From: a virus
Lineage: Duplodnaviria > Caudoviricetes
Length of the DNA stretch: 53,274 bases
Virus record (IMG/VR): IMGVR_UViG_3300011437_000003
Span: 1-53,274 of that record
Reading direction: 5' to 3' (one strand)
Position numbers and translations under genes: made by a program
Notes under the pieces: generated by a model
The model's database searches: none
Told to the model about the DNA's origin: nothing
Seen by the model: the letters and a program-made list of their open reading frames with translations, nothing else
In this document: piece by piece, positions 1 through 53,274 of the stretch
Position numbering within the stretch: the first letter of the stretch is position 1
How the letters are laid out: the number at the start of each line of letters is the position of its first letter

Positions 1-123
1 ACGAGCGTCCCGCCTCCGGCGACGAACAGGTAGTCTTCGCGGCCCGCAGTCGGCGGCATCCGAGCGAACGTCAGCCGCTCCCCGTCGAAGCCGCCCTGGA
101 GCGCTACGCCATCGCGGTAGAGG
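1..123. repeat. Terminal direct repeat / circular assembly overlap, copy 1
   Basis: Bases 1-123 are identical to 53152-53274 and lie inside a gene that reads through the junction. Confidence 0.97.
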
Positions 124-338
124 ACGCCTCCCGTCCCCTGGAACCGGACGTCCCGGAAGCGATAGAGCGAGTGCGTGCCCGGCATCGCGTACAGCAGCAC
201 GAGGCCGAAGCGGCTGCGGAGGGTCCCGGAGCGGATCGAATTGATCCCTTCGGCACGACGCAGTGTGCCAGCGGGCATGCCGTCGCGGGCGCCCATCGGC
301 CACCATCCACGTGCGAAGTCCCGCCACCCAACGCGCAT
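1..338 (-). CDS. Tail nozzle/stabilisation protein (P22 gp10 / T7 gp12-like), 5' part; continues across the junction into 53151..51798
   Basis: ATG at 338 overlaps the upstream stop (TGATG). MRVGWRDFARGWWP... reads in frame into MPPTAGREDY... of ORF 51798..53210, giving about 563 aa. Position precedes GNAT and ejection genes. Confidence 0.75.
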   Translation of the reverse strand, partial: MRVGWRDFARGWWPMGARDGMPAGTLRRAEGINSIRSGTLRSRFGLVLLYAMPGTHSLYRFRDVRFQGTGGVLYRDGVALQGGFDGERLTFARMPPTAGREDYLFVAGGGTL

Positions 339-2935
339 CAGCAGGCCGTCACGATCCCGTTCACGACAGTGAACGTCAGGAGGCTTACGGTCCCGGCGGT
401 ACACGACACCCCGGCCGTCCCGTTCGCCCAGTACACGCCCTGCACGTTGATCGCCCCCGCCTTGTCTCCGCCGGTCGGGGCCCCGACTTGGACACCTGCC
501 TGGACGGTGAACGGAAAGAGCACGTTGCTCCCGTTCGAGCGGATCGTTGCTACCCTGAAGATTCCGTTGGTCGCGGCGTCGGGGCCCCACGCGAGGGCCT
601 GCGTGATCGCGGACGACACCTGATAGAGAGTCCCGTGGCTCGCGCTGTTCGCGCCCGCGCTTGACCCGGTGACGTGCAGGGTACCGACCGAAGGCGTCGT
701 ACTCCAGGCCGGCGCCGTCGAGGTCCCCGCCGACGCCAGCACGCTTCCGGTGGCGACCGCCGCCAGCCGACTCCAGGTCGGCGTGGTCGCGCTCGCGTAG
801 ATCAGGTCGCCGATCGCCGCCGTGCTGAGCCCCGTCCCACCCTTGACACCGGGCAACACGCCCGTCACCTTCGTGGTCAGGTCAATCGACCCCGCGAGCA
901 TCGCGTTGGTCACCGCCAGCGCGGCGATGGTCGTAGCGCACGAACCGGCCGACGTCGTGACGCTGCCCGTGAGGGCCGGGAGCTGAGCGCACGTCGCGGA
1001 CCCAGCGAGATGGGAGAAGTTCAACGCCGCGTCGGCCACCTGATAGCCGGACGTCACGTTGATCTTGCCGGCTCCGGGGTCGATGCGGGCTCCAAGAGCG
1101 CCCACCATAAAGCCCCCCGTGGCTCCGATCGTCGCCCGCACGATCTCCAGGGTGGCGAAGTCGATCGGCTGCGCCGCGCCGGTCATGACCAGCAGGCGGG
1201 TGCTGGTCACCAGCGCCGCGAGGCTGTTGCGCGACACTCCGCTGAGCGTGCCGCCATAGGCGGGGCCATACGCCACCGAATTGAGGTAGTTGCCCGCACT
1301 CCCCATGGCGCCGACATACCCAAACCCGGTGCTGCTCAAGTTCTTGATGTAGGCGCCGATGGGAACGCCGGGCCCCGACTGCTCGACCGCAATGCCAGTG
1401 GTCGGGGGCACAAGACCGATCCCGATGGACGGCGTCACGTAGACCCCGCCCGCGACCGCCGCCATCACCACTGTGCGGGTCCCGGCGTCGTCGATCATGT
1501 CAGCGATCGGCACGCCGTCGACCCACGTGTTCGTCTCGACGGTGGTGTCGGTGGCGTTCGCGGTGATAACGATGTCTTTCGCGCCTGGCGTCGACCCGCG
1601 CTTGATCCGTACGCCACGGATGATCGTCTTGCTGGCATGGTTGACCCGGATGCCGTCGAGCACCGGGATCTGGATCGTTCCGCCACTGATGACCGTGCCG
1701 ACCGCGGCAAACCCCACGTTGCCGTCGATGTCGAAGGCCGCGCCGTTCGGGCCGGGCTGCCCCTCCACCTGGTTCTCGGTGAGCATTACGCCCGACGCCG
1801 CGCCGCCGCCGCTCACACCGCCGCGGATGAGCACGGCGCCCGCGCCGGCAAACAGATTGCCGTGCACGAGCAGGCTCCCGGCGCCCCCGATGGGGTTGTA
1901 GTCGAGCCCGACCGCGGACACGCCAGCCTCGAAGCCGTAGATCTCATTGTTCGCGATGCGGATGTTGTCGCCCGCCAGCTCAAACGTGATCCCGGCCACC
2001 AGACGGTTATCGGTGATGGTCGAGTGCGCCGGGGTCCCGAAGATGGTCCCGGTTCCCGAGGCGTAGATCGCCCGGCCCTGGCCGACATGATCGAGCTTGA
2101 GCCGGGTCACCATCAGGTTACGGATGTGGCCAAGCGAGCCGTCGAGATGCAGGACGTGACGCCCGCCCACGCCGGTCAGCGAGCCCGAGATGCGGAAGTG
2201 GCTGAACTCGTAGAACGCCACCCCGGCGCCCGTGACCGAGGGCCGCGCCACGAAGATGTCGGCGGTGCTGCTCGTCGCCGCGTCCACCACGAAGTTGCAG
2301 TCGTCCCCGGCGCCCGTCATGGTGACCGGGGCCGTGAACGTGACGGTGCCGTTGACCGGGTAGTCGCCCACCGGGCAGTAGATCGTCGCTCCGGTCGGTA
2401 CGATGGCGATCAGCGCATTGAACGCGGTGACGTTGGCCGCCGCGCTGTTGGTGGGCAGGCAACCCGTCGCCGCCCCGCCGTAGTTTGCCTGGATGTTGTA
2501 GACCTGGCCTCCGCGATCCGTGAGCGTCCCGGTTACCGTCCCAGGCGCAATCACGATCGACGGCAGCGACAGCGTGAGGTTCGGCCCCGCCGTCGTCACC
2601 GTGAGCTGGTTCGCAGTCCCGAGCAGGTTGAGCGGGCCCACGAGCCCGTTGATCGCGGTGACCCCAGCCCCGGCGCCCGTGATCGGAACCCACGCGGTAC
2701 CGTTCCAGTAGTACGCCGCTTTGTCGGTGGGGCTCCAACAGAACACCCGGTTCGTCTCCGGGTTGCGGACCTCGGGGCAGAGCGAGAGCGGCATCTGGTA
2801 GCCGACGGTGCGAGGTTGAGCGCTCGCCCCCGCCACCATGACGAGCATGACGAGGGCGAGCGTCAGTACGGAGACCACGGTTGCGGATCGGCCGTCTGTG
2901 GGTACTCGAAGAGGACCACCCCCTCTACGGATCAC
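338..2935 (-). CDS. Tail spike/fibre with pectate-lyase-like beta-helix and N-terminal signal peptide
   Basis: Likely GTG start at 2935 overlapping the upstream TGA. Hydrophobic VVSVLTLALVMLVMVAGASA|Q. Pectate_lyase_3-like VYNIQANYG...NVTAFNA...TIYCPVGDY, followed by G/T/A-rich fibre repeats. Confidence 0.8.
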   Translation of the reverse strand: MIRRGGGPLRVPTDGRSATVVSVLTLALVMLVMVAGASAQPRTVGYQMPLSLCPEVRNPETNRVFCWSPTDKAAYYWNGTAWVPITGAGAGVTAINGLVGPLNLLGTANQLTVTTAGPNLTLSLPSIVIAPGTVTGTLTDRGGQVYNIQANYGGAATGCLPTNSAAANVTAFNALIAIVPTGATIYCPVGDYPVNGTVTFTAPVTMTGAGDDCNFVVDAATSSTADIFVARPSVTGAGVAFYEFSHFRISGSLTGVGGRHVLHLDGSLGHIRNLMVTRLKLDHVGQGRAIYASGTGTIFGTPAHSTITDNRLVAGITFELAGDNIRIANNEIYGFEAGVSAVGLDYNPIGGAGSLLVHGNLFAGAGAVLIRGGVSGGGAASGVMLTENQVEGQPGPNGAAFDIDGNVGFAAVGTVISGGTIQIPVLDGIRVNHASKTIIRGVRIKRGSTPGAKDIVITANATDTTVETNTWVDGVPIADMIDDAGTRTVVMAAVAGGVYVTPSIGIGLVPPTTGIAVEQSGPGVPIGAYIKNLSSTGFGYVGAMGSAGNYLNSVAYGPAYGGTLSGVSRNSLAALVTSTRLLVMTGAAQPIDFATLEIVRATIGATGGFMVGALGARIDPGAGKINVTSGYQVADAALNFSHLAGSATCAQLPALTGSVTTSAGSCATTIAALAVTNAMLAGSIDLTTKVTGVLPGVKGGTGLSTAAIGDLIYASATTPTWSRLAAVATGSVLASAGTSTAPAWSTTPSVGTLHVTGSSAGANSASHGTLYQVSSAITQALAWGPDAATNGIFRVATIRSNGSNVLFPFTVQAGVQVGAPTGGDKAGAINVQGVYWANGTAGVSCTAGTVSLLTFTVVNGIVTAC

Positions 2936-3213
2936 AACTTCATCCACCGGAACAACGCCCCGCTCGGCGCCGCGACCGCGAACCCGATCGTCACCGACGT
3001 CGAGAGCGCGTCGATTCGCCACGTCGTATCCCAGTTCGGGCCGCCTTGCGGGATATACGACACCGGCAGCGTCACCGAAGTCCCGCCCGCCGGCACGGGC
3101 GTCGTCTGGAGCGTCCCGCTCGGTGCGATCGGCTGTTGGAAGAGATCGTTCAGCGCGCGTTGCTGCGGCTCGGGAAAGAGGCCCGGCGGGATCTGCCGAA
3201 TGCCGTCCGTCAC
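2932..3213 (-). CDS. Small virion structural protein (hypothetical)
   Basis: GTGA-coupled to both neighbours; beta-rich 93 aa. Confidence 0.6.
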   Translation of the reverse strand: MTDGIRQIPPGLFPEPQQRALNDLFQQPIAPSGTLQTTPVPAGGTSVTLPVSYIPQGGPNWDTTWRIDALSTSVTIGFAVAAPSGALFRWMKL

Positions 3214-3800
3214 ACCAACACCAACGCCAGCAGCATGTTCCCGAGGTTGCGACACGCTCCGGCGAACGCGCTGTCCCGATGGTCCGACTCCCGCTCGTAC
3301 TCCCGCGACAGGATCGCCAGCGCCAGCGGAACGTCCAGCCACGCCGGGAGGTCCGCCCGCAGTTCCCCGACTACCACGCCGAGCGCGCGGTCCGGGAAGT
3401 CGTGGCCCATCGGGGACCCGAACAGAAAGCTGAAGTCGGCGGACGCCTGTTGCGGGATCGGGTACAGCCGCACGAAGTGCTCCGGCATGTCCTGCTCGAC
3501 GTACGCCCGTGGCTTCGCCGCGGTTTCGTCCCGCCACGCCGAATTCGTCGCTTCCAGTTCGCGAAGCGTCGCTAGCGGGAGCATGAGATCGTCGTAGAAC
3601 ACCGCGTACTCCTTGACGACGTCGTCGGGAAACTGGTAGACCGCTTCGTTCCGGGTCGTTTCGACCAGGCGCACCGCGGTGCCCACGCCCCACCGTCCCG
3701 CGTCCACCATCATGTCGTCGTAGAAGTCCGCGATCTGTGTGTCCGGGGCAAGGTTCGTCGTCAACTCTTCCACGAGGGCGAGCACCGACGCGCGGCTCAC
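3210..3800 (-). CDS. Head-tail adaptor/tail tubular-like protein
   Basis: GTG start coupled to upstream stop. LRELE...WR...PRAY...RLYPIP pattern typical of podovirus adaptors; synteny. Confidence 0.55.
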   Translation of the reverse strand: MSRASVLALVEELTTNLAPDTQIADFYDDMMVDAGRWGVGTAVRLVETTRNEAVYQFPDDVVKEYAVFYDDLMLPLATLRELEATNSAWRDETAAKPRAYVEQDMPEHFVRLYPIPQQASADFSFLFGSPMGHDFPDRALGVVVGELRADLPAWLDVPLALAILSREYERESDHRDSAFAGACRNLGNMLLALVLV

Positions 3801-4114
3801 TTGAATTTCTCCGGTTTCAACGCGCAGCTCGCAGTCGTACAAGAGGCGATACTATCCCATACCACCTCATCCTCGCTGGCTCGAACGAAACCGTATGTGC
3901 ACCAATTGCATCCGTCTCCTGCCCGACTGCGTACCGCACCGCGCTCACCAATCTTAGTACGCTCAATCTGATCGCGCGGCGTAGTCGAAAGGGACACTGC
4001 ACCGCCCATAGAAACCGAGAGCGTGCCAGACCAACCAAGTTCACTAACTTCTAGCCACGATTCGTCTAACGGCGACGCCAATAACGCAATTGCGGCCAGC
4101 AGCGCCAGGCTCAT
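3797..4114 (-). CDS. Hypothetical Cys-containing protein with hydrophobic N-terminus (possible signal peptide)
   Basis: MSLALLAAIALLASP; CNWC and C-x4-C; lower GC than its neighbours; coupled overlaps. Confidence 0.55.
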   Translation of the reverse strand: MSLALLAAIALLASPLDESWLEVSELGWSGTLSVSMGGAVSLSTTPRDQIERTKIGERGAVRSRAGDGCNWCTYGFVRASEDEVVWDSIASCTTASCALKPEKFK

Positions 4115-4689
4115 CCCGCCTGGTCCTTCAGTCGCCCGGCAAGCGACGACGACACCTCCGCCAGCGGGCCGAACTGTCTCAACTTCAACGACACAAGCAT
4201 CGTCGCGAAGTCGAGGACCATCGGCACCATCTCGTCGTGGACTTCCAGTTCGTCTGCGTCACCCGCGAGCACCGCGGTCAACTTCGGCGACCGCACCGTC
4301 AGGCTGTCCCCGACCCGCGAAGCCGGCCACACCACGACAACATCCCGACCGATCGTCCCGAAGATTTCGTACCGCGGGCCGACAGCCCGGGGCCACCCCC
4401 GGCGCATGCCGAACCACGTCGGGCCCCACGGGACCGGAACGAGATCCCGGTTCCCCTGGCGGATGTACCGGACCTTCACGGACGTCCCGAGCAGCGCGTC
4501 GACCGGATAGAAAATCCGCAGCGGTTCCGTCACGAGCGTCGCTTCGTCGAGAATCCAGCCGAACCGGGCGTTGAGCAGGCGCTGCGCGTCGGAGATCCGG
4601 GAGCGGGTGAAGTCCCGCGTGGCGACGGCGCCCTCGGGATCACGCACGCGCTGGAGCACCACGTCAACGAGCGGGCCGCACGGCGTCAT
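4111..4689 (-). CDS. Head-tail adaptor-like protein
   Basis: VLQRVRDP...ISDAQRLLN N-terminus and VVVWP motif resembling adaptor families; synteny. Confidence 0.5.
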   Translation of the reverse strand: MTPCGPLVDVVLQRVRDPEGAVATRDFTRSRISDAQRLLNARFGWILDEATLVTEPLRIFYPVDALLGTSVKVRYIRQGNRDLVPVPWGPTWFGMRRGWPRAVGPRYEIFGTIGRDVVVVWPASRVGDSLTVRSPKLTAVLAGDADELEVHDEMVPMVLDFATMLVSLKLRQFGPLAEVSSSLAGRLKDQAG

Positions 4690-4943
4690 TTCTTGCGGCC
4701 TCGCCGGACTGCTGCCGTCGCCCGATTATCCCGACGCACCTGAAGCTCAACTTTGTGGCCCCGACCTCGCTTGGCGAGCCACTCCCTTTTACCAAGATAT
4801 CGAATTACACGAAAGGTGCGGAATCGCACAACATGGACAAGCCCGCAGTCGCAACACGTCATCTTGTACCCGTTCATGATCGGACTGATCCAGCGTGACC
4901 AACCTGTTTTCGGGTCCGCGTACTCCTGATGATGGCGAGGCAT
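4686..4943 (-). CDS. Small basic phage protein with CCDCGLVH metal-binding motif
   Basis: 85 aa ORF coupled to neighbours. Confidence 0.6.
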   Translation of the reverse strand: MPRHHQEYADPKTGWSRWISPIMNGYKMTCCDCGLVHVVRFRTFRVIRYLGKREWLAKRGRGHKVELQVRRDNRATAAVRRGRKK

Positions 4944-5911
4944 CAGCCGCCGGCAAACCGCGTATACACCTCGTCGTGCGCCGTCCGAATGAACGGACTC
5001 ATCCGCCCGCCGTCGCCGTACCCCTGCACGATGAACGAGACGTCGTCCACGCCGCGATCAGCGCGGGCCGCGTCCTCGATCAGCCGCTGCCACTTCGTCT
5101 CCTGCGCTCGGTACTCGTTCCGCCACACCGCAGCGGCTTCGAGCATCCCGGCGTCGATCGCCTTTGCCATGCGATGACGCATCGCGTTGATGATCGCGCC
5201 TTCCTTCAAAACGTAGTCCGGGATGACCCGAGGGATTTCGTCCTCGAACTTGAGGTCCCGCGGGAAGCTCCAGTACACGTAGTGGAGCAGCTCATCGACT
5301 CGGGCGTACGGATACACCTCGACAACACGGACGTCGGGGTTGCCGGCGGCGTCGGGGCCCACACCGATCTCGGCCACGGTCGACGGCGTCCCTTGTCCAG
5401 AGAGCCGCGCCGGGCTGTCCAGGTCCAGCTCCGCCAGCGAGACGACCCGGAGCTGCGCCCGCGATCGCATGTGAACGAAGTCCCCGAGCCAGCGAGCGTC
5501 CGGGGCCAGGGTGAGGTAGCGTGCAGCGATGCTGTAGCCGATCCCGGCAGCCGACGCGACCACGTACGGAGACTCCAACGTCAGCGTGCCCCCGGTGAAC
5601 TGCGCGATCCGGTACCACTCTTGGTCTTGACCACGGAAGAACCGTCCCAGCAGACTGTTGTCCGGCACCGCCGTCCACACCGCGAGTGCAGCGGCGTCAG
5701 GGGTCACGGTGCGACTCCCTTGTGTGACGGTGACGGTGCCGGTTTGGAGGGTCGCCGGCTGGACCAGCTCGCCAATCTTGCGGAGGTGCCGGTACTTCAC
5801 CTTCGTGACGAGTTCGCGGTATCGCTCCGCGACCCACTCAGCGCACGCGACATGCCCGGCGTCGGACGCGGTATCGAGGAGGACCCGGCGCGCGACGTCC
5901 GACACCTGCAT
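4943..5911 (-). CDS. Head-tail adaptor protein with inserted beta domain
   Basis: 322 aa downstream of capsid genes; GTVTVTQGSRTVT insert and VEVYP motif. Confidence 0.55.
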   Translation of the reverse strand: MQVSDVARRVLLDTASDAGHVACAEWVAERYRELVTKVKYRHLRKIGELVQPATLQTGTVTVTQGSRTVTPDAAALAVWTAVPDNSLLGRFFRGQDQEWYRIAQFTGGTLTLESPYVVASAAGIGYSIAARYLTLAPDARWLGDFVHMRSRAQLRVVSLAELDLDSPARLSGQGTPSTVAEIGVGPDAAGNPDVRVVEVYPYARVDELLHYVYWSFPRDLKFEDEIPRVIPDYVLKEGAIINAMRHRMAKAIDAGMLEAAAVWRNEYRAQETKWQRLIEDAARADRGVDDVSFIVQGYGDGGRMSPFIRTAHDEVYTRFAGG

Positions 5912-5923
5912 GTCGGGGCCGGG

Positions 5924-6112
5924 TTACGCCTGTCGGTAGGAACGGAGGTGTGGGCCCTGCGTGAGCCGGGCTCCGCGGTCGGCGGGCACCGGAGTCGGCG
6001 CCGTCCCGACGTCCGGAAGCATCCGCTGAACCTGCTTGCGGATGCCGGCGGGGACGTCTTCGAGCTTCTGTTTGCCGGATTTCACGTCTCGTGCGAGATC
6101 ACGCATACCCAC
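5924..6112 (-). CDS. Small hypothetical protein
   Basis: 62 aa ORF in the late operon. Confidence 0.5.
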   Translation of the reverse strand: MGMRDLARDVKSGKQKLEDVPAGIRKQVQRMLPDVGTAPTPVPADRGARLTQGPHLRSYRQA

Positions 6113-6115
6113 AGA

Positions 6116-7033
6116 TCACGCTCCTGGAACGCCGGCCGTCATGGCGGCGACGTCAGCCGAGTAGTTCCGCCACACGTCGGTGGCATGTCCGGTGTACCCG
6201 TGGGCGTTGTCGACGTCCGCCTCGATGTCGGAGAACTGGTTGATCCCGACGTAGTTCTTGCCTTCGGTGCCGCCGGACGTGTTGATGACGACGGTCGCGG
6301 GGTCGAAGCGGTTGCCGTCGAGCACGCACTGGTTGCACGGCAGCACGATGTGGTTGGTGTTCGTGGCGAACCACGAGCGGAGGATGCGCCAGCGCAGGGG
6401 CGAGGCGATCCCGGCCCCGGCCGTGTGCTGGATCGCCGTGACGAGGCCCATGAACTCGCAGTCCTCGATCGTGTTGTGGTGGGACCCGCCGTGATCGTCG
6501 ATGCCGATGCCGACCGGGGCCCCGTCGTCCCCGATGAACTTGCACCGCTGGATGATCGCGTGGGAGCCGTCGGGATAGGTCGCGTCTTCCGCCCGCCGAA
6601 TCCGAACCGCAGCGATGTTGGCGGCGGGAACGAACAGGATGTTGTGGATCTCCCAGCCCTGCATCCGCAGGGTCAGGAGCGGGGTCGTCGCGACGGGCGA
6701 GGCCGGGGTCCGCCACCGCGCCCCGTCGTCGTGCCGCACATTGCCACCGTAGTTCCCGGTGATGACGACGCCCTCGACGTTGAGCGGGGCGGTGAGCTGC
6801 TCACGGATGTCCCCGCGCACGTGGATCACGTCGTTGCTCGCCACGAGCGCGAGGGCCCGGGCCATTGTCGCGAGCGGGCCGTTGTTCGACGAAGTCGTGT
6901 TGGGCTCGGTGCCGGTGTTGCCATCTGCGCCCTCGACGCTGTCGACGAAGTAGTGCAGGCCGCCGAGTGGGTAGACCGCCCCACCCGGAAAGAGCGGAAC
7001 GCCGAAGCTGGAGATGCCGGAGAATTCCGTCAT
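6116..7033 (-). CDS. Right-handed beta-helix protein, possible capsid-associated spike
   Basis: YFVDSVEGADGNTG...PLATMARAL...DVIHVRG start and IQRCKF/IEDCEF/LDGNRF helix rungs; RBS GGAGG; directly follows the MCP. Confidence 0.65.
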   Translation of the reverse strand: MTEFSGISSFGVPLFPGGAVYPLGGLHYFVDSVEGADGNTGTEPNTTSSNNGPLATMARALALVASNDVIHVRGDIREQLTAPLNVEGVVITGNYGGNVRHDDGARWRTPASPVATTPLLTLRMQGWEIHNILFVPAANIAAVRIRRAEDATYPDGSHAIIQRCKFIGDDGAPVGIGIDDHGGSHHNTIEDCEFMGLVTAIQHTAGAGIASPLRWRILRSWFATNTNHIVLPCNQCVLDGNRFDPATVVINTSGGTEGKNYVGINQFSDIEADVDNAHGYTGHATDVWRNYSADVAAMTAGVPGA

Positions 7034-7042
7034 CGCCGCCTC

Positions 7043-7960
7043 CTAGCCCGTGCTGCCATCGACGCCAGCCCAGACGCCGAACGTGGAGGCCGCCATGTGC
7101 CGCTGCCAGCACGTGAAGATCGCGTTCTTGGTCCAGGGATCGTCGAAGGCATCGAAGATCGGTTCGTCCCGGGTCATGAAGTTGAGGTCGTGGACGCCCT
7201 TCGGGGCCAACGCCCACCACGCAGTCTGCGAGGTGAGGTAGTGGCCGATCATCCACGAGAACTCCTCTTCGAGGAGGGAATTCCGCTCGTTGTTCGCGGT
7301 GAACGGCTTGCCGGACGACCCGAGGATCTCCCGCGCGACGAACCGGTTGAACTCGTGCAACAGGAACATCACCGGGGCCATCATCCGCGGCAGGCCGCGG
7401 GCGTCGACCATGCTGGCGAACCGCTGCACGGAGTTCTGAATCCCGGTGATCGAGAACCCGATGTCGGGACTCGGCCGGTTCGCCTGCGAGATGCTCGCGT
7501 CGGCGAACGAGACGTGAGCCGTCGAGCAGAGGGATTCCCCGACCACGAACCCCGGGAACGCCGTGTTGAAGGCGTTGTTGAAGACGCTCCACGCGGAGAC
7601 TTCCTTGCGGTTCCGGGATGCGCGGGCGAGACCGCCGCTCAGATCCCGCATCACCCCGTAGTTGTCGTCCCGCCACATGGCGTAGGTGATCTCGATGGCC
7701 ATGCCGTAGGCCGTCGAGGTGTACGACTTGGTCGGGCCCTGCGTGGACCCGTCGAGCGGGAAGCGGTCGCCTTCGGGCATCGCGCCCATGGTCCCGAGGC
7801 CGCTGTAGATCTGGTCGGTGACGGTTGCGTACGGCAGGGTCCCGGTGTTCAGGATCTCCGGGTACTCCAACGCGCGTTCCTTCCCGACGTCGATGTAGAC
7901 GCGGTAGAGGTCGGGGCGCAGGAGCCCCGAAAAGGCGTTCGTGACTTGCGGTGCGGGCAT
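7043..7960 (-). CDS. Major capsid protein (HK97 fold, Mu gpT-like)
   Basis: 305 aa; EG...YGMAIEIT...DD.YG...LARAS, GESLCSTAH, and C-terminal W.GVDGSTG motifs. Confidence 0.85.
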   Translation of the reverse strand: MPAPQVTNAFSGLLRPDLYRVYIDVGKERALEYPEILNTGTLPYATVTDQIYSGLGTMGAMPEGDRFPLDGSTQGPTKSYTSTAYGMAIEITYAMWRDDNYGVMRDLSGGLARASRNRKEVSAWSVFNNAFNTAFPGFVVGESLCSTAHVSFADASISQANRPSPDIGFSITGIQNSVQRFASMVDARGLPRMMAPVMFLLHEFNRFVAREILGSSGKPFTANNERNSLLEEEFSWMIGHYLTSQTAWWALAPKGVHDLNFMTRDEPIFDAFDDPWTKNAIFTCWQRHMAASTFGVWAGVDGSTG

Positions 7961-7975
7961 CTCTGCGCCCCCTTC

Positions 7976-8503
7976 CTAGATGTTCGCGGAGCCGGCGTTC
8001 GCCGTGCCCCGGGCTGGAGTCGTGACGATGAACTGCACGCGCCCGTTGACCGTACCGATCGGGTCGACGAGCCCGATGACCAGCGCACCGCCCGTGTCGG
8101 ACACGGCGTTCGCGTCGAGGTAGTAGAACCCGGTGCTGAAGGCCCCGTCGAGGACGATCGGGAAGGTCTCATAGAGGTCGGTCAGCGCGAGCGTGTGCGT
8201 GCCGGCCGTCGAGTCCGAGAGGGTCCCCATGAACACGACGTCCGCCCCGACGAACGCGAACGGGACATCAGCGTCGGTCACCCCGGTCGCGTCGGCCAGG
8301 GCCATCCCGAGCGTACGCTTGTCGACGGCGCTCGCGTCGATCGGGGACGTGCTCACCGTCAGGCGCCCGGCGCCGTCGTCGATGAGGAACGCTCCGATCT
8401 TCCACGTCTGCGTGGCTTTCTCGAAGCCGTGCAAGACGACCTCGGAGGTCTTCCCGAGAGTCTTGACGAGCTGGGCTCGCTTCGGCGCACTGGTCAGCGG
8501 CAT
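7976..8503 (-). CDS. Capsid decoration/cement protein
   Basis: 175 aa beta-rich protein directly upstream of the MCP; RBS GGAGG. Confidence 0.6.
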   Translation of the reverse strand: MPLTSAPKRAQLVKTLGKTSEVVLHGFEKATQTWKIGAFLIDDGAGRLTVSTSPIDASAVDKRTLGMALADATGVTDADVPFAFVGADVVFMGTLSDSTAGTHTLALTDLYETFPIVLDGAFSTGFYYLDANAVSDTGGALVIGLVDPIGTVNGRVQFIVTTPARGTANAGSANI

Positions 8504-8515
8504 GTCATCCCTCCT

Positions 8516-9226
8516 TTACCGTCGTCGCATGGCGGAAGCCGGGGCCCCTGGCACCGTGCCACCGCGGATGTCTTGGTCGAGTCGTTGCCACGCCGCACGC
8601 TCCTGTGCGATGGCGCGGGCGTTCGCCTCTTGAGCAGCGGTCCATCCGCTGTTGAGCGCTTGAAGCCCCTCGGTGTCGAAGACCCGAACGCCTGCGCGCT
8701 CGGCCCGCTCTCGCAGATCGGCGTCCACGCCGAGTTCCAGCCGCCGGGTCGCCTCGTACTGAAGCCGCCGGAGCATGATGTACCGCGCACGGGGAATCCG
8801 CAGCAAGATGGTATCCCCGACGATGATACTGCCGTCGGGCGCGATGCAGTGTTCGAGGCCCTCAGCATCGGGGTCCTTCGCGAGGACCCGATCCCAGCCC
8901 TGCGCCCGAGCCGACAGGAAATGTCGGTTCCCGAGCTTACGCTGCGGATCGCACTGCTCCCACTTGTAGACGTAGTCCGGACGGGCGTTCGGGACTTCCA
9001 TCTCGTTGACACCCTGCGCGTTGTACGTGTGCTGAAGGATGTCGCGATCGGGCTCCAGCGCTTGCTGGCTGATGGTCCCGCCGGCAGCGCCGAGTTCCTC
9101 GGCCTTCGCGGCGAGTTCGTCCGTGCGCTGGGCGAGGACTTCACGGCGGGCGTCGCCGGCCGGCGGGAGCGTGCCCACGCCACCGGGGCCTTGGTGGATG
9201 ACACGGGGTTCGGTCGACGCGGCCAT
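8516..9226 (-). CDS. Conserved head-module hypothetical protein
   Basis: YVYKWE...GWDRV...GDTILLRIP pattern often found between scaffold and MCP. Confidence 0.6.
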   Translation of the reverse strand: MAASTEPRVIHQGPGGVGTLPPAGDARREVLAQRTDELAAKAEELGAAGGTISQQALEPDRDILQHTYNAQGVNEMEVPNARPDYVYKWEQCDPQRKLGNRHFLSARAQGWDRVLAKDPDAEGLEHCIAPDGSIIVGDTILLRIPRARYIMLRRLQYEATRRLELGVDADLRERAERAGVRVFDTEGLQALNSGWTAAQEANARAIAQERAAWQRLDQDIRGGTVPGAPASAMRRR

Positions 9227-10011
9227 CAGTTCGCCTCCTGCGCGGCGGCCATGTCCTGGTAGGCCGCCCAGTTCGCGTAGCCCATCGCGCGGGCCTGATC
9301 GTCCAAGGAGCGCCCGCGCCGGTGGTGGTCGACGAACCCGCCGACGTCGAAGCCGAAGACCTCGTCGGGAGCCTGCTGTGCGGACGCACGGGCCGGGGCC
9401 TGCCGACCGCTTCGCGCGCCTGGCGTCTTCTCCGACGTGGCGGGTCCGCGCAGCGCGGCCTCCCGACTCTCGGTCTGGAGTTCGTCCACGTGGCCACCGA
9501 CGACGAACCGGTAGACCTGGCCATACAGCTCCGGGGTCATGACGGTTCCGGGCGGCATCTGCTTCGTGTAGTCGTCGATCTCCTTCTCGAATCGCCGGAA
9601 GTGCGGAAAGAGAAGGTTGCCCTTGCCGTCGTTCATCGCCATCATCGTCGTCTTCGATAGCGACGAGATCGAGGCGGCGCCGGTCGCCCGCATCGGATCG
9701 ATGTGCTCCGCGGCGAAGCGCCGCTGCGCCATGTTGGTAACGTAGCGCGCCGCCTGGATCGAGGTCATCCGGCCCTCGTCGACCGCGGCCTGGAGCTGCT
9801 CGTCGGACAGGTCGGCGTCGGGCGCGGGAGCCGCATGACGCGGCGCGGCAACCGCCGAGACCGCCTGCGCGATCGACCGCTGGAGATCGGCGTACTGCGC
9901 TCGGTTCTCCGCGGTGATCCGCTCGAAATCCTCCCGCGTGGCGTACTGCGGGGCCGGCGTCTCAGGCGCGACTTCGGCTGTGGTTTCCGGCGTTTCCGAC
10001 GTATCGGGCAT
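9226..10011 (-). CDS. Capsid scaffolding protein
   Basis: Acidic/Pro-rich N-terminus, helical body, position between portal and MCP; RBS GAGGAG. Confidence 0.7.
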   Translation of the reverse strand: MPDTSETPETTAEVAPETPAPQYATREDFERITAENRAQYADLQRSIAQAVSAVAAPRHAAPAPDADLSDEQLQAAVDEGRMTSIQAARYVTNMAQRRFAAEHIDPMRATGAASISSLSKTTMMAMNDGKGNLLFPHFRRFEKEIDDYTKQMPPGTVMTPELYGQVYRFVVGGHVDELQTESREAALRGPATSEKTPGARSGRQAPARASAQQAPDEVFGFDVGGFVDHHRRGRSLDDQARAMGYANWAAYQDMAAAQEAN

Positions 10012-10213
10012 ATGCAGTCTCCTCTTGTTCGGAGCGTGTCAATTCTGCGATCCATTTGTCAAGAAGTCTCTTTTGTGCTAAGGCCGCCTGGGCAGCCTCC
10101 CACGTCGTCGCGGCGTCCTGATCGGACTCCGCACGCTGGCGGTGTTTCACGAGGTGCTCGCGGTAAGACGCCAGCGCGTCGGGGTGTTGGCGCAGGAGTT
10201 CGAGCCATCTCAT
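9962..10213 (-). CDS. Small helical hypothetical protein
   Basis: 83 aa, ATGA-coupled to the portal stop. Confidence 0.55.
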   Translation of the reverse strand: MRWLELLRQHPDALASYREHLVKHRQRAESDQDAATTWEAAQAALAQKRLLDKWIAELTRSEQEETAYARYVGNAGNHSRSRA

Positions 10214-12066
10214 CCGACGGTTGTCCCGCTCGGCTGCAACGCGGCCTGCTGTCCGCCGAGCGCTCCCGTGAGCAACTGTGTCAGCATCGCCATGCCCTGC
10301 TGGGCCGGGTCTACCGCCGCATCCATCTCGGCGTGGAGGTCGACGATGAAGTTGGCGGGGTCCCGGATCTGATCGAAGGTCGTCAGGGTGCGGAGCACGA
10401 GCTGCCCCGCGGCGTCCGCGATCTTACGCGCCGCCTCCTGCACCGGGCCGGGGACCTGCGGGTTCGCCGCAATCGCCACGAGTTCGAGGGTCCGCTGGTA
10501 GTACTGTCCGAGGACGTTCATCAACATGATGCTGTTCTGGCGCTCGACATCGCGGTTGAGCGTCGTCGAGGACGCGGTCAGCTCCACGCTGTAGGCGTCG
10601 TCGAACTCGCGGTCCCGGAGCGTGGCGATCAACAGACGTCCCTTTTCCGCGCCGTGGACCTTGATGAGGTGGGCTTCCAGCTTGTGATCCCCGGCGAGAA
10701 GCCGCTCTTGCTCCCGGAACAAGCACTGCCGCACCGCCGCCGCCACGCACAGTCGGACCCCGTCAAACGCCGGGGTGAACCGCTTGTTCGCCTGGTTGAG
10801 CAGGGAGATCGCGGTGATCCCCGGCGTCCGGCTGGAGGCCAGCGAGCCGCCACGCGGCGGGGCCGTCATCTGGTTCAGGCCGACCCGGCGCTCCGCCAGC
10901 ATCATCGGGAACTGCTGCATCATAATCATCGACGGGGAGATGTCGGACATCTTCAGCTCTTTGAGCGCTTCCGGGTTGGTCGCGAACTGGACCTTCCCGG
11001 GCCATACCTTCATCGTTTCGGGGATCGACGAGTCGCTCGCGAGCCACACCCGCGCATTCGCCAGAAGCGCGTTCGTCAGCGCGTAGCTGTGGACGTCGCT
11101 GGTCTCCTGCTGGAGCGACGAGACCATGTCCATCACGCCGAGGCCGAAGAAGAGGTGGCCCCGGATCTGATATCGCATCGCTTCGAGCGGGCGCCGATCG
11201 TAGGTGTTGTACTCCACCTTCAGGACGCTTCGCGACGTGCGGTCCCACGTGACCTTCAGGTCCTCGGCGACCCCGTCTTCGTCGATGTCGTAGTGACAGA
11301 ACACGTGCCAGACCTCAAACAGCTCCGAGTAGACGTTGTTCCGCCACGTACGGCCGAGCATCTCGCGACGGTTGCGGACCCAGCCGATCGCTCCGCACGC
11401 CTGGACGTGCTCGGTGTTCCAGTCTTCCTCGGCGGCCTGGTCGTCCAACTCGGTCACCGTCATCCAGCGACGGTACGCGCACCACGAGGCAGTCTGGAGG
11501 TCGCCGTAGGCTCCGCCCGGGACGAAGAAGTCCTCCGGCGGGATCGGCGTGATGCGGGGCCCGCGCTGCGTCACCGTCATCGTGCGGGTCTTCCGTACCG
11601 ACTCGACGAACGGGACGTGGAGAATGCCGGTCCCGAGTTTCACGTCGTCGAGGATGGCCTCTTCCGCCGCGTTTCGAACGTTCCACTCGTTCGCCACGCC
11701 CCAGTTGACGTGCTCCTGAAGCGCCACCGCGGCGTCTCGCCGGGCTTCGTCTGAGCCGACTGGCCGCACCGTGAGGATCGGCTGGATATTGAAGATGAGG
11801 TCGAGGATTTGGGCGTAAATCTCGTCGGTGGCGATGGCCCCGACCGGGACTTCGATGTTCGGCGCGTTCTCGATCGGGACGTTTCGCACCGCGACGCGAG
11901 GCTCGGCGACGTACTGGCGTAGGGATTCTCGCCACAGGACCTCTTGCGGGTGCCGGGCGGCGCAGGCGTCCTCCGTTTCGCGGCTGAGCCACGCGACGAA
12001 GTCCCGCATCCCCTCGTCGGTCCACTTGAGGGTCGGGACGGTGAGGTGGGGCTCGATCAACCGCAT
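10210..12066 (-). CDS. Portal protein
   Basis: 618 aa; D.VKLGTGI, IPPEDFFVP, FFGLGV, Q-rich C-terminus typical of P22-like podovirus portals. Confidence 0.85.
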   Translation of the reverse strand: MRLIEPHLTVPTLKWTDEGMRDFVAWLSRETEDACAARHPQEVLWRESLRQYVAEPRVAVRNVPIENAPNIEVPVGAIATDEIYAQILDLIFNIQPILTVRPVGSDEARRDAAVALQEHVNWGVANEWNVRNAAEEAILDDVKLGTGILHVPFVESVRKTRTMTVTQRGPRITPIPPEDFFVPGGAYGDLQTASWCAYRRWMTVTELDDQAAEEDWNTEHVQACGAIGWVRNRREMLGRTWRNNVYSELFEVWHVFCHYDIDEDGVAEDLKVTWDRTSRSVLKVEYNTYDRRPLEAMRYQIRGHLFFGLGVMDMVSSLQQETSDVHSYALTNALLANARVWLASDSSIPETMKVWPGKVQFATNPEALKELKMSDISPSMIMMQQFPMMLAERRVGLNQMTAPPRGGSLASSRTPGITAISLLNQANKRFTPAFDGVRLCVAAAVRQCLFREQERLLAGDHKLEAHLIKVHGAEKGRLLIATLRDREFDDAYSVELTASSTTLNRDVERQNSIMLMNVLGQYYQRTLELVAIAANPQVPGPVQEAARKIADAAGQLVLRTLTTFDQIRDPANFIVDLHAEMDAAVDPAQQGMAMLTQLLTGALGGQQAALQPSGTTVG

Positions 12067-12266
12067 CGCGGCTCCTCAACGAGAACGTTGTTGGGGAAAT
12101 CACGGGCCATGAGTTCTGCGCTGCCCAGTACTCCGTTCGTGGGATGGGCGGCATAAAGACCGTCACACATGCGGCAAGGAGCGGCCGGCGGAGGCTCCTC
12201 CAACAAGGCGTTGTGCTCGTTGCACCAGGGATGTGTCCGCAAACCACCGAGTCCGTATTGGTTCAT
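12057..12266 (-). CDS. Small Cys/His protein
   Basis: C-x2-H...C-x2-C motif, 69 aa. Confidence 0.5.
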   Translation of the reverse strand: MNQYGLGGLRTHPWCNEHNALLEEPPPAAPCRMCDGLYAAHPTNGVLGSAELMARDFPNNVLVEEPRCG

Positions 12267-12625
12267 TCGGCGCCGCCCAGCACGCCGACTACCTGCGTCG
12301 GGGCCCCGGAGTTGTTGTTCAGCTTGAGGTTCGAGGCGACCCCCGCGTCGATATCCGCGTTGAACACGAAGACCCAGCCTCCGGCAGCGAGCGGAATCCC
12401 GGCGTCGGTCTGGCCGTCAAGCCGCAACACGACCGCTTCGTCGAGCGGGCGGAACAGGAGCACCTGAATCGTCGGAAGCCCGCCGATCGCCACGTACGTC
12501 CCGGTGCTGGACCGCGTAACGTCGAAAGTCTCCGTCTCGTTCACCGTGAGCCGGGTGACGAGCGGTGTGTTCGGGACATCCACGCCGTCCAGCTTCAGGA
12601 GAAGCGTCGCCTCTAGCGTCGGCAT
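12263..12625 (-). CDS. Virion structural protein (beta-sandwich-like)
   Basis: 120 aa, beta-strand rich. Confidence 0.6.
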   Translation of the reverse strand: MPTLEATLLLKLDGVDVPNTPLVTRLTVNETETFDVTRSSTGTYVAIGGLPTIQVLLFRPLDEAVVLRLDGQTDAGIPLAAGGWVFVFNADIDAGVASNLKLNNNSGAPTQVVGVLGGAE

Positions 12626-12768
12626 CAGTTCGGGTGCTTCGGCCCCGACTTCGCCTGCGGCTGACGAGTCAGCCGAACCGGCTGCGTGGTCACGCGAACG
12701 TCGCGATCGCCACGTCGGTCAGGCTTCGATTCGTGGATGGACGACACGCGGGTGTATGGCTTTGCCAT
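12625..12768 (-). CDS. Small basic hypothetical protein (47 aa)
   Basis: AAGGAG RBS before ATG 12768; stop overlaps the next ATG; below the ORF-track cutoff. Confidence 0.55.
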   Translation of the reverse strand: MAKPYTRVSSIHESKPDRRGDRDVRVTTQPVRLTRQPQAKSGPKHPN

Positions 12769-12778
12769 GGCAGTCTCC

Positions 12779-13111
12779 TTACTGGGGACAGGGGTCGAGT
12801 TTGTCCCGCCGACAGGCCAGGCGCTTCTCGTGCGCCGAGCGGTCGAGGAACGGCTTCTTGAAGGCGGCGTCGGTCTGGCTCCGCTCCATCTGCTCGATAC
12901 CGTAGCGGACCAGCCCGCGGATCACGTCGTCGCGCGTCTGCGCGGGCTCCGGCGCCCTCTTCGTCGACTGAATCCGGGCGTTGTACCGCACCAGGTGCTC
13001 GGCGATGGTCGCCTCCTGGTCGTCCGTGATGGTGCCGCTGTACGGCCCGGCCGCGACCGGGGCCGCCGCCCCGACCAGCAGCAGCATGAGCAGCGTCGCG
13101 TGAACGGTCAT
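12779..13111 (-). CDS. Small exported protein (signal peptide, C-terminal Cys pair)
   Basis: RBS AGGAGG; MTVHATLLMLLLVGAAAPVAA|G; C-x7-C at the C-terminus. Confidence 0.65.
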   Translation of the reverse strand: MTVHATLLMLLLVGAAAPVAAGPYSGTITDDQEATIAEHLVRYNARIQSTKRAPEPAQTRDDVIRGLVRYGIEQMERSQTDAAFKKPFLDRSAHEKRLACRRDKLDPCPQ

Positions 13112-13122
13112 GGCCAGCCCTC

Positions 13123-16100
13123 CTAGCACCGCACGAGGGTGCCATTGTTGTTGAAGCAAGCGCTTGTGGAACCGCCGCCGGCCAAAGTCGAGTCGGTGAT
13201 CCCGCCAGCGTCGCCGATCACGAGCACCGGCGTCCCGGCGGTGTTGAGGATCTGGAAGTTGGAGCCGTTTGCCCGGAGGTGCTTGGTCCCATTGGCCGCG
13301 CCGCCGTGAATCAGGACGATGCCCGCCCCCTGCGTACCCCCGCTGACACTGGTCACGATGATCTGGTCATCGATGTCGGTCGGCACGGAGCTATCGATCA
13401 CCCCATCGGCCGTGATCTTGAACTTCGCGACGAACCCGGCATCGTTCGGGAAGAAGTCGCTCACCACGAAAGCGTTCGTGAAGCCCCGGCCGAACGGGAC
13501 GCCTGCGACGGCACCGAGCGCCGTATTCGCGAGGAAGTTTGTCGCCCCGGTCACAGAGGTGCCGACGGTCTCCAAGTGGTACGCGGCAATGCCCACCGCG
13601 GTGGTGCCGCAGTTCGCCGCACCGCAGAACACCTCCGCCTGCACCGATGTCACGCCGTTCGGCGTCGTCCCGGCCCGCGCCGAGCCCCACGTGTTCAGGC
13701 CGTATCCACCAAAGCCCGAGCCCGACCGCGCATCGAAGTACGCTACGACCGCGGCGCGCTCAGCCGATGACGTCGAGCCCTCCATCTGGTAAACCCCGCC
13801 GAGTGCGATCCCGGTCCCAGTGAACCCCGCTTGCTCGCTCACGCGCACCATGCCGGTGACGGACGTCGCGTTGCCGAGCTGGGCGGAGCTGGACGTCGAG
13901 CTGTCCGTGTTGTCGATCAAGAACCCGGCGTAGCTGTTGGACAAGATGTACTCGGTGAACGAGAATGGGGTGCTCGCGGTACGCGCGCCACTCGTCGCCG
14001 CGCTGATGAAGAGAGGTCGGGAGTCCGTATACGAGGGACTCGTGTTCGGGACGTCCAGCGTCAGTCGCTTGAAGGTGTCGTCCCACGTCGCGTTCGGGGA
14101 CCCGCTCTGCGTCGCGGCGCCGGTCCAGAAGGTCATCTGGCCGGCGGAGCCGGAGCCGGTGATCCCCGACGCGCACCCAGACCATCCGAGCTGCTGGAAA
14201 CCGTCCGTCTTCAGGCACTGGTTTGCGGTGCCGTCCGCGATCGGCAACTGCCACATGATGTTCGTGGCGATGGCATCGGGGGCCTTGAAGCCGACGTAGC
14301 TGACGCCGTTCGCGACGAGTTCCCGAAACCGGATTTCTCCGGTGTTGCCGGCTGAAGCACCGAACGGCAGCAGAGTAAGTGCCGCTTGCTGGGCCCACGA
14401 GTGGGCCCCGGTCCACGCACACGTACCGCTCAGGACGCAGGCGGCAGACGTCTGCGTGGTCGCGTCGGGGAACTTGAACCCGCCGCTGGTCGATTCGATG
14501 AGCCCGATTACTTGCATCGAACCGGCGGCGGCGAATTCGATGAAGTTTGACCACGAGGCGGAACTCGCACGACGTTGGAGCCGCAGCCCGCCCGTCGCGG
14601 AGTTGCCGATGAAGCGGAAGCCGAAGCCGGAAGCGGACGCCGACGTAAGGAGCTGGATCTCGCCGAGCGCGCCGCCGCCGTAGTCCCCGATGAGCAAGCC
14701 GCCAAACTGCGCCACCGGCATCGTCGTGAAGTTGATACCGAGTCTCGCGGTCCCCGCGACCTCAAATTCTGTCTGCGGAAGGGTCGTACCGATCCCGACC
14801 CGCCCAATATCGGTGATCGTCATGCGCGTCGCGGTGGCCGTCGATCCGGCCGGCGTCGTCACGAAGTTGAGGTACGCGGGCCGGGAGGCGCCGGTCCACG
14901 TACCGCCCGCTACCATGTTGATCGCCACCTGGCCGCTCGTGTACACGGTGCCGTCGTAACCCTGGCCGAACAACGAGCAGATCACGTTGTTGGCGACAAG
15001 GGTTGTCGGGGCGGCTGGGGTCCCGTTCGCCCGCCGGCAGAAATACTCCCCTTCGTTGCCGTAGGCGTCGATCTGGACCGCGGTAGCAACGCCGCTGGCG
15101 CTGGCCCACCGCTGCCGCACCGCAGTCAGCGAAGCGACGGGCGGGAGCGTCGAGACGTTCGTCGTAACGTAGACGTGCTTGTTGGTGTTGTCGACGCCGA
15201 AGGCGGTGTCGGTGAGCATCGCGTTGGTCGCCGCGCTGAAGATGAGCTGGCCCGGGGTCCCGAGGATGTTGTTCACGACGCGGGTCCCGCTGTTGAAGGA
15301 GAGCGCGCCGGACGCCGCCGACATGTCGGCTCCGAAGCCGCCCCGAGCCGCACCAAGCGTGCCCGTCCAGCCCAGCGTGAAGGTGTGGACGTCGACCGCC
15401 GACCCGATCGCGAGCGTCACGTTGGTGTCGTCGACTTTGGCGAAGGTTTGCGTAGCGCCGGTCTGCCCACCCAGCGACGTGAGACCCGTGCCGCCACTTG
15501 AGCAGTTCGCCCAGCCCCACACGTTGCTTCCGTTCGTCGAGAGACAGGTTCCAGCCGCGCCATCGCCAGTCGGCAGCGTCACCGTCGTGCTGGCAGCGGT
15601 CACGCCGGGCTGAATCGTGAACGTGTTCGCGTTCGCCGCGTTGAAGAGAACGAGCTGCCCGGTCGTCGTCGAGGCGACCCCGATCCCGACCGCCGGGGTA
15701 ACGGTGAGGCGCTGGGTCGCCGTGGTTGTTCCGATCGCGACGTTCTGCGCCGACGTGATACGTACCGCCTCGGTGAGGGTCGTTGAGCCGCTCGGCGTCG
15801 TGGCGAGCGTGATGAAGGTGGGCCACGACGTGGCGGTGAAGGCGCCGGACGCGAAGAAGCCGAGCGAGGCCGCAGACCCGCTGTAGCCGGGAGTCCCTTC
15901 CTCGTATCCCTGTCCGATGATCGCGCAGATCGGGTCGTTCGTGGTGAGGGCGGTCGGGGCAGCCGGCGTGGTGTTCGCCCGTCGACAAACGAGGGCACCT
16001 TGTGCAGCCCAAGCATCGGCTGCGATGTTGCTGGGGCTTCCACTGGCACTGGCGACCCGAAACCTGGAGTCCGCAGGCGGGAGCGGAAGCCCCGACGCAT

Positions 16101-17937
16101 TGTTCGTTACATTAAGCTGGATATTGACGTTGTCCCAGGTCAGCTTACTGTTAGTCCCAATGGCGTTTGTCGCGGCCGAGAACAGAAGGTCTCCTGGCGT
16201 CCCCAAGACGTTTGAGAACACCGGAGTCCCCGCATTGAACGAGACGGCGCCGGTCGCTGCGCTGGTGTCCTGTCCCCAACCGCCGCGGTCCCGGGATAGC
16301 GTTGAAGCCCACGTCAGGACGTGTGCCGTGCCTGCCGACGCAATCTGAAGGTTCGTGTCGTTCGTGAAGGTCTGCGTCGCTCCGGTCAGTCCGTTCAATG
16401 AGAGGATACCAGTCCCGGCCGTACTGCACGCCGCGCCGGTTGGCGAGATCACTCCGGCGCTGTTGATCTGAAGGCATTCTGTACCGGCGGTTGGGACGGG
16501 AAAGGTCAGGTTGTAGAAGGCGCCGGGACGTTGAATCTGGACTTCCCATGGCATCGGGTACCGAGCCGGCGTTCCTGAAATAGGATTGGTCACGCCGACA
16601 TAGCGGTTGGATCCGACGATGACCTCGGCAGCACTCCCGACAATCTCGATACCGATAGCACTTCCGGTCGTGATCCGCAGGAGTTCATTGTCAACGATGC
16701 GGTAGCGTGTTCCGCCGCCCATCTTGATCCCGACATCGACGTCGCTGATGAAGTTCTGCGCGATGATGACGTCGGTCACGTACGTCGCGTCATTCGTGCC
16801 GAAGGCGATGCCCCAGTTCGTCGCAACGCCACCACTACCAAGCAAACGGCTGATCTGGTTCCCGGTGATCTGCAAGTAGAGGATCGCCGCAGCACCGCTC
16901 GACCGTGTTACCTGAATCCCGATGGCATCGAATGACTCGATTGAATTGTTCGCGATGATGAAGTCTTGCGTCGAGTCGAGCGGGTCGATGTTGATGGCCC
17001 CGGCGAAGCCGAGGAACTTGTTGTTCGTCAGCCGAATACCGCCACCCGAGCGCCAGATGAATCCATTAGCTGTGATGGGGCCGAAGAACGTGTTCCCAGT
17101 GATGACGGTGTCACCCTGGTCACCGTTTTGCGTATTCTCCCAAGTGATACACGTCGTCACGCAGTTCCAGAAGGTGTTGTTCTCGATGATGGCGAACAGG
17201 CTACTCACGGAGCGAGTTGAGCCGGCAAGCCCGAGGAATTGCATGTTCGAGATGCGGGTTTTCTGCGCGCCACTCAAGCCACCGACAACCCCGGGCGACG
17301 TCAGCCGAATGCCGTCACCGCTTACCGCAACAGAGCTGACGATCGCGAAGTTTGCGAACAAAACCGGGTCGGTCGAGTTGACCGCAAAGCCGTGCTGCGT
17401 GGCGTTCGTCAAGCGTACGCACGATCCGCTCGTGCCGGCGGTACCGACCTGCCCGGACCCACCACCGAACCATGTCACCGACTTGGTTACGTTGATCTGC
17501 ACGCTGATGTCGTAGCAGCCGACGCCTGGCGGGATGTAGATAGGTTGCCCAGCTATTGCTGCGTCGTGCGCATCCTGAAACGCCGCGTTGTTCACAGCAA
17601 CCGACGCGCCGATCGCCGCACCATAAGTCGTGATATCGAGCCAGAGCGACGCGGAGCCCGTGCATGCGCTGTAAGCGCCGCCGTTGAACGAGCAGAGCAG
17701 CGTATGCGTCACGCTGTCAGCCATCACACGCGCGACGCCGGCTGACGACAACGGATGCGTCGAGGTTTCGGTGAGCAAGAGCTGTTCGAGGGTCCCGGAC
17801 GGGCCCATAAGCGCCTTCAGCGCTTGCTGCTCACGGGTCGTAAGGATGACTTGCTGCGCCACCGCAAGCGGGGCCACCGCGCACAGTACGAAGCCGAAGA
17901 CGGTACCGAGGACGAAACCGAGGATGAACCGCTTCAA
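13123..17937 (-). CDS. Large tail spike/fibre (1604 aa) with beta-helix domain, repeated fibre modules and N-terminal signal peptide
   Basis: MKRFILGFVLGTVFGFVLCAVAPLAVA|QQ; WLDITTYGA...NNAAFQDA...IYIPPG beta-helix start; VGIGTT and LP.ADG...CL.TDG fibre motifs. Confidence 0.85.
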   Translation of the reverse strand: MKRFILGFVLGTVFGFVLCAVAPLAVAQQVILTTREQQALKALMGPSGTLEQLLLTETSTHPLSSAGVARVMADSVTHTLLCSFNGGAYSACTGSASLWLDITTYGAAIGASVAVNNAAFQDAHDAAIAGQPIYIPPGVGCYDISVQINVTKSVTWFGGGSGQVGTAGTSGSCVRLTNATQHGFAVNSTDPVLFANFAIVSSVAVSGDGIRLTSPGVVGGLSGAQKTRISNMQFLGLAGSTRSVSSLFAIIENNTFWNCVTTCITWENTQNGDQGDTVITGNTFFGPITANGFIWRSGGGIRLTNNKFLGFAGAINIDPLDSTQDFIIANNSIESFDAIGIQVTRSSGAAAILYLQITGNQISRLLGSGGVATNWGIAFGTNDATYVTDVIIAQNFISDVDVGIKMGGGTRYRIVDNELLRITTGSAIGIEIVGSAAEVIVGSNRYVGVTNPISGTPARYPMPWEVQIQRPGAFYNLTFPVPTAGTECLQINSAGVISPTGAACSTAGTGILSLNGLTGATQTFTNDTNLQIASAGTAHVLTWASTLSRDRGGWGQDTSAATGAVSFNAGTPVFSNVLGTPGDLLFSAATNAIGTNSKLTWDNVNIQLNVTNNASGLPLPPADSRFRVASASGSPSNIAADAWAAQGALVCRRANTTPAAPTALTTNDPICAIIGQGYEEGTPGYSGSAASLGFFASGAFTATSWPTFITLATTPSGSTTLTEAVRITSAQNVAIGTTTATQRLTVTPAVGIGVASTTTGQLVLFNAANANTFTIQPGVTAASTTVTLPTGDGAAGTCLSTNGSNVWGWANCSSGGTGLTSLGGQTGATQTFAKVDDTNVTLAIGSAVDVHTFTLGWTGTLGAARGGFGADMSAASGALSFNSGTRVVNNILGTPGQLIFSAATNAMLTDTAFGVDNTNKHVYVTTNVSTLPPVASLTAVRQRWASASGVATAVQIDAYGNEGEYFCRRANGTPAAPTTLVANNVICSLFGQGYDGTVYTSGQVAINMVAGGTWTGASRPAYLNFVTTPAGSTATATRMTITDIGRVGIGTTLPQTEFEVAGTARLGINFTTMPVAQFGGLLIGDYGGGALGEIQLLTSASASGFGFRFIGNSATGGLRLQRRASSASWSNFIEFAAAGSMQVIGLIESTSGGFKFPDATTQTSAACVLSGTCAWTGAHSWAQQAALTLLPFGASAGNTGEIRFRELVANGVSYVGFKAPDAIATNIMWQLPIADGTANQCLKTDGFQQLGWSGCASGITGSGSAGQMTFWTGAATQSGSPNATWDDTFKRLTLDVPNTSPSYTDSRPLFISAATSGARTASTPFSFTEYILSNSYAGFLIDNTDSSTSSSAQLGNATSVTGMVRVSEQAGFTGTGIALGGVYQMEGSTSSAERAAVVAYFDARSGSGFGGYGLNTWGSARAGTTPNGVTSVQAEVFCGAANCGTTAVGIAAYHLETVGTSVTGATNFLANTALGAVAGVPFGRGFTNAFVVSDFFPNDAGFVAKFKITADGVIDSSVPTDIDDQIIVTSVSGGTQGAGIVLIHGGAANGTKHLRANGSNFQILNTAGTPVLVIGDAGGITDSTLAGGGSTSACFNNNGTLVRC
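14783..16410 (-). repeat. Internal duplication of an ~230-aa module in the 1604-aa fibre
   Basis: Two copies (about 15725-16410 and 14783-15487) share TGATQTF, LGTPG.L.FSAATNA, CRRAN.TPAAPT.L, GQGY, TTP.GST, IGTT. Confidence 0.85.
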
Positions 17938-18302
17938 CGGTTACGCCTGGAAAGAACCGCCGTGACGTTCAGCCCGACACCGCTCGCAACGTGCTGGATG
18001 GTGTCATTCGCCGGAGGCACCCCGCCGCCGGAGATCGGGATGCCGTCGCCGGGGAACCCGTACGACAGCGTGTCGTTCGGCGGGACGTTCACGCCGGGGA
18101 TCATCTGGTTCGCGGCGACGGCGACGCTGCCCGGCGCCACGAGATACGCGGTGTACGTCAGTGCGCCGGCTGTCGTGTTCGTGAGGATCACCCCGCTCCA
18201 GAAGAGAGGCTCCGCCACGGTCAACAGCGTGCCGAGCACCGCCGGAGCGACCTCGGGCCCGAGACGAAACTCCTGCTGGTTGCCGAGCGCCGGGTAGCTC
18301 AT
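17934..18302 (-). CDS. Virion structural protein
   Basis: ATG 18302 with GGAGG RBS; beta-rich 122 aa. Confidence 0.6.
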   Translation of the reverse strand: MSYPALGNQQEFRLGPEVAPAVLGTLLTVAEPLFWSGVILTNTTAGALTYTAYLVAPGSVAVAANQMIPGVNVPPNDTLSYGFPGDGIPISGGGVPPANDTIQHVASGVGLNVTAVLSRRNR

Positions 18303-18616
18303 GTTGATCCTCCGATCATGCGACCGTGCGTCGCGACCGCTGCGGTCAGCCCTCGGCCCGCGTTCTGGAGCACCGTCGCGGTCTTGTCGAGCGCGGCCTG
18401 CGTACGGATGGCCTCTTTCGCGACTTCGTGGGTCGCGACGTAGGTGAAGCCGAACAGGCATCCGGCAACGGGCTCCACGTTCCCGGAAGCGTCACGGAGG
18501 TGGTCTTCGATCCACTGAGCGCAGCCGCGCGTGGTCCCGGGACACTTCTTGTGGAACAGGGCGCACGGGCGGCCCGTGGTGTCGACGATATTGCGGACCC
18601 ACGCCGGGTAGTCCAT
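18299..18616 (-). CDS. Tail-fibre-associated Cys-rich protein (putative assembly chaperone)
   Basis: C..F.K.C......C..W...GC followed by a coiled coil; directly follows the tail fibre. Confidence 0.5.
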   Translation of the reverse strand: MDYPAWVRNIVDTTGRPCALFHKKCPGTTRGCAQWIEDHLRDASGNVEPVAGCLFGFTYVATHEVAKEAIRTQAALDKTATVLQNAGRGLTAAVATHGRMIGGST

Positions 18617-19752
18617 TACGTCTTCTCAGCGACGATGATGTCGCGGTAGAGCGGGCGCCATGTTCCGTCGCTCGCGATCGGCGGCGAGGTCGCTCCGCTG
18701 AGGTCGGGGTCGGGTGTCCCGGTCAGCAAGACGCCGACCGGCGCCTCTTGGTACCCTACCGCGTTGTTGTTCACGACGGTGAAGACGCTCGCGCTGGCGC
18801 CGGGAGTCCACGCTGAGGTCTTCGCGATGAAGCCTTGAGTGGCGCCGTCGCTCCCAGCGACCGGGGCATCGTGCTGGTGCGCGCCGAGAGTATGCGTATG
18901 CGAGGACATCGTGATCCCGGTCAGCGTCCACGAACCACCGTCAGCTCGGGCCCCCACAACGAGGCGGAGCGCCCGGTCATCGAGCGTTCCAGTGACATCG
19001 CGGGTCCACCCGGCTGGCGCCGTGTCGTTGTCGAAGAAGAGGCGGGTCCCCGGCGGGAACGCTGACCCGCCGATGTCGTCGAGCATCGCGAACGTGCCGT
19101 CTTTGTCGGGGTAGGTCTGCGTGCGCGTCGTCGTCACGCCGCTTGCGAGGATCAGCGGGAAGTTCGCCGGATCGAAGCGGAACCGTACCGCGAGCACGGG
19201 TTGGTCTTCGTCTCCGGTGTTCTCGGAGATTTCGAGGCTTCCCGCGTTCTCGCGGATGAACATGTCGACGCCGAGCGTTTCGGTTCCGAGCAGACGCACG
19301 TACGGATTGTTCGTGCGGTTCACGAGCGGGGAGAGCTGCCTCTCGTCGACCACCGCGGTGACGGAGCCGGCCGCCGTGGTCACCCTCATCAGGCGTACGC
19401 AGTCTGTCGGAAGCGGAAGGTCGACTACCGAGGTGAGGTAGTGGGTCCCGGCGACGCGGGTGAACCCGCCGAGGTTTCCGGCGGTGTCGGGACTAGCGAT
19501 CACCCACGTGGTGGAGTCGTCCGCGTAGGTGATGCTGCCGCCTTCGGTCGCGTAGAAGCCGCCGGGGAAGGCGCCCATGCCGACTGGCGTTGCGGTCAAC
19601 CCGGCGACCGTCCCGTGAAGCCCGCCCCCCGCCACGAAGCTCTGGAACATCAGGACGAAACGGTCGGCGTCCTCGCTCCGCAAGAAGGTCTGGAGCGCTT
19701 CGAGGAACGCCGAGCCGGCTTCGGGGATCGGGTTGACGGTTTGCGTGGTCAT
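18616..19752 (-). CDS. Tail fibre protein (no signal peptide)
   Basis: FPPGTRLFF...APAGWT collar motif, HTH/HQH metal-binding tip motifs, WRPLYRDIIVAEK C-terminus. Confidence 0.8.
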   Translation of the reverse strand: MTTQTVNPIPEAGSAFLEALQTFLRSEDADRFVLMFQSFVAGGGLHGTVAGLTATPVGMGAFPGGFYATEGGSITYADDSTTWVIASPDTAGNLGGFTRVAGTHYLTSVVDLPLPTDCVRLMRVTTAAGSVTAVVDERQLSPLVNRTNNPYVRLLGTETLGVDMFIRENAGSLEISENTGDEDQPVLAVRFRFDPANFPLILASGVTTTRTQTYPDKDGTFAMLDDIGGSAFPPGTRLFFDNDTAPAGWTRDVTGTLDDRALRLVVGARADGGSWTLTGITMSSHTHTLGAHQHDAPVAGSDGATQGFIAKTSAWTPGASASVFTVVNNNAVGYQEAPVGVLLTGTPDPDLSGATSPPIASDGTWRPLYRDIIVAEKT

Positions 19753-19759
19753 GCGCGAG

Positions 19760-20047
19760 TTACTTCTTCGGCTCCACCACCGCCGGCTTCGCGGGCGGCA
19801 CAGGCACCGGCTTCAGTTTCGCCAGCTCTATTTCCAGCGTCTTGATCCGGGCCGCCGCTTCGTCGAGCTGGACGCCGAGGCTCGCGTTGCGGACGTCGCA
19901 CTGGTTGCGCTCCCCGCCGACGTTGTTGCTGTAGCGGAGGGCGAGCTTGAGCTGATCCTCGCACGACGCCGGAGGCTGCGGCTGCGCCGACACGACCGAC
20001 GCGGTCGCCACGAACAGAATCCCTGCCAATCCGAGCCGAGTTCGCAT
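19760..20047 (-). CDS. Exported/membrane coiled-coil protein (i-spanin-like candidate)
   Basis: RBS GGAGG; MRTRLGLAGILFVATASVVSA|Q, two Cys, coiled coil, Pro-rich tail. Confidence 0.55.
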   Translation of the reverse strand: MRTRLGLAGILFVATASVVSAQPQPPASCEDQLKLALRYSNNVGGERNQCDVRNASLGVQLDEAAARIKTLEIELAKLKPVPVPPAKPAVVEPKK

Positions 20048-20067
20048 GGTTCCTCCAGTCACAGGGT

Positions 20068-20223
20068 TCACGGCACGTGCGCTTTCGAGGGCGCAGGCGC
20101 TGGCGAGGACTCATTCATCCGGTACAGCGCCGGACAGAAATCCCCGGCCAGCATCACGTTGCAGAACGGGTTGAGAGCCGAGCAGCCACCCAACGTCAGC
20201 GCGAAGACGGCCGCTCGCCACAC
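20068..20223 (-). CDS. Small lipoprotein (o-spanin-like candidate), 51 aa
   Basis: MWRAAVFALTLGG|CSALNPFC...FC; lipobox LGGC; Pro-rich tail; not in the ORF track. Confidence 0.55.
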   Translation of the reverse strand: MWRAAVFALTLGGCSALNPFCNVMLAGDFCPALYRMNESSPAPAPSKAHVP

Positions 20224-20229
20224 CGGGTG

Positions 20230-20538
20230 CTACTCCGTGGTCTGCCCGACGCGCGGCGCCGCGTCCATCGCGTCCATGTCGTCCCGGAGCTGCGCGGAGC
20301 CGGCCTCCAGCGCGGCCAGGAGGTCCGCCTTGGCCTGCTCCGTCTGCGCCGGGGTCATCTTGCCGAACCCGGACACGATGCTGTCGATGTTGGCCTTCAC
20401 CTTGTCGAACAGGTTGACGCCCTTCTCGGCCAGTTCCTTGACGCTCTCCGTGATGTCGGGGATCTCCCCCTTGGCCTTGCCGAGGAGATCCGAGATGATC
20501 GTCCCGAGGTTCGTCAGCGAGCTGAGATCGAGGGCCAT
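20230..20538 (-). CDS. Amphipathic helical hypothetical protein
   Basis: RBS AGGAGG; 102 aa. Confidence 0.65.
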   Translation of the reverse strand: MALDLSSLTNLGTIISDLLGKAKGEIPDITESVKELAEKGVNLFDKVKANIDSIVSGFGKMTPAQTEQAKADLLAALEAGSAQLRDDMDAMDAAPRVGQTTE

Positions 20539-20547
20539 GGTGTCCTC

Positions 20548-20970
20548 CTACCGCATCTTCTGGTTGAGGTCGCTGCGGAGCCTGCTGATCGCGGCGTCGA
20601 CCGCGCCTTGCGCCGTGTCGCGCGAGGGCCCCAGCGCCATGCCCTTGACGAACTCCAGCTGGTTCCCCGCCTCGCGGTAGCGGATGCGGAACACGCCGTC
20701 GAAGGCGTCCCAGGCGTTGCACGTCGGCTGGTCGATGGTGCGCGTCGCTGCGGTGCAGCCCTTGAAATACTTCGCGGCGGTTTCACCGTGGTCCACCCGG
20801 ATCTCGTGCATCTGCTTGTCGGCGGCGAGAACGGCCTTGCCAGCGACGAGCACGGCCTGATCCGCCGGGGTGGCGGCCTGCTTCTCGCCGGTGAGCGAGG
20901 CGCAGCCGGTGAGCGCACCGACCGCGACGGCCAGGAACAGGAACAACACGAGCTTACGGGAGTTTCGCAT
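20548..20970 (-). CDS. Lipoprotein
   Basis: MRNSRKLVLFLFLAVAVGALTG|C lipobox; internal Cys pair. Confidence 0.75.
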   Translation of the reverse strand: MRNSRKLVLFLFLAVAVGALTGCASLTGEKQAATPADQAVLVAGKAVLAADKQMHEIRVDHGETAAKYFKGCTAATRTIDQPTCNAWDAFDGVFRIRYREAGNQLEFVKGMALGPSRDTAQGAVDAAISRLRSDLNQKMR

Positions 20971-21295
20971 CAGAACCTCCAGTCGGAATGGACACGCCTA
21001 CGCTCAACGCTGCGGGCGTCGGGTTGTTCTGCACCACGCCGGTTGGCGTGACGGTCGTGACTTGGACCTCTTCGCCCTTGAGGCTTGCGGTGTCGGCCGG
21101 GGTCGCCTTCAGGGCTTGTTGTACTGTTCGGGCGAACGCAGCCACCATGCCCGCAACGATGGCGATGACCGTGATTCTGTTCATCGCGGCACTGTCGATC
21201 GAAATGGCGGCCATCAACGAGGCGTAGCCCGCAAGGATCGCATCGGTGAACGCGCTGATGATGAGCACGGTCCAGGCGCTTTTCCAGTTGCTCAC
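20954..21295 (-). CDS. Holin-like membrane protein
   Basis: Two hydrophobic segments, 113 aa, in a membrane-protein cluster. Confidence 0.5.
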   Translation of the reverse strand: MSNWKSAWTVLIISAFTDAILAGYASLMAAISIDSAAMNRITVIAIVAGMVAAFARTVQQALKATPADTASLKGEEVQVTTVTPTGVVQNNPTPAALSVGVSIPTGGSDAKLP

Positions 21296-21609
21296 AGAGC
21301 CGGTGCCTCTCGTGGCCGGGCCTCACCGCTCCGAACGCCTTCTTCCCGCGCGAGCAGGAGATCCTTGGCGGTGGACGCCAACAGCTCGGCCGCTGCCTGC
21401 GCTTCGACCCGCATGGCTTCGCGTCCCGCCGCGAACGCCGCGTTGGTCGAATCCGCTATCATCTTGTCCATACGAGAGTTGATGTGGATTTTCAGGTCGA
21501 CGACAGCCTCCGAACCCTTCCTGAGTTGGCGGCTAATGAGCCCAAGGAGCGCCGCGACAACCACGCCGAGCGCGGAGACAACCGGGCCCCACGAGATTGA
21601 CTCGATCAT
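21292..21609 (-). CDS. Single-TM membrane protein (holin/antiholin-like)
   Basis: ATG 21609; WGPVVSALGVVVAALLGLI followed by HINSRMD and a helical tail. Confidence 0.55.
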   Translation of the reverse strand: MIESISWGPVVSALGVVVAALLGLISRQLRKGSEAVVDLKIHINSRMDKMIADSTNAAFAAGREAMRVEAQAAAELLASTAKDLLLAREEGVRSGEARPREAPAL

Positions 21610-21758
21610 TCGACCCACAACCAGCACTGCGAGGTCGTGGTGATGAGCGCTTCGAGCGCCTGTTCCGCGCGCGTGGAGTAGAAGTGCGACGCCTGCGCGG
21701 GCAGGGCACCCGCCAGTAGGACAAGGGGAAGGACTACTGTCATCCACAGGCGCCGCAC
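21606..21758 (-). CDS. Small exported peptide (50 aa)
   Basis: MRRLWMTVVLPLVLLAGALPAQA|S; stop overlaps the next ATG (ATGA). Confidence 0.5.
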   Translation of the reverse strand: MRRLWMTVVLPLVLLAGALPAQASHFYSTRAEQALEALITTTSQCWLWVE

Positions 21759-21760
21759 GC

Positions 21761-22147
21761 TCAACCCTCCCGGATCAGAAACGTCAGCGTAACGAGGGTG
21801 TCCGACGTGACGTTCAGCTCAGTGACGAGGAACTTGACCCACGGCGCGAGGAAGTTCGGCAGCGAGACCGCGAAGACGCCCTCCGGCGTCGGGAAGTCCG
21901 TCACGGACGCGGCCACGAGGTCCGCGTAGTCCGAGAACGCGCCGAAGGTCACGCCGTCTTCGGAGATCGCACATTCCACCTTGACGGACGGGACCGCCGA
22001 GAGCACCGAGGTGACCCCCATGATGAGGGATTCGGCACGGGTTGCGAACCGAAGCGGGATGGCCGGAGAGGTGAGGGTCCCGGCCTGCGTGATTGCCGCA
22101 GCGGTCCAGATGTGAAACGGAACGAGCCGTTCCATCACAGGGGGCAT
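21761..22147 (-). CDS. Virion structural protein (beta-sandwich)
   Basis: VKVECAISEDGVTF motif; beta-rich 128 aa. Confidence 0.6.
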   Translation of the reverse strand: MPPVMERLVPFHIWTAAAITQAGTLTSPAIPLRFATRAESLIMGVTSVLSAVPSVKVECAISEDGVTFGAFSDYADLVAASVTDFPTPEGVFAVSLPNFLAPWVKFLVTELNVTSDTLVTLTFLIREG

Positions 22148-22150
22148 GCG

Positions 22151-22273
22151 TTACCTCGGCTTTCCGCGCTGCGGTTTCGGGCGCACCGGGGACCCCGGCT
22201 TCCCCGGCCGCCGCATCGGAACGGTCGGCCAGAGATTCGCGTTGATCTCCCGGGACGTCGGACGAGGGGTCAC
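22151..22273 (-). CDS. Small basic Pro/Arg-rich protein
   Basis: 40 aa ORF that fills the gap in the operon. Confidence 0.4.
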   Translation of the reverse strand: MTPRPTSREINANLWPTVPMRRPGKPGSPVRPKPQRGKPR

Positions 22274-22276
22274 GGG

Positions 22277-22483
22277 TTAGTAGTTCGAGGCGCCCGCGCC
22301 GTGACCCTGCGTCGCGCGATTGATACCGCCGCCCTTGCGCGGGTTCGAGCGCATCGACACGCCGTTGATCGGGCCGGGCTTGACCTTGGCCTTGGAGCCG
22401 GTCTTGCCCTGGCTGTAGTTGTTGTGCTCACGTCCCTTGATCGAGACGCCTCGGCCGCTTTCGCCGGAGCCCATGAAGCTCAT
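22277..22483 (-). CDS. Small basic Gly/Lys-rich protein
   Basis: 68 aa, RBS GGAGG. Confidence 0.55.
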   Translation of the reverse strand: MSFMGSGESGRGVSIKGREHNNYSQGKTGSKAKVKPGPINGVSMRSNPRKGGGINRATQGHGAGASNY

Positions 22484-22486
22484 CGT

Positions 22487-22699
22487 TCATCCTCCCTGTG
22501 GATTGGACGGTCGGGGACGGGTTGGCGCCATCTGCGGAGGCGCGGGCGCCGCGGGTACCGGAAGCGGGTTCTCCAGCGCGGTCACGCGGTCTTCGAGAAC
22601 GCCGATGCGGGGATCGCGCTCGGGTTTCTGGAGCGCCTTGAGGCGGGTCTCCAGCGCGTCGACTCGCTCCTCCAGTTCTTTCACCTCTTGCATCGCCAT
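22487..22699 (-). CDS. Small coiled-coil protein
   Basis: LEERVDALETRL heptads; RBS GGAGG. Confidence 0.65.
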   Translation of the reverse strand: MAMQEVKELEERVDALETRLKALQKPERDPRIGVLEDRVTALENPLPVPAAPAPPQMAPTRPRPSNPQGG

Positions 22700-22761
22700 A
22701 GAGCACCTCCCTGCACCGAGCCTCGCGAAATCCGAGGCAGTTTGTCAAGAAGTTCTTCGGG

Positions 22762-23373
22762 TTAGGCGCTCCGGGCGACCTCGTCGATGTACCAAGACGG
22801 GGCGTTGCTTTCGCGGAGGAACTCCAAGCGGGCGTCGCGCTCCATGGCCCCGCTCTTCGCCACGGTCGTCTTCCGCAGCATGGAGATCGCTTGCGCGAGC
22901 GCGTCTGCGAGGTCGAGGGTCGCGCCGGCTGGGAACGCCTCCAACTCCAGCCACAAGTCACGATGCGTCGGGTGCATGACGAGGCGGCCCGAGTTGATGA
23001 CGGGCTGGAGGATCGTCTCGGTGCGGGAGACCTTGTCGACGTTGGTGGGCATTTTCATCGGGAGAAGTGGAAGTCGCAAGAGGCGCTGTTTCGCTTCGCG
23101 CTGGAGCGCGTCGGCGTACAGCGATTGCATCGCGCTGGCGTCGATCCCGACGACGCGGAGTCCCGGGAAATCCTGCACGAGCTTGAAAATCCGGTCGGTG
23201 TGCGTAGTGGTCGAAACGCGGTCAGCCCAGGCGTGCAGCACGAAGATCCGGCTGATGGCGTCTTGGCCCACGACGACGTCGGCGCTCCGGGAGGAGGTGC
23301 GCTTGTGCTGGACGGCCTTCCCGGAAGCCGGGTCGATGAACGCGACGATATCGGTGAGGTCGCGGAGGGTCAC
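22762..23373 (-). CDS. terL: Terminase large subunit, stand-alone RNase H-like nuclease domain
   Basis: GTG start coupled to upstream TGA; IDPASG, VGID, DKVSR, ELEAFPAGATLDLADALAQA motifs of TerL C-terminal nucleases. Confidence 0.8.
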   Translation of the reverse strand: MTLRDLTDIVAFIDPASGKAVQHKRTSSRSADVVVGQDAISRIFVLHAWADRVSTTTHTDRIFKLVQDFPGLRVVGIDASAMQSLYADALQREAKQRLLRLPLLPMKMPTNVDKVSRTETILQPVINSGRLVMHPTHRDLWLELEAFPAGATLDLADALAQAISMLRKTTVAKSGAMERDARLEFLRESNAPSWYIDEVARSA

Positions 23374-23678
23374 GACGCCAGGCGCGGCCCGATCGCGCCG
23401 TGCCGGAGTTTCCGGTGGATTCCGAATTCGTCCTGGAACATCGGCGTGTTCCGGTCCCCGAGGCTGAGCAACCCGGAGACACGCTCGAATTCCGCTTGCG
23501 GGACAAGGCTCCCGACGATGTAGTAGAGGTTGCCACAGGCGGAGCAGCGCGAGGCGCCAGGCTCCTGCGCGCAGCGGCCCCGGCACCGCGGGCACGTCTC
23601 GCACGGTGCAGAGAGGCGGTTCGACGAGGACGGGACCGGGAGCTGGGTCGACGAGGGAAGAAGGGCAGCCTTGGGCAT
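23370..23678 (-). CDS. Zn-ribbon protein inside the terminase locus
   Basis: CPRC...CSAC; TGATG and GTGA coupling. Confidence 0.6.
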   Translation of the reverse strand: MPKAALLPSSTQLPVPSSSNRLSAPCETCPRCRGRCAQEPGASRCSACGNLYYIVGSLVPQAEFERVSGLLSLGDRNTPMFQDEFGIHRKLRHGAIGPRLAS

Positions 23679-23788
23679 CAGGCGGCCTTCGGCCCGCACC
23701 GCGGGCAGACCCACCGGCCGTCGACCGCTTTCATCTCGTTGCGGCACCACCCGTGGGGGCAAAGCGGCGGACGGAGCGTCGTTTTCAT
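23678..23788 (-). CDS. Zn-ribbon microprotein (36 aa)
   Basis: MKTTLRPPLCPHGWCRNEMKAVDGRWVCPRCGPKAA; ATGA overlap with the ATPase stop. Confidence 0.55.
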   Translation of the reverse strand: MKTTLRPPLCPHGWCRNEMKAVDGRWVCPRCGPKAA

Positions 23789-25035
23789 CCCTGTCGGAGC
23801 CTCATGCGGCCCCCGGACTCGCCGGGACCGCTCCATTCGGTGCGTAGCCAGCCTTCGCGACCGGTTCCGGGGTGTTCGCCGGGCGAAACAGCGAAATTTG
23901 GGCGATTTTCCTCGCGCGCGGCCGGTTTTGCCCGCTCCGTGAGCACGAAATCGCGCGGATCGTCCCCGACGACGATATTTTCGCCTTCGAGAACGTACTG
24001 ACGGACCTCAGCCATGTCGAAAGCGGTGATCCCGGCCCCAATCGCGGTGTTGAGGTACAGAAACGGGAACAACACGCCGAATTCCGAGCGGAGCTGGTCG
24101 AATTTCGCGAGAGTGAACCCGCCCTCCGGGTAAATCGGCGTCCCGTGCTCGATCCCGGAGCGCAGCATGACGTCGACCGACTTATCGGAGTCCATGATGA
24201 AGCGGGCCCAGTCGTAAGCGGCCCACCGGGTCGTCGTCATGAACTCCAGGCATTCTGGTTTGTTGATGAGGGCCCGCGAGGTCACGTGCCACTGGATGGC
24301 GTCCTGCATCACGGCGGCGCTGTTTGCGGCGTCGCGGGTCGCGAGGTCGTCTTTGATGAGGATGCGCGGGTGGGCCCCGGTGATCGCCCCGCCGACGCCG
24401 ATCCCGCGGATTGTCGGGTCGGGGAGTTCCTCGCCGCGGTGATCGTGGCGGACGATCATCTCGGTTTCGTTCCACTTCTTGGAGGCGCGCGGGTTGTCCC
24501 AACAGACGTGGGGCCAGAGCGCACGGAAGATCGTGTTGCCTTCGAACACCGACTGCACGACCCGGAGCGCGTCGGAGGCCCGGTCGGCGGACTCCCCGGC
24601 GAGGACAATCGTGGTATCCCGACCGTCGAGACCCGCGATGTAGATGTTCGCGTCCTTCGGTTGGATGACCATGTGCGGGGTGAGGGCGTGGCCGATCAGC
24701 GTGGTCTTACAGTGCTCGCGGGGCATGAGCAGGAGCTTGCGGCGGAACTTCGTGAAGTCGAGGAGCCAGTTGCAAACTGGCGCGTGGAGCGTCCGGGTCA
24801 GGTAGGTCCGGCCCAGGACGCCCACCGCGAACGTGAACAGGTTGCGTTCGGCCTCCGCCTTGAACTGACCGACGAAGGCGCCGGTTCCGCCGGACGGGTC
24901 CGAGCCTGCTTGGCGTACCGCCCCGGTCTTACGGTCAACGATGATTTCGTCGTGGAGGGTTTCGGCGGTGGGCGCGTCGTCGGGCGGCGCGTCGGGAACG
25001 GCGAAGTCGGCGATCAGAGAGTCGAGGGTGTTCAC
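23785..25035 (-). CDS. terL: Terminase large subunit, ATPase domain only
   Basis: Walker A MPREHCKTT, GVGGAITGAH, Walker B ILIKDD, coupling motif TTRW, F..LYLN end of ATPase domain; no nuclease domain before the stop. Confidence 0.85.
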   Translation of the reverse strand: MNTLDSLIADFAVPDAPPDDAPTAETLHDEIIVDRKTGAVRQAGSDPSGGTGAFVGQFKAEAERNLFTFAVGVLGRTYLTRTLHAPVCNWLLDFTKFRRKLLLMPREHCKTTLIGHALTPHMVIQPKDANIYIAGLDGRDTTIVLAGESADRASDALRVVQSVFEGNTIFRALWPHVCWDNPRASKKWNETEMIVRHDHRGEELPDPTIRGIGVGGAITGAHPRILIKDDLATRDAANSAAVMQDAIQWHVTSRALINKPECLEFMTTTRWAAYDWARFIMDSDKSVDVMLRSGIEHGTPIYPEGGFTLAKFDQLRSEFGVLFPFLYLNTAIGAGITAFDMAEVRQYVLEGENIVVGDDPRDFVLTERAKPAAREENRPNFAVSPGEHPGTGREGWLRTEWSGPGESGGRMRLRQG

Positions 25036-25151
25036 CCGACTGTTGACCCGCACGTTCCGCGGCGGACGTTCGTAAGAGCGACGCAGATCCACGAGACACG
25101 GATGCCAACGGTGAGGCGTTGCATGGCGCTGTCGCAGAAGGGGCACTTCAC
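25032..25151 (-). CDS. Zn-ribbon-like microprotein (39 aa)
   Basis: MKCPFC...WIC...TCG; GTGA coupling on both sides. Confidence 0.5.
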   Translation of the reverse strand: MKCPFCDSAMQRLTVGIRVSWICVALTNVRRGTCGSTVG

Positions 25152-25498
25152 TTGCAGGCTTCCACGGCACGGCGCCAGCGCTGGTGCGCCGCGCGATCGT
25201 TCGGAGTCCAGACCCACCGCGAGAAAGGCCCGTCTTCGTCGAGGCGGGACATTGAGCCGGACGAACGGCGTTCCCACTCCCGCGAGGCCGCTAGGAGTTC
25301 GATGAGGTTGCAGGACAGTGGGACAGCCACCTCCTGGAAATCGCGGTCGACGTAGACTAAACCGCGCTGTATGATCTGTGCGCTCCCCACCGCCACGATA
25401 CACAGCATCATCACGGCCCACGTCACCACCGCGGCGAATGCGATGCACCGGCAGTCAGGGCAGGCCCAGCGGAAGCCGGCGTGTTGGCGGGTGGTCAT
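25148..25498 (-). CDS. Hypothetical membrane protein
   Basis: CPDC then a hydrophobic segment; coupled overlaps. Confidence 0.5.
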   Translation of the reverse strand: MTTRQHAGFRWACPDCRCIAFAAVVTWAVMMLCIVAVGSAQIIQRGLVYVDRDFQEVAVPLSCNLIELLAASREWERRSSGSMSRLDEDGPFSRWVWTPNDRAAHQRWRRAVEACK

Positions 25499-25776
25499 GC
25501 CTCGCCCTCCGCGCTGTCCCCAGCCGGCGGGGCCGGGACGCCCGCATCCCCCTCTGGCAAGAGGGTGGCCGGGGAGTTACCCCACTCCCGTCCCGCCACC
25601 CAGCTCACCGGACACACGAGGTCGTGAGCGTCAGCCGCTTCGTTCATTACGCGCTCGAATGCTTCGCGGGTCAGGTCTTGCGCACGCTGCTGTGCCACGA
25701 GCTGGCCGCAGCGCGTGCAGTGGTCTTGGACCATGCTCCACGACTGATACAGGGCCCACAATTCGTCGGAGATCAT
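25495..25776 (-). CDS. Hypothetical protein
   Basis: 93 aa; C-x2-C...H-x3-C. Confidence 0.55.
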   Translation of the reverse strand: MISDELWALYQSWSMVQDHCTRCGQLVAQQRAQDLTREAFERVMNEAADAHDLVCPVSWVAGREWGNSPATLLPEGDAGVPAPPAGDSAEGEA

Positions 25777-26261
25777 TCTGGCTCCGAAGGCGGGACGTCG
25801 ATCACGCCGCTCTGCGGCGAGGCCGCCGGCATCCCCGCGATCATCTGAGCCAGTTCGGTGCGGGAGAAGACGATCCGGTGAACGTGTTCGACTTCATTCT
25901 GCTGACGCTTGGCGAAGCGTTGCGTGCGGTCGAGGATCTCGGTGGCGGCGGTTACGCGGACCTTACGGTCGGCGGCGGCGCCGTCCCCACGGGTGTCCCG
26001 CACCTCGATGAGCGTGTGGACACTGTTCTCGGCCTCGGACTCGATCAGGCCGCCGACCCCGTCGAGGAAACGGCGGCGTAGTTCCGCGCGCATTTCGCCG
26101 AGCTGTGCCTGGAAGAGCGGAGAGGTTCGCATCGTGGAGATGTAGTTCTCGGCGAGCCCGAACTCTTCGGCGATCCGGACGTTGGTCCAGCCCCCGGCCA
26201 TGGCGAGGAGTACGAGGTGTCGGCGCTCGGTCCAGTTCTTGATCTGGTCATGGGTAGCCAT
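25773..26261 (-). CDS. terS: Terminase small subunit (N-terminal HTH)
   Basis: HTH TNVRIAEEFGLAENYIS, helical oligomerisation region, AATEILDR motif, upstream of TerL. Confidence 0.65.
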   Translation of the reverse strand: MATHDQIKNWTERRHLVLLAMAGGWTNVRIAEEFGLAENYISTMRTSPLFQAQLGEMRAELRRRFLDGVGGLIESEAENSVHTLIEVRDTRGDGAAADRKVRVTAATEILDRTQRFAKRQQNEVEHVHRIVFSRTELAQMIAGMPAASPQSGVIDVPPSEPE

Positions 26262-26268
26262 CAGCGAC

Positions 26269-26454
26269 TCAGCAGACGTTGATCCACGGATCGAGCGTTT
26301 CGTCGGGATCGACGTGGTTTAGTGACAGCACTTGAAAGGCGCGTGACGGAACGTCGATGATCTGCCCAGGCGTCAGCGTATTCGGCCACACGATGGTATC
26401 GTCAAGGCGCACGATCCATATTGGGTTACGCCGCAGCAGTTCCGAGGCGCCCAT
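26269..26454 (-). CDS. Hypothetical protein
   Basis: 61 aa, RBS GGAGGG. Confidence 0.55.
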   Translation of the reverse strand: MGASELLRRNPIWIVRLDDTIVWPNTLTPGQIIDVPSRAFQVLSLNHVDPDETLDPWINVC

Positions 26455-26552
26455 CTCGCCCTCCGTGCGTGCGGGGCCCCCAACCCGGAGGACTCGACCA
26501 ACCGCCCCCGGAAGGCCGAGCGGAGAGGCCGGGGGCCCCGCTGCTGGAGCGG

Positions 26553-26581
26553 AATGTAACGTGGAAGACGCGGTGTGTCAA
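26553..26581 (-). promoter_or_regulatory. Sigma70-like promoter for the packaging/late operon
   Basis: TTGACA-17 nt-TACATT on the minus strand, followed by a leader with a GCGGGGCCCCC/GGGGGCCCCGC stem. Confidence 0.7.
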
Positions 26582-26640
26582 GGGAATTGTGGTGGGGCGG
26601 GAGTGGGGTACTACCTGTGGGGGTGCGGCCCTCTATCGCG

Positions 26641-26865
26641 TCAGCGGCAGTTCAGTGGGTGCGTCTTCGGGCAGGGTGGCAGGTGCGCCTCGCGGAAGTC
26701 CACGCAGCCCGGGCACCGCAGCCCGGCCTGCACGCTACACCGTATTCCGTGACCGACGATGTGGTGGTCGCACATCAAAGTCACCGCGCGTAGCCACTTG
26801 GCAACAACAGCAGCGTACCGCCGGGTGGCCCGGGGCTTTCCGGCTTGGCGGGCACAGCCACGCAT
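26641..26865 (-). CDS. Cys/His-rich hypothetical protein downstream of the tRNAs
   Basis: AAAGGAG RBS before ATG 26865. Confidence 0.4.
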   Translation of the reverse strand: MRGCARQAGKPRATRRYAAVVAKWLRAVTLMCDHHIVGHGIRCSVQAGLRCPGCVDFREAHLPPCPKTHPLNCR

Positions 26866-26883
26866 GGCGTGTCTCCTTTGGTG

Positions 26884-26959
26884 TGGTCGGGGTAGGGGGT
26901 TTCGAGCCGCCCGACCTCCCGCTCCCAAGGCGGGCGCTCTACCTCTGAGCTATACCCCG
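26884..26959 (-). tRNA. tRNA-Pro(TGG), atypical T-arm
   Basis: Acceptor CGGGGTA/TACCCCG plus encoded CCA; D-arm GCTC/GAGC; anticodon arm CCCGC-CTTGGGA-GCGGG. Confidence 0.9.
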
Positions 26960-26967
26960 ACGAAGTC

Positions 26968-27041
26968 TGGCTGCCCGGCCCGGCGTCGATCCGGGGCCCT
27001 CGGCTTCAAAGACCGCTGCTCTGCCACTGAGCTACCGGGCA
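26968..27041 (-). tRNA. tRNA-Gln(TTG), atypical T-loop
   Basis: Acceptor TGCCCGG/CCGGGCA plus GCCA; D-arm GCTC/GAGC; anticodon loop CTTTGAA; T-arm CCCGG-ATCGACG-CCGGG. Confidence 0.88.
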
Positions 27042-27052
27042 CTGAGGTTCGC

Positions 27053-27260
27053 GCTCGCGGGCCGGGCTTGACACCGGCTTGCCGGACTTGAACCGGCAGA
27101 ACGAACACCGGGAGTTACCCGGCACGCCCGTCCCCGACGTCCTGTCTACCGGCGTGAAAACCCGGGGCGAAGGCCTGACCAAGGGGATTCACTACCCCCG
27201 CGCGCATCAGCTGACCCCGGGCCGTTCTCCGGTCGCGTGTCCTTCCACGCCGCCGCGAGC
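27053..27260 (-). ncRNA. Large tRNA-like structured RNA (208 nt), unknown family
   Basis: Ends pair GCTCGCGG/CCGCGAGC; D-like hairpin GCGTG-GAAGGA-CACGC; two T-like hairpins at the 3' end; extended internal stems. Confidence 0.65.
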
Positions 27261-27265
27261 ACGCT

Positions 27266-27444
27266 CTGTTCGGTTGTAAGTGAGGCCGGAAGCCTACCCC
27301 CGCTGCTTTGCGCCGCAACGCCAGCCTTCGCAGGAGAGCTTCGGACGACCTCACGCCTATTCGGTTGTCGGGACCCGGCAGCACGCTCCTCCGCTCACCC
27401 CGGACCATGTACCGGCTCAGCGGCGGTTGTTACTGCCGGGTCCC
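27266..27444 (-). ncRNA. Two further structured elements with two ACAACCGAA(C/T)AG motifs
   Basis: 12-bp stem 27370-27381/27433-27444; GTGAGG/CCTCAC-closed element 27280-27354; repeated motif at 27266-27277 and 27357-27368. Confidence 0.5.
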
Positions 27445-27471
27445 TGGCTGGCCCGTTCGAAGACCCACCTC

Positions 27472-27501
27472 CTTATAGCACAGCCCCGACCCAGGGCGCA
27501 A
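27472..27501 (-). promoter_or_regulatory. Promoter of the ncRNA/tRNA operon
   Basis: TTGCGC-18 nt-TATAAG with extended -10 TG. Confidence 0.55.
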
Positions 27502-28004
27502 CCCTTCTTCAGAACTATACACCTGATAAGTACATGGGTCTGGAGCCGAGTTGTACCTCAGGGGCGGGGACCCCGACGCGAAGCGGCCGGCGCCGGCAAC
27601 CAGCGCCTGCCAAATTGACACAAAGTACTCCAGAGAGGTGCGCGATTTTTTGCGGGGCTTCGCGACCCCACGCGACCAGCAAGGGGGGCTCCCCCACCCC
27701 TCCCGCGAGGCGCGAGGGTGGCCCGGCGCCCGTTTCGTCAGCGTTGGTAGGGGTTTGTGCCCCGTCGAGCGCCGAGCCGTGGCCCGGCCCGGACCCGCGA
27801 GCCGCAGGCGTCGGGCCTCCGGCGAGCCGCAATCCAGTATACTAGCGTCAGGTAGCCACGGTCACCGTAACCTCGCGCCGTATTGGCGCAATTCGCCGTG
27901 TGCTCTCAGAACATACCTCGGTTCTGCCGGGGCATATCCCCGCGTGTCCAAAGGCGAAACTACTAACAGTACTCGGTTTCGAGCATGGTCGGCCGCGCCT
28001 GTCT

Positions 28005-28055
28005 GTTTGTTGTTTGTCACTACACACACACACCACACACACACAAACAACAAAC
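28005..28055. repeat. 13-bp inverted repeat around a (CA)n loop in the divergent intergenic region
   Basis: GTTTGTTGTTTGT (28005-28017) and ACAAACAACAAAC (28043-28055). Confidence 0.8.
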
Positions 28056-28150
28056 CAAGATCCGGGCCCGGCCCGGCCGACCCCACTCAAAACTCAGTAC
28101 TCACGGCGTTTCGGCTGTGTCGGCGGGGGTTTGAGGCCCGGCGAAACTCA

Positions 28151-28179
28151 TTGACATTGCGGGACGCATGCTGTAGATT
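28151..28179 (+). promoter_or_regulatory. Early sigma70-like promoter
   Basis: TTGACA-17-TAGATT; ATG 8 nt downstream. Confidence 0.75.
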
Positions 28180-28187
28180 GCCGAGCT

Positions 28188-28622
28188 ATGACGCCTACAT
28201 ACGGACGTGCAGGACTTCAACGCAAGTATACCGGCGCCGTCCCCGCGCCAGATTCCCCACTCGAAACGCGCCTCAACGCGGTTCGGGCAGAGCTTTTGCA
28301 ACTGCGGATCATCCCGGCGCCGCTGCGCACGCCGGCAGAGCGGACCATCCTTCGTGCCCTCAAGCGTGAAGAGCTGACCCTGACCCCGCGAGTGCTCACG
28401 CGCAACCCGCGGTGGCGCTCCGCACTGCAACGGTCGAGTGTGTACCGGGCTACGCTGACGCGCCAGGCCCGCGCAGTCGCCGCGGAGCGCCTCGCGGCGG
28501 ACCGGGAGGATATCGCGGCCCTCCGGGCGGAAGTAGCTCGCCTGAGCGCCATGGTGACGCCCTCGGCGCCCGCCGTGCGAATTGACGCGCCGCGGCTTGA
28601 CCCTACCGATGATCGGCGGTAA
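28188..28622 (+). CDS. Early hypothetical protein (basic, coiled coil)
   Basis: First ORF after the promoter. Confidence 0.6.
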   Translation: MTPTYGRAGLQRKYTGAVPAPDSPLETRLNAVRAELLQLRIIPAPLRTPAERTILRALKREELTLTPRVLTRNPRWRSALQRSSVYRATLTRQARAVAAERLAADREDIAALRAEVARLSAMVTPSAPAVRIDAPRLDPTDDRR

Positions 28623-28631
28623 GGTAACGAC

Positions 28632-28877
28632 ATGAAGCACTCGGACCCGCACCCACCGTCGGAGGATCAGCGAGAGACGGTCGGTGCGACCGGTGTGGGC
28701 CACGCGCTCAGCGGAGGTAAGACGTCGGCCCCGCGCAACGCACCCCAACGATGGCAACGTGGCGACGTCGTGAGACTGCGGGATCTGCGCCAGTTTGGCG
28801 GAGACCTGGAATGGCACGACGTGAACCGAGCACGCAACGCACCGACCAGCGGACGTCAACGGGAGCACGGTCCATGA
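28632..28877 (+). CDS. Hypothetical protein
   Basis: 81 aa, coupled to the next gene. Confidence 0.4.
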   Translation: MKHSDPHPPSEDQRETVGATGVGHALSGGKTSAPRNAPQRWQRGDVVRLRDLRQFGGDLEWHDVNRARNAPTSGRQREHGP

Positions 28878-29668
28878 ACACGAACATCGCAGGCGACACG
28901 AAGCGACATCCTATCCTCGACACGACTGGCACGGTCCGGAAATGGCTCACCACCGGCCGCGGAGTCGCCGTCTGGACGTCACACGACATCAGAGCCGGAC
29001 GCGCGCTCACGCCAGCGGACCACGTATGCGAACAGCGGCTCACGTGCGCCAGCGTCAACGCGGTACCGCTCTGCCGCAAGCCGCATTGGGCGTACATGCC
29101 CGAACGTGCGTTGCTCACGGTCGATGACGCGCTGTTCTACCTGCCCGGGCGGATCGTCAAGTCATGGACCGATGGCCCCGCCGGCTACAAGGCCGCCTAC
29201 CGTGCCCTCGCAAAGTACCCCGACGAAACCCGCGAGGCGCCTATCGGCACCGTGTACACGACGTACGCTTTGCATCGCTACGCCATGGTGTCAGCGCAGA
29301 TCAGCCCGGACGGGACGGTGCTGGATACCTACGGAGCACCGCTCGCTCCCGACGCCACGGGGCCCGCGATCCCCACGGACGTGGAACACCGCATCGGCAT
29401 TCGCATGTGGAACGCGATCGACCATGCGCCCGCAACGGGAAACGCAAAGCGAGGCGCGCCACTCCGGCCGATCGCCAGCGGTGCGTACCCCGGCATTCGC
29501 CCGCTCTGCGTCTGTGGGCACTACGACGCGAGTCACGAAGCCCTCATGAACCATCCTGGAGTGCCCGATGCGGGTCCCTGTCATGCGCCCGTCGCCGGCT
29601 ACGGCACGCGCTGCGACTGCCAGGCGTTCGTGGATCGCAACACGACGCTTGACAACGACAACGGATAA
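28874..29668 (+). CDS. Early hypothetical protein with Cys/His clusters
   Basis: ATG 28874 with GGGAG RBS; C-terminal C.CGH...H...C...C.C..F motif. Confidence 0.6.
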   Translation: MNTNIAGDTKRHPILDTTGTVRKWLTTGRGVAVWTSHDIRAGRALTPADHVCEQRLTCASVNAVPLCRKPHWAYMPERALLTVDDALFYLPGRIVKSWTDGPAGYKAAYRALAKYPDETREAPIGTVYTTYALHRYAMVSAQISPDGTVLDTYGAPLAPDATGPAIPTDVEHRIGIRMWNAIDHAPATGNAKRGAPLRPIASGAYPGIRPLCVCGHYDASHEALMNHPGVPDAGPCHAPVAGYGTRCDCQAFVDRNTTLDNDNG

Positions 29669-29677
29669 GCGTACAGT
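29649..29677 (+). promoter_or_regulatory. Early sigma70-like promoter (leaderless transcript)
   Basis: TTGACA-17-TACAGT; ATG at 29684. Confidence 0.75.
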
Positions 29678-29683
29678 ACGGAC

Positions 29684-29977
29684 ATGACGCACACACGGAA
29701 GTTCACGGAGGGCACCATGAACAGCATCCTGACGGTTACGATCCGCGACGGCGAGACCTACTACAAGGCACGGCTGACCCGGCGCCAAGTCTCGCTGTGG
29801 GACAACGGTGCCATGGTGTCCTGTGGTCTCACGGTCGGGGAAGGCCGGTTCAAGGCGGCTAGCCTACGGACCTTGCAGGCGCAAGGCCGCGTGCAGCCAA
29901 TCGACCGCGAGACTTACCTGCACTCCGGGTGTCAGTCGTCGTGTGTCCGGCGTGGCGGAAGCATCTGCCGCTGGTAA
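29684..29977 (+). CDS. Hypothetical protein
   Basis: 97 aa directly after the promoter. Confidence 0.55.
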   Translation: MTHTRKFTEGTMNSILTVTIRDGETYYKARLTRRQVSLWDNGAMVSCGLTVGEGRFKAASLRTLQAQGRVQPIDRETYLHSGCQSSCVRRGGSICRW

Positions 29978-30021
29978 CGCCCGAACGAGTCGTGAACCCA
30001 CGGAAGTCAACGGAGGATGAC

Positions 30022-30735
30022 ATGACCACCAACACCTACGCCTCAACCCAGCACCCGGTCCCCGGCGGGTTCATCGAGTCCGCCACGGTCACGCACGAAG
30101 GCCGCGCGTACACGAGCGGCGGAGCCGTCGTCACGGATGACGTGCTGGCCTGCTACCCGAGGGCGCCGCTTGCCGGTGGGCCGGTGCCGTCGGGCGAAAG
30201 GGGGGAGGTAGCCATGGGTGACATGTCACAGCCAAAGTGGGAATTGATCGACAACCTCGGGGACGCCTCCCCGATCGACTACGGCGGGTATTTCGTCTTT
30301 CGGGATACCACCGGAGTCTACGAAGCCGAAGCCGAGCTACTAGAATCCCCGGACGACGACGACTCACCGGAAGGCTGGACAGTCCACCGGATCGTCCTGG
30401 CCCGCTGCACGTTGACGGACGGCATCCTCAGTGACAACCCGGCTCATCCGCTGTACCCGGCATGGTTTGCCACGCCAGAGGAACGGCGCGCGACCCGTCC
30501 GCAGGACACTACGTATCTGGCCAACGTCGCGCGCACCATGGATTACCCGCTTGACGAGTTGACCGAGGATTTGTGCTCGGCAGATCCGATCGACCGGGCC
30601 AACGCCTACCGGGCCATCGGCGACTATCACGGGTGGGCGAACCTGGACAGCTACCCGCTCACGTTCCACAATCGGGCCGAAGTCGAGGCCCGATACAAGG
30701 ACGTGCTGGGGGGAGGTAAGCCATGTTCCACCTAA
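30022..30735 (+). CDS. Acidic early hypothetical protein
   Basis: GGAGG RBS; a second in-frame start with GGAGG at about 30214. Confidence 0.6.
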   Translation: MTTNTYASTQHPVPGGFIESATVTHEGRAYTSGGAVVTDDVLACYPRAPLAGGPVPSGERGEVAMGDMSQPKWELIDNLGDASPIDYGGYFVFRDTTGVYEAEAELLESPDDDDSPEGWTVHRIVLARCTLTDGILSDNPAHPLYPAWFATPEERRATRPQDTTYLANVARTMDYPLDELTEDLCSADPIDRANAYRAIGDYHGWANLDSYPLTFHNRAEVEARYKDVLGGGKPCST

Positions 30736-30902
30736 CGCTGACCGGCCCGCTCGCAGGTACCCCGTTCTGTGGCGTCGACAAGGCCACAGCACGCGAACGC
30801 GGCGAGACGTTCATGCACGTACCGTATACGAACGCGAACGCCGTGCTGGCCCGGCCCGACCTTTGCCCAGCATGCGCCAAAGCATGGGAGGATGCGCGAT
30901 GA
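30723..30902 (+). CDS. Small Cys-containing protein (59 aa)
   Basis: GGAGG RBS; FCG...H...CPAC. Confidence 0.55.
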   Translation: MFHLTLTGPLAGTPFCGVDKATARERGETFMHVPYTNANAVLARPDLCPACAKAWEDAR

Positions 30903-31378
30903 GCACCCACGCTGTCGAACGCGAACGGTTCCAAACCCGCATGGAACACGAGGGCATGCCCCGCGCCGTGTCCGCCCGCATCCTCCGACACGCGCAGACC
31001 GTGCAGCGGCTCGCCGAGCTGGCCTGTTCGAGTGAAGCGGCGGACCGGGACCAAGTGCCCTGCCCTGAAACAGGTTTTGCCGTCGAAAACTGCCTGTGTC
31101 GTGACTACGGATCGTTCGATCAAACTGTGGCGCACTGTGGACGCCCAGGCGCTGCCCACGGCACCGTCCCCCGCTACATGGTCCAGAACGCGCGAGCGAA
31201 GCGGCTGATCCGGGAGTGGTGCGAGAAGGCCCAGCACGTTCCCGAGAACAGCGGACGCATCGCTCACTTCGTCCCCGTGTTCTCCGGTGGCCCCCGCGGC
31301 GCCTGTGTCAAGATCCGGGTCCCGAGCGGCGCCACCGACGACTGGGGCCAGACCGGCATTTGCGTGCCGACGCGATGA
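30899..31378 (+). CDS. Hypothetical phage protein
   Basis: ATGA coupling; GPRGACVKI motif. Confidence 0.6.
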   Translation: MSTHAVERERFQTRMEHEGMPRAVSARILRHAQTVQRLAELACSSEAADRDQVPCPETGFAVENCLCRDYGSFDQTVAHCGRPGAAHGTVPRYMVQNARAKRLIREWCEKAQHVPENSGRIAHFVPVFSGGPRGACVKIRVPSGATDDWGQTGICVPTR

Positions 31379-31707
31379 CGCCTTGTTGGCACAACCGATT
31401 CTCTCTTGTCGACGTACCGTGCCCTCGCGAGGGCACTTGGCGCGGGACCGAAACCGCGCTCGACGGAGCTGCGCAACGGATGTACTGGTGTGACAAGCAC
31501 AAGCACCCGAACGATGTACCGGTGGCGAAGGACGAACCGTGAACCTGCACTCGATGGGCACGTGCGGATGGCTGTACCCGAGGCCCCCGTACATGCCCTG
31601 CGGAGCCTACGCGCCGCTCTGGCGCGTGCGCTACCCGGACGGACGCATCGGCTACTTCTGCAAGCATCATGCGAGATATGAGACGGTGAGCGGGTACGCG
31701 ATATGGC

Positions 31708-31736
31708 TTGACAGTGATCGTGGATAAGTGTACAGT
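31708..31736 (+). promoter_or_regulatory. Early sigma70-like promoter
   Basis: TTGACA-17-TACAGT. Confidence 0.75.
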
Positions 31737-31786
31737 CCGACGTAGCACAACCTAGTCCGCCGCAAGGCGAGAGACAGGAGACCGAC

Positions 31787-32344
31787 ATGGCCACGAAGCG
31801 CACCGCCGAACAGCTCACTGCCCTCGATCGCCTACGCGCCTTGCTCCCGCCCGGGAGCACCGTGTGGACCACCGTCAAGCACGTCTCCCGAAGCGGCATG
31901 TCGCGCGTGATCGACGCGCGCGTGATCCAGAACGACGAGCCGCAATGGCTCAGCGGGTACATCGCTCGCGCTGGCCTCTTCCCGTTCGACCCGAAGCGAG
32001 ACGCGCTGCGGGTCGACGGCACCGGCATGGACATGACATTTCTCGTGACGTATAGGCTGGCCCAGGCCCTGTACCCGGACGGCTTCGGCTGCATCGGGCG
32101 CGGAGACTTCGCCGGTCATGTCGAGCGGGGTCCCTGCCCCAGCAACGCCCACGCGAACGGGGATCGGGATTACACGCCGCACGGCGCCGTGACCGGATGT
32201 CAGCAACGCCGTTGCGTGTGTCACGATCCCTCAATCCAACAGAGGATGTCGACCGAGGGCACATTCTGCTCAACCTGCGGCTGTTCGCCAAAGGCGCACT
32301 GGCACCGCTCCGGTGGTTATGCGCTGCGGAATAGGAACCTGTGA
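31787..32344 (+). CDS. Conserved phage hypothetical protein
   Basis: AGGAG RBS; HVSRSGMSR and G.GMDM.F motifs. Confidence 0.7.
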   Translation: MATKRTAEQLTALDRLRALLPPGSTVWTTVKHVSRSGMSRVIDARVIQNDEPQWLSGYIARAGLFPFDPKRDALRVDGTGMDMTFLVTYRLAQALYPDGFGCIGRGDFAGHVERGPCPSNAHANGDRDYTPHGAVTGCQQRRCVCHDPSIQQRMSTEGTFCSTCGCSPKAHWHRSGGYALRNRNL

Positions 32345-32501
32345 TGGCCCCCGTACACCTCTACCAACTCAACCTCGGTCGCCCCGGCAAGATCGCCGTG
32401 TGCCCCGTGAACACGACACGGGAGCACACGACCAGTGAACCCGCGAAAGTCACGTGCAAGAGCTGCCTTGCGTGGCTTCGTAAGAGGGGAGTGATCCGCT
32501 G

Positions 32502-32684
32502 ATGGAATTCGTGATGACGGTCAACATGGACAACGCGGCGTTCGACGATGATGAAGAGATTGGTCGATGCCTATCTCGCGTCAAGACCGTCGTTTTACAG
32601 ACGGTGGGCGCTGGGGCAGACCAACACGGCGCCATCCTCGACTCCAACGGCAACCGCGTGGGCTCATGGGAGATCCGGGCATGA
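32502..32684 (+). CDS. Small hypothetical protein
   Basis: DNAAF...DSNGNRVG motif. Confidence 0.6.
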   Translation: MEFVMTVNMDNAAFDDDEEIGRCLSRVKTVVLQTVGAGADQHGAILDSNGNRVGSWEIRA

Positions 32685-32971
32685 GCCGGCGCAAACCCGA
32701 CCTCACCTACGTCGTCTTCCGCCGCTGGCGGGACAACGGCGACCTCATCGCCTTGTTCCCGGACATCGCCTTGTTCCCGGACATTCCCGAGGCCGAGGAT
32801 TTCGTGCTGTCCTACATGCACATGGGCCAGCATGGGGGCGCCGACTACAATGGCGTGATCCGACTGTCAGACCCGGTAGACCCGACCGCACCGGACGTGC
32901 TCGCGCTGCTCGCGGAACTGCGGAGCATCGGGTACAAACTCGCGGTCACGACACGGAGGCCCCGACGATGA
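32681..32971 (+). CDS. Conserved phage hypothetical protein with an 18-bp tandem duplication
   Basis: VVFRRW...IALFP...SYMH.GQH motif; IALFPD repeated twice (32746-32784). Confidence 0.65.
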   Translation: MSRRKPDLTYVVFRRWRDNGDLIALFPDIALFPDIPEAEDFVLSYMHMGQHGGADYNGVIRLSDPVDPTAPDVLALLAELRSIGYKLAVTTRRPRR

Positions 32972-33141
32972 GCCGTCGTCGCCTCACCGACCTCGCCGCC
33001 CACGCCTGCGCCGTCGCCCTCGTCGCCGCGTTCGCCTGGTTGTTCGTCGTGGCGATGCTCGGCGGGTGCGCCTGGCGCGTCGGCCCGAACCCGGAGCGGC
33101 CCGGGGTCACGTGGACACAGCCGCAGCGAGCGCAACCATGA
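32968..33141 (+). CDS. Small early lipoprotein
   Basis: MSRRR...hydrophobic...MLGG|C lipobox. Confidence 0.55.
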   Translation: MSRRRLTDLAAHACAVALVAAFAWLFVVAMLGGCAWRVGPNPERPGVTWTQPQRAQP

Positions 33142-33294
33142 GGCGTACCCGCCTTGAACGTCTACGGTTTCGCTTGGCGTGCTGGTGGGACACGGCGCTG
33201 TGGCGCGCCCGCCTAAGATGCGCCGCATGTGGGCATTGGCATTGGAGCCGGTTTCGATGCGGGGTCGGCAGCGTGCGGGCCCATCGATTTCCCC

Positions 33295-33323
33295 TTGACA
33301 ACGATCACGAACAAGCGTAGATT
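33295..33323 (+). promoter_or_regulatory. Early sigma70-like promoter (leaderless transcript)
   Basis: TTGACA-17-TAGATT; ATG at 33330. Confidence 0.75.
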
Positions 33324-33329
33324 CCCCGT

Positions 33330-33539
33330 ATGCCCACCGAACCCCGCGACCTCGAATCTTGGATCGGCCGGACCGTCCGCGTGCCTACGTCCATCGGCTA
33401 CCTCAACGGCCACGTCCGGGTCGACATGACCGTGACGCACGTCAAGGTGTCGTTCGGCGTCCCACGGCTACTGGTCCGTCCGGTTTCCGGGGTCGGGGAC
33501 GCCTGGATTAACCTCGAAACCGTCACACGGGAAGGGTAG
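33330..33539 (+). CDS. Small SH3-like hypothetical protein
   Basis: VK.SFG..R.LVRPVSG.G..W pattern. Confidence 0.6.
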   Translation: MPTEPRDLESWIGRTVRVPTSIGYLNGHVRVDMTVTHVKVSFGVPRLLVRPVSGVGDAWINLETVTREG

Positions 33540-33549
33540 GAACGCCCCC

Positions 33550-33957
33550 ATGAACCACACCGAATTCGCCACAGGGCTCCGCGCCATCGCGGATTGGATC
33601 GAAGCGCACCCCGAGGTGCCGATTCAGTTCAGACGAAGCCTCACCTTCGGGGTCGAAGATTCCCGCGAGAACGCGGTCCTCGCGGCGCGCGCCCTCGGCC
33701 ACTGCGACAAGCGCATGGAAGATACCATGTTCAAGCTGGCGCGTCCGTTCGGCGCAATCGAGCTACAGCTCCTGTTCTGGCGTGCCACCGTCTGCGAGCG
33801 GCGTGTGGTCGGGACCCGCCAAATCCCCGAACACCACAGCCCGGCTAGCACGGAGGAAATCGTCGAGTGGGATTGCCATCCGATCTTCGGAGGCGCCGCG
33901 GAACCCGTTGTACCTGTCGTCGCGGACAACACGGCTGACGACGACGTTCCGTTCTAA
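33550..33957 (+). CDS. Hypothetical protein ending in DDDVPF
   Basis: 135 aa; VCERRVVGT...EWDC motif; SSB-like acidic tail. Confidence 0.65.
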   Translation: MNHTEFATGLRAIADWIEAHPEVPIQFRRSLTFGVEDSRENAVLAARALGHCDKRMEDTMFKLARPFGAIELQLLFWRATVCERRVVGTRQIPEHHSPASTEEIVEWDCHPIFGGAAEPVVPVVADNTADDDVPF

Positions 33958-33971
33958 GGAGGAACGTCCCC

Positions 33972-34157
33972 ATGCTCATCGTTGCGCACCGCGGCTTGTT
34001 ACCCTACGAGATTCTATGGATCGAGCCGATCGGAGACACGCGCTACTACAGCGTACAAGCCCTCGTCTATGGTAGCGTCATTTCGGTTCCGTTCACCGCG
34101 GCGAGGGAAGAACTCGCACCGCTGGTGAACGTGTGGCCGGCGCAGCCGGCGGCGTAA
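33972..34157 (+). CDS. Hypothetical protein
   Basis: AAGGAGG RBS. Confidence 0.6.
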   Translation: MLIVAHRGLLPYEILWIEPIGDTRYYSVQALVYGSVISVPFTAAREELAPLVNVWPAQPAA

Positions 34158-34506
34158 TGCCCCGCCCGTGGCGCCGCTCTCTCGACGACCTCGCGGCGAA
34201 CGAGCCGGACCCGCACGCTGACTGCCCGCGCTGCCAAGAGTGCGGCGTGGACCTCGACTGCGTCGGCTGCGCGTGCGAACCCGTGCGAGAGCAGGAGGAC
34301 GATGATGAGACCCGACGCGCGGACGCCCCACGAGGCCGACAGAGGTGAAGTCCACCGTGATAACAGCCACGCTGTTCCGCCAGAAGCGGTGCGGCGCCCG
34401 CCCGGGCCCGGGCCGGCGGTGGCACCCGACACCGGGCCAGCCTCCAAAGAACGGTCGAACTCGCCAGTAGGCGAGCGTGGGGACGCGCGGACGCAGGAGG
34501 CGAGCG

Positions 34507-35112
34507 ATGAAGTCATTTGAACATCGCCGCCGAGCCCTGAACCGGCAGATGCTCCCGCACACGCTGGTAGGGCATCCCGCTGCCGCCGTGCTGTCGGCAG
34601 TTGGGCTTCTGGCGATGGCGGACGCGATCCACTACCGCACGCTGCCGCGACGAGCCAGGAGGCGCCTTGCGCCTGAGTCAGTAACGTTCTCGCACAACCG
34701 ACGACTGTTCTGGGCGGATCTCATCTGGACGCCGCTATGTTCTATGGCCCGGGCGGTGGGTTGGCACCGCGTGGCGGAAACGCTGTTCTTGATCGGTCCG
34801 TGGAAAACATCCCTCGCTCTCGGCGGATGCGGCTACATGCCCGCTCCTTCACGGGCCGAGATGGCGGAAGACGCCGAGCGGGCAGAACGCCAGCGTCGTG
34901 AAGAAGCGGCGGCTGAGAGGGCGTTCAGGCGCCACGGCGCGCGGATCACTCTCGGGTGTGGATGCGTACACGTGATCTTCCGGCGGTCAACACAGGTTCC
35001 CCGAACGGGATTAGGGAGCGGACAGCGGCCACGACAGGGTCACGAGGCGCGATGGCCTACGTGCCAAGGCTGGACGAGTATCACGAAGGTCGAGACCCCC
35101 GATGCCCACTGA
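34507..35112 (+). CDS. Hypothetical protein
   Basis: AGGAGG RBS before ATG 34507. Confidence 0.5.
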   Translation: MKSFEHRRRALNRQMLPHTLVGHPAAAVLSAVGLLAMADAIHYRTLPRRARRRLAPESVTFSHNRRLFWADLIWTPLCSMARAVGWHRVAETLFLIGPWKTSLALGGCGYMPAPSRAEMAEDAERAERQRREEAAAERAFRRHGARITLGCGCVHVIFRRSTQVPRTGLGSGQRPRQGHEARWPTCQGWTSITKVETPDAH

Positions 35113-35683
35113 CCCGAGCCGGGAACCGAGCGCGTGGGCACGAAAGCTCATCGACGGCGCGCGAGCCGACTGTGACCACGCCGCCGAAGGGTCGATCTGC
35201 GAACGATGCGCCGCCCTCGCCATCGACGCCGCCGTGGCCGACCGCGACGCGCTGATCGGAGCGAAGGATGATGCACTGCGCGAGATCAAGGCGCTTGTCT
35301 GTGGCCAGTGGCCGACTCCGCTACCAGAGGGTGCACCGTACCGACTCCTTTCGATAGCGGACCGAGTTGACGCCGCCCTCGCCCTCATCGCGAAGGACCG
35401 GGCGGCGCTGGTCGAAGAGCGGGACGGGCTGAAGCGTCGAGCGGAACACGTCGAGGCCCTGCTGTTCGATGAGCGGGATTCGGTCGATAGCCTCGGCGAG
35501 CAGATCGCCACCCTCCGCGCTGACCTGACGCGGGCGCGGGAGGAGCGGGATGCTGCTCTGACCGACGCGCGGAATGCATGGGCCGCCCAGCGCGGGGCCT
35601 TCCATCGAGCTGAGCTTCGACGCCAAGTAATCGAAGTGCTCACCCTCGCCCCACCCGACGCGCGCGACGGGGAGACGACGTGA
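35102..35683 (+). CDS. Coiled-coil early protein (Ead/Ea22-like)
   Basis: Long Ala/Glu/Arg heptads. Confidence 0.55.
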   Translation: MPTDPSREPSAWARKLIDGARADCDHAAEGSICERCAALAIDAAVADRDALIGAKDDALREIKALVCGQWPTPLPEGAPYRLLSIADRVDAALALIAKDRAALVEERDGLKRRAEHVEALLFDERDSVDSLGEQIATLRADLTRAREERDAALTDARNAWAAQRGAFHRAELRRQVIEVLTLAPPDARDGETT

Positions 35684-36279
35684 TGCCGGCGTTCAAGGTT
35701 GGGGCGCGTTGCCGATGTGGTCACGAGGCGGACGTACACGTTCAGTTGCCGGGGCACCCTGACGGTGCGTGGGAATGCTACGGGTCTGACGGCGACTGCG
35801 AGTGCGGCAAGCTCGACGTCGTGATGCGCGGCCGGGATCGGTAGGGCGCTCCGAACATGAAACCGTACCAAGATCCTGACGACGCACGCAACGGCCCCAA
35901 GTACCACACCGGCAAGACATGCGTTGAGCCCGGCTGCGACCGTCCAGCCGGGACCGCGTGGAGTCCCCTGTGGTGCTTCAGCTGCAACGTCGTTCGAATG
36001 GACCGAATTGGTGCTCAACTCCGGCTGCTCGCGCAGGCGGTGCCCCGTGGCTGACCCGAGGGACCGGAGGCGGGCCGCGCGGGCACCCGAAAAGACCGAG
36101 CGCGAGTTGATCGAACGGCTCTTCATGGGCAGCAGCGAGGTGACCATGACGACGCGCGACTGGCGCCGCGTGCTGCTCCATTTACGGCGCTGAGTATCCG
36201 CACACGTTTCAAGGCCGGAGCTACTGGCTCAAGGGCCGTTCGGTCGGCGCGGGCGTCTACTCGATCACGCTGGTGCCCC

Positions 36280-36606
36280 GTGGCTGACCCGACGCCGGGC
36301 GACTTGAACAAGGCGCGCACGGTGTACCTCGCTCACTGCCTGTGCACGCGGATCGTCCCGTGCGCCCGGCATCAGGCCATCGCTGACCTGATCGCCCGGG
36401 AGCGCGCGGAAGCGACGGCGGCCGAGCGGGAGCGTTGCGCGACGACGGCCGAGGCTGAAGAGGAGTTGGATGGGCCGATGCCCGAGGCCCTGTACGACCG
36501 ATGCGTGACGTATGGCGGCGCGGAGGAGGTCATGCGAGCAGCCGTCCAAGCGACCAAGAAGAAGATTGCCGCGGCTATTCGCGCCGGGGCCACCATTTCC
36601 CGTTGA
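36280..36606 (+). CDS. Hypothetical protein
   Basis: AERERCA...IAAAIRA motif common in phage early proteins. Confidence 0.6.
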   Translation: MADPTPGDLNKARTVYLAHCLCTRIVPCARHQAIADLIARERAEATAAERERCATTAEAEEELDGPMPEALYDRCVTYGGAEEVMRAAVQATKKKIAAAIRAGATISR

Positions 36607-36631
36607 CACCCCCGCACATCCATGCTAAAAC
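36603..36631 (+). promoter_or_regulatory. Sigma70-like promoter
   Basis: TTGACA-17-TAAAAC with extended TG. Confidence 0.55.
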
Positions 36632-36654
36632 CCTCACCCAACGGAGGACAGGCA

Positions 36655-37014
36655 ATGCTCCCAACGCCCCCCACGCCGAGTGACATCCTCTATCGTCGGC
36701 TCATCAAGCAAGACGACCTCAAGTCCGTCGTCGACCTCCGGCTCGTCGTCGAGGCGATGAAGCGGGACTCCGCCGCCGCCGAAATCGAGCTGGCGAAAGC
36801 CGAGTCCGTCATCATCGCCCGGATCGACGCCGGGACGCAAATCGAACCCGGCGCGTACTCCGCGGCGATCCACGTGACGCCGGGCCGACGCTCCCCAAAG
36901 TGGAAAGAAGCGCTAGCGGCACGCTGTGGCCCGCGTGCCGTGGTCGAAGTGACCGCGCGGACGGAGCCGGGGCCGCCGTCGCGAAAGCTCATGGTGACGG
37001 AGGCGGGTTCGTGA
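36655..37014 (+). CDS. Hypothetical protein
   Basis: GGAGG RBS. Confidence 0.6.
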   Translation: MLPTPPTPSDILYRRLIKQDDLKSVVDLRLVVEAMKRDSAAAEIELAKAESVIIARIDAGTQIEPGAYSAAIHVTPGRRSPKWKEALAARCGPRAVVEVTARTEPGPPSRKLMVTEAGS

Positions 37015-37336
37015 CCCCCGAGGAGATCCTCGTGGTCACGGCGCCGGAGCGGGTGTTGCGAATCCGGCTCCGCGGACGTAGACGTCCGCCTCGACTCGAT
37101 TTCGTAGACCCGGCATTTCAGCTGGGGTCCGGACGATACACCTGACCCTCCGCGGCGTTGGCGGAGTTCCGTCAGATCAATATCGCCGAAGTTCGTCGCG
37201 TCGTTGACTGCCTGCGGGAGGTTGCGACGGCGCTAGGATTCGGGATGCACGAGTACAACCAAGCCTGCAAGGAATGGCCCGGCATCGTCCGCACCCGCCT
37301 CGCGGCGCTCCGCGCCACGGTGGAGCCCATCGCGTG

Positions 37337-37555
37337 ATGTTTCTCGTTATCATAGCAGGCAACCACGATCAGGCTGCGACCTACGCCGCGGAATACGGCA
37401 TCGCAAGGCCGGACTGGACCTACCCAGCAGGGCCAGAACGCCTTTACGGCCGTCGCGGCGGAACGTACACGCACGTAGGTACGTGGTATTACCTCGACTG
37501 GACCGAAGTAATCGACTACCTCAAGTCCCACGACTTCGCCAGGGTCCCCGCGTGA
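37337..37555 (+). CDS. Hypothetical protein
   Basis: 72 aa, coupled to the next gene. Confidence 0.5.
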   Translation: MFLVIIAGNHDQAATYAAEYGIARPDWTYPAGPERLYGRRGGTYTHVGTWYYLDWTEVIDYLKSHDFARVPA

Positions 37556-37715
37556 CCCCCGCCGAACACGCCGCCATCGCCGCCGTCCTCCACGACTTCG
37601 ACGAAGTGGCGCACGGCTTGGAGCAGGCCCAGCGCGCCCTCAACCTGTGGCTTCGAGCCGGGGCCGAAGTAGTCACGAGGGCCCGCCGCCTGATGGAAAC
37701 GGTGGAGGTGGAGGC

Positions 37716-38078
37716 GTGAAATGGGCAGAGGTTCTCCGCAAGCCGCCTCGTGACGCCTATCTCCAGCACTACAAGCGGACCTCAAACCCCGCCGAGCTGT
37801 TGGAGAAGTCTCCGCAGCGCAAGCGCTGGGAAGCCACCGAACGCCGTCGTGAGTCGATGTTAGTTGCCGGGCGTCGAGGGGATCGCATTATCTCCCTTGA
37901 CCAGCTCGTCTTCTTAGCAGACGCGCGGCGCTCCGTCATCTGCGTCCACCGCCTCGGCCACCAACCCGCTGCCTGGGTCGTCTCAATGCAGGCCCGCGAG
38001 GTTCACCGGCTGCTCCTGAGCGGCGTGTACGAGTACATTCCGCAGGGACGGCAGCGTCGGCGAAAGGCGAAGCCGTGA
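37716..38078 (+). CDS. Hypothetical basic protein
   Basis: GGAGG RBS, GTG start. Confidence 0.55.
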   Translation: MKWAEVLRKPPRDAYLQHYKRTSNPAELLEKSPQRKRWEATERRRESMLVAGRRGDRIISLDQLVFLADARRSVICVHRLGHQPAAWVVSMQAREVHRLLLSGVYEYIPQGRQRRRKAKP

Positions 38079-38214
38079 AAGCGCCGCGCGGCTGGAGACT
38101 CCGGCCCGAAACCGCACGGAAGCGCCGTCCCGACGACATCGTTCGCGGGCGCCTTGTGCGGACCGAGCGGTATGGTTATGTCTTGCAGGGCCGCTCGCGA
38201 CGGAAGGTGAAGCC

Positions 38215-39183
38215 ATGAAGCCCCTCCGTCCCGTCACCTGTGACAACTCCCTGCTGAAGGACGTCGCCACGTGTGACACCGCCGCCGTCCTGCGCCACGT
38301 CCACGGCTTCACCTCCCGCGAGGAACGCGCCGAGCTGCACGCCGGCTCCGCGATCCACGAAGCCCTCGCTTCGTACTTCGAGACCGGCTCCGCTCGCGCG
38401 GCGCTGGCGCAGTTCGACGTCGCCTACCGCGAGTGGGCCACGCAGAACGTCCCCGCCTCAGATCGCCTCGGCTGGCCGAACACGCTGCGCGTGTTCACGG
38501 AATGGCTCGATCGCAATCCGTTTTCGACGCTTCCGTTCACCGTCGTGGTGCTTGACGGCGAGCCGATGATCGAAAAGGGCTTCGCGTTCGCCCTCACCGA
38601 AGATGTGACCATCTGCGGTCGGCTCGACGGATTGGTACTGCTCCATCACGAAAACGGCAAGATCCGCGTGCTAGAGAACAAGTCCACGAGGCGGATCAAC
38701 GAATGGTGGGTTGCGAAGTTCCGCACGGACAGCCAGCTGTCCTGCTACGACAGCGCCGCGATCGAGCACTTCGGTGTTGCCGGGGTTGAGGGCGCCCTCG
38801 TCAACGCGATCGAGTTCGGGTTCCTTCCTAACTCGGAGAAGCGGTGCCCGAAGCACGCCGTGCCGTACGCTGAGTGCGGAAACCTCCACGCGAACTTCGA
38901 TCTGATCCCGATGGAGCGGACCCCGATGCAGCTCGCGGAATGGAAGTTCACGGCGATCGGCCTCGCGCGGAAGTTCGCGTGGCTTCGTGAGGCGTACGGC
39001 GACCTCGCCCGGCTCCACGACGTCCCGCAGCAGGGAACGTTCACGAACGCCTGCGGCGGGTGCTTCGCGCGAGAGTTCTGCGCGGCGGGAAGACCGCTGG
39101 ACCTCGTGGACAGCATGCTGGTGTACGAGCCCTGGACCCCTTGGCTTGGAATCATGCAACGCAACGAAACGGGGAGGAAATAG
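38215..39183 (+). CDS. PD-(D/E)xK exonuclease, Cas4/RecB-like
   Basis: GSAIHEAL, GRLDGL...LENKS, QL..Y motifs; 1+3 Cys pattern (TC...CGGC...FC). Confidence 0.85.
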   Translation: MKPLRPVTCDNSLLKDVATCDTAAVLRHVHGFTSREERAELHAGSAIHEALASYFETGSARAALAQFDVAYREWATQNVPASDRLGWPNTLRVFTEWLDRNPFSTLPFTVVVLDGEPMIEKGFAFALTEDVTICGRLDGLVLLHHENGKIRVLENKSTRRINEWWVAKFRTDSQLSCYDSAAIEHFGVAGVEGALVNAIEFGFLPNSEKRCPKHAVPYAECGNLHANFDLIPMERTPMQLAEWKFTAIGLARKFAWLREAYGDLARLHDVPQQGTFTNACGGCFAREFCAAGRPLDLVDSMLVYEPWTPWLGIMQRNETGRK

Positions 39184-39186
39184 CCA

Positions 39187-39417
39187 ATGCCGATGAGTTT
39201 CCCGAACATGGACAGCCTCAAGGCGGCTGCGCGCGATCACCGTTTCCGCCAGCCGGCGGACGGCGAGCGCGAGGCCGACTACCGCGCCGCCCTGGCCGAT
39301 CACGTGGCGTCGCGCGACTTCGTCGAGTCGCAGGAGATTCGCACCGGCAAGGGCTGGGACAAGTGGAACAAGGATGAGAAGCGCGACATGCTGCGGCGGA
39401 GAGGTTTCAACCTGTGA
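39187..39417 (+). CDS. Hypothetical protein
   Basis: 76 aa. Confidence 0.65.
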   Translation: MPMSFPNMDSLKAAARDHRFRQPADGEREADYRAALADHVASRDFVESQEIRTGKGWDKWNKDEKRDMLRRRGFNL

Positions 39418-40379
39418 GCACCTTCCCCGCCAAGCGCTCCGTCGACGCCGTCTCGGCCCTCTCGCCCTCGAACAACCTCCGCATTTGGGCCGATGTCGCC
39501 GTCGCCTCCAAGCTCTTCAAGGACAGCGCGGACGTTGCCCGGGCCCTCATCAAGATCAAGACCGGGGCCGAGTTTGGTCTCCCGGAAATGGCCTCCATGA
39601 TGGGGGTCTACATCACCACCGACGGCAAGGTCGGGCTCCACGCGACGCTCATGGGCGGGCTGATCCAGGCGTTTCCGTGGACCGGTCCCGACGGCCGGCG
39701 CGCAAACCGGTTCAAGTTCCGCACCCCGATCCTCGACCCGAAGGGCTGCACGATCGAGTTCTTCGAGCGGGACCCGCTCTCCGGCGAGTGGGAGTCGTGC
39801 GGGGTCCCAGTCTCGTTCACGATGCAGGACGCGACGGTTGCGGGATTGCTCCGCAATGCGGTGTGGCGCCAGTACCCGCGGCCAATGCTGTACGCCCGCG
39901 CGCTGTCGATGGGGGCCCGGCTCTACTGCTCGGTCGTGTTCAACGGCCGCCCGGTCTACGTCCCGGAAGAGATCGGGGCGGCGGTGGGCCCGGAGGGCGA
40001 GGTGTTGGAGATCCCGGCGCCGCCGCCGGGGTACCGCACGTCGGCGGTCGATCCCGCGGGACAAGATACGGGGGTTACCACCGGGAACTCACCAGACAAC
40101 TACAAGGCCACTTCTGGTGCCATCACGGACCCGGCAACGGTTGCGGCGGAGTACGCCACGATAGACCCGCTTCGCGACTACTCTGTCGCGTGGGTCATCG
40201 AACGCCTGACTGCGCTGTACGGCGAGCAAGGGTTCCACCGAGCCAACGTATTCTTCGGCACGAGATTCACGACAGCAGATAACTATCAAGACGTCTTCGA
40301 CGTGCTCCACAAAACGAAGGAAGCGGACTGGCGAATCTGGTCTGCCGGCTGCGACCTCCTCGCCGACCAAGAAGGCTGA
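39414..40379 (+). CDS. RecT/Bet-like single-strand annealing protein
   Basis: G.EFGL..M, DA..AGL, W..YP..ML.ARA, Y.PEE motifs; adjacent to the exonuclease. Confidence 0.7.
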   Translation: MSTFPAKRSVDAVSALSPSNNLRIWADVAVASKLFKDSADVARALIKIKTGAEFGLPEMASMMGVYITTDGKVGLHATLMGGLIQAFPWTGPDGRRANRFKFRTPILDPKGCTIEFFERDPLSGEWESCGVPVSFTMQDATVAGLLRNAVWRQYPRPMLYARALSMGARLYCSVVFNGRPVYVPEEIGAAVGPEGEVLEIPAPPPGYRTSAVDPAGQDTGVTTGNSPDNYKATSGAITDPATVAAEYATIDPLRDYSVAWVIERLTALYGEQGFHRANVFFGTRFTTADNYQDVFDVLHKTKEADWRIWSAGCDLLADQEG

Positions 40380-40688
40380 CCCAACATGCACGGCGCTGAC
40401 AGAGGGAGATGTAAGTCCTCCGTGACAGCCCACTGGTTGATGACCAGGACGGGCGGGATTCCGAGAGTCCCGCGTCACGAGCCAACGGCTCACCCCTCCA
40501 AAGAACGGCTTGCGGGCCTCAGCCCGACGTGCAATGAATCCTGACACACGTGCCACGCTCGCATGGATCGACCGGCACCAAGAGGCACTCAGCGGAGCCC
40601 GACGCGATCAAACCCGCGTGGCGCTCGAAGCCTGGCGCCTGTCTTTAGGCGATTGGACACAGCATTCTACCGACGAAAAGGGGTAGCT

Positions 40689-41258
40689 ATGCTTACCCAA
40701 ATATACCGGTCGGTTGCTGACGTGAAGCGGCCACTTGATGAAATGATCGCTTTGGCGTCGCAGGCGTTCACGTCTAACAACCATGTCGCGCTTGACGCAG
40801 AGTTTCAGCTTCGCGACTCGATCGGTGACACCGTCGGCCTTCTCGACATCAAGTATCGCCTTTGGCGAGTCCATCCCACGTGGACCACGCGATTTTTCGG
40901 CGAGCCGTTGCTCAACGAAACCGCGTTGCTTACGTTCGCGAAGGCGCACCCGCAACGATGGAAGGCGGGGCGAAAACTGGTTTGGACACCGCATCCGACC
41001 GACGAAGGAGGTGATCGCCCCATGCCCATCACCGTCGAAACCCTGACCCCGCGTGACCGCCGCGCGCTCGGACGCGCGTACGCGCTGCTCGGCTCGGTCC
41101 TCCGCATCGACGAAGCGGAGCCGACCGAGGGCGGGATGCCCACGCCACGCCGCCGGAAGGCCCGCCGCGCGAAGTCCGTGCGCCGGACCCGCCGCGCGAA
41201 CCGAAACGAACCCGTGCCGGCCGAGCTGGCGCCGGAGCCCGAAGCCGTCCCGGCCTAA
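40689..41258 (+). CDS. Hypothetical protein; strong internal in-frame start at 41022 (basic C-terminal part)
   Basis: ATG 40689; AAGGAGGT RBS before ATG 41022. Confidence 0.45.
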   Translation: MLTQIYRSVADVKRPLDEMIALASQAFTSNNHVALDAEFQLRDSIGDTVGLLDIKYRLWRVHPTWTTRFFGEPLLNETALLTFAKAHPQRWKAGRKLVWTPHPTDEGGDRPMPITVETLTPRDRRALGRAYALLGSVLRIDEAEPTEGGMPTPRRRKARRAKSVRRTRRANRNEPVPAELAPEPEAVPA

Positions 41259-41264
41259 CCCTCA

Positions 41265-42107
41265 ACCGTGCGAAGAGGCGCCTCGCCGCCGGGGCGCCAG
41301 GAGGTTCCGCAAGATGCCTCAGAAATTCCCTGTGGGCACCGTGCCCACCACCGTTGCAGCGTGCCAGCCGGCCGGTGCCTACACCGTCGAGATCCCCCTC
41401 CTCGCCGAAGGAACAACGAAGGCCGGCGACAAGCTGAAGTACGACAGCAACAGCGGCTTCCGCATCCTGTCCGGCGAGCTGGAAGGGTTCGCGCTCTTCG
41501 ATACCAACGCCTTCATCGTCGGGCTGCTCGACGGCGACGGTCAGCTCGCCGACCCCGAGGATTGGGCGAAACCCCGTGGCGGTGGCATCCTCTTCAACAA
41601 CATGATGTACAGCGCCGGGGTCCCGGAATCGGACGATCCCGACGAGATGTGCGCTGCTGCCGAAGGGCGTCAGGTCGGGCTCATCGTCCGCGTCGAGAAA
41701 GACGCCACGGGCTCCTACCCCGACAAGAACCGCTTCGTCCAGTTCTTCCCGCTGAAGGACCGCTCCCCGAACGGCACCGGGCCTGCCCGCCTCGTCGGGC
41801 CTGCCCACGCCGGGGCGGCGCAGGCCGCCGCGCCACGTCCCGCTCCAGCGGCTCCAGCCCGCGTCGTCGTCCCGCCGCGCTCGGCCCCGGCGCCCGCGCC
41901 GCAGGCGGCCCGGCCCAGCGCCACCGGCCGCAACGCCCTGATCGCGTGCACTCAGTGCAGCCCGTCGCAGGACATCCCCCGCGCGAAGTGGGGGTTTCAC
42001 GTCAACCAGCATGACCAGACCGAGGACGCCGCCGCGAGGGCGGGGATCGAGCCCCCGGCGTACGTGCCGTTGGAAGCGGAGCCCGCGTAGCTCACCGTGC
42101 GAAGAGG
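41265..42107 (+). repeat. 14-bp direct repeat ACCGTGCGAAGAGG flanking the SSB-like gene, each copy followed by a hairpin and RBS
   Basis: Copies at 41265-41278 and 42094-42107. Confidence 0.75.
41314..42090 (+). CDS. Single-stranded DNA-binding protein (DUF669-like)
   Basis: PAGAYTVEI...RILSGELEG...KNR pattern, Pro/Ala linker, C-terminal C2H2-like motif. Confidence 0.6.
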   Translation: MPQKFPVGTVPTTVAACQPAGAYTVEIPLLAEGTTKAGDKLKYDSNSGFRILSGELEGFALFDTNAFIVGLLDGDGQLADPEDWAKPRGGGILFNNMMYSAGVPESDDPDEMCAAAEGRQVGLIVRVEKDATGSYPDKNRFVQFFPLKDRSPNGTGPARLVGPAHAGAAQAAAPRPAPAAPARVVVPPRSAPAPAPQAARPSATGRNALIACTQCSPSQDIPRAKWGFHVNQHDQTEDAAARAGIEPPAYVPLEAEPA

Positions 42108-42149
42108 ACTGGCGCCAGGGAAACTTGGCGCTGGTCCACGGAGGACCGC

Positions 42150-42503
42150 GTGACTCAGGAACGCCCCGGCCACCCGGCAGTCTACAAAGCCCTCGAAGAC
42201 GCCGCAACGCTTCACGACGCGAAGAGCGCGGGTTACCGCAGCACAGCCGACCCGCTCGCGAACTTCAAGCAAGCGGCGCCAGTCGCGAAGGGCGTACTGA
42301 CGCCGCTTCAGTACGCTTTCACACTCATGTCCAAGCAGGACGACGCGCTTGTCGGACTCGTGTGGGGGCGCGTGACCAACAAGTCACCCGGCATCGACTA
42401 CGAGTACGACCGCCGGGGCGGCGACGCCATGCTCCGAGAACGCCTCATGGACGGCATCGTCTACCGCGCGCTGATGCTGGCGCTCATGGAGGAATCCTCG
42501 TGA
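42150..42503 (+). CDS. Nucleotide-modification-associated helical domain protein (Nmad1/DUF1599-like)
   Basis: K...Y...DPLANF...K...D..VY motif. Confidence 0.55.
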   Translation: MTQERPGHPAVYKALEDAATLHDAKSAGYRSTADPLANFKQAAPVAKGVLTPLQYAFTLMSKQDDALVGLVWGRVTNKSPGIDYEYDRRGGDAMLRERLMDGIVYRALMLALMEESS

Positions 42504-42670
42504 CCACCAAACAGGTCCCGGACTGGCTTCACCCGATCGTGGAGCGCCGTGAGGGCCGTGAGTGGCGCTCGGCTGATCTCGCCCTGTTCTTCAAGCGGAA
42601 GCCCACGCTAGAGATGCAGGCGAACGCAGCGCTCGCCCGGGTGCAGAACGGGCACGGGGTCCCGGCATGA
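42500..42670 (+). CDS. Small hypothetical protein
   Basis: GTGA coupling, GGAGG RBS. Confidence 0.45.
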   Translation: MTTKQVPDWLHPIVERREGREWRSADLALFFKRKPTLEMQANAALARVQNGHGVPA

Positions 42671-42840
42671 AGGCGACCTTTCACTTCAAGGATGGCGGTT
42701 CCGTCGAGTGGCCGATCCCGGGCTCAAGTTTCCTGGGATCGTCACTTCCGTCGGGTTGGTGGTACGGTCCTGACAGGCCAACGGGCGAGACCATCCGCAT
42801 CAACCTGAACGAAGTCCAGTACATCACGGTGACCAAGTAG
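42667..42840 (+). CDS. Small hypothetical protein (57 aa)
   Basis: ATGA coupling; stop abuts the polA start. Confidence 0.5.
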   Translation: MKATFHFKDGGSVEWPIPGSSFLGSSLPSGWWYGPDRPTGETIRINLNEVQYITVTK

Positions 42841-45339
42841 ATGCCCCAACCGATCCGCGACGAAGGCTCTCCGCGGGCCCGCCTCGTTCTCGTCGGCGAG
42901 GCCGGCGGTCAGCACGAAGCGGCTCAAGGTCGCCCGTTCGTCGGGCCCTCCGGCCAGATGCTCGCCCGCTGGTGGCGGGATGCCGGCCTTGCCCGCGACC
43001 ACTTCTTCATCACGAACGTCGTCCAGCGCCAGCCGCCGAAGAACAACATCAACGCGGTCCCCGCCGACGAAATGCAACGGTGCGTCTCCGAGCTGCATGA
43101 CAAGATCGCCGCACTCGACGACCCGTGGCTGATCGTCCCAACCGGGAACACCGCGCTCCGCGCGCTCGCGCGGTTGTCAGGGATCACCAAACACCGGGGC
43201 TCGATCTACGAAATCACCGACCGCCGCGGGCGCCAGATCAAGTGCATCCCGACTCTCCACCCAGCCTCAATCTTCCGTCAACCGTCGTGGGAGCGGCGCT
43301 GCATCGTCGACTGGCAGCGGATTGCCGCCGACGCCACGTTCCGCGAGCTTCGGCTGCCGGAGCGCGAACACTTCATCGAGCCGACGTTCGGGGACCTCGA
43401 AGATTACGTCGCGGACGCCGAATCCCGCGCGGAAGTCCTCTCCATCGACATCGAAACTCCGCGCCGTATCGAACTCGTCAACGTTGTCGACAAGCGCGGC
43501 AAGACCCGCGTCAAACGGATCAAAGGCGCCCCGCGCGTGACAGTGGTCGGGTTCTCCTTTGAGCCCCACTTCTCGTTCACCGTTCCGACGACGCCGGAAT
43601 ACTGGTCCGCCCAAGGTGTCAAGGTCGAAGACGCTTGGACCCTGCTCCGCCGGCTGTGCGCCTTGCCCGGCGTTGAGAAAGGCGGCCAAAATTTCCTCTT
43701 CGACGCCTGGTGGCTCGCGCGCGAACACGACTGCCCGGTCACCGAGATGGTCTACGACACTCGGTGGATGTCCCACTGCCTCGACGTCCTCGACGAACAC
43801 TCCCTCGGATACCAGGCGTCCATCCATCTCCGGGCACAATTCTGGAAAGACGACTCGAAAGACGACGACAAGGACTCCGACACGTTCGTCGCGTCTGGCG
43901 TCGAGGCCATGCGGACCTACTGGCGGTACAACGGCAAGGACGCCGCGCACACCCGCGAGCTGATGGGCGTTCACGACACGCGCCTAGCGGCGGCGGGACG
44001 CACCGGTCACTACCTCTCGCGGTACGCCGCGCTCTACCCAGTAATGCTTGCGATGTCGCTCGGCGGCATTCGCACCGATCAGCGGGCCGTTCGCAAGCAT
44101 TCCGCCCGGTTCCTTGCGGAACGGATCGCGTTGCAGGACCGCCTCGACACGCTGGCCGGGGCCCCGCTGTTCGGCCCGAAGGGCAGCCTCGTCCCGAAGC
44201 GTCTCAACACCTACCTCTACGAAACGCTCCGCCTCCCGGTGGCGAAAGACCGCAAGACCGGCCGGGCCGCCTCGAACGAGATCATCGTTCGCCGGCTAAT
44301 GCTGCGGCACCCCGCGAAGCTGGCGGAGGCCGGGCCGGCGATCCTTGCGAACCGGCGCCTCGAAGCCCTCTCCCGCTTCGTGAAGGAGGGCATCGCCGAC
44401 GACGACGGCTACACCCGCTGCTCGTGGGGCTTCACCTACACGATGCGGTTCAAGTCGGGGAAGGCGGCCAACCGGCTCGGCACGAACCTCCAGAACACCG
44501 ATCGGGAACTGCTGTCGATGTACATCCCGGACCCCGGTCACATCCTCGTCGAGGTCGACGAATCGCAGGCGGAAGACCGCGTCGTCAAGATGCTGGCCGG
44601 GGCCCTCGTCGGGACGTCTCGCGACCGACAGCGCCAGCTCTTCGAGCGGGCCCGCGCGATGCCATGGGAAAACGACGAGCACAAGCGCGCGGCCGTCCTG
44701 ATCTTCCACACGACGACCGACGCAGTGACGAAGGACCAGCGCTACCTCGCGAAGCGGGCCCGCCACGCCTCTAACTACGGCATGCACGGGAAGACCCTCT
44801 CCGAGCAACTGTTGAAGGACGGGCACGTCTACTCGCCAGAGGATTGCGACGGGTTCATCAGCGCCGTTCTCGACCGCGACGTTCCCGAGGTCCGGGACTG
44901 GCAACGCTCCGTGCGCCAGACGGTGCTTCGCGATAAGGCCCTGACGAACTCGTGGGGCCACCGGGTCGACTTCCGGTATGAGCGACTCGGCGATGACCTC
45001 TACCGCGAGGCGTACGCGGTGATCCCGCAATCCGAAGTGACATCGATCGTGAAGTATTGGGGCCTCGTTCCCCTCCACGCCCTCCTCAGCGCGGAGCGCT
45101 GGGACGCCCGCATCCTCCTGGAAAAACACGACAGCATCCTCGTCTCGACGCACCCGCGGCACGCCTGGGACATCTACACGTTCCTCCGCGAGCGACTGGA
45201 GCGCCCACGCCGGTACGGCGGCCACGAGCTGACCATTCCGATCGAGCTGAAGCTGGGCCGGGACGCCGCCATGCAACGCGAGTTCAAGAAGCCGCCGACC
45301 CGCGAAGAGTTCGAGGCGGCGGTGGAGGGGCTTCGATGA
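42841..45339 (+). CDS. polA: Family A DNA polymerase with N-terminal family-4 uracil-DNA glycosylase domain and 3'-5' exonuclease
   Basis: UDG GEAGG..E...GRPFVGPSG and HPA; Exo I DIET, Exo II QNFLFD, Exo III YNGKD; NLQN, motif A DESQAEDR, motif B KRARHASNYG, motif C HDS. Confidence 0.93.
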   Translation: MPQPIRDEGSPRARLVLVGEAGGQHEAAQGRPFVGPSGQMLARWWRDAGLARDHFFITNVVQRQPPKNNINAVPADEMQRCVSELHDKIAALDDPWLIVPTGNTALRALARLSGITKHRGSIYEITDRRGRQIKCIPTLHPASIFRQPSWERRCIVDWQRIAADATFRELRLPEREHFIEPTFGDLEDYVADAESRAEVLSIDIETPRRIELVNVVDKRGKTRVKRIKGAPRVTVVGFSFEPHFSFTVPTTPEYWSAQGVKVEDAWTLLRRLCALPGVEKGGQNFLFDAWWLAREHDCPVTEMVYDTRWMSHCLDVLDEHSLGYQASIHLRAQFWKDDSKDDDKDSDTFVASGVEAMRTYWRYNGKDAAHTRELMGVHDTRLAAAGRTGHYLSRYAALYPVMLAMSLGGIRTDQRAVRKHSARFLAERIALQDRLDTLAGAPLFGPKGSLVPKRLNTYLYETLRLPVAKDRKTGRAASNEIIVRRLMLRHPAKLAEAGPAILANRRLEALSRFVKEGIADDDGYTRCSWGFTYTMRFKSGKAANRLGTNLQNTDRELLSMYIPDPGHILVEVDESQAEDRVVKMLAGALVGTSRDRQRQLFERARAMPWENDEHKRAAVLIFHTTTDAVTKDQRYLAKRARHASNYGMHGKTLSEQLLKDGHVYSPEDCDGFISAVLDRDVPEVRDWQRSVRQTVLRDKALTNSWGHRVDFRYERLGDDLYREAYAVIPQSEVTSIVKYWGLVPLHALLSAERWDARILLEKHDSILVSTHPRHAWDIYTFLRERLERPRRYGGHELTIPIELKLGRDAAMQREFKKPPTREEFEAAVEGLR

Positions 45340-45500
45340 CCGAAGAACGCTACACCGTTGCGGACGCGGTTCACGCGAGTCGGCCGAAGATCGTCACGAC
45401 GACGGACCGGATCCTCGCGCAGTTCGCGGGGATCGCGCTCGCGGTCGGCCTGCTCGTCGGCCTTGTCCTCGGCTTCGTGATCGGGCGCCTAGTTCCGTGA
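45336..45500 (+). CDS. Small membrane protein
   Basis: C-terminal TM segment. Confidence 0.55.
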   Translation: MTEERYTVADAVHASRPKIVTTTDRILAQFAGIALAVGLLVGLVLGFVIGRLVP

Positions 45501-45709
45501 GGACGCCCCTACTCTCCGAAGCGGTCGTTCTTACGCTCCTTGAACCGTCCCTGAAGTGGGTAGCGGTGCAACGCTCCCTGAAGCCGCGTTGGCCCCCATC
45601 AGCACGCACCGTGGAAAAGCTCACCGAACAATTCCATCGCGGTGAGTACGACAAGGTAGTCAAAACCTACGTGGACTGGCTCATGCACCCGGACCCGTCG
45701 GACACGTAG
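45497..45709 (+). CDS. Hypothetical protein
   Basis: 70 aa, coupled. Confidence 0.45.
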   Translation: MRTPLLSEAVVLTLLEPSLKWVAVQRSLKPRWPPSARTVEKLTEQFHRGEYDKVVKTYVDWLMHPDPSDT

Positions 45710-45721
45710 GCCGCCTCGCGC

Positions 45722-46969
45722 GTGTCCGAACGCTTCCTCGCCGAGCCCCGCAGCCTCATCGACTGCTATCTCTACGCTTGCGGGGACTCCGAGGTCCCCC
45801 CGCAATACCACCTCTGGAGCTTCATCAGCCTGCTCGCCGCTTCCGTCGCTGACCGCGTCTGGACGGTGAAGTTCGGCCGTCTCCTCCCGAACCTCTACGT
45901 CGCGCTGCTCGGCCCCTCGGCCAACGGCAAAGACACCGCCATCGACGCGATGATGGATCTTGCCTCGCAGCACCCGAAGCTCGGGGCGATCAACTTCCGG
46001 AGCACCGCCCCCGCTCTCATCCAGTACATGTCCCGGCAACGTCAGTCCGAGAACGGCGTCACCTACGGAAACTCCCGTCTCCACATTGTAATGCCAGAGA
46101 TTTCCATGTCCCTCCGCAAAGGCGACGTCGCCGACGATTTCGTAAAGGTGATGACGGCGCTCTATGGCGGGAAGCCCTACGCGCTGACCGATATGACCAT
46201 CGGTCGCGGGTCGCAAACGCTCCGTGACTACACACTCAACTGGATCTTCGGCTCGGTCCTGGAATGGCTCCTCGACGTGATCCCGCACACCGCGATCTCC
46301 GGCGGGACATTCGGCCGGATTGTCGGCGTCCACTACGGCTACGATCACACGAAGCGGTTCTACGTACCGACGTGGCCCGGGGACCGCGACGAAGTCATCG
46401 ACCACATCCACAAACGCCTCGACGATCTCGCCGAACTCGAAGGCCCGTTCATCGTCACCCGGCGGGCGGACATGCAGCTCCGCCAGTGGTATGACGAACG
46501 CCAAGTCCCCGACGATGAATCTCTCATCCCGGCGTGGAAACGCCAGCACGACCTCATCCTCAAGCTCTCAATGCTGCTGTCGCTGAGCGACGGCCTCGAC
46601 CTGACGATCCGGGACACCCATGTCCACAAGGCGCAACAACTTAGCGAAGCGGTGATCCGCCGGCTCGCTGACATCCAGGCTGCCGCCTCGACCTCTCGCG
46701 ACACGCAAGGAATCGTCTTCGTCCGCCAGGTGATGAAGTCAATGAAACGTCCGATGATGCGCACCGAGCTGATGAAGCGGCTTATCAACAAGGGGATCGG
46801 CGGGGCGACCGCCCTCGACGAGATCATGAATTCGCTGGTCGGAGGCGGGGAGGTTGAACAGATGCGGGTCGGACGTGGAGCGGTCTACGAATACAAAGGC
46901 CGGCGGAAGATGCCGAAGTCGAGCGGGAACGGGGCGGGGCCGGACGAAACCCCGACCGAAGAGAACTGA
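45722..46969 (+). CDS. P-loop helicase-like protein (DUF3987 type) with C-terminal winged helix
   Basis: SEVP..YHLW, PNLYVALLGPSANGKDT (Walker A), GGTFGR (Arg finger-like). Confidence 0.75.
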   Translation: MSERFLAEPRSLIDCYLYACGDSEVPPQYHLWSFISLLAASVADRVWTVKFGRLLPNLYVALLGPSANGKDTAIDAMMDLASQHPKLGAINFRSTAPALIQYMSRQRQSENGVTYGNSRLHIVMPEISMSLRKGDVADDFVKVMTALYGGKPYALTDMTIGRGSQTLRDYTLNWIFGSVLEWLLDVIPHTAISGGTFGRIVGVHYGYDHTKRFYVPTWPGDRDEVIDHIHKRLDDLAELEGPFIVTRRADMQLRQWYDERQVPDDESLIPAWKRQHDLILKLSMLLSLSDGLDLTIRDTHVHKAQQLSEAVIRRLADIQAAASTSRDTQGIVFVRQVMKSMKRPMMRTELMKRLINKGIGGATALDEIMNSLVGGGEVEQMRVGRGAVYEYKGRRKMPKSSGNGAGPDETPTEEN

Positions 46970-46978
46970 CCGCCGAAG

Positions 46979-48535
46979 CTATCTCATCTCTTCACGAACC
47001 GATGGCACCGACCCGACGCCCACAGCACGCCCGACACCGCTGACCACGCCGGGCACCCGTGACGTCGGTGTGATCTTCTCCTGCTGGCCCGGCGGAAGCT
47101 GTAGTTTCTCTTTCCCTTTGACGCCGGTGTGGATTGGGGTCCCGGGAATATGCACGCCGATGTAGCGTCCCGCCTTCGTCGTGGGCCCGGTCCCGAGTTC
47201 ATCCCCTCCAGTAAAGAACCGATGAACAGCCGGGAATTCTTGTGGCGGGACTTCGCCGAGGTTGTCCATCAACCACTTGTGGAACTTCACGAGGTCGATG
47301 GTCCCGCCGCCCTCGCGCATCCGTGGGAAGAGTTCCTCGCCGCCGGACTCCAAGAGGTCCCGGAACCGCATGAACTTGGAGTAGTCCTCACGGAGCCCGG
47401 TGTACTCCTGCTGAAGCGCCGTCGGGGTCACGCCGTTGATCGCATCCTGCGTCTCTTCAGCGAACTGCCTTGGAGTACGCCCCGGCAACGCCTCGCCCTT
47501 CTTCAACCCCTGCGACCGGAACTGTTTCGCAATCTCGATCGCGGTCTTGACTGGGACTTCGGCGCTGTCCCCGAGCACGGTCGGAAGTCCGTTCGCTTCC
47601 AACGCGCGCACCACCTTCGGGTCGTCCACGGGAACACCGAGTTGTTGTGCGATCGACTGTGCGACCTTCATCGACTCCGGGGCCGGGGCCCGCTTCACGA
47701 GGTTGCTCCGCCCTGCCGCCGCAAGCACAGCCGCCGGCAACGTTACCGGACCTGCCGTCGCGGCGATCCGGCCCTCAACTGAGTCGAACATCCCGCCGAG
47801 CACCTTCCTCCCGCCCTCTTCCGTCCGCAATAGCTGGACGTCCGGGAGCCGCTTCACCGTCCCGCGAAGCGACGGAATGTCATCAACGACCGCGCTCACG
47901 AGTTCGGGGCCGAGGATGTTGCGGATGCTCCGCTGCTGCCCCACGTCGTTGAGCCCGCGACTGCGCTTGAGCCAAGCTCCGACGGCGGAGCCAGCGCCGC
48001 CAAGCAGCCCACTGACGCTCCCGCTGACCGCCCCAGTCAACGCGGCGTTCCCTGCGTCACCGCCAGAGACCCCGGTAGCCGCAGCGCCGGCCGCAGCCGG
48101 AAGCCCCACCTCGGTAGCCGCACGTGTCGCGACCTTGCCGGCCGTGCCCATTCCCCGCGACGCAGCTCCAGCGAGGCGGCCCGCCCCGCCACTCGCAAGC
48201 TGCATGACCACTTCTTCGATCGAGCCCGGGAGCAACGCCTGTCCCGCCGTCTGGAGTGCCGTCCCGGTCGTGCCAGGGTTCCGAATATCTCCTTGCATCG
48301 CAGCGCCGGCCTGCGCTGGAGACGTCTCCCCGACCATCCACTGTTTCACACGGCCGACGATGTCGGGAGCCTTTGGTGCGGTACGCCCCGACGTAGACGC
48401 CGCCTGCGACGCCTGCTGGTTGTACGTGTTGACCGCGTTGAGCTTCGCGGCGGCTTCGTCTGCCCCGCGTCCTTCGAGCGCAACGCCGCCAGGTCCCTCG
48501 AACCGCCACACACCGGGCGCGATCTGCTGGGCCAT
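46979..48535 (-). CDS. Internal virion/ejection protein
   Basis: 518 aa, Gly/Ala-rich hydrophobic segment; last gene of the late operon. Confidence 0.6.
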   Translation of the reverse strand: MAQQIAPGVWRFEGPGGVALEGRGADEAAAKLNAVNTYNQQASQAASTSGRTAPKAPDIVGRVKQWMVGETSPAQAGAAMQGDIRNPGTTGTALQTAGQALLPGSIEEVVMQLASGGAGRLAGAASRGMGTAGKVATRAATEVGLPAAAGAAATGVSGGDAGNAALTGAVSGSVSGLLGGAGSAVGAWLKRSRGLNDVGQQRSIRNILGPELVSAVVDDIPSLRGTVKRLPDVQLLRTEEGGRKVLGGMFDSVEGRIAATAGPVTLPAAVLAAAGRSNLVKRAPAPESMKVAQSIAQQLGVPVDDPKVVRALEANGLPTVLGDSAEVPVKTAIEIAKQFRSQGLKKGEALPGRTPRQFAEETQDAINGVTPTALQQEYTGLREDYSKFMRFRDLLESGGEELFPRMREGGGTIDLVKFHKWLMDNLGEVPPQEFPAVHRFFTGGDELGTGPTTKAGRYIGVHIPGTPIHTGVKGKEKLQLPPGQQEKITPTSRVPGVVSGVGRAVGVGSVPSVREEMR

Positions 48536-50205
48536 TACTTGAGATCCTCAACGCCGATCACCGCCGGCAACGCGCCATTTCCGAGTCCTTCCCCGAGAGT
48601 CGACTTCAGCACGTCGAGGTCTCCCTTCGTGAACGCCTCGACGATCTGCGGCGGAACACCAACCCCGCGGGCCGCAGCCGCGTTCTTCTGGACCGTCGCC
48701 GCGTTCGTTCGCAGAAGATCCGCTGTCAGACGACGGCTGTTCGTGATGAGATCCCGGGCCATCTTCCCGGTCACCTTCGTCGGGTCTGCCTGTACGTCCC
48801 GCCACTGCTGTTCTATCTGGTTGGCGATCCGACCTTGCTCCCCGGCGAGCTGCCGGGCCTCGATCGACTGGAGCAGCGTGATGTTCTGTTGGATCTTGGC
48901 GATCTTACGACCGCGCTCGGTCTGCATGAACCGAGCAGCCTGCGCGACCAGGGTCCCGAGGACCGCCGTGCTCGGAAACGCATCCATGTTCTCTTCGATG
49001 CTTTTCAACGCTGCCTGAATGCGGTCAGCGGTGTTCTTCACCTTCGCGATGTTGTCACCCTCTTTGACAAGGGTCTTGATACTCCCGGTCATTGCGGCAC
49101 GCTTTGGCAGTTCGGTCGACTGGATCGCCGCGAGGTTCCCCGCGATCGTGGCGGCCCGATCTTTCAGAGCGGTCTCGCGAGCCGCGACTGCGGCGCCGGC
49201 ATCCCGGCGGGTCTTCGGGTCCACCGGCTGGTTCGTCATCGGGTTGTTCCCAGTCGTCGCGATATACCGGGCTGTCTCGGGGTCTGCGAGGTTCACTTGC
49301 TTCCCGGTCGTCAGCTCTCGTTGCTTCGTGATATGCGATCCGAGCGTTGAGACGATCTCTTTCAGCCCGCCGCCAGTCGCGACCGCAAGTGCCTGTTCTT
49401 GAAGCTGGAGCTTCTTCGCCGGATCACCTTCAGCCGCGGACTGCTCCATCAAAGACTGAATCCGCTGACGCGCGTCCTGCTCCTGTGTAAACAGGACTTG
49501 CTCACGCACGGACTTTACGCTCGCTTCGGCGCGGGCCTCGGTCTCGCGAGCTTCGCGGCTCTTGTCGATTCCGAGCCGTTCCTGTTCCAGGCCGAAACGC
49601 CCTTGTTCAATCCCGAAACGCCCTTGCTCCAAGCCGAGACGTTCCCGACCCTGTCGCATGCTCTCAACGTCCATTGGCGTGACCGCGCCTTGCTGACGCG
49701 AAAGCGTTGTGTTGCCGAGTTTGACGGACGCAGACTTTGAGTCGCGTACCGACGGCAACGGCGGAACTGTCGTCGTTGGAGCTTCGGTTTCTGGAACCGC
49801 CATTGGCGCTTGTGGCGGCTGAGCTGCACCCGATCGAGCAACGAGCGAAGCTGCGAACGGATCGCCAGGAGCTTGTGGTCCAGGCTGAGGCATCGGGACG
49901 CCGTTGACTCCAGACGTAGACTGAGCCGGCTCGTCCGCCATGAATCGTTGTGCTGCGGAGAGTTCATCCTGCTGCCGTATCCGGTTGGACTCCGCGAGCA
50001 TGTTGAGGGCAGGGCCCATGTCCTTTGAGAAATACTTGTTCACTGCTTCGGTCGGGAGCGCCGTTCCCTTCATCACGGAATCTAGAAGGATCTTCTGCAT
50101 CGTCTCGCGCTCGGCGGTGGCCTGCTGCTGCTGACGCTGGAGCGCGCCGAGCCCACCGCCCACGGCCAGCGACGCAAGCGCCCCGAGGATGAACGGAATC
50201 GGCAT
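48535..50205 (-). CDS. Internal virion/ejection protein
   Basis: Hydrophobic N-terminus, Q-rich coiled coil, LEQGRFG heptad repeats. Confidence 0.6.
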   Translation of the reverse strand: MPIPFILGALASLAVGGGLGALQRQQQQATAERETMQKILLDSVMKGTALPTEAVNKYFSKDMGPALNMLAESNRIRQQDELSAAQRFMADEPAQSTSGVNGVPMPQPGPQAPGDPFAASLVARSGAAQPPQAPMAVPETEAPTTTVPPLPSVRDSKSASVKLGNTTLSRQQGAVTPMDVESMRQGRERLGLEQGRFGIEQGRFGLEQERLGIDKSREARETEARAEASVKSVREQVLFTQEQDARQRIQSLMEQSAAEGDPAKKLQLQEQALAVATGGGLKEIVSTLGSHITKQRELTTGKQVNLADPETARYIATTGNNPMTNQPVDPKTRRDAGAAVAARETALKDRAATIAGNLAAIQSTELPKRAAMTGSIKTLVKEGDNIAKVKNTADRIQAALKSIEENMDAFPSTAVLGTLVAQAARFMQTERGRKIAKIQQNITLLQSIEARQLAGEQGRIANQIEQQWRDVQADPTKVTGKMARDLITNSRRLTADLLRTNAATVQKNAAAARGVGVPPQIVEAFTKGDLDVLKSTLGEGLGNGALPAVIGVEDLK

Positions 50206-50555
50206 CAGCGCGTCCCTCCGAGATTCCCGAACAACGCCGTTGAAGAACCCCCATTACCGCCGGACTTAGGCTTCGTCCCCGACAGCGACGCAAGGAACTG
50301 CTGCACCACACCGAAGTCCATAGGAGCCGCCGACGTTCCGGTCGCTGGGCTCGGCGCAGGCGGCGAGACGATCTTTGAGCCCCCGGGAGTAAAGCCCGCG
50401 ACACCTTGCGCGATCTGTTTTAGCAGCGCGTTCCAGTCGGTACCGCCACCCTTCCCGGCAGTCATCTCCGGCGGCGTGTTGGCGCTGGCGCCGGGACCTC
50501 CTCCCTCGCTGAGGGTCATTCCCTCTTTGCCCATGCCGCCGTAGATATCGATCAC
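50205..50555 (-). CDS. Small Gly-rich ejection-type protein
   Basis: GTG start coupled to the upstream stop. Confidence 0.5.
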   Translation of the reverse strand: MIDIYGGMGKEGMTLSEGGGPGASANTPPEMTAGKGGGTDWNALLKQIAQGVAGFTPGGSKIVSPPAPSPATGTSAAPMDFGVVQQFLASLSGTKPKSGGNGGSSTALFGNLGGTR

Positions 50556-51262
50556 GCTCGGCGCTCCCACGCGACCGCCAGATCGAACAGCGGCCGTAGC
50601 GCCGGAACCCACCACGTTGCCGCCACCCGCTCACCGTACCGAAGGTAAACCCGACGGAGCCACACCGGCCCACGCCGTAGCATCCACCACCGCGCGAGTA
50701 GGGCCTTCGAGGATCGTCGGCCGTACAGGCGCCGGGCGACCCAGCACGCAGCCGACGCCGACGCCGCCGCTTTCATCATCCCGGTGAACAGGTCGGTTTG
50801 CTGCTGTCCCTTCGAGACGTCCCGATACGCCTGGGTGTTCGAGAGAGACCCGGCACCAGAAATCATCGCGCCGACCGGGGCCATCGCGTAGCTCGGCGCT
50901 GCTCCGATGAATCCTTGTGCCACTGACGACGGGATCATCGACGTCGCCATCTCGCCTTGCTGGCGTCCGCCTGCGAGGATCTGTTGCCCGAATGGCGTCC
51001 GTGAGAGCCCGCTTGCCGCGAGGTCTCCGGTCGTCGCCCGCTGGGCGTTCGAGGTGGCCCGGCGGCTCTCCGACTGCATCGCCGAGATGAGCGGGATCTG
51101 CGCGCCGATCCCTCCGGTGTTCAACGCCTCCTGGAACTGGCTTGAGAGGGTCTGACGGATCGGCATGGTCTCCGCGGAGAGCGCCGAGATGGTGCTGCCG
51201 AGCATGTCCTGGCCGTTGGGCCCGCTGTTGCCGCCCTTTCCACCGCCACCGCCCATGCTCAT
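50552..51262 (-). CDS. Ejection/pilot protein with C-terminal CWVAR..YG domain
   Basis: MSMGGGGGKGG N-terminus; CWVARRLYG...W...Y..YGERVA tail. Confidence 0.6.
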   Translation of the reverse strand: MSMGGGGGKGGNSGPNGQDMLGSTISALSAETMPIRQTLSSQFQEALNTGGIGAQIPLISAMQSESRRATSNAQRATTGDLAASGLSRTPFGQQILAGGRQQGEMATSMIPSSVAQGFIGAAPSYAMAPVGAMISGAGSLSNTQAYRDVSKGQQQTDLFTGMMKAAASASAACWVARRLYGRRSSKALLARWWMLRRGPVWLRRVYLRYGERVAATWWVPALRPLFDLAVAWERRA

Positions 51263-51801
51263 CGTACCGCCTCCATCGCAACGGCCATCTCGACGCAGGG
51301 CCGTCGGTGTCGCCGCAACGTCTCTGCAAACCGCTCCCGGGTCAGCTCGACGATCCAGGCGGGGTCCCCATCCCACAACCCCGCGACGCGGCTAAGGATA
51401 GTGTAGCCAAGGCGCCGATGCGGACGAAGAAGTTTTTCTTGCTTCGTGATCCCAAAGATCACCGGAACCTGCGTGAAGTACCACGCATACGTATCGAGGG
51501 TCAGCGCCAACGCTTCGTGACTTCGGCGGCGGCCTCGGCGAATCCATAACCCCGTGAACAACCCGCTGAGGACCGGCTCGGCCCACATGGCGAACCAGAT
51601 TCCTGCGGCGTCGCGATCGTATACGAGCACCTTCGGGCGCCCAATGATCCGGTAAAGCGCGCCAATCGTCTGCGAATCCCGGGTGAAAAGTGCCGGAAGG
51701 TCCCCGTCCTGGGACATCCGCAACCACCATTGCGCCACGAGGATGTCGTCGTCCGCGGAGCCGATGTACAGCCGGGTCCCGTTCGTGTGTTCAGGCGTCA
51801 C
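51259..51801 (-). CDS. GNAT-fold protein (positional equivalent of T7 gp13)
   Basis: LWI...RR, HRRLGY motifs; located between nozzle and ejection genes. Confidence 0.55.
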   Translation of the reverse strand: MTPEHTNGTRLYIGSADDDILVAQWWLRMSQDGDLPALFTRDSQTIGALYRIIGRPKVLVYDRDAAGIWFAMWAEPVLSGLFTGLWIRRGRRRSHEALALTLDTYAWYFTQVPVIFGITKQEKLLRPHRRLGYTILSRVAGLWDGDPAWIVELTRERFAETLRRHRRPCVEMAVAMEAVR

Positions 51802-53274
51802 TTGAGGGCCTCCGCTGGTAGGGGAACGTAGACGTCCGCCTCGACGCCGAACACCGTTACGCTCGCCGCGAGGGACCCGGCGAGCCGCACGCTCCACACG
51901 TGCCCCCACTTCCCGACAGCCAGCTCGATCGGCGGATCCGGGCGCACCGAGGTGGCGAACTGCGGCAACACGTATGTCGCTCCGTCCACGAGCAGCGTCG
52001 GGGTGAGCCACTGTCCGCCGCTGTCCACGTCGAAGTACAGTCGCTGCACGAGCCCCCGCACCGACACGTCAAACCGTACGCCCGGCGTCTCCACTTCGAA
52101 CGCGATGGCGGCTCCGTTGTCCGTAAGGACGCCGGGGACCTCCGGAATGAACACGCCCTCATTGGACCCCGCCACCAGCACCTTCGTATCTGGCTCAAAA
52201 TACAATGCCGAAATCCGTTGCTTCGTGTACCGCCACGCCCCGCTCGCCACGTCAAGAATCAACGTGGTGGATTCGTCACTGAACCAGACTTCGCGGCCGG
52301 TGTACTCCGCGATATCCGCAACGAACGGCGGGATGTCTTCGAGGGCCTCGCCGGTCAACAGGCGCCCGATCGCCTCGAAGCCGACGAGCTTGCTGTCGGT
52401 CCCGGCGAACATCCGAATCCCGTCATACGACTGGTACGCGATGCCGAACGGGGTCGGGACGATAGAGAACGGGCGGTCGCTGCCCGGCGCCCCAAACACC
52501 TCCCGCCACGTGAACGGCTCCGTGAACCCGAGCACCTGAATCACGTGTCCGTTCGTCCAACCGTACAAGGACCCGCCCCACGAGACGAGCTTGACCACTG
52601 GGTCGTCGCCGTTGTTCACTTCGATGAATCCGGCGAGCGATTCGGGGCGCCCTCGCGGTGAGTAGTAGATTCGGCCTTCCTCACCGGAGGCGGAGATCCG
52701 AGTCCAGAACATCCGCCCGGCGTACGGGCCGACTGCGTCCGCGAAGTCCCCGCGGGGCGGCGCGTTGTCCAGCGGCAGCTCTTCGGACTGAAGGTCAGCG
52801 TCCGGGGCGTTGTCCGCGTATGTCGTCGCAGTGTTGTTCGCGATCTCCGCCAGCTTGAACAGGGTCGTGAGGTTGGCGAAGGTGCGCCAAATCTCCCGGG
52901 TATCGACCTGCGGGTCATTCGAGGTCGGGACCGACGTGAGATTCACCGACTGCGTCGCGGGCGAGACGGTCGCCGGCCCGGTGAACGCGGCGGGGTTCGG
53001 GTTGCTCCGGGCGCCGGTCACCGAGTTCTTGAATGTCACCGCGTACATGTACGTGCCGTTGAGGACTCCGGCCCCGCCGACCGTTGCGATCGGGTCGATC
53101 CCAGGCGCGTCGATTCCCCACTTCGTGACGGTGCCGTCCGTCGCCACCTTCACGAGCGTCCCGCCTCCGGCGACGAACAGGTAGTCTTCGCGGCCCGCAG
53201 TCGGCGGCATCCGAGCGAACGTCAGCCGCTCCCCGTCGAAGCCGCCCTGGAGCGCTACGCCATCGCGGTAGAGG
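51798..53274 (-). CDS. Tail nozzle/stabilisation protein, 3' part (5' end at 338 across the junction)
   Basis: YAGRMFW, RIYYS...PES beta-propeller-type motifs. Confidence 0.75.
   Translation of the reverse strand, partial: LYRDGVALQGGFDGERLTFARMPPTAGREDYLFVAGGGTLVKVATDGTVTKWGIDAPGIDPIATVGGAGVLNGTYMYAVTFKNSVTGARSNPNPAAFTGPATVSPATQSVNLTSVPTSNDPQVDTREIWRTFANLTTLFKLAEIANNTATTYADNAPDADLQSEELPLDNAPPRGDFADAVGPYAGRMFWTRISASGEEGRIYYSPRGRPESLAGFIEVNNGDDPVVKLVSWGGSLYGWTNGHVIQVLGFTEPFTWREVFGAPGSDRPFSIVPTPFGIAYQSYDGIRMFAGTDSKLVGFEAIGRLLTGEALEDIPPFVADIAEYTGREVWFSDESTTLILDVASGAWRYTKQRISALYFEPDTKVLVAGSNEGVFIPEVPGVLTDNGAAIAFEVETPGVRFDVSVRGLVQRLYFDVDSGGQWLTPTLLVDGATYVLPQFATSVRPDPPIELAVGKWGHVWSVRLAGSLAASVTVFGVEADVYVPLPAEALK
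53152..53274. repeat. Terminal direct repeat / circular assembly overlap, copy 2
   Basis: Identical to 1-123. Confidence 0.97.

What the first reader, a model, noticed from the sequence alone, without database searches (positions are those of the whole stretch)
338..2935. A second, independent tail spike in the tail module also has a signal peptide and paired cysteines
Seen: located between the adaptor genes and the nozzle gene, a typical virion position. It begins MIRRGG...VVSVLTLALVMLVMVAGASA|QP, with pairs CPEVRNPETNRVFC, CAQLPALTGSVTTSAGSC and terminal CTAGTVSLLTFTVVNGIVTAC, plus a beta-helix domain. Both big spikes are predicted to be cleaved before Gln and both end in Cys. Inference: finding this twice at separate loci argues for a design principle rather than a mis-called start.
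Basis: partly seen in the sequence, partly recalled or inferred. Interest (0 to 1): 0.78.

Follow-up and report, generated by a model that had tools for sequence, protein, structure and literature searches.

The report
Phage tail spike carrying export signal
A spike-like, sugar-cutting protein encoded among the tail genes of an uncultured phage begins with an ordinary bacterial secretion signal that its relatives also carry, so it probably folds outside the cytoplasm where tailed-phage particles are built, which is unusual.

Summary
Gene 338-2935 (-) encodes an 865-aa protein. It has a Sec-type leader (basic n-region, 18-22 hydrophobic residues, ASA|QP) and nine cysteines, each with a close neighbour. 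Residues about 128-522 form a right-handed beta-helix (VIA Z about 31 to alginate epimerases, the RbmB lyase and the Sf6 and phi29 spikes). A fibre-shaft module follows, and the protein ends in Cys.

The start is not mis-called. GTG 2935 overlaps the stop of the upstream gene (GTGA), and the next start, GTG 2878, still keeps the hydrophobic stretch. A whole-library search found a family sharing leader + C-x12-C loop + YWNG hairpin, and 16 of 18 members begin with such a leader. One member sits after the capsid gene of an unrelated phage contig, again with a GTGA overlap and next to a second leader-bearing giant protein. Among 56 shaft-module relatives, leader-bearing ones carry a median of 8 Cys against 2.

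Export and disulfide folding outside the cytoplasm are therefore likely. Whether the protein then joins the virion is untested; the alternative is that it acts as a free exported enzyme or adhesin. The nearest annotated phages lack such leaders.

Earlier AI notes of this scan report the same pattern in eight other genomes. Six literature searches found no paper on it.

The parts
338..2935 (-). Whole gene: 865-aa leader-bearing beta-helix fibre/spike protein (P0001); stop codon at 338-340
   Evidence: GC3 0.87 over the long frame
2819..2935 (-). Sec-type signal peptide, residues 1-39: n-region MIRRGGGPLRVPTDGRS (net +3), h-region ATVVSVLTLALVMLVMVAG, c-region ASA, then Gln40. The alternative start GTG 2878 gives a 20-residue leader with no charged n-region
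   Evidence: modelled as a helix at residues 17-38
2666..2818 (-). Mature N-terminal module, residues 40-90: C53-x12-C66 loop followed by the YWNGTAWVP beta-hairpin
   Evidence: Family alignments, (P59, C66, W77 invariant; C53, G79 at 90% or more); pLDDT about 81-85 for residues 51-80
2531..2665 (-). Fibre repeat NGLVGPLNLLGTANQLTVTT..NLTLSLPS, residues 91-135, shared with leaderless metagenomic tail fibres
1466..2503 (-). Right-handed parallel beta-helix, residues about 145-490 (the pectate-lyase-like, polysaccharide-acting fold)
1049..1465 (-). Residues 491-629: unmodelled, and no homologue among the fetched proteins
686..1048 (-). Fibre-shaft modules, residues 630-750: the C649-C666 loop module and the VTGVLPxxxGGTG module, both repeated many times in other fibre proteins
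338..685 (-). C-terminal tip, residues 751-865, with the C845-x19-C865 terminal loop; no homologue found
2932..3213 (-). 93-aa leaderless protein. It is translationally coupled on both sides: GTGA overlaps with 3210-3842 and with the spike. Function unknown
3210..3842 (-). 210-aa structural protein, weak match to phrog_399
   Evidence: E 0.0013; the phrog_399 protein of L004 has the matching position
51798..53210 (-). 470-aa tail hub/nozzle candidate, next downstream across the 123-bp terminal repeat
13123..17937 (-). The other leader-bearing spike: 1604 aa, Beta_helix PF13229 (26.5 bits, cut-off 25.9), 11 close Cys pairs. Its TTG start overlaps the stop of the 122-aa gene 17934-18302

Best explanation
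The gene encodes a tail-fibre/tailspike-type receptor-binding enzyme that is made as a pre-protein with a genuine Sec signal peptide.

Shown: the anatomy of the leader, its conservation across a family, and the paired cysteines.

Inferred: late in infection of a two-membrane host the chain is exported through SecYEG and cut by signal peptidase I after Ala39, leaving Gln40 as the new N-terminus. It then folds, trimerises and forms its disulfides (53-66, 649-666, 845-865 and one pair among 159/187/213) in the oxidising periplasm.

More speculative: the finished spike meets the cytoplasm-built, leaderless head-tail particle only when the holin, endolysin and spanins open the envelope. It docks through its short mature N-terminal Cys-loop/YWNG module near the adaptor-hub junction. 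On the virion, the beta-helix cuts or binds a surface polysaccharide and the unique C-terminal tip binds the receptor.

My odds: the leader is real and is used for export, about 0.85. The exported protein ends up on the virion, about 0.5. The whole chain, about 0.45.
For: 1. Start. GTG 2935 overlaps the upstream stop (GTGA) and has an SD-like GGTGGA. The only other upstream-of-domain start, 2878, still includes the h-region.

2. Leader anatomy. n-region net +3, 22 uncharged hydrophobic residues with mean Kyte-Doolittle 2.26, and ASA at -3..-1.

3. Conservation. Scoring residues 1-150 against 1.84 billion representatives gave 68 hits at E <= 0.001. I picked the 18 that carry the Cys-loop/YWNG module at their N-terminus. 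16 of these have an uncharged hydrophobic stretch of 13 or more residues at the very N-terminus. The other two (P0004, P0040) start 8-13 residues before the domain with AHA|A and ADA|Q remnants. 11 of 18 have Gln at +1. The leaders keep their character but not their sequence, as signal peptides do.

4. Leaderless fibres that share only the YWNG and repeat part begin MSKKFLVNINMGGNQ... and have 0-1 Cys.

5. Second phage context. In L004 the homologue follows the capsid gene (phrog_9953, 7e-19), a phrog_399 protein and a 522-aa gene. It again starts by a GTGA overlap directly at the leader. A second leader-bearing protein follows (20 Cys in its 1109-codon frame), then a leaderless 443-aa tail-spike-like protein.

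6. Export correlates with cysteine use. Of 56 relatives of residues 490-865, my crude caller finds 29 with a leader and 27 without. Cys after residue 40 has a median of 8 against 2 (Mann-Whitney p = 1e-7), and the count is even in 22 of 29.

7. Two-membrane host. The late region holds lipobox proteins (20068-20223 LTLGGC, 20548-20970 ALTGC), a leader plus coiled-coil protein (19760-20071) and a holin-like membrane protein.

8. Fold and position fit a virion spike.

9. Sec-exported trimeric phage-like fibres exist in cells. All 21 Bdellovibrio MAT fibres have a conserved beta-rich domain right after the signal peptide and are located at the cell surface (PMC10769870, passages read).
Against: - No signal-peptide predictor and no experiment were available. 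Cleavage, export and disulfides are all inferred.
- From the database start 2878 the leader has no charged n-region.
- The mature protein lacks the roughly 45-residue leaderless N-terminal segment that classical fibres with the same YWNG module have, so its docking element is unknown.
- The nearest annotated phages (vir526, Caulobacter phage Kuura, Microcystis phage Mel-JY34) have no leader-like N-terminus on any of 30 structural-region proteins of 200 aa or more. The trait is therefore not needed for this virion type.
- Each of the two phages also encodes a leaderless candidate that could be the real virion fibre or spike: 18616-19752 here (a fibre only by a recalled motif), and the phrog-supported 443-aa protein in L004. 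The L004 protein has 13 Cys without a leader, which blurs the Cys/leader rule.
- Leader-bearing shaft relatives also lie on MAG contigs where 0 of 6 neighbours matched a phage structural family.
- The sequences behind the Cys statistics are related to one another, and my leader caller is crude.
Confidence: 0.45

Rival explanations
1. Exported but not a virion part. The phage secretes a free fibre-shaped polysaccharide lyase, hydrolase or adhesin into the periplasm or onto the surface of the infected cell. There it could destroy or mask the receptor or the capsule (blocking superinfection and easing release), or stop polysaccharide export. Adsorption is done by a leaderless fibre.
For: - The leader and the paired Cys argue for export as in the main reading.
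- Both phages also carry a leaderless candidate: 18616-19752 here (fibre only by a recalled motif), and the 443-aa tail-spike-like protein with phrog tail-spike hits in L004.
- The classical leaderless N-terminal segment is missing.
- The best fold matches include secreted or periplasm-acting enzymes: AlgE4/AlgE6 epimerases and RbmB.
- Leader-bearing shaft relatives sit on contigs without recognisable phage genes.
- A phage-derived depolymerase targeted to the periplasm has been used on capsule export (PMC6003464, search listing only).
Against: - The gene is translationally coupled inside the head-tail gene block in two unrelated phages.
- The N-terminal YWNG and repeat module, and the shaft modules, are those of phage tail fibres.
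- Two very large proteins (865 and 1604 aa) are a heavy investment for an accessory enzyme in a 53-kb genome.
Confidence: 0.3
2. The hydrophobic N-terminus is not used for export during infection. It tethers the spike to the inner face of the membrane or acts as an assembly or trimerisation helix. The particle is completed in the cytoplasm, and the disulfides form only after lysis, in air-exposed soil water.
For: - Tailed-phage virions can carry many disulfides: Agrobacterium phage Milano (PMC10811340). I saw only its title and the start of its abstract, so I do not know where those bonds form or whether those proteins have leaders. A term search of its text for cytoplasm, oxidi- and periplasm found nothing.
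- The n-region from start 2935 is long (17 residues), and from 2878 it is absent.
Against: - The small residues at -3/-1, and Gln at +1 in 11 of 18 members, are what signal peptidase I needs, not what a docking helix needs.
- The h-regions are conserved in character only.
- The h-region is strongly hydrophobic (Leu/Val-rich), unlike the releasable Gly/Ala-rich SAR anchors (own knowledge).
- Leader presence tracks Cys number.
Confidence: 0.15
3. Artefact: the true start lies after the hydrophobic stretch (for example ATG at Met48), and the 'leader' is untranslated or a chance hydrophobic reading.
For: - GC3 of codons 1-47 is 0.68, against 0.87 for the long frame.
- An ATG exists at residue 48.
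Against: - Protein-level conservation runs through the leader and the residues between it and Cys53 in 16 of 18 relatives.
- Met48 is not conserved.
- GTGA coupling sits at the leader's first codon in two phages.
- There is no SD before Met48.
Confidence: 0.03

Closest known systems
Podovirus tailspike depolymerases and appendages with a right-handed beta-helix (Sf6 gp14, HK620, P22 gp9, phi29 gp12, Klebsiella Depo32/DpK2)
   Same: The same central fold: VIA Z 27-30 over 300-350 residues. The gene lies in the tail gene block. The layout is an elongated N-anchor, helix, tip.
   Different: Those proteins have no signal peptide and fold in the cytoplasm (own knowledge). No similarity to their particle-binding N-domains was found. 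Cysteines here are paired and the protein ends in Cys.
Leaderless metagenomic tail fibres sharing the YWNG hairpin and NQI..TLSLP repeat (P0006-P0011, P0028, P0065; 816-935 aa)
   Same: 36-44% identity over residues about 60-135; the same fibre repeats.
   Different: They begin MSKKFLVNINMGGNQIVSP..., have no hydrophobic leader, no C-x12-C loop and 0-1 Cys. Here that first segment is replaced by leader plus Cys loop.
Bdellovibrio bacteriovorus MAT (mosaic adhesive trimer) fibres (PMC10769870, passages read)
   Same: Phage-fibre-like proteins of about 1000 aa with a signal peptide, followed directly by a conserved beta-rich N-domain. They are exported and surface-located. Some have tailspike-like beta-helices.
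   Different: They are encoded by a cell, not a phage, and are anchored on the producer's own surface. Homology of the N-domains was not tested, because no MAT sequence was in hand.
Sec-exported phage late proteins: signal-peptide endolysins such as Oenococcus phage fOg44 Lys44 (recalled), the T4 antiholin RI with a cleavable signal peptide (PMC8385771, search listing only), and filamentous-phage g3p (recalled)
   Same: Phage proteins that use the host Sec pathway and signal peptidase. g3p is a disulfide-bonded receptor-binding protein that is exported before it joins the virion.
   Different: The endolysins and RI are lysis proteins, not virion parts. g3p belongs to a phage that assembles at the membrane by extrusion, whereas this is a head-tail phage with portal and terminase.

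Membership tests
Sec / signal peptidase I signal peptide | Positively charged n-region | tested here: met
   Net +3 from start 2935. Not met from start 2878, where the net charge is 0
Sec / signal peptidase I signal peptide | Uncharged hydrophobic h-region of about 10-20 residues | tested here: met
   22 residues, mean Kyte-Doolittle 2.26; modelled as a helix at 17-38
Sec / signal peptidase I signal peptide | Small neutral residues at -3 and -1, no Pro at +1 | tested here: met
   A-S-A | Q-P. The Pro is at +2
Sec / signal peptidase I signal peptide | Not a lipoprotein signal (no lipobox Cys at +1) and not a Tat signal (no S/T-R-R-x-F-L-K next to the h-region) | tested here: met
   By eye: no Cys before residue 53. 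The RR at residues 3-4 lies 14 residues before the h-region. The motif definitions are recalled
Sec / signal peptidase I signal peptide | Score from a trained predictor, and experimental cleavage | not testable with these tools
   No SignalP or DeepTMHMM here; the phage is uncultured
Pectate-lyase-superfamily beta-helix tailspike / depolymerase | Right-handed parallel beta-helix domain | tested here: met
   Model pLDDT 60-90 over residues 145-490. VIA Z 31.3 / rmsd 3.0 / 333 aligned to 5lw3; Z 30.1 to 2vbk. Foldseek BFVD best E 3.8e-7, with named pectate-lyase-superfamily phage proteins from about 1e-5
Pectate-lyase-superfamily beta-helix tailspike / depolymerase | Pfam PF12708 or PF13229 above the gathering score | tested here: not met
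   PF12708 scores 24.2 bits against a cut-off of 27, on residues 170-238 only
Pectate-lyase-superfamily beta-helix tailspike / depolymerase | Catalytic acidic residues in the groove; a trimer | not tested
   No close solved relative to transfer residues from (no PDB sequence match). Only a monomer was modelled
Virion tail spike of a podovirus | N-terminal particle-binding domain related to known ones, or presence in purified virions | tested here: inconclusive
   The N-module model gave no BFVD match at E <= 0.001; the weak rows are tail-fibre proteins. The Atlas leads (PTL_trimer, Mtd_N) score below 0.9. No proteomics is possible
Leader + C-x12-C + YWNG N-terminal module family (defined here) | Leader, two Cys 12 residues apart, then a W/Y-W-N/D-G-x-x-W/Y hairpin | tested here: met
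   Alignments. P59, C66 and W77 are invariant in 13 sequences
Bdellovibrio MAT fibres | Conserved beta-rich domain of about 130 aa right after the signal peptide, homologous among members | not tested
   Only the paper's passages were read; there were no MAT sequences to compare

The most novel reading that the evidence does not exclude
This phage builds its particle in two compartments. Head, tail hub and small leaderless adaptor proteins assemble in the cytoplasm. Both large receptor-binding spikes are exported by Sec, oxidatively folded and disulfide-locked in the periplasm. They are captured by the particle only at lysis, through the short Cys-loop/YWNG module. The N-terminal module (leader + C-x12-C + YWNG) would then be a portable 'periplasmic-route' docking cassette that moves between unrelated soil phages.
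Probability: 0.35. Interest if true: 0.85.

Novelty: new variant of a known kind. Interest (0 to 1): 0.6.

Why it matters
To my knowledge, all parts of a tailed-phage particle are taken to be assembled in the cytoplasm. If receptor-binding spikes routinely take the Sec route, several things follow.
- Infectivity would depend on host SecYEG, signal peptidase and the Dsb system, which gives new host factors and new resistance routes.
- The last assembly step would take place at or after lysis.
- Disulfide-locked spikes would be an adaptation to harsh extracellular settings such as soil.
- Annotation pipelines that trim or distrust hydrophobic N-termini of virion genes would be systematically wrong. 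The database call for this gene starts 19 codons late.

If the proteins are instead free exported enzymes, they are a new class of phage-encoded periplasmic or surface depolymerases that look like tail fibres. That matters for predicting host range from 'tail-fibre' genes.

Tried and rejected
- Close relatives in phage collections. tblastn of the protein and of P0022 against 50,697 phage records found no match. IMG/VR scans with P0001 and P0004 found no relative.
- The DNA pattern for YWNGxAWVP in IMG/VR gave 28 loci, 0 of the leader type. The motif is a common hairpin in many phage proteins.
Relatives cannot be drawn for a virus record.
- Genome-collection scan with P0022: nothing. With P0136: 5 loci in MAGs or genomes (Acetobacteraceae, two Acidobacteriales, Mariniphaga, Methylobacterium). 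Three have leaders. No phage structural hit appeared in the 6 neighbours tested.
- No host was identified.
- Are the small upstream proteins a family? Pairwise BLASTP gives E > 0.3 and there are no Pfam hits, so I rejected the idea at sequence level.
- Co-fold of spike residues 40-150 with the 93-aa upstream protein: the job returned 'no answer' (score 0.00, mark 0.32). This is not evidence either way.
- Sequence search of solved structures with the spike, the 470-aa, 210-aa and 378-aa proteins found nothing significant. NCBIfam found none.
- The N-module model against BFVD gave 0 matches at E <= 0.001.
- A phage-encoded Dsb enzyme or signal peptidase: none among the 41 window proteins scanned with Pfam. 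Not all ORFs were scanned.
- Neighbour homology between the window and L004: none by BLASTP.
- Literature: six full-text searches and passages of two eCIS papers gave no report of Sec leaders on tailed-phage fibres. Subscription journals and supplements were not searchable.
Full report
WHAT THE WINDOW IS

The 53,274-bp window is a complete virus record with 123-bp direct terminal repeats and 66% G+C.

It is a head-tail phage. Its recognisable genes are:
- an SU10-type portal, 10210-12066 (PF23899, 8.6e-25);
- a large terminase in two ORFs, 23785-25170 and 22762-23604;
- a capsid protein, 7043-7960 (PF25209, 3e-9);
- a UDG-PolA fusion and a primase;
- two tRNAs.

The late genes run on the minus strand from about 26.3 kb down to 338. 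In the circular sense they continue from 53.2 kb down to 47 kb.

Only distant relatives are annotated. The portal is 24% identical to that of Caudoviricetes sp. vir526. The polymerase is 25-29% identical to those of Microcystis phage Mel-JY34 and Caulobacter phage Kuura.

THE OBSERVATION

Gene 338-2935 (-) translates to 865 residues.

Its GTG start at 2935 overlaps the TGA of the upstream 93-aa gene (GTGA). That gene in turn overlaps the stop of the 210-aa gene 3210-3842 in the same way. A GGTGGA lies 7 nt before GTG 2935, and nothing comparable precedes GTG 2878. The public gene call nevertheless starts at 2878 (P0002, 846 aa).

Both starts keep the hydrophobic stretch. From 2935 the N-terminus reads n-region MIRRGGGPLRVPTDGRS (net +3), a 22-residue uncharged hydrophobic stretch (ATVVSVLTLALVMLVMVAGASA, mean hydropathy 2.26) that ends in the c-region A-S-A, then Q-P.

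The cysteines lie at 53, 66, 159, 187, 213, 649, 666, 845 and 865, and the last residue is Cys. All nine have a neighbour within 35 residues, which 0.43% of 20,000 random placements reach.

The 1604-aa protein 13123-17937 has the leader MKRFILGFVLGTVFGFVLCAVAPLAVA|QQ, 22 further Cys in 11 tight pairs (0 of 20,000 random placements match this) and a C-terminal Cys. The two proteins share no significant similarity (best E 0.044), so the two leaders are independent.

Among 59 likely genes of the window, 7 have a strongly hydrophobic N-terminal stretch. Both giant late proteins are among them.

FOLD

- Pfam gives only a sub-threshold pectate-lyase-like hit (24.2 against 27 bits). PHROGs and NCBIfam give nothing.
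- An AlphaFold2 model on a shallow 15-row alignment has mean pLDDT 51. It shows a helix at 17-38, a small sheet at 65-84 and a beta-helix with pLDDT 60-90 from 145 to 490. Residues 492-865 are not modelled.
- Foldseek matches polysaccharide lyases and phage depolymerases at E 1e-4 to 1e-3 in the PDB, and phage beta-helix proteins in BFVD (best E 3.8e-7; named pectate-lyase-superfamily proteins from about 1e-5).
- VIA-align gives Z 31.3 (rmsd 3.0, 333 residues) to AlgE6, Z 31.0 to RbmB, Z 30.4 to phi29 gp12, Z 30.1 to the Sf6 tailspike and Z 27 to HK620 and Depo32.
- A shared beta-helix does not fix the substrate.
- Residues 630-750 are fibre-shaft modules that repeat many times in other proteins. 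Residues 490-629 and 751-865 have no relative among the proteins fetched.

IS THE LEADER CONSERVED?

The word-indexed search of the whole protein found only one N-terminal relative, P0004 (45% identity over residues 39-132), whose called start lies inside an AHA|A remnant.

Scoring residues 1-150 against all 1.84 billion representatives gave 68 proteins at E <= 0.001. I took the 18 that carry the module at their N-terminus; the other hits match only internal fibre repeats.
- 16 of the 18 begin with an uncharged hydrophobic stretch of 13-23 residues followed by a small-x-small site.
- 11 of the 18 have Gln at +1.
- The two exceptions (P0004, P0040) look like late start calls.
- After the leader come about 8-12 residues, a Cys, 12 residues (...P-V-T-N-x-V-x), a second Cys, and the hairpin L-x-Y-W-N-G-x-A-W-V-P.
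- In a 13-row alignment P59, C66 and W77 are invariant, and C53 and G79 nearly so.

The leaders are similar in character, not in sequence. That is the signature of signal peptides, not of a docking helix.

Classical fibres that share only the YWNG and repeat part (P0006-P0011 and others) start MSKKFLVNINMGGNQ..., have no such stretch and carry 0-1 Cys.

A SECOND PHAGE CONTEXT

One family member (P0019) could be fetched with flanks: locus L004, 22 kb of a 29.7-kb metagenome contig at 69% G+C.

Its gene order is: capsid protein (phrog_9953, 7e-19), a phrog_399 structural protein (1.5e-8), a 522-aa protein, then the leader-bearing fibre. The fibre's GTG overlaps the stop of the 522-aa gene as GTGA, and its first codons are already the hydrophobic stretch.

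Next comes a second leader-bearing protein (MQLILALLLGLLAAPAWA|DG; 20 Cys in its 1109-codon frame), then a leaderless 443-aa protein with many tail-spike PHROG hits.

The neighbours of L004 and of the window are not similar by BLASTP, so the module sits in different phage backbones.

In L004 the capsid, phrog_399, 544-aa and 529-aa proteins have 0 Cys. The leaderless 443-aa spike has 13, which is an exception to a clean rule.

LEADER AND CYSTEINES GO TOGETHER

A search with residues 490-865 returned 56 other proteins that share the shaft modules. My own crude leader caller splits them 29 with a leader and 27 without. Cys after residue 40 has a median of 8 against 2 (Mann-Whitney p = 1e-7), and the count is even in 22 of 29.

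The sequences are related to one another, so the p-value overstates independence, and the caller is not SignalP. Even so, the pattern is what exported, disulfide-bonded proteins show.

HOST ENVELOPE

The late region encodes:
- two lipobox proteins, 20068-20223 (51 aa, Pro-rich, like an outer-membrane spanin) and 20548-20970;
- a leader plus coiled-coil protein, 19760-20071;
- membrane proteins, 20954-21295 and 21292-21747.

None has a family hit, so a two-membrane host is an inference from anatomy. No host could be named.

WHAT ARGUES AGAINST A VIRION ROLE

- In vir526, Kuura and Mel-JY34, none of 30 structural-region proteins of 200 aa or more has a leader-like N-terminus.
- The mature protein lacks the first roughly 45 residues of the classical fibres.
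- Each of the two phages has a leaderless candidate that could do the adsorbing: the phrog-supported 443-aa protein in L004, and here 18616-19752, whose fibre reading rests only on a recalled motif.
- Leader-bearing shaft relatives also occur on MAG contigs of Acetobacteraceae, Acidobacteriales and Mariniphaga, where 0 of 6 neighbours hit a phage structural family and one is a glycosyltransferase.

MECHANISM

The best-supported chain is as follows.
1. Sec export and signal-peptidase cleavage at Ala39|Gln40 (likely).
2. Periplasmic folding with three or four disulfides (likely, given step 1).
3. Attachment to the cytoplasm-built particle when the envelope is opened at lysis (possible, about even odds).

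Fibres can join fibreless particles in lysates in vitro, as shown for T4 (recalled). Sec-exported trimeric phage-like fibres exist in Bdellovibrio (PMC10769870). So no step is physically implausible.

The main rival keeps steps 1 and 2 but makes the protein a free periplasmic or surface enzyme or adhesin. A weaker rival keeps it in the cytoplasm, with disulfides forming only after lysis; phage Milano shows that virion disulfide networks exist (PMC10811340, title and abstract start only). A mis-called start is close to excluded.

WHAT IS KNOWN

Six full-text searches found no paper describing Sec leaders on tail fibres or tailspikes of tailed phages. Subscription journals and supplementary files could not be searched.

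The scan's own earlier notes are AI-written and unchecked. They describe the same pattern in eight other genomes, mostly soil phages. None is in this genome or similar in sequence to this module. One of these notes led me to the Bdellovibrio paper.

VERDICT

The 'design principle' reading is supported for export. The 'tail spike' reading is plausible but unproven.

This is a new variant of a known kind: a beta-helix fibre/spike protein with a Sec leader and disulfide pairs. What is added here is a definable, portable N-terminal module (leader + C-x12-C + YWNG) found in at least two unrelated phage backbones.

Noticed in passing
window 22762-25170 (-): The large terminase is split. The ATPase part is 23785-25170 (phrog_38 positions 267-479) and the nuclease part is 22762-23604 (positions 542-719). 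They are separated by about 180 bp, and a 130-aa ORF (23370-23762) overlaps the gap. This could be an intron, an intein remnant, a frameshift or a true split.
   Followed up: no
window 13123-17937 (-): The 1604-aa leader-bearing beta-helix protein lies between the terminase/lysis genes and the portal, an odd place for a spike. It has 11 tight Cys pairs and internal duplications of about 350 residues, visible as repeated 'TPGxLxFSAATNA' and 'CRRANxTPAAPT' segments.
   Followed up: partly
window 21606-21764 (-): A 52-aa ORF with its own leader (MSVRRLWMTVVLPLVLLAGALPAQA|SH), coupled to the 128-aa gene upstream. Its mature start (STRAEQALEAL) resembles the mature start of the 1604-aa spike (TTREQQALKAL). 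This may be a remnant or a spare N-terminal cassette.
   Followed up: no
window 12779-13159 (-): A small protein just after the big spike, again with a leader (MTVHATLLMLLLVGAAAPVAA|GP).
   Followed up: no
window 19760-21747 (-): A lysis-like cluster with no family hits: the lipoprotein 20068-20223 (spanin-like), the leader plus coiled-coil protein 19760-20071, the 140-aa lipoprotein 20548-20970, and the membrane proteins 20954-21295 and 21292-21747. No endolysin was recognised anywhere in the window.
   Followed up: partly
window 18616-19752 (-): A leaderless 378-aa protein with a C-terminal SSHTHTLGAHQH motif. It reminds me of the His-x-His metal sites of fibre tips (recalled), but no family or PDB match supports that.
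   Followed up: partly
proteins P0018, P0032, P0054, P0063: Four short family members (84-199 aa) stop soon after the N-terminal module, with look-alike tails (...LFYGAALQ...LFYGALSQ...FFWLAGWQ...LFWLVGWQ). This suggests a conserved break point, such as a cassette junction, an inversion site or an intron, rather than random contig ends.
   Followed up: no
proteins P0012, P0019, P0089, P0117, P0125: A shared C-terminal ending, of the type C..NC.....C.GGG.GA.AKR..G.WVCN, on several leader-bearing fibres. It is a different tip from the one in the window protein. The tips seem to be swapped on a common leader and N-module.
   Followed up: no
window 42841-45339 (+): The DNA polymerase A is fused to an N-terminal uracil-DNA glycosylase-superfamily domain (PF03167, 7.8e-27). 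The same layout appears in the distant relatives hit.
   Followed up: no

What the first reader, a model, noticed from the sequence alone, without database searches (positions are those of the whole stretch)
13123..17937. Giant tail spike/fibre with a Sec signal peptide and hairpin-spaced Cys pairs: fibres maturing outside the cytoplasm?
Seen: the 1604-aa protein starts MKRFILGFVLGTVFGFVLCAVAPLAVA|QQ (basic n-region, h-region, A-x-A). Its start is supported by the TTGA overlap with the upstream stop. Cysteines occur in close pairs closing short beta-hairpins: CSFNGGAYSAC, CLQINSAGVISPTGAAC, CLSTNGSNVWGWANC, CLKTDGFQQLGWSGC, CRRAN..IC twice, and terminal CFNNNGTLVRC. Known: tailed-phage virions assemble in the reducing cytoplasm, so fibres normally lack signal peptides and structural disulfides. 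The conventional fibre here (18616-19752) indeed has no signal peptide and only one Cys. Inference: this fibre is exported, folds by disulfide formation, and either joins the virion during or after lysis or is displayed on the host as an adhesin/depolymerase, like the secreted phage-fibre-like adhesins of Bdellovibrio. This is the best candidate for an undescribed system in the window.
Basis: partly seen in the sequence, partly recalled or inferred. Interest (0 to 1): 0.88.

Follow-up and report, generated by a model that had tools for sequence, protein, structure and literature searches.

The report
Phage tail fibres with export signals
A complete metagenomic phage genome encodes giant tail-fibre-like proteins that carry a conserved, apparently cleavable secretion signal and strictly paired cysteines, which suggests that these fibres mature outside the cytoplasm, where tailed phages are not thought to build their parts.

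Summary
The gene lies on the minus strand (13123-17937, TTG start, 1604 aa). Its product starts with a canonical Sec-type leader (MKR, about 18 hydrophobic residues, P at -5, A-V-A|QQ). All 22 cysteines after the leader form 11 consecutive close pairs.

Comparative data strengthen it:
- All 10 other proteins that carry the same N-terminal module have a leader too. The leaders are divergent in sequence and end A/V-x-A just before a conserved QQV(I/V)LT.
- A second beta-helix spike (338-3022), a small protein coupled downstream (12779-13111) and a truncated remnant (21606-21764) also have leaders.
- The 'conventional' 378-aa fibre has no leader here. Of 26 homologues, 8 carry one, fused exactly at the conserved N-terminus. 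A Cys pair occurs in 6 of those 8 and in 0 of the 18 without a leader.
- The only solved relatives by sequence are the secreted Bdellovibrio MAT fibres.

Most likely this is a mosaic, polysaccharide-active tail-fibre family that is exported by Sec, cleaved and disulfide-stapled. Whether it then joins virions at lysis or acts as a free enzyme or adhesin is unresolved. One leaderless relative (P0004) keeps the Cys pairs, so the pairs alone do not prove export. No cleavage, export or virion data exist. Six literature searches found no report of Sec-exported tail fibres.

The parts
13123..17937 (-). Gene for the 1604-aa pre-fibre (P0001), TTG start
   Evidence: coding-type GC3 from the first codons
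17857..17937 (-). Residues 1-27: Sec-type signal peptide MKR / hydrophobic core / P at -5 / AVA|QQ
   Evidence: Read directly from the sequence. All 10 other N-module proteins have a leader. Pairwise identity is 28% in the leader and 58% in the mature part. AF2 predicts helix 2-20 and a pLDDT dip at 27-29.
17656..17856 (-). Residues 28-94: conserved mature N-terminal module (QQVILTTREQQALKALMG... CSFNGGAYSAC)
   Evidence: phmmer against 1.84 billion representatives gave 30 hits, 10 of them with the module at the N-terminus; alignment A1
16498..17580 (-). Residues ~120-480: right-handed beta-helix, polysaccharide-active type
   Evidence: Pfam Beta_helix 26.5 bits against a cut-off of 25.9. AF2 model pTM 0.70. 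Foldseek: AlgE4, DFA-IIIase, Sf6 and HK620 tailspikes, RbmB lyase, E 2e-5 to 1e-3, TM 0.3-0.59.
14158..16497 (-). Residues ~481-1260: mosaic fibre shaft with Cys-stapled hairpins
   Evidence: Segments are shared piecewise with P0003, P0005, P0008, P0010, P0011, P0013 and P0014; Cys pairs
14725..15129 (-). Residues 937-1071: shaft module homologous to Bdellovibrio MAT fibres
   Evidence: phmmer against PDB sequences: 8OML E 4e-9, 8ON4, 8OND, 8OJN, 8OL4; identified as Bd1334, Bd2133, Bd3182 and Bd2439 in PMC10769870
13126..14157 (-). Residues ~1261-1604: C-terminal tip ending CFNNNGTLVRC
   Evidence: Partly shared with P0004 (1475-1604), P0013 and P0011
17934..18302 (-). Upstream 122-aa gene, stop overlapping the fibre start; no leader
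   Evidence: 66% identical homologue in the same place in L002; no homologue in L005 or G001
12779..13111 (-). Downstream 110-aa protein with leader MTVHATLLMLLLVGAAAPVAA|GP and a C-terminal Cys pair
   Evidence: Its Shine-Dalgarno sequence TAGGAGGG includes the fibre's stop codon; no homologue in L002
338..3022 (-). Second beta-helix spike (P0006) with leader ...VVSVLTLALVMLVMVAGASA|QP; real start probably GTG at 2877 or about 2934
   Evidence: Pfam Pect-lyase and Beta_helix, both weak; homologue P0038 has MRRLAWSLLLALALVGTASA|QD
21606..21764 (-). 52-aa ORF: leader plus SHFYSTRAEQALEAL, a truncated copy of a second N-module subfamily
   Evidence: full-length relatives are L002 3406-4554 (382 aa) and P0028
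18616..19752 (-). 378-aa leaderless fibre; its N-domain family includes members with a leader
20548..21609 (-). Lysis-like cassette: TM plus coiled-coil protein 21292-21609, multi-TM protein 20954-21295, lipoprotein 20548-20970 (lipobox LTGC)
   Evidence: Read from the sequence; no Pfam or PHROG hits; the functions are inferred

Best explanation
P0001 is a mosaic tail-fibre/tailspike-type protein of a complete 53-kb phage that looks like a podovirus. It is made as a pre-protein with a cleavable Sec (SPase I) signal peptide.

Proposed path; every step is inferred and none was measured:
1. The unfolded chain is exported across the inner membrane.
2. The leader is cut at AVA|QQ, leaving an N-terminal Gln.
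3. The 11 Cys pairs are oxidised to short-range disulfides that staple beta-hairpins.
4. The chain trimerises into a long fibre. The fibre carries a polysaccharide-active beta-helix near its base and a swappable tip.

The conserved mature N-terminal module is the docking end. My favoured next step is that virions pick the fibres up when holin lesions and lysis mix cytoplasm and periplasm. I give this about 55:45 over the free-enzyme reading, given that export happens.

The same logic applies to the second spike (338-3022) and to members of the 378-aa fibre family that carry a leader in related phages.
For: Leader.
- It has a basic n-region, a hydrophobic core of about 18 residues, P at -5, and A at -3 and -1.
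- All 10 other proteins with the N-module at their N-terminus have a leader of 19-35 aa. The -3/-1 residues are A/A in 8 of 11 and V/A in 2 of 11.
- Leader pairwise identity is 28% against 58% for the mature part.
- The start position is conserved in the syntenic phage L002.

Wider pattern.
- The second spike P0006 and its only homologue P0038 both have leaders.
- The protein coupled downstream has one.
- L005 has four consecutive fibre- or adhesin-like ORFs with leaders next to the portal gene.

Natural experiment in the 378-aa N-domain family (26 sequences).
- 8 carry a 20-27 aa leader fused exactly before the conserved motif with which the other 18 begin.
- A Cys pair at aligned positions is present in 6 of those 8 and in 0 of the 18 (Fisher p = 1.2e-4).

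Cysteines.
- The post-leader Cys count is even and fully paired in 9 of the 10 other N-module proteins and in P0001 itself (P0028 has 2 Cys, 69 apart). Permutation p ranges from below 1e-5 to 9e-3.
- Across 102 aligned module instances there were 42 Cys/Cys, 58 none/none and 2 single.

Fibre nature.
- Pfam Beta_helix hit and beta-helix fold matches.
- Shaft module homologous to trimeric MAT fibres.
- Mosaic sharing of segments between homologues.
- Position inside the structural operon of a phage record with direct terminal repeats and CheckV completeness 100.

For virion docking. The N-domain of the 378-aa family is conserved with and without a leader, and some members carry the Pfam phage tail collar domain PF07484. 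P0006 lies where the complete relative G001 has a short leaderless fibre-like ORF.
Against: - There is no experimental evidence of export, cleavage, disulfides or virion presence. SignalP and coordinates of the models were not available.
- P0004 shares the beta-helix and tip at 34-45% identity and has 11 Cys pairs, but has no leader.
- Among 32 related proteins, Cys density is only modestly higher with a leader: 12.6 against 7.7 per 1000 aa, one-sided p = 0.02.
- In the tree of the 378-aa family, the members with a leader sit in one weakly supported half. Well-supported branches force only one change, so the Fisher test overstates independence. Two members with a leader (P0048, P0049) lack the Cys pair.
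- The genes lie in a variable region beside lysis-like genes. A complete relative (G001) lacks all three fibre families, and one copy in the window is truncated. This fits accessory, possibly non-virion, proteins.
- A lipoprotein and a TM/coiled-coil pair suggest a diderm host. There, Sec alone would leave a very long fibre in the periplasm, apart from cytoplasmic virions until lysis.
Confidence: 0.6

Rival explanations
1. The protein is exported but is not a virion part. The fibres act as free periplasmic or released enzymes or adhesins. They might cut nascent capsule, EPS or O-antigen so that progeny are not trapped and superinfection is blocked, or they might help egress, by analogy with signal-peptide endolysins.
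For: - The genes sit in a variable slot between terminase and portal, next to a lysis-like cassette.
- The complete relative G001 lacks them.
- A truncated remnant is tolerated.
- The beta-helix fold matches periplasmic or secreted polysaccharide enzymes such as AlgG, AlgE4 and RbmB.
- The closest solved relatives are non-virion secreted fibres.
- Sec-exported phage endolysins are a known precedent (passages of PMC8878798).
Against: - The architecture of conserved N-terminus and variable tip is what virion-anchored receptor-binding proteins show.
- The 378-aa N-domain family mixes forms with and without a leader and carries phage tail collar domains.
- P0006 occupies a tail-fibre position.
- No outer-membrane export route was found for a released enzyme.
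Confidence: 0.28
2. The leader is not cleaved, or is not used for export. It would be an N-terminal membrane anchor or hydrophobic helix that tethers the fibre at the inner face of the membrane or inside the tail. Assembly would be cytoplasmic as usual, and disulfides would form only after release.
For: - The hydrophobic stretch in P0001 is long, about 18-20 residues.
- The leaderless P0004 shows that the Cys-paired modules can exist without export.
- Cytoplasmic assembly is the rule for tailed phages (established knowledge).
Against: - A/V-x-A precedes the conserved mature N-terminus in 10 of 11 family members, while the hydrophobic core is not conserved in sequence or length.
- Leaderless homologues of the 378-aa family begin exactly at the predicted cleavage point.
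- Homologue leaders are Leu-rich rather than Gly/Ala-rich as in SAR domains (the SAR composition is recalled, not tested).
- Leader presence and the Cys pair go together.
Confidence: 0.09
3. Annotation artefact: the real start is downstream (GTG-21, GTG-26 or ATG-44) and the hydrophobic stretch is untranslated.
For: In-frame GTG codons lie at residues 21 and 26 and an ATG at residue 44. The Shine-Dalgarno match before the TTG is weak (AGGCG).
Against: - The stop/start overlap is conserved and L002 has a strong GGAGGA.
- Codon-position GC is coding-like over the leader.
- Independent leaders are present in all 10 other N-module proteins.
Confidence: 0.03

Closest known systems
Bdellovibrio bacteriovorus MAT (mosaic adhesive trimer) fibres (Caulton et al. 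2024, PMC10769870; passages read)
   Same: Both have a signal peptide followed at once by a conserved N-terminal domain, then a long trimeric beta-helical shaft and swappable tips. Disulfides are seen in some MAT tips. One shaft module of P0001 is homologous by sequence to Bd1334, Bd2133, Bd3182 and Bd2439 (E down to 4e-9).
   Different: MATs are chromosomal genes of a predatory bacterium and are displayed on its surface. P0001 is encoded in the structural operon of a complete phage genome. The N-module here is about 67 aa, against about 130 aa in MATs, and homology between the two N-domains was not tested. No S74 domain was found in P0001. Supplementary tables of the paper could not be read.
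Beta-helix tailspikes and depolymerases of tailed phages (P22, Sf6, HK620 type)
   Same: Right-handed beta-helix, conserved N-terminal end with mosaic distal parts, and location among head and tail genes.
   Different: Known tailspikes have no signal peptide and fold in the cytoplasm (established knowledge). No report of a Sec leader on one was found in the searches.
Signal-peptide endolysins (e.g. Oenococcus phage fOg44 Lys44; Bacillus J5a-clade endolysins; passages of PMC8878798)
   Same: Phage-encoded envelope-active proteins exported by Sec before lysis.
   Different: Those are small peptidoglycan hydrolases of monoderm hosts. They are not 1600-aa fibre proteins with tail-fibre modules.
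Filamentous-phage adsorption protein pIII (recalled, not checked here)
   Same: A virion receptor-binding protein with a Sec signal peptide and structural disulfides that is added to the particle outside the cytoplasm.
   Different: Inoviruses assemble at the membrane by extrusion. This phage has terminase, portal and an HK97-type capsid protein.

Membership tests
Sec / signal peptidase I (type I) signal peptide | Basic n-region, hydrophobic h-region, polar c-region with small residues at -3 and -1 | tested here: met
   M-K-R; FILGFVLGTVFGFVLCAV; P at -5; A-V-A|Q. The same layout is present in all 10 other N-module proteins. Home-made rule only.
Sec / signal peptidase I (type I) signal peptide | No lipobox and no twin-arginine motif | tested here: met
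   No L-x-[GA]-C at the cleavage region and no RR-x-F-L-K (read by eye)
Sec / signal peptidase I (type I) signal peptide | Score from a trained predictor (SignalP, Phobius) and experimental cleavage or export | not testable with these tools
   No such predictor was offered and there are no wet data
Phage tailspike / depolymerase (right-handed beta-helix) | Parallel beta-helix domain | tested here: met
   Pfam PF13229 at 26.5 bits, just above the cut-off of 25.9. AF2 model pTM 0.70, mean pLDDT 66, from an alignment of 2 sequences. Foldseek E 2e-5, TM up to 0.59.
Phage tailspike / depolymerase (right-handed beta-helix) | Component of the virion | not testable with these tools
   Metagenomic genome; only gene position speaks for it
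Phage tailspike / depolymerase (right-handed beta-helix) | Catalytic acidic residues and enzymatic activity | not tested
   No residue-level comparison was made
Bdellovibrio MAT fibres | Signal peptide followed directly by a family-wide conserved N-terminal domain | tested here: inconclusive
   The architecture is the same, but sequence or fold relatedness of the two N-domains was not tested. Foldseek with the N-module model found nothing.
Bdellovibrio MAT fibres | Homologous trimeric beta-helical shaft modules | tested here: met
   8OML E 4e-9, 8ON4 3e-7, 8OND 3e-5, 8OJN 2e-4
Bdellovibrio MAT fibres | Encoded by, and displayed on, a predatory bacterium | tested here: not met
   The gene lies in a complete phage record with direct terminal repeats, terminase, portal and capsid genes
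Peptidase S74 intramolecular-chaperone fibres | C-terminal S74 domain | tested here: not met
   No Pfam S74 hit at E up to 1. The tblastn hit H3 covers only the stalk, residues 1175-1270.
SAR (signal-arrest-release) anchor | Weakly hydrophobic Gly/Ala-rich N-terminal TM domain without a cleavage site | tested here: not met
   A-x-A site present; homologue leaders are Leu-rich. The definition is recalled.

The most novel reading that the evidence does not exclude
A lineage of tailed phages finishes virion assembly outside the cytoplasm. Its receptor-binding fibres and spikes are exported by Sec, lose their signal peptide, are disulfide-stapled in the periplasm with co-exported helper proteins, and dock through their new N-termini onto tail-complete particles only after holin lesions merge the compartments. 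Forms with and without a leader in the same fibre family would then be two interchangeable assembly routes.
Probability: 0.33. Interest if true: 0.9.

Novelty: new variant of a known kind. Interest (0 to 1): 0.76.

Why it matters
Tailed-phage virions are taken to assemble wholly in the reducing cytoplasm. A conserved, apparently cleavable export signal on tail-fibre families would mean one of two things. Either part of virion assembly happens after export, or phages routinely secrete fibre-like enzymes or adhesins during infection. The signal here is coupled to disulfide-type cysteine pairs and sits next to leaderless, Cys-poor homologues.

Either outcome changes several practices:
- how receptor-binding proteins are annotated, since signal peptides are usually used to exclude virion proteins;
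- how such fibres should be expressed for depolymerase or phage-engineering work (periplasm or oxidising strains);
- how the secreted MAT fibres of predatory bacteria relate to phage fibres.

The paired families, with and without a leader, give a ready-made experimental contrast.

Tried and rejected
Searches that found nothing
- PHROGs gave no hit for P0001.
- Megablast of 18 kb against isolated phages found nothing.
- tblastn found only short, distant matches: 4 records, each covering at most 13% of the query.
- The 378-aa fibre had no tblastn hit in isolated phages.

Host and context
- Scans of genome contigs with the N-module alignment and with P0038 found no relative. A scan of metagenome contigs also found none. 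No prophage copy or host was identified.
Only their lengths were seen.
- Portal and polymerase have only distant relatives: 24% identity to a virus labelled Methanomicrobiales, and 29% to a Microcystis phage. A diderm host is inferred only from a lipoprotein and a TM/coiled-coil pair.

Structure and binding
- Complex prediction with three copies of the mature N-module and the upstream 122-aa protein returned 'no answer' (score 0.00, controls not run). This counts neither for nor against binding.
- Foldseek with the N-module model (mean pLDDT 67) gave nothing below E = 1.
- The ESM Atlas search of residues 1-130 gave scores of at most 0.81, which are leads only.
- The tools return no coordinates, so Cys-Cys distances could not be measured.

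Readings considered and dropped
- Lipoprotein or Tat signal: no lipobox and no twin arginine.
- S74 chaperone fibre: no S74 domain.
- Internal tandem duplication at the DNA level: TRF found only a 41-bp array, and self-BLAST found no repeat.

Supplementary files of PMC10769870 were not requested because they are closed. They list the 21 MATs and could bear on whether the two N-domains are related.
Full report
What the window is.
The window is a complete IMG/VR virus record of 53,274 bp with direct terminal repeats and CheckV completeness 100. GC content is 66%. A long minus-strand operon carries these genes:
- a terminase large subunit split into two ORFs (23785-25170 and 22762-23604);
- a portal (10210-12066);
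- an HK97-type capsid protein (7043-7960, Pfam Phage_capsid_4).
The plus strand carries replication genes, including a UDG-PolA fusion. No tape-measure-sized gene was seen, so the phage looks like a podovirus; this is inferred. Known phages are very distant. The portal is 24% identical to its best hit and the polymerase 29%. Megablast found nothing.

The observation.
The gene lies on the minus strand at 13123-17937, has a TTG start and encodes 1604 aa. The TTG overlaps the stop of the upstream gene as TTGA. In the syntenic relative L002 the same junction reads GTGA and is preceded by GGAGGA. Codon-position GC is coding-like from the first codons.
- The leader is MKR, then FILGFVLGTVFGFVLCAV, then APLAVA|QQ.
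- After the leader there are 22 cysteines. They form 11 consecutive pairs with gaps of 4-32 residues, separated by 49-225 residues.
- None of 100,000 random placements was as tight.

Is the leader real?
I searched the mature module alone (residues 28-110) with phmmer against 1.84 billion representative proteins. There were 30 hits at E up to 0.001, including the window's own protein.
- Ten other proteins have the module at their N-terminus: P0003, P0005, P0008, P0010-P0014, P0028 and P0030.
- All ten have a basic-hydrophobic stretch of 19-35 aa before it.
- In two of them (P0003, P0012) the database start is over-called, and the leader begins at an internal start.
- The -3/-1 residues are A/A in 8 of 11 and V/A in 2 of 11. 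P0028 is ambiguous (AWS|SH).
- Mean pairwise identity is 28% in the leader against 58% in the mature module.
A targeting peptide under selection for its physical character, placed in front of a conserved mature N-terminus, looks like this. AF2 on the 11-row alignment gives a helix at 2-20, a confidence dip at 27-29, then a helix at 34-44 and three strands. Mean pLDDT is 67, so this is weak support only.

The pattern is wider than this gene.
In the window:
- The second beta-helix spike P0006 (338-3022) has ...VVSVLTLALVMLVMVAGASA|QP. Its only homologue, P0038, starts MRRLAWSLLLALALVGTASA|QD.
- The gene just downstream of P0001 (ATG at 13111) has a Shine-Dalgarno sequence, TAGGAGGG, that contains the fibre's stop codon. 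It encodes a 110-aa protein with leader MTVHATLLMLLLVGAAAPVAA|GP and a C-terminal Cys pair.
- A 52-aa ORF (21606-21764) is a leader plus a truncated copy of a second N-module subfamily. Full-length copies of that subfamily are L002 3406-4554 and P0028.
In related contigs:
- The portal-related contig L005 (42% portal identity) has four consecutive ORFs with leaders: 308, 561, 768 and 608 aa.
- The complete relative G001 (portal 47%) has none of the three fibre families.

A natural experiment.
The 378-aa 'conventional' fibre (18616-19752) has no leader here or in L002. Two L005 proteins share its N-domain at 42-45% identity. The alignment begins exactly at their predicted cleavage sites (...TIQA|ETHQTVP and ...SAWA|TDQTHSTLP, against M-TTQTVNPIP).
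- A search limited to proteins of 207-662 aa gave 23 family members. With the three from the loci, that makes 26.
- 8 have a 20-27-aa leader. The other 18 start within 0-6 residues of the conserved motif.
- A Cys pair at two aligned positions is present in 6 of the 8 and in 0 of the 18 (Fisher p = 1.2e-4).
- Cys density is 7.6 against 2.9 per 1000 aa.
- Some members carry the Pfam phage tail collar domain.
Caveat: on an ML tree the forms with a leader lie in one weakly supported half. The tree needs three changes, but well-supported branches force only one. The events are therefore few and the p-value is optimistic.

Cysteines behave as pairs.
- The post-leader Cys count is even and fully paired in P0001 and in 9 of the 10 other N-module proteins. 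P0028 has 2 Cys, 69 residues apart.
- I aligned each of the 11 P0001 pairs, with flanks, to all related proteins. Of 102 module instances, 42 had Cys at both positions, 58 at neither and 2 at one. Some targets were hit by more than one paralogous query, so these counts are not independent.
Against the simple reading:
- P0004 has no leader but has 11 tight pairs.
- Among 32 related proteins, the 21 that my rule flags as having a leader have only modestly more Cys: 12.6 against 7.7 per 1000 aa, one-sided Mann-Whitney p = 0.02.
- P0006 has 9 post-leader Cys, so one is odd.

What kind of protein it is.
- Pfam finds only Beta_helix, at 26.5 bits against a cut-off of 25.9.
- An AF2 model of residues 101-520 came from a 2-row alignment, with pTM 0.70 and mean pLDDT 66.
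- That model matches polysaccharide-active beta-helices at E 2e-5 to 1e-3 and TM up to 0.59. The matches include AlgE4, DFA-IIIase, RbmB lyase, AlgG and the Sf6 and HK620 tailspikes.
- By sequence, the only solved relatives are the Bdellovibrio MAT fibres Bd1334, Bd2133, Bd3182 and Bd2439, matching residues 937-1071 with E down to 4e-9.
- In MATs a conserved domain follows the signal peptide directly (passage in PMC10769870).
- P0001 is a mosaic. The N-module is shared with nine proteins, the beta-helix and tip with P0004, and residues 734-1520 with P0003 and P0011.

Mechanism.
These points rest on direct comparative evidence:
- the leader is conserved;
- the mature N-terminus is conserved;
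- the cysteines are paired and co-vary;
- there is a beta-helix and a fibre shaft;
- the gene sits in the phage structural operon.
These steps are inferred:
- Sec export, SPase I cleavage at AVA|QQ and disulfide formation;
- trimerisation, by homology to MAT fibres.
The final destination is open. For virion docking:
- the N-terminal domains are conserved whether or not a leader is present;
- tail collar domains occur in the 378-aa family;
- P0006 lies where G001 has a short fibre-like ORF.
Known biology makes a route plausible. Holin lesions merge cytoplasm and periplasm before the outer membrane fails, and tailspikes and fibres can attach to particles in vitro (both recalled, not checked here). 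For a free enzyme or adhesin:
- the genes lie in a variable region beside a lysis-like cassette (TM/coiled-coil, multi-TM and lipoprotein genes at 20548-21609);
- they are absent from G001;
- one copy is a tolerated truncation;
- the solved relatives are non-virion fibres.
I put export at about 0.85 overall, summing the best explanation and the free-enzyme rival. Given export, I split the destination roughly 55:45 towards the virion.

Novelty.
Six full-text searches were run. I saw their listings and abstracts, and passages of PMC10769870 and PMC8878798. They turned up signal-peptide endolysins and the MAT fibres, but no report of Sec signal peptides on tail fibres or spikes of tailed phages. 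Subscription-only literature and supplements were not searched. I class this as a new variant of a known kind: tail fibres and spikes with an export route.

Noticed in passing
window 22762-25170 (-); L002 571-2659; G001 1545-3351: The terminase large subunit is split into two ORFs (ATPase part and nuclease part) in the window, L002 and G001. In the window and L002 a small Cys-rich ORF (52 aa; 77 aa with CxxC motifs) lies between the halves. This could be an intein or intron remnant, a programmed frameshift, or a true split.
   Followed up: partly
window 20548-21609 (-): Lysis-like cassette without a recognisable endolysin. It holds a 105-aa protein with an N-terminal TM and a coiled coil (like an i-spanin), a 113-aa multi-TM protein (like a holin) and a 140-aa lipoprotein with lipobox LTGC and three further Cys. 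No Pfam or PHROG hits.
   Followed up: partly
L005 649-7761 and 7769-8290: Four consecutive fibre- or adhesin-like ORFs with leaders (308, 561, 768 and 608 aa) are followed by a 173-aa protein that resembles a lytic transglycosylase and then the portal gene. The 561-aa protein has a long poly-proline linker.
   Followed up: partly
L002 13569-14540: Downstream of the L002 fibre there is a Cys-rich putative lipoprotein (...LLALYGC|DTSC) instead of the window's 110-aa protein with a leader. Both fibres are therefore followed by a different exported small protein.
   Followed up: no
window 42841-45339 (+): Uracil-DNA-glycosylase-like domain fused to a family A DNA polymerase with a 3'-5' exonuclease domain (Pfam UDG 7.8e-27, DNA_pol_A 1.1e-18).
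   Followed up: no
window 26884-27041 (-): Two adjacent tRNA genes, tRNA-Pro(TGG) and tRNA-Gln(TTG), lie at the switch between the two transcription directions.
   Followed up: no
proteins P0015, P0018, P0020, P0026, P0031, P0017: More distant hits form another family with leaders (leader, then QT..L.P.P..QY.D..G.PL.GG.Y.Y.AGT). There is also a 5008-aa protein with about 33 repeats of the C-x9-C module. Secreted, Cys-stapled fibre modules are therefore widespread in metagenomes beyond this phage lineage.
   Followed up: no
window 12263-12625 (-); L005 3282-3629; G001 12194-12568: A conserved 120-aa beta-rich protein lies just upstream of the portal gene in the window, L002 and G001. In L005 it lies just upstream of the 768-aa fibre with a leader. 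Its function is unknown.
   Followed up: no
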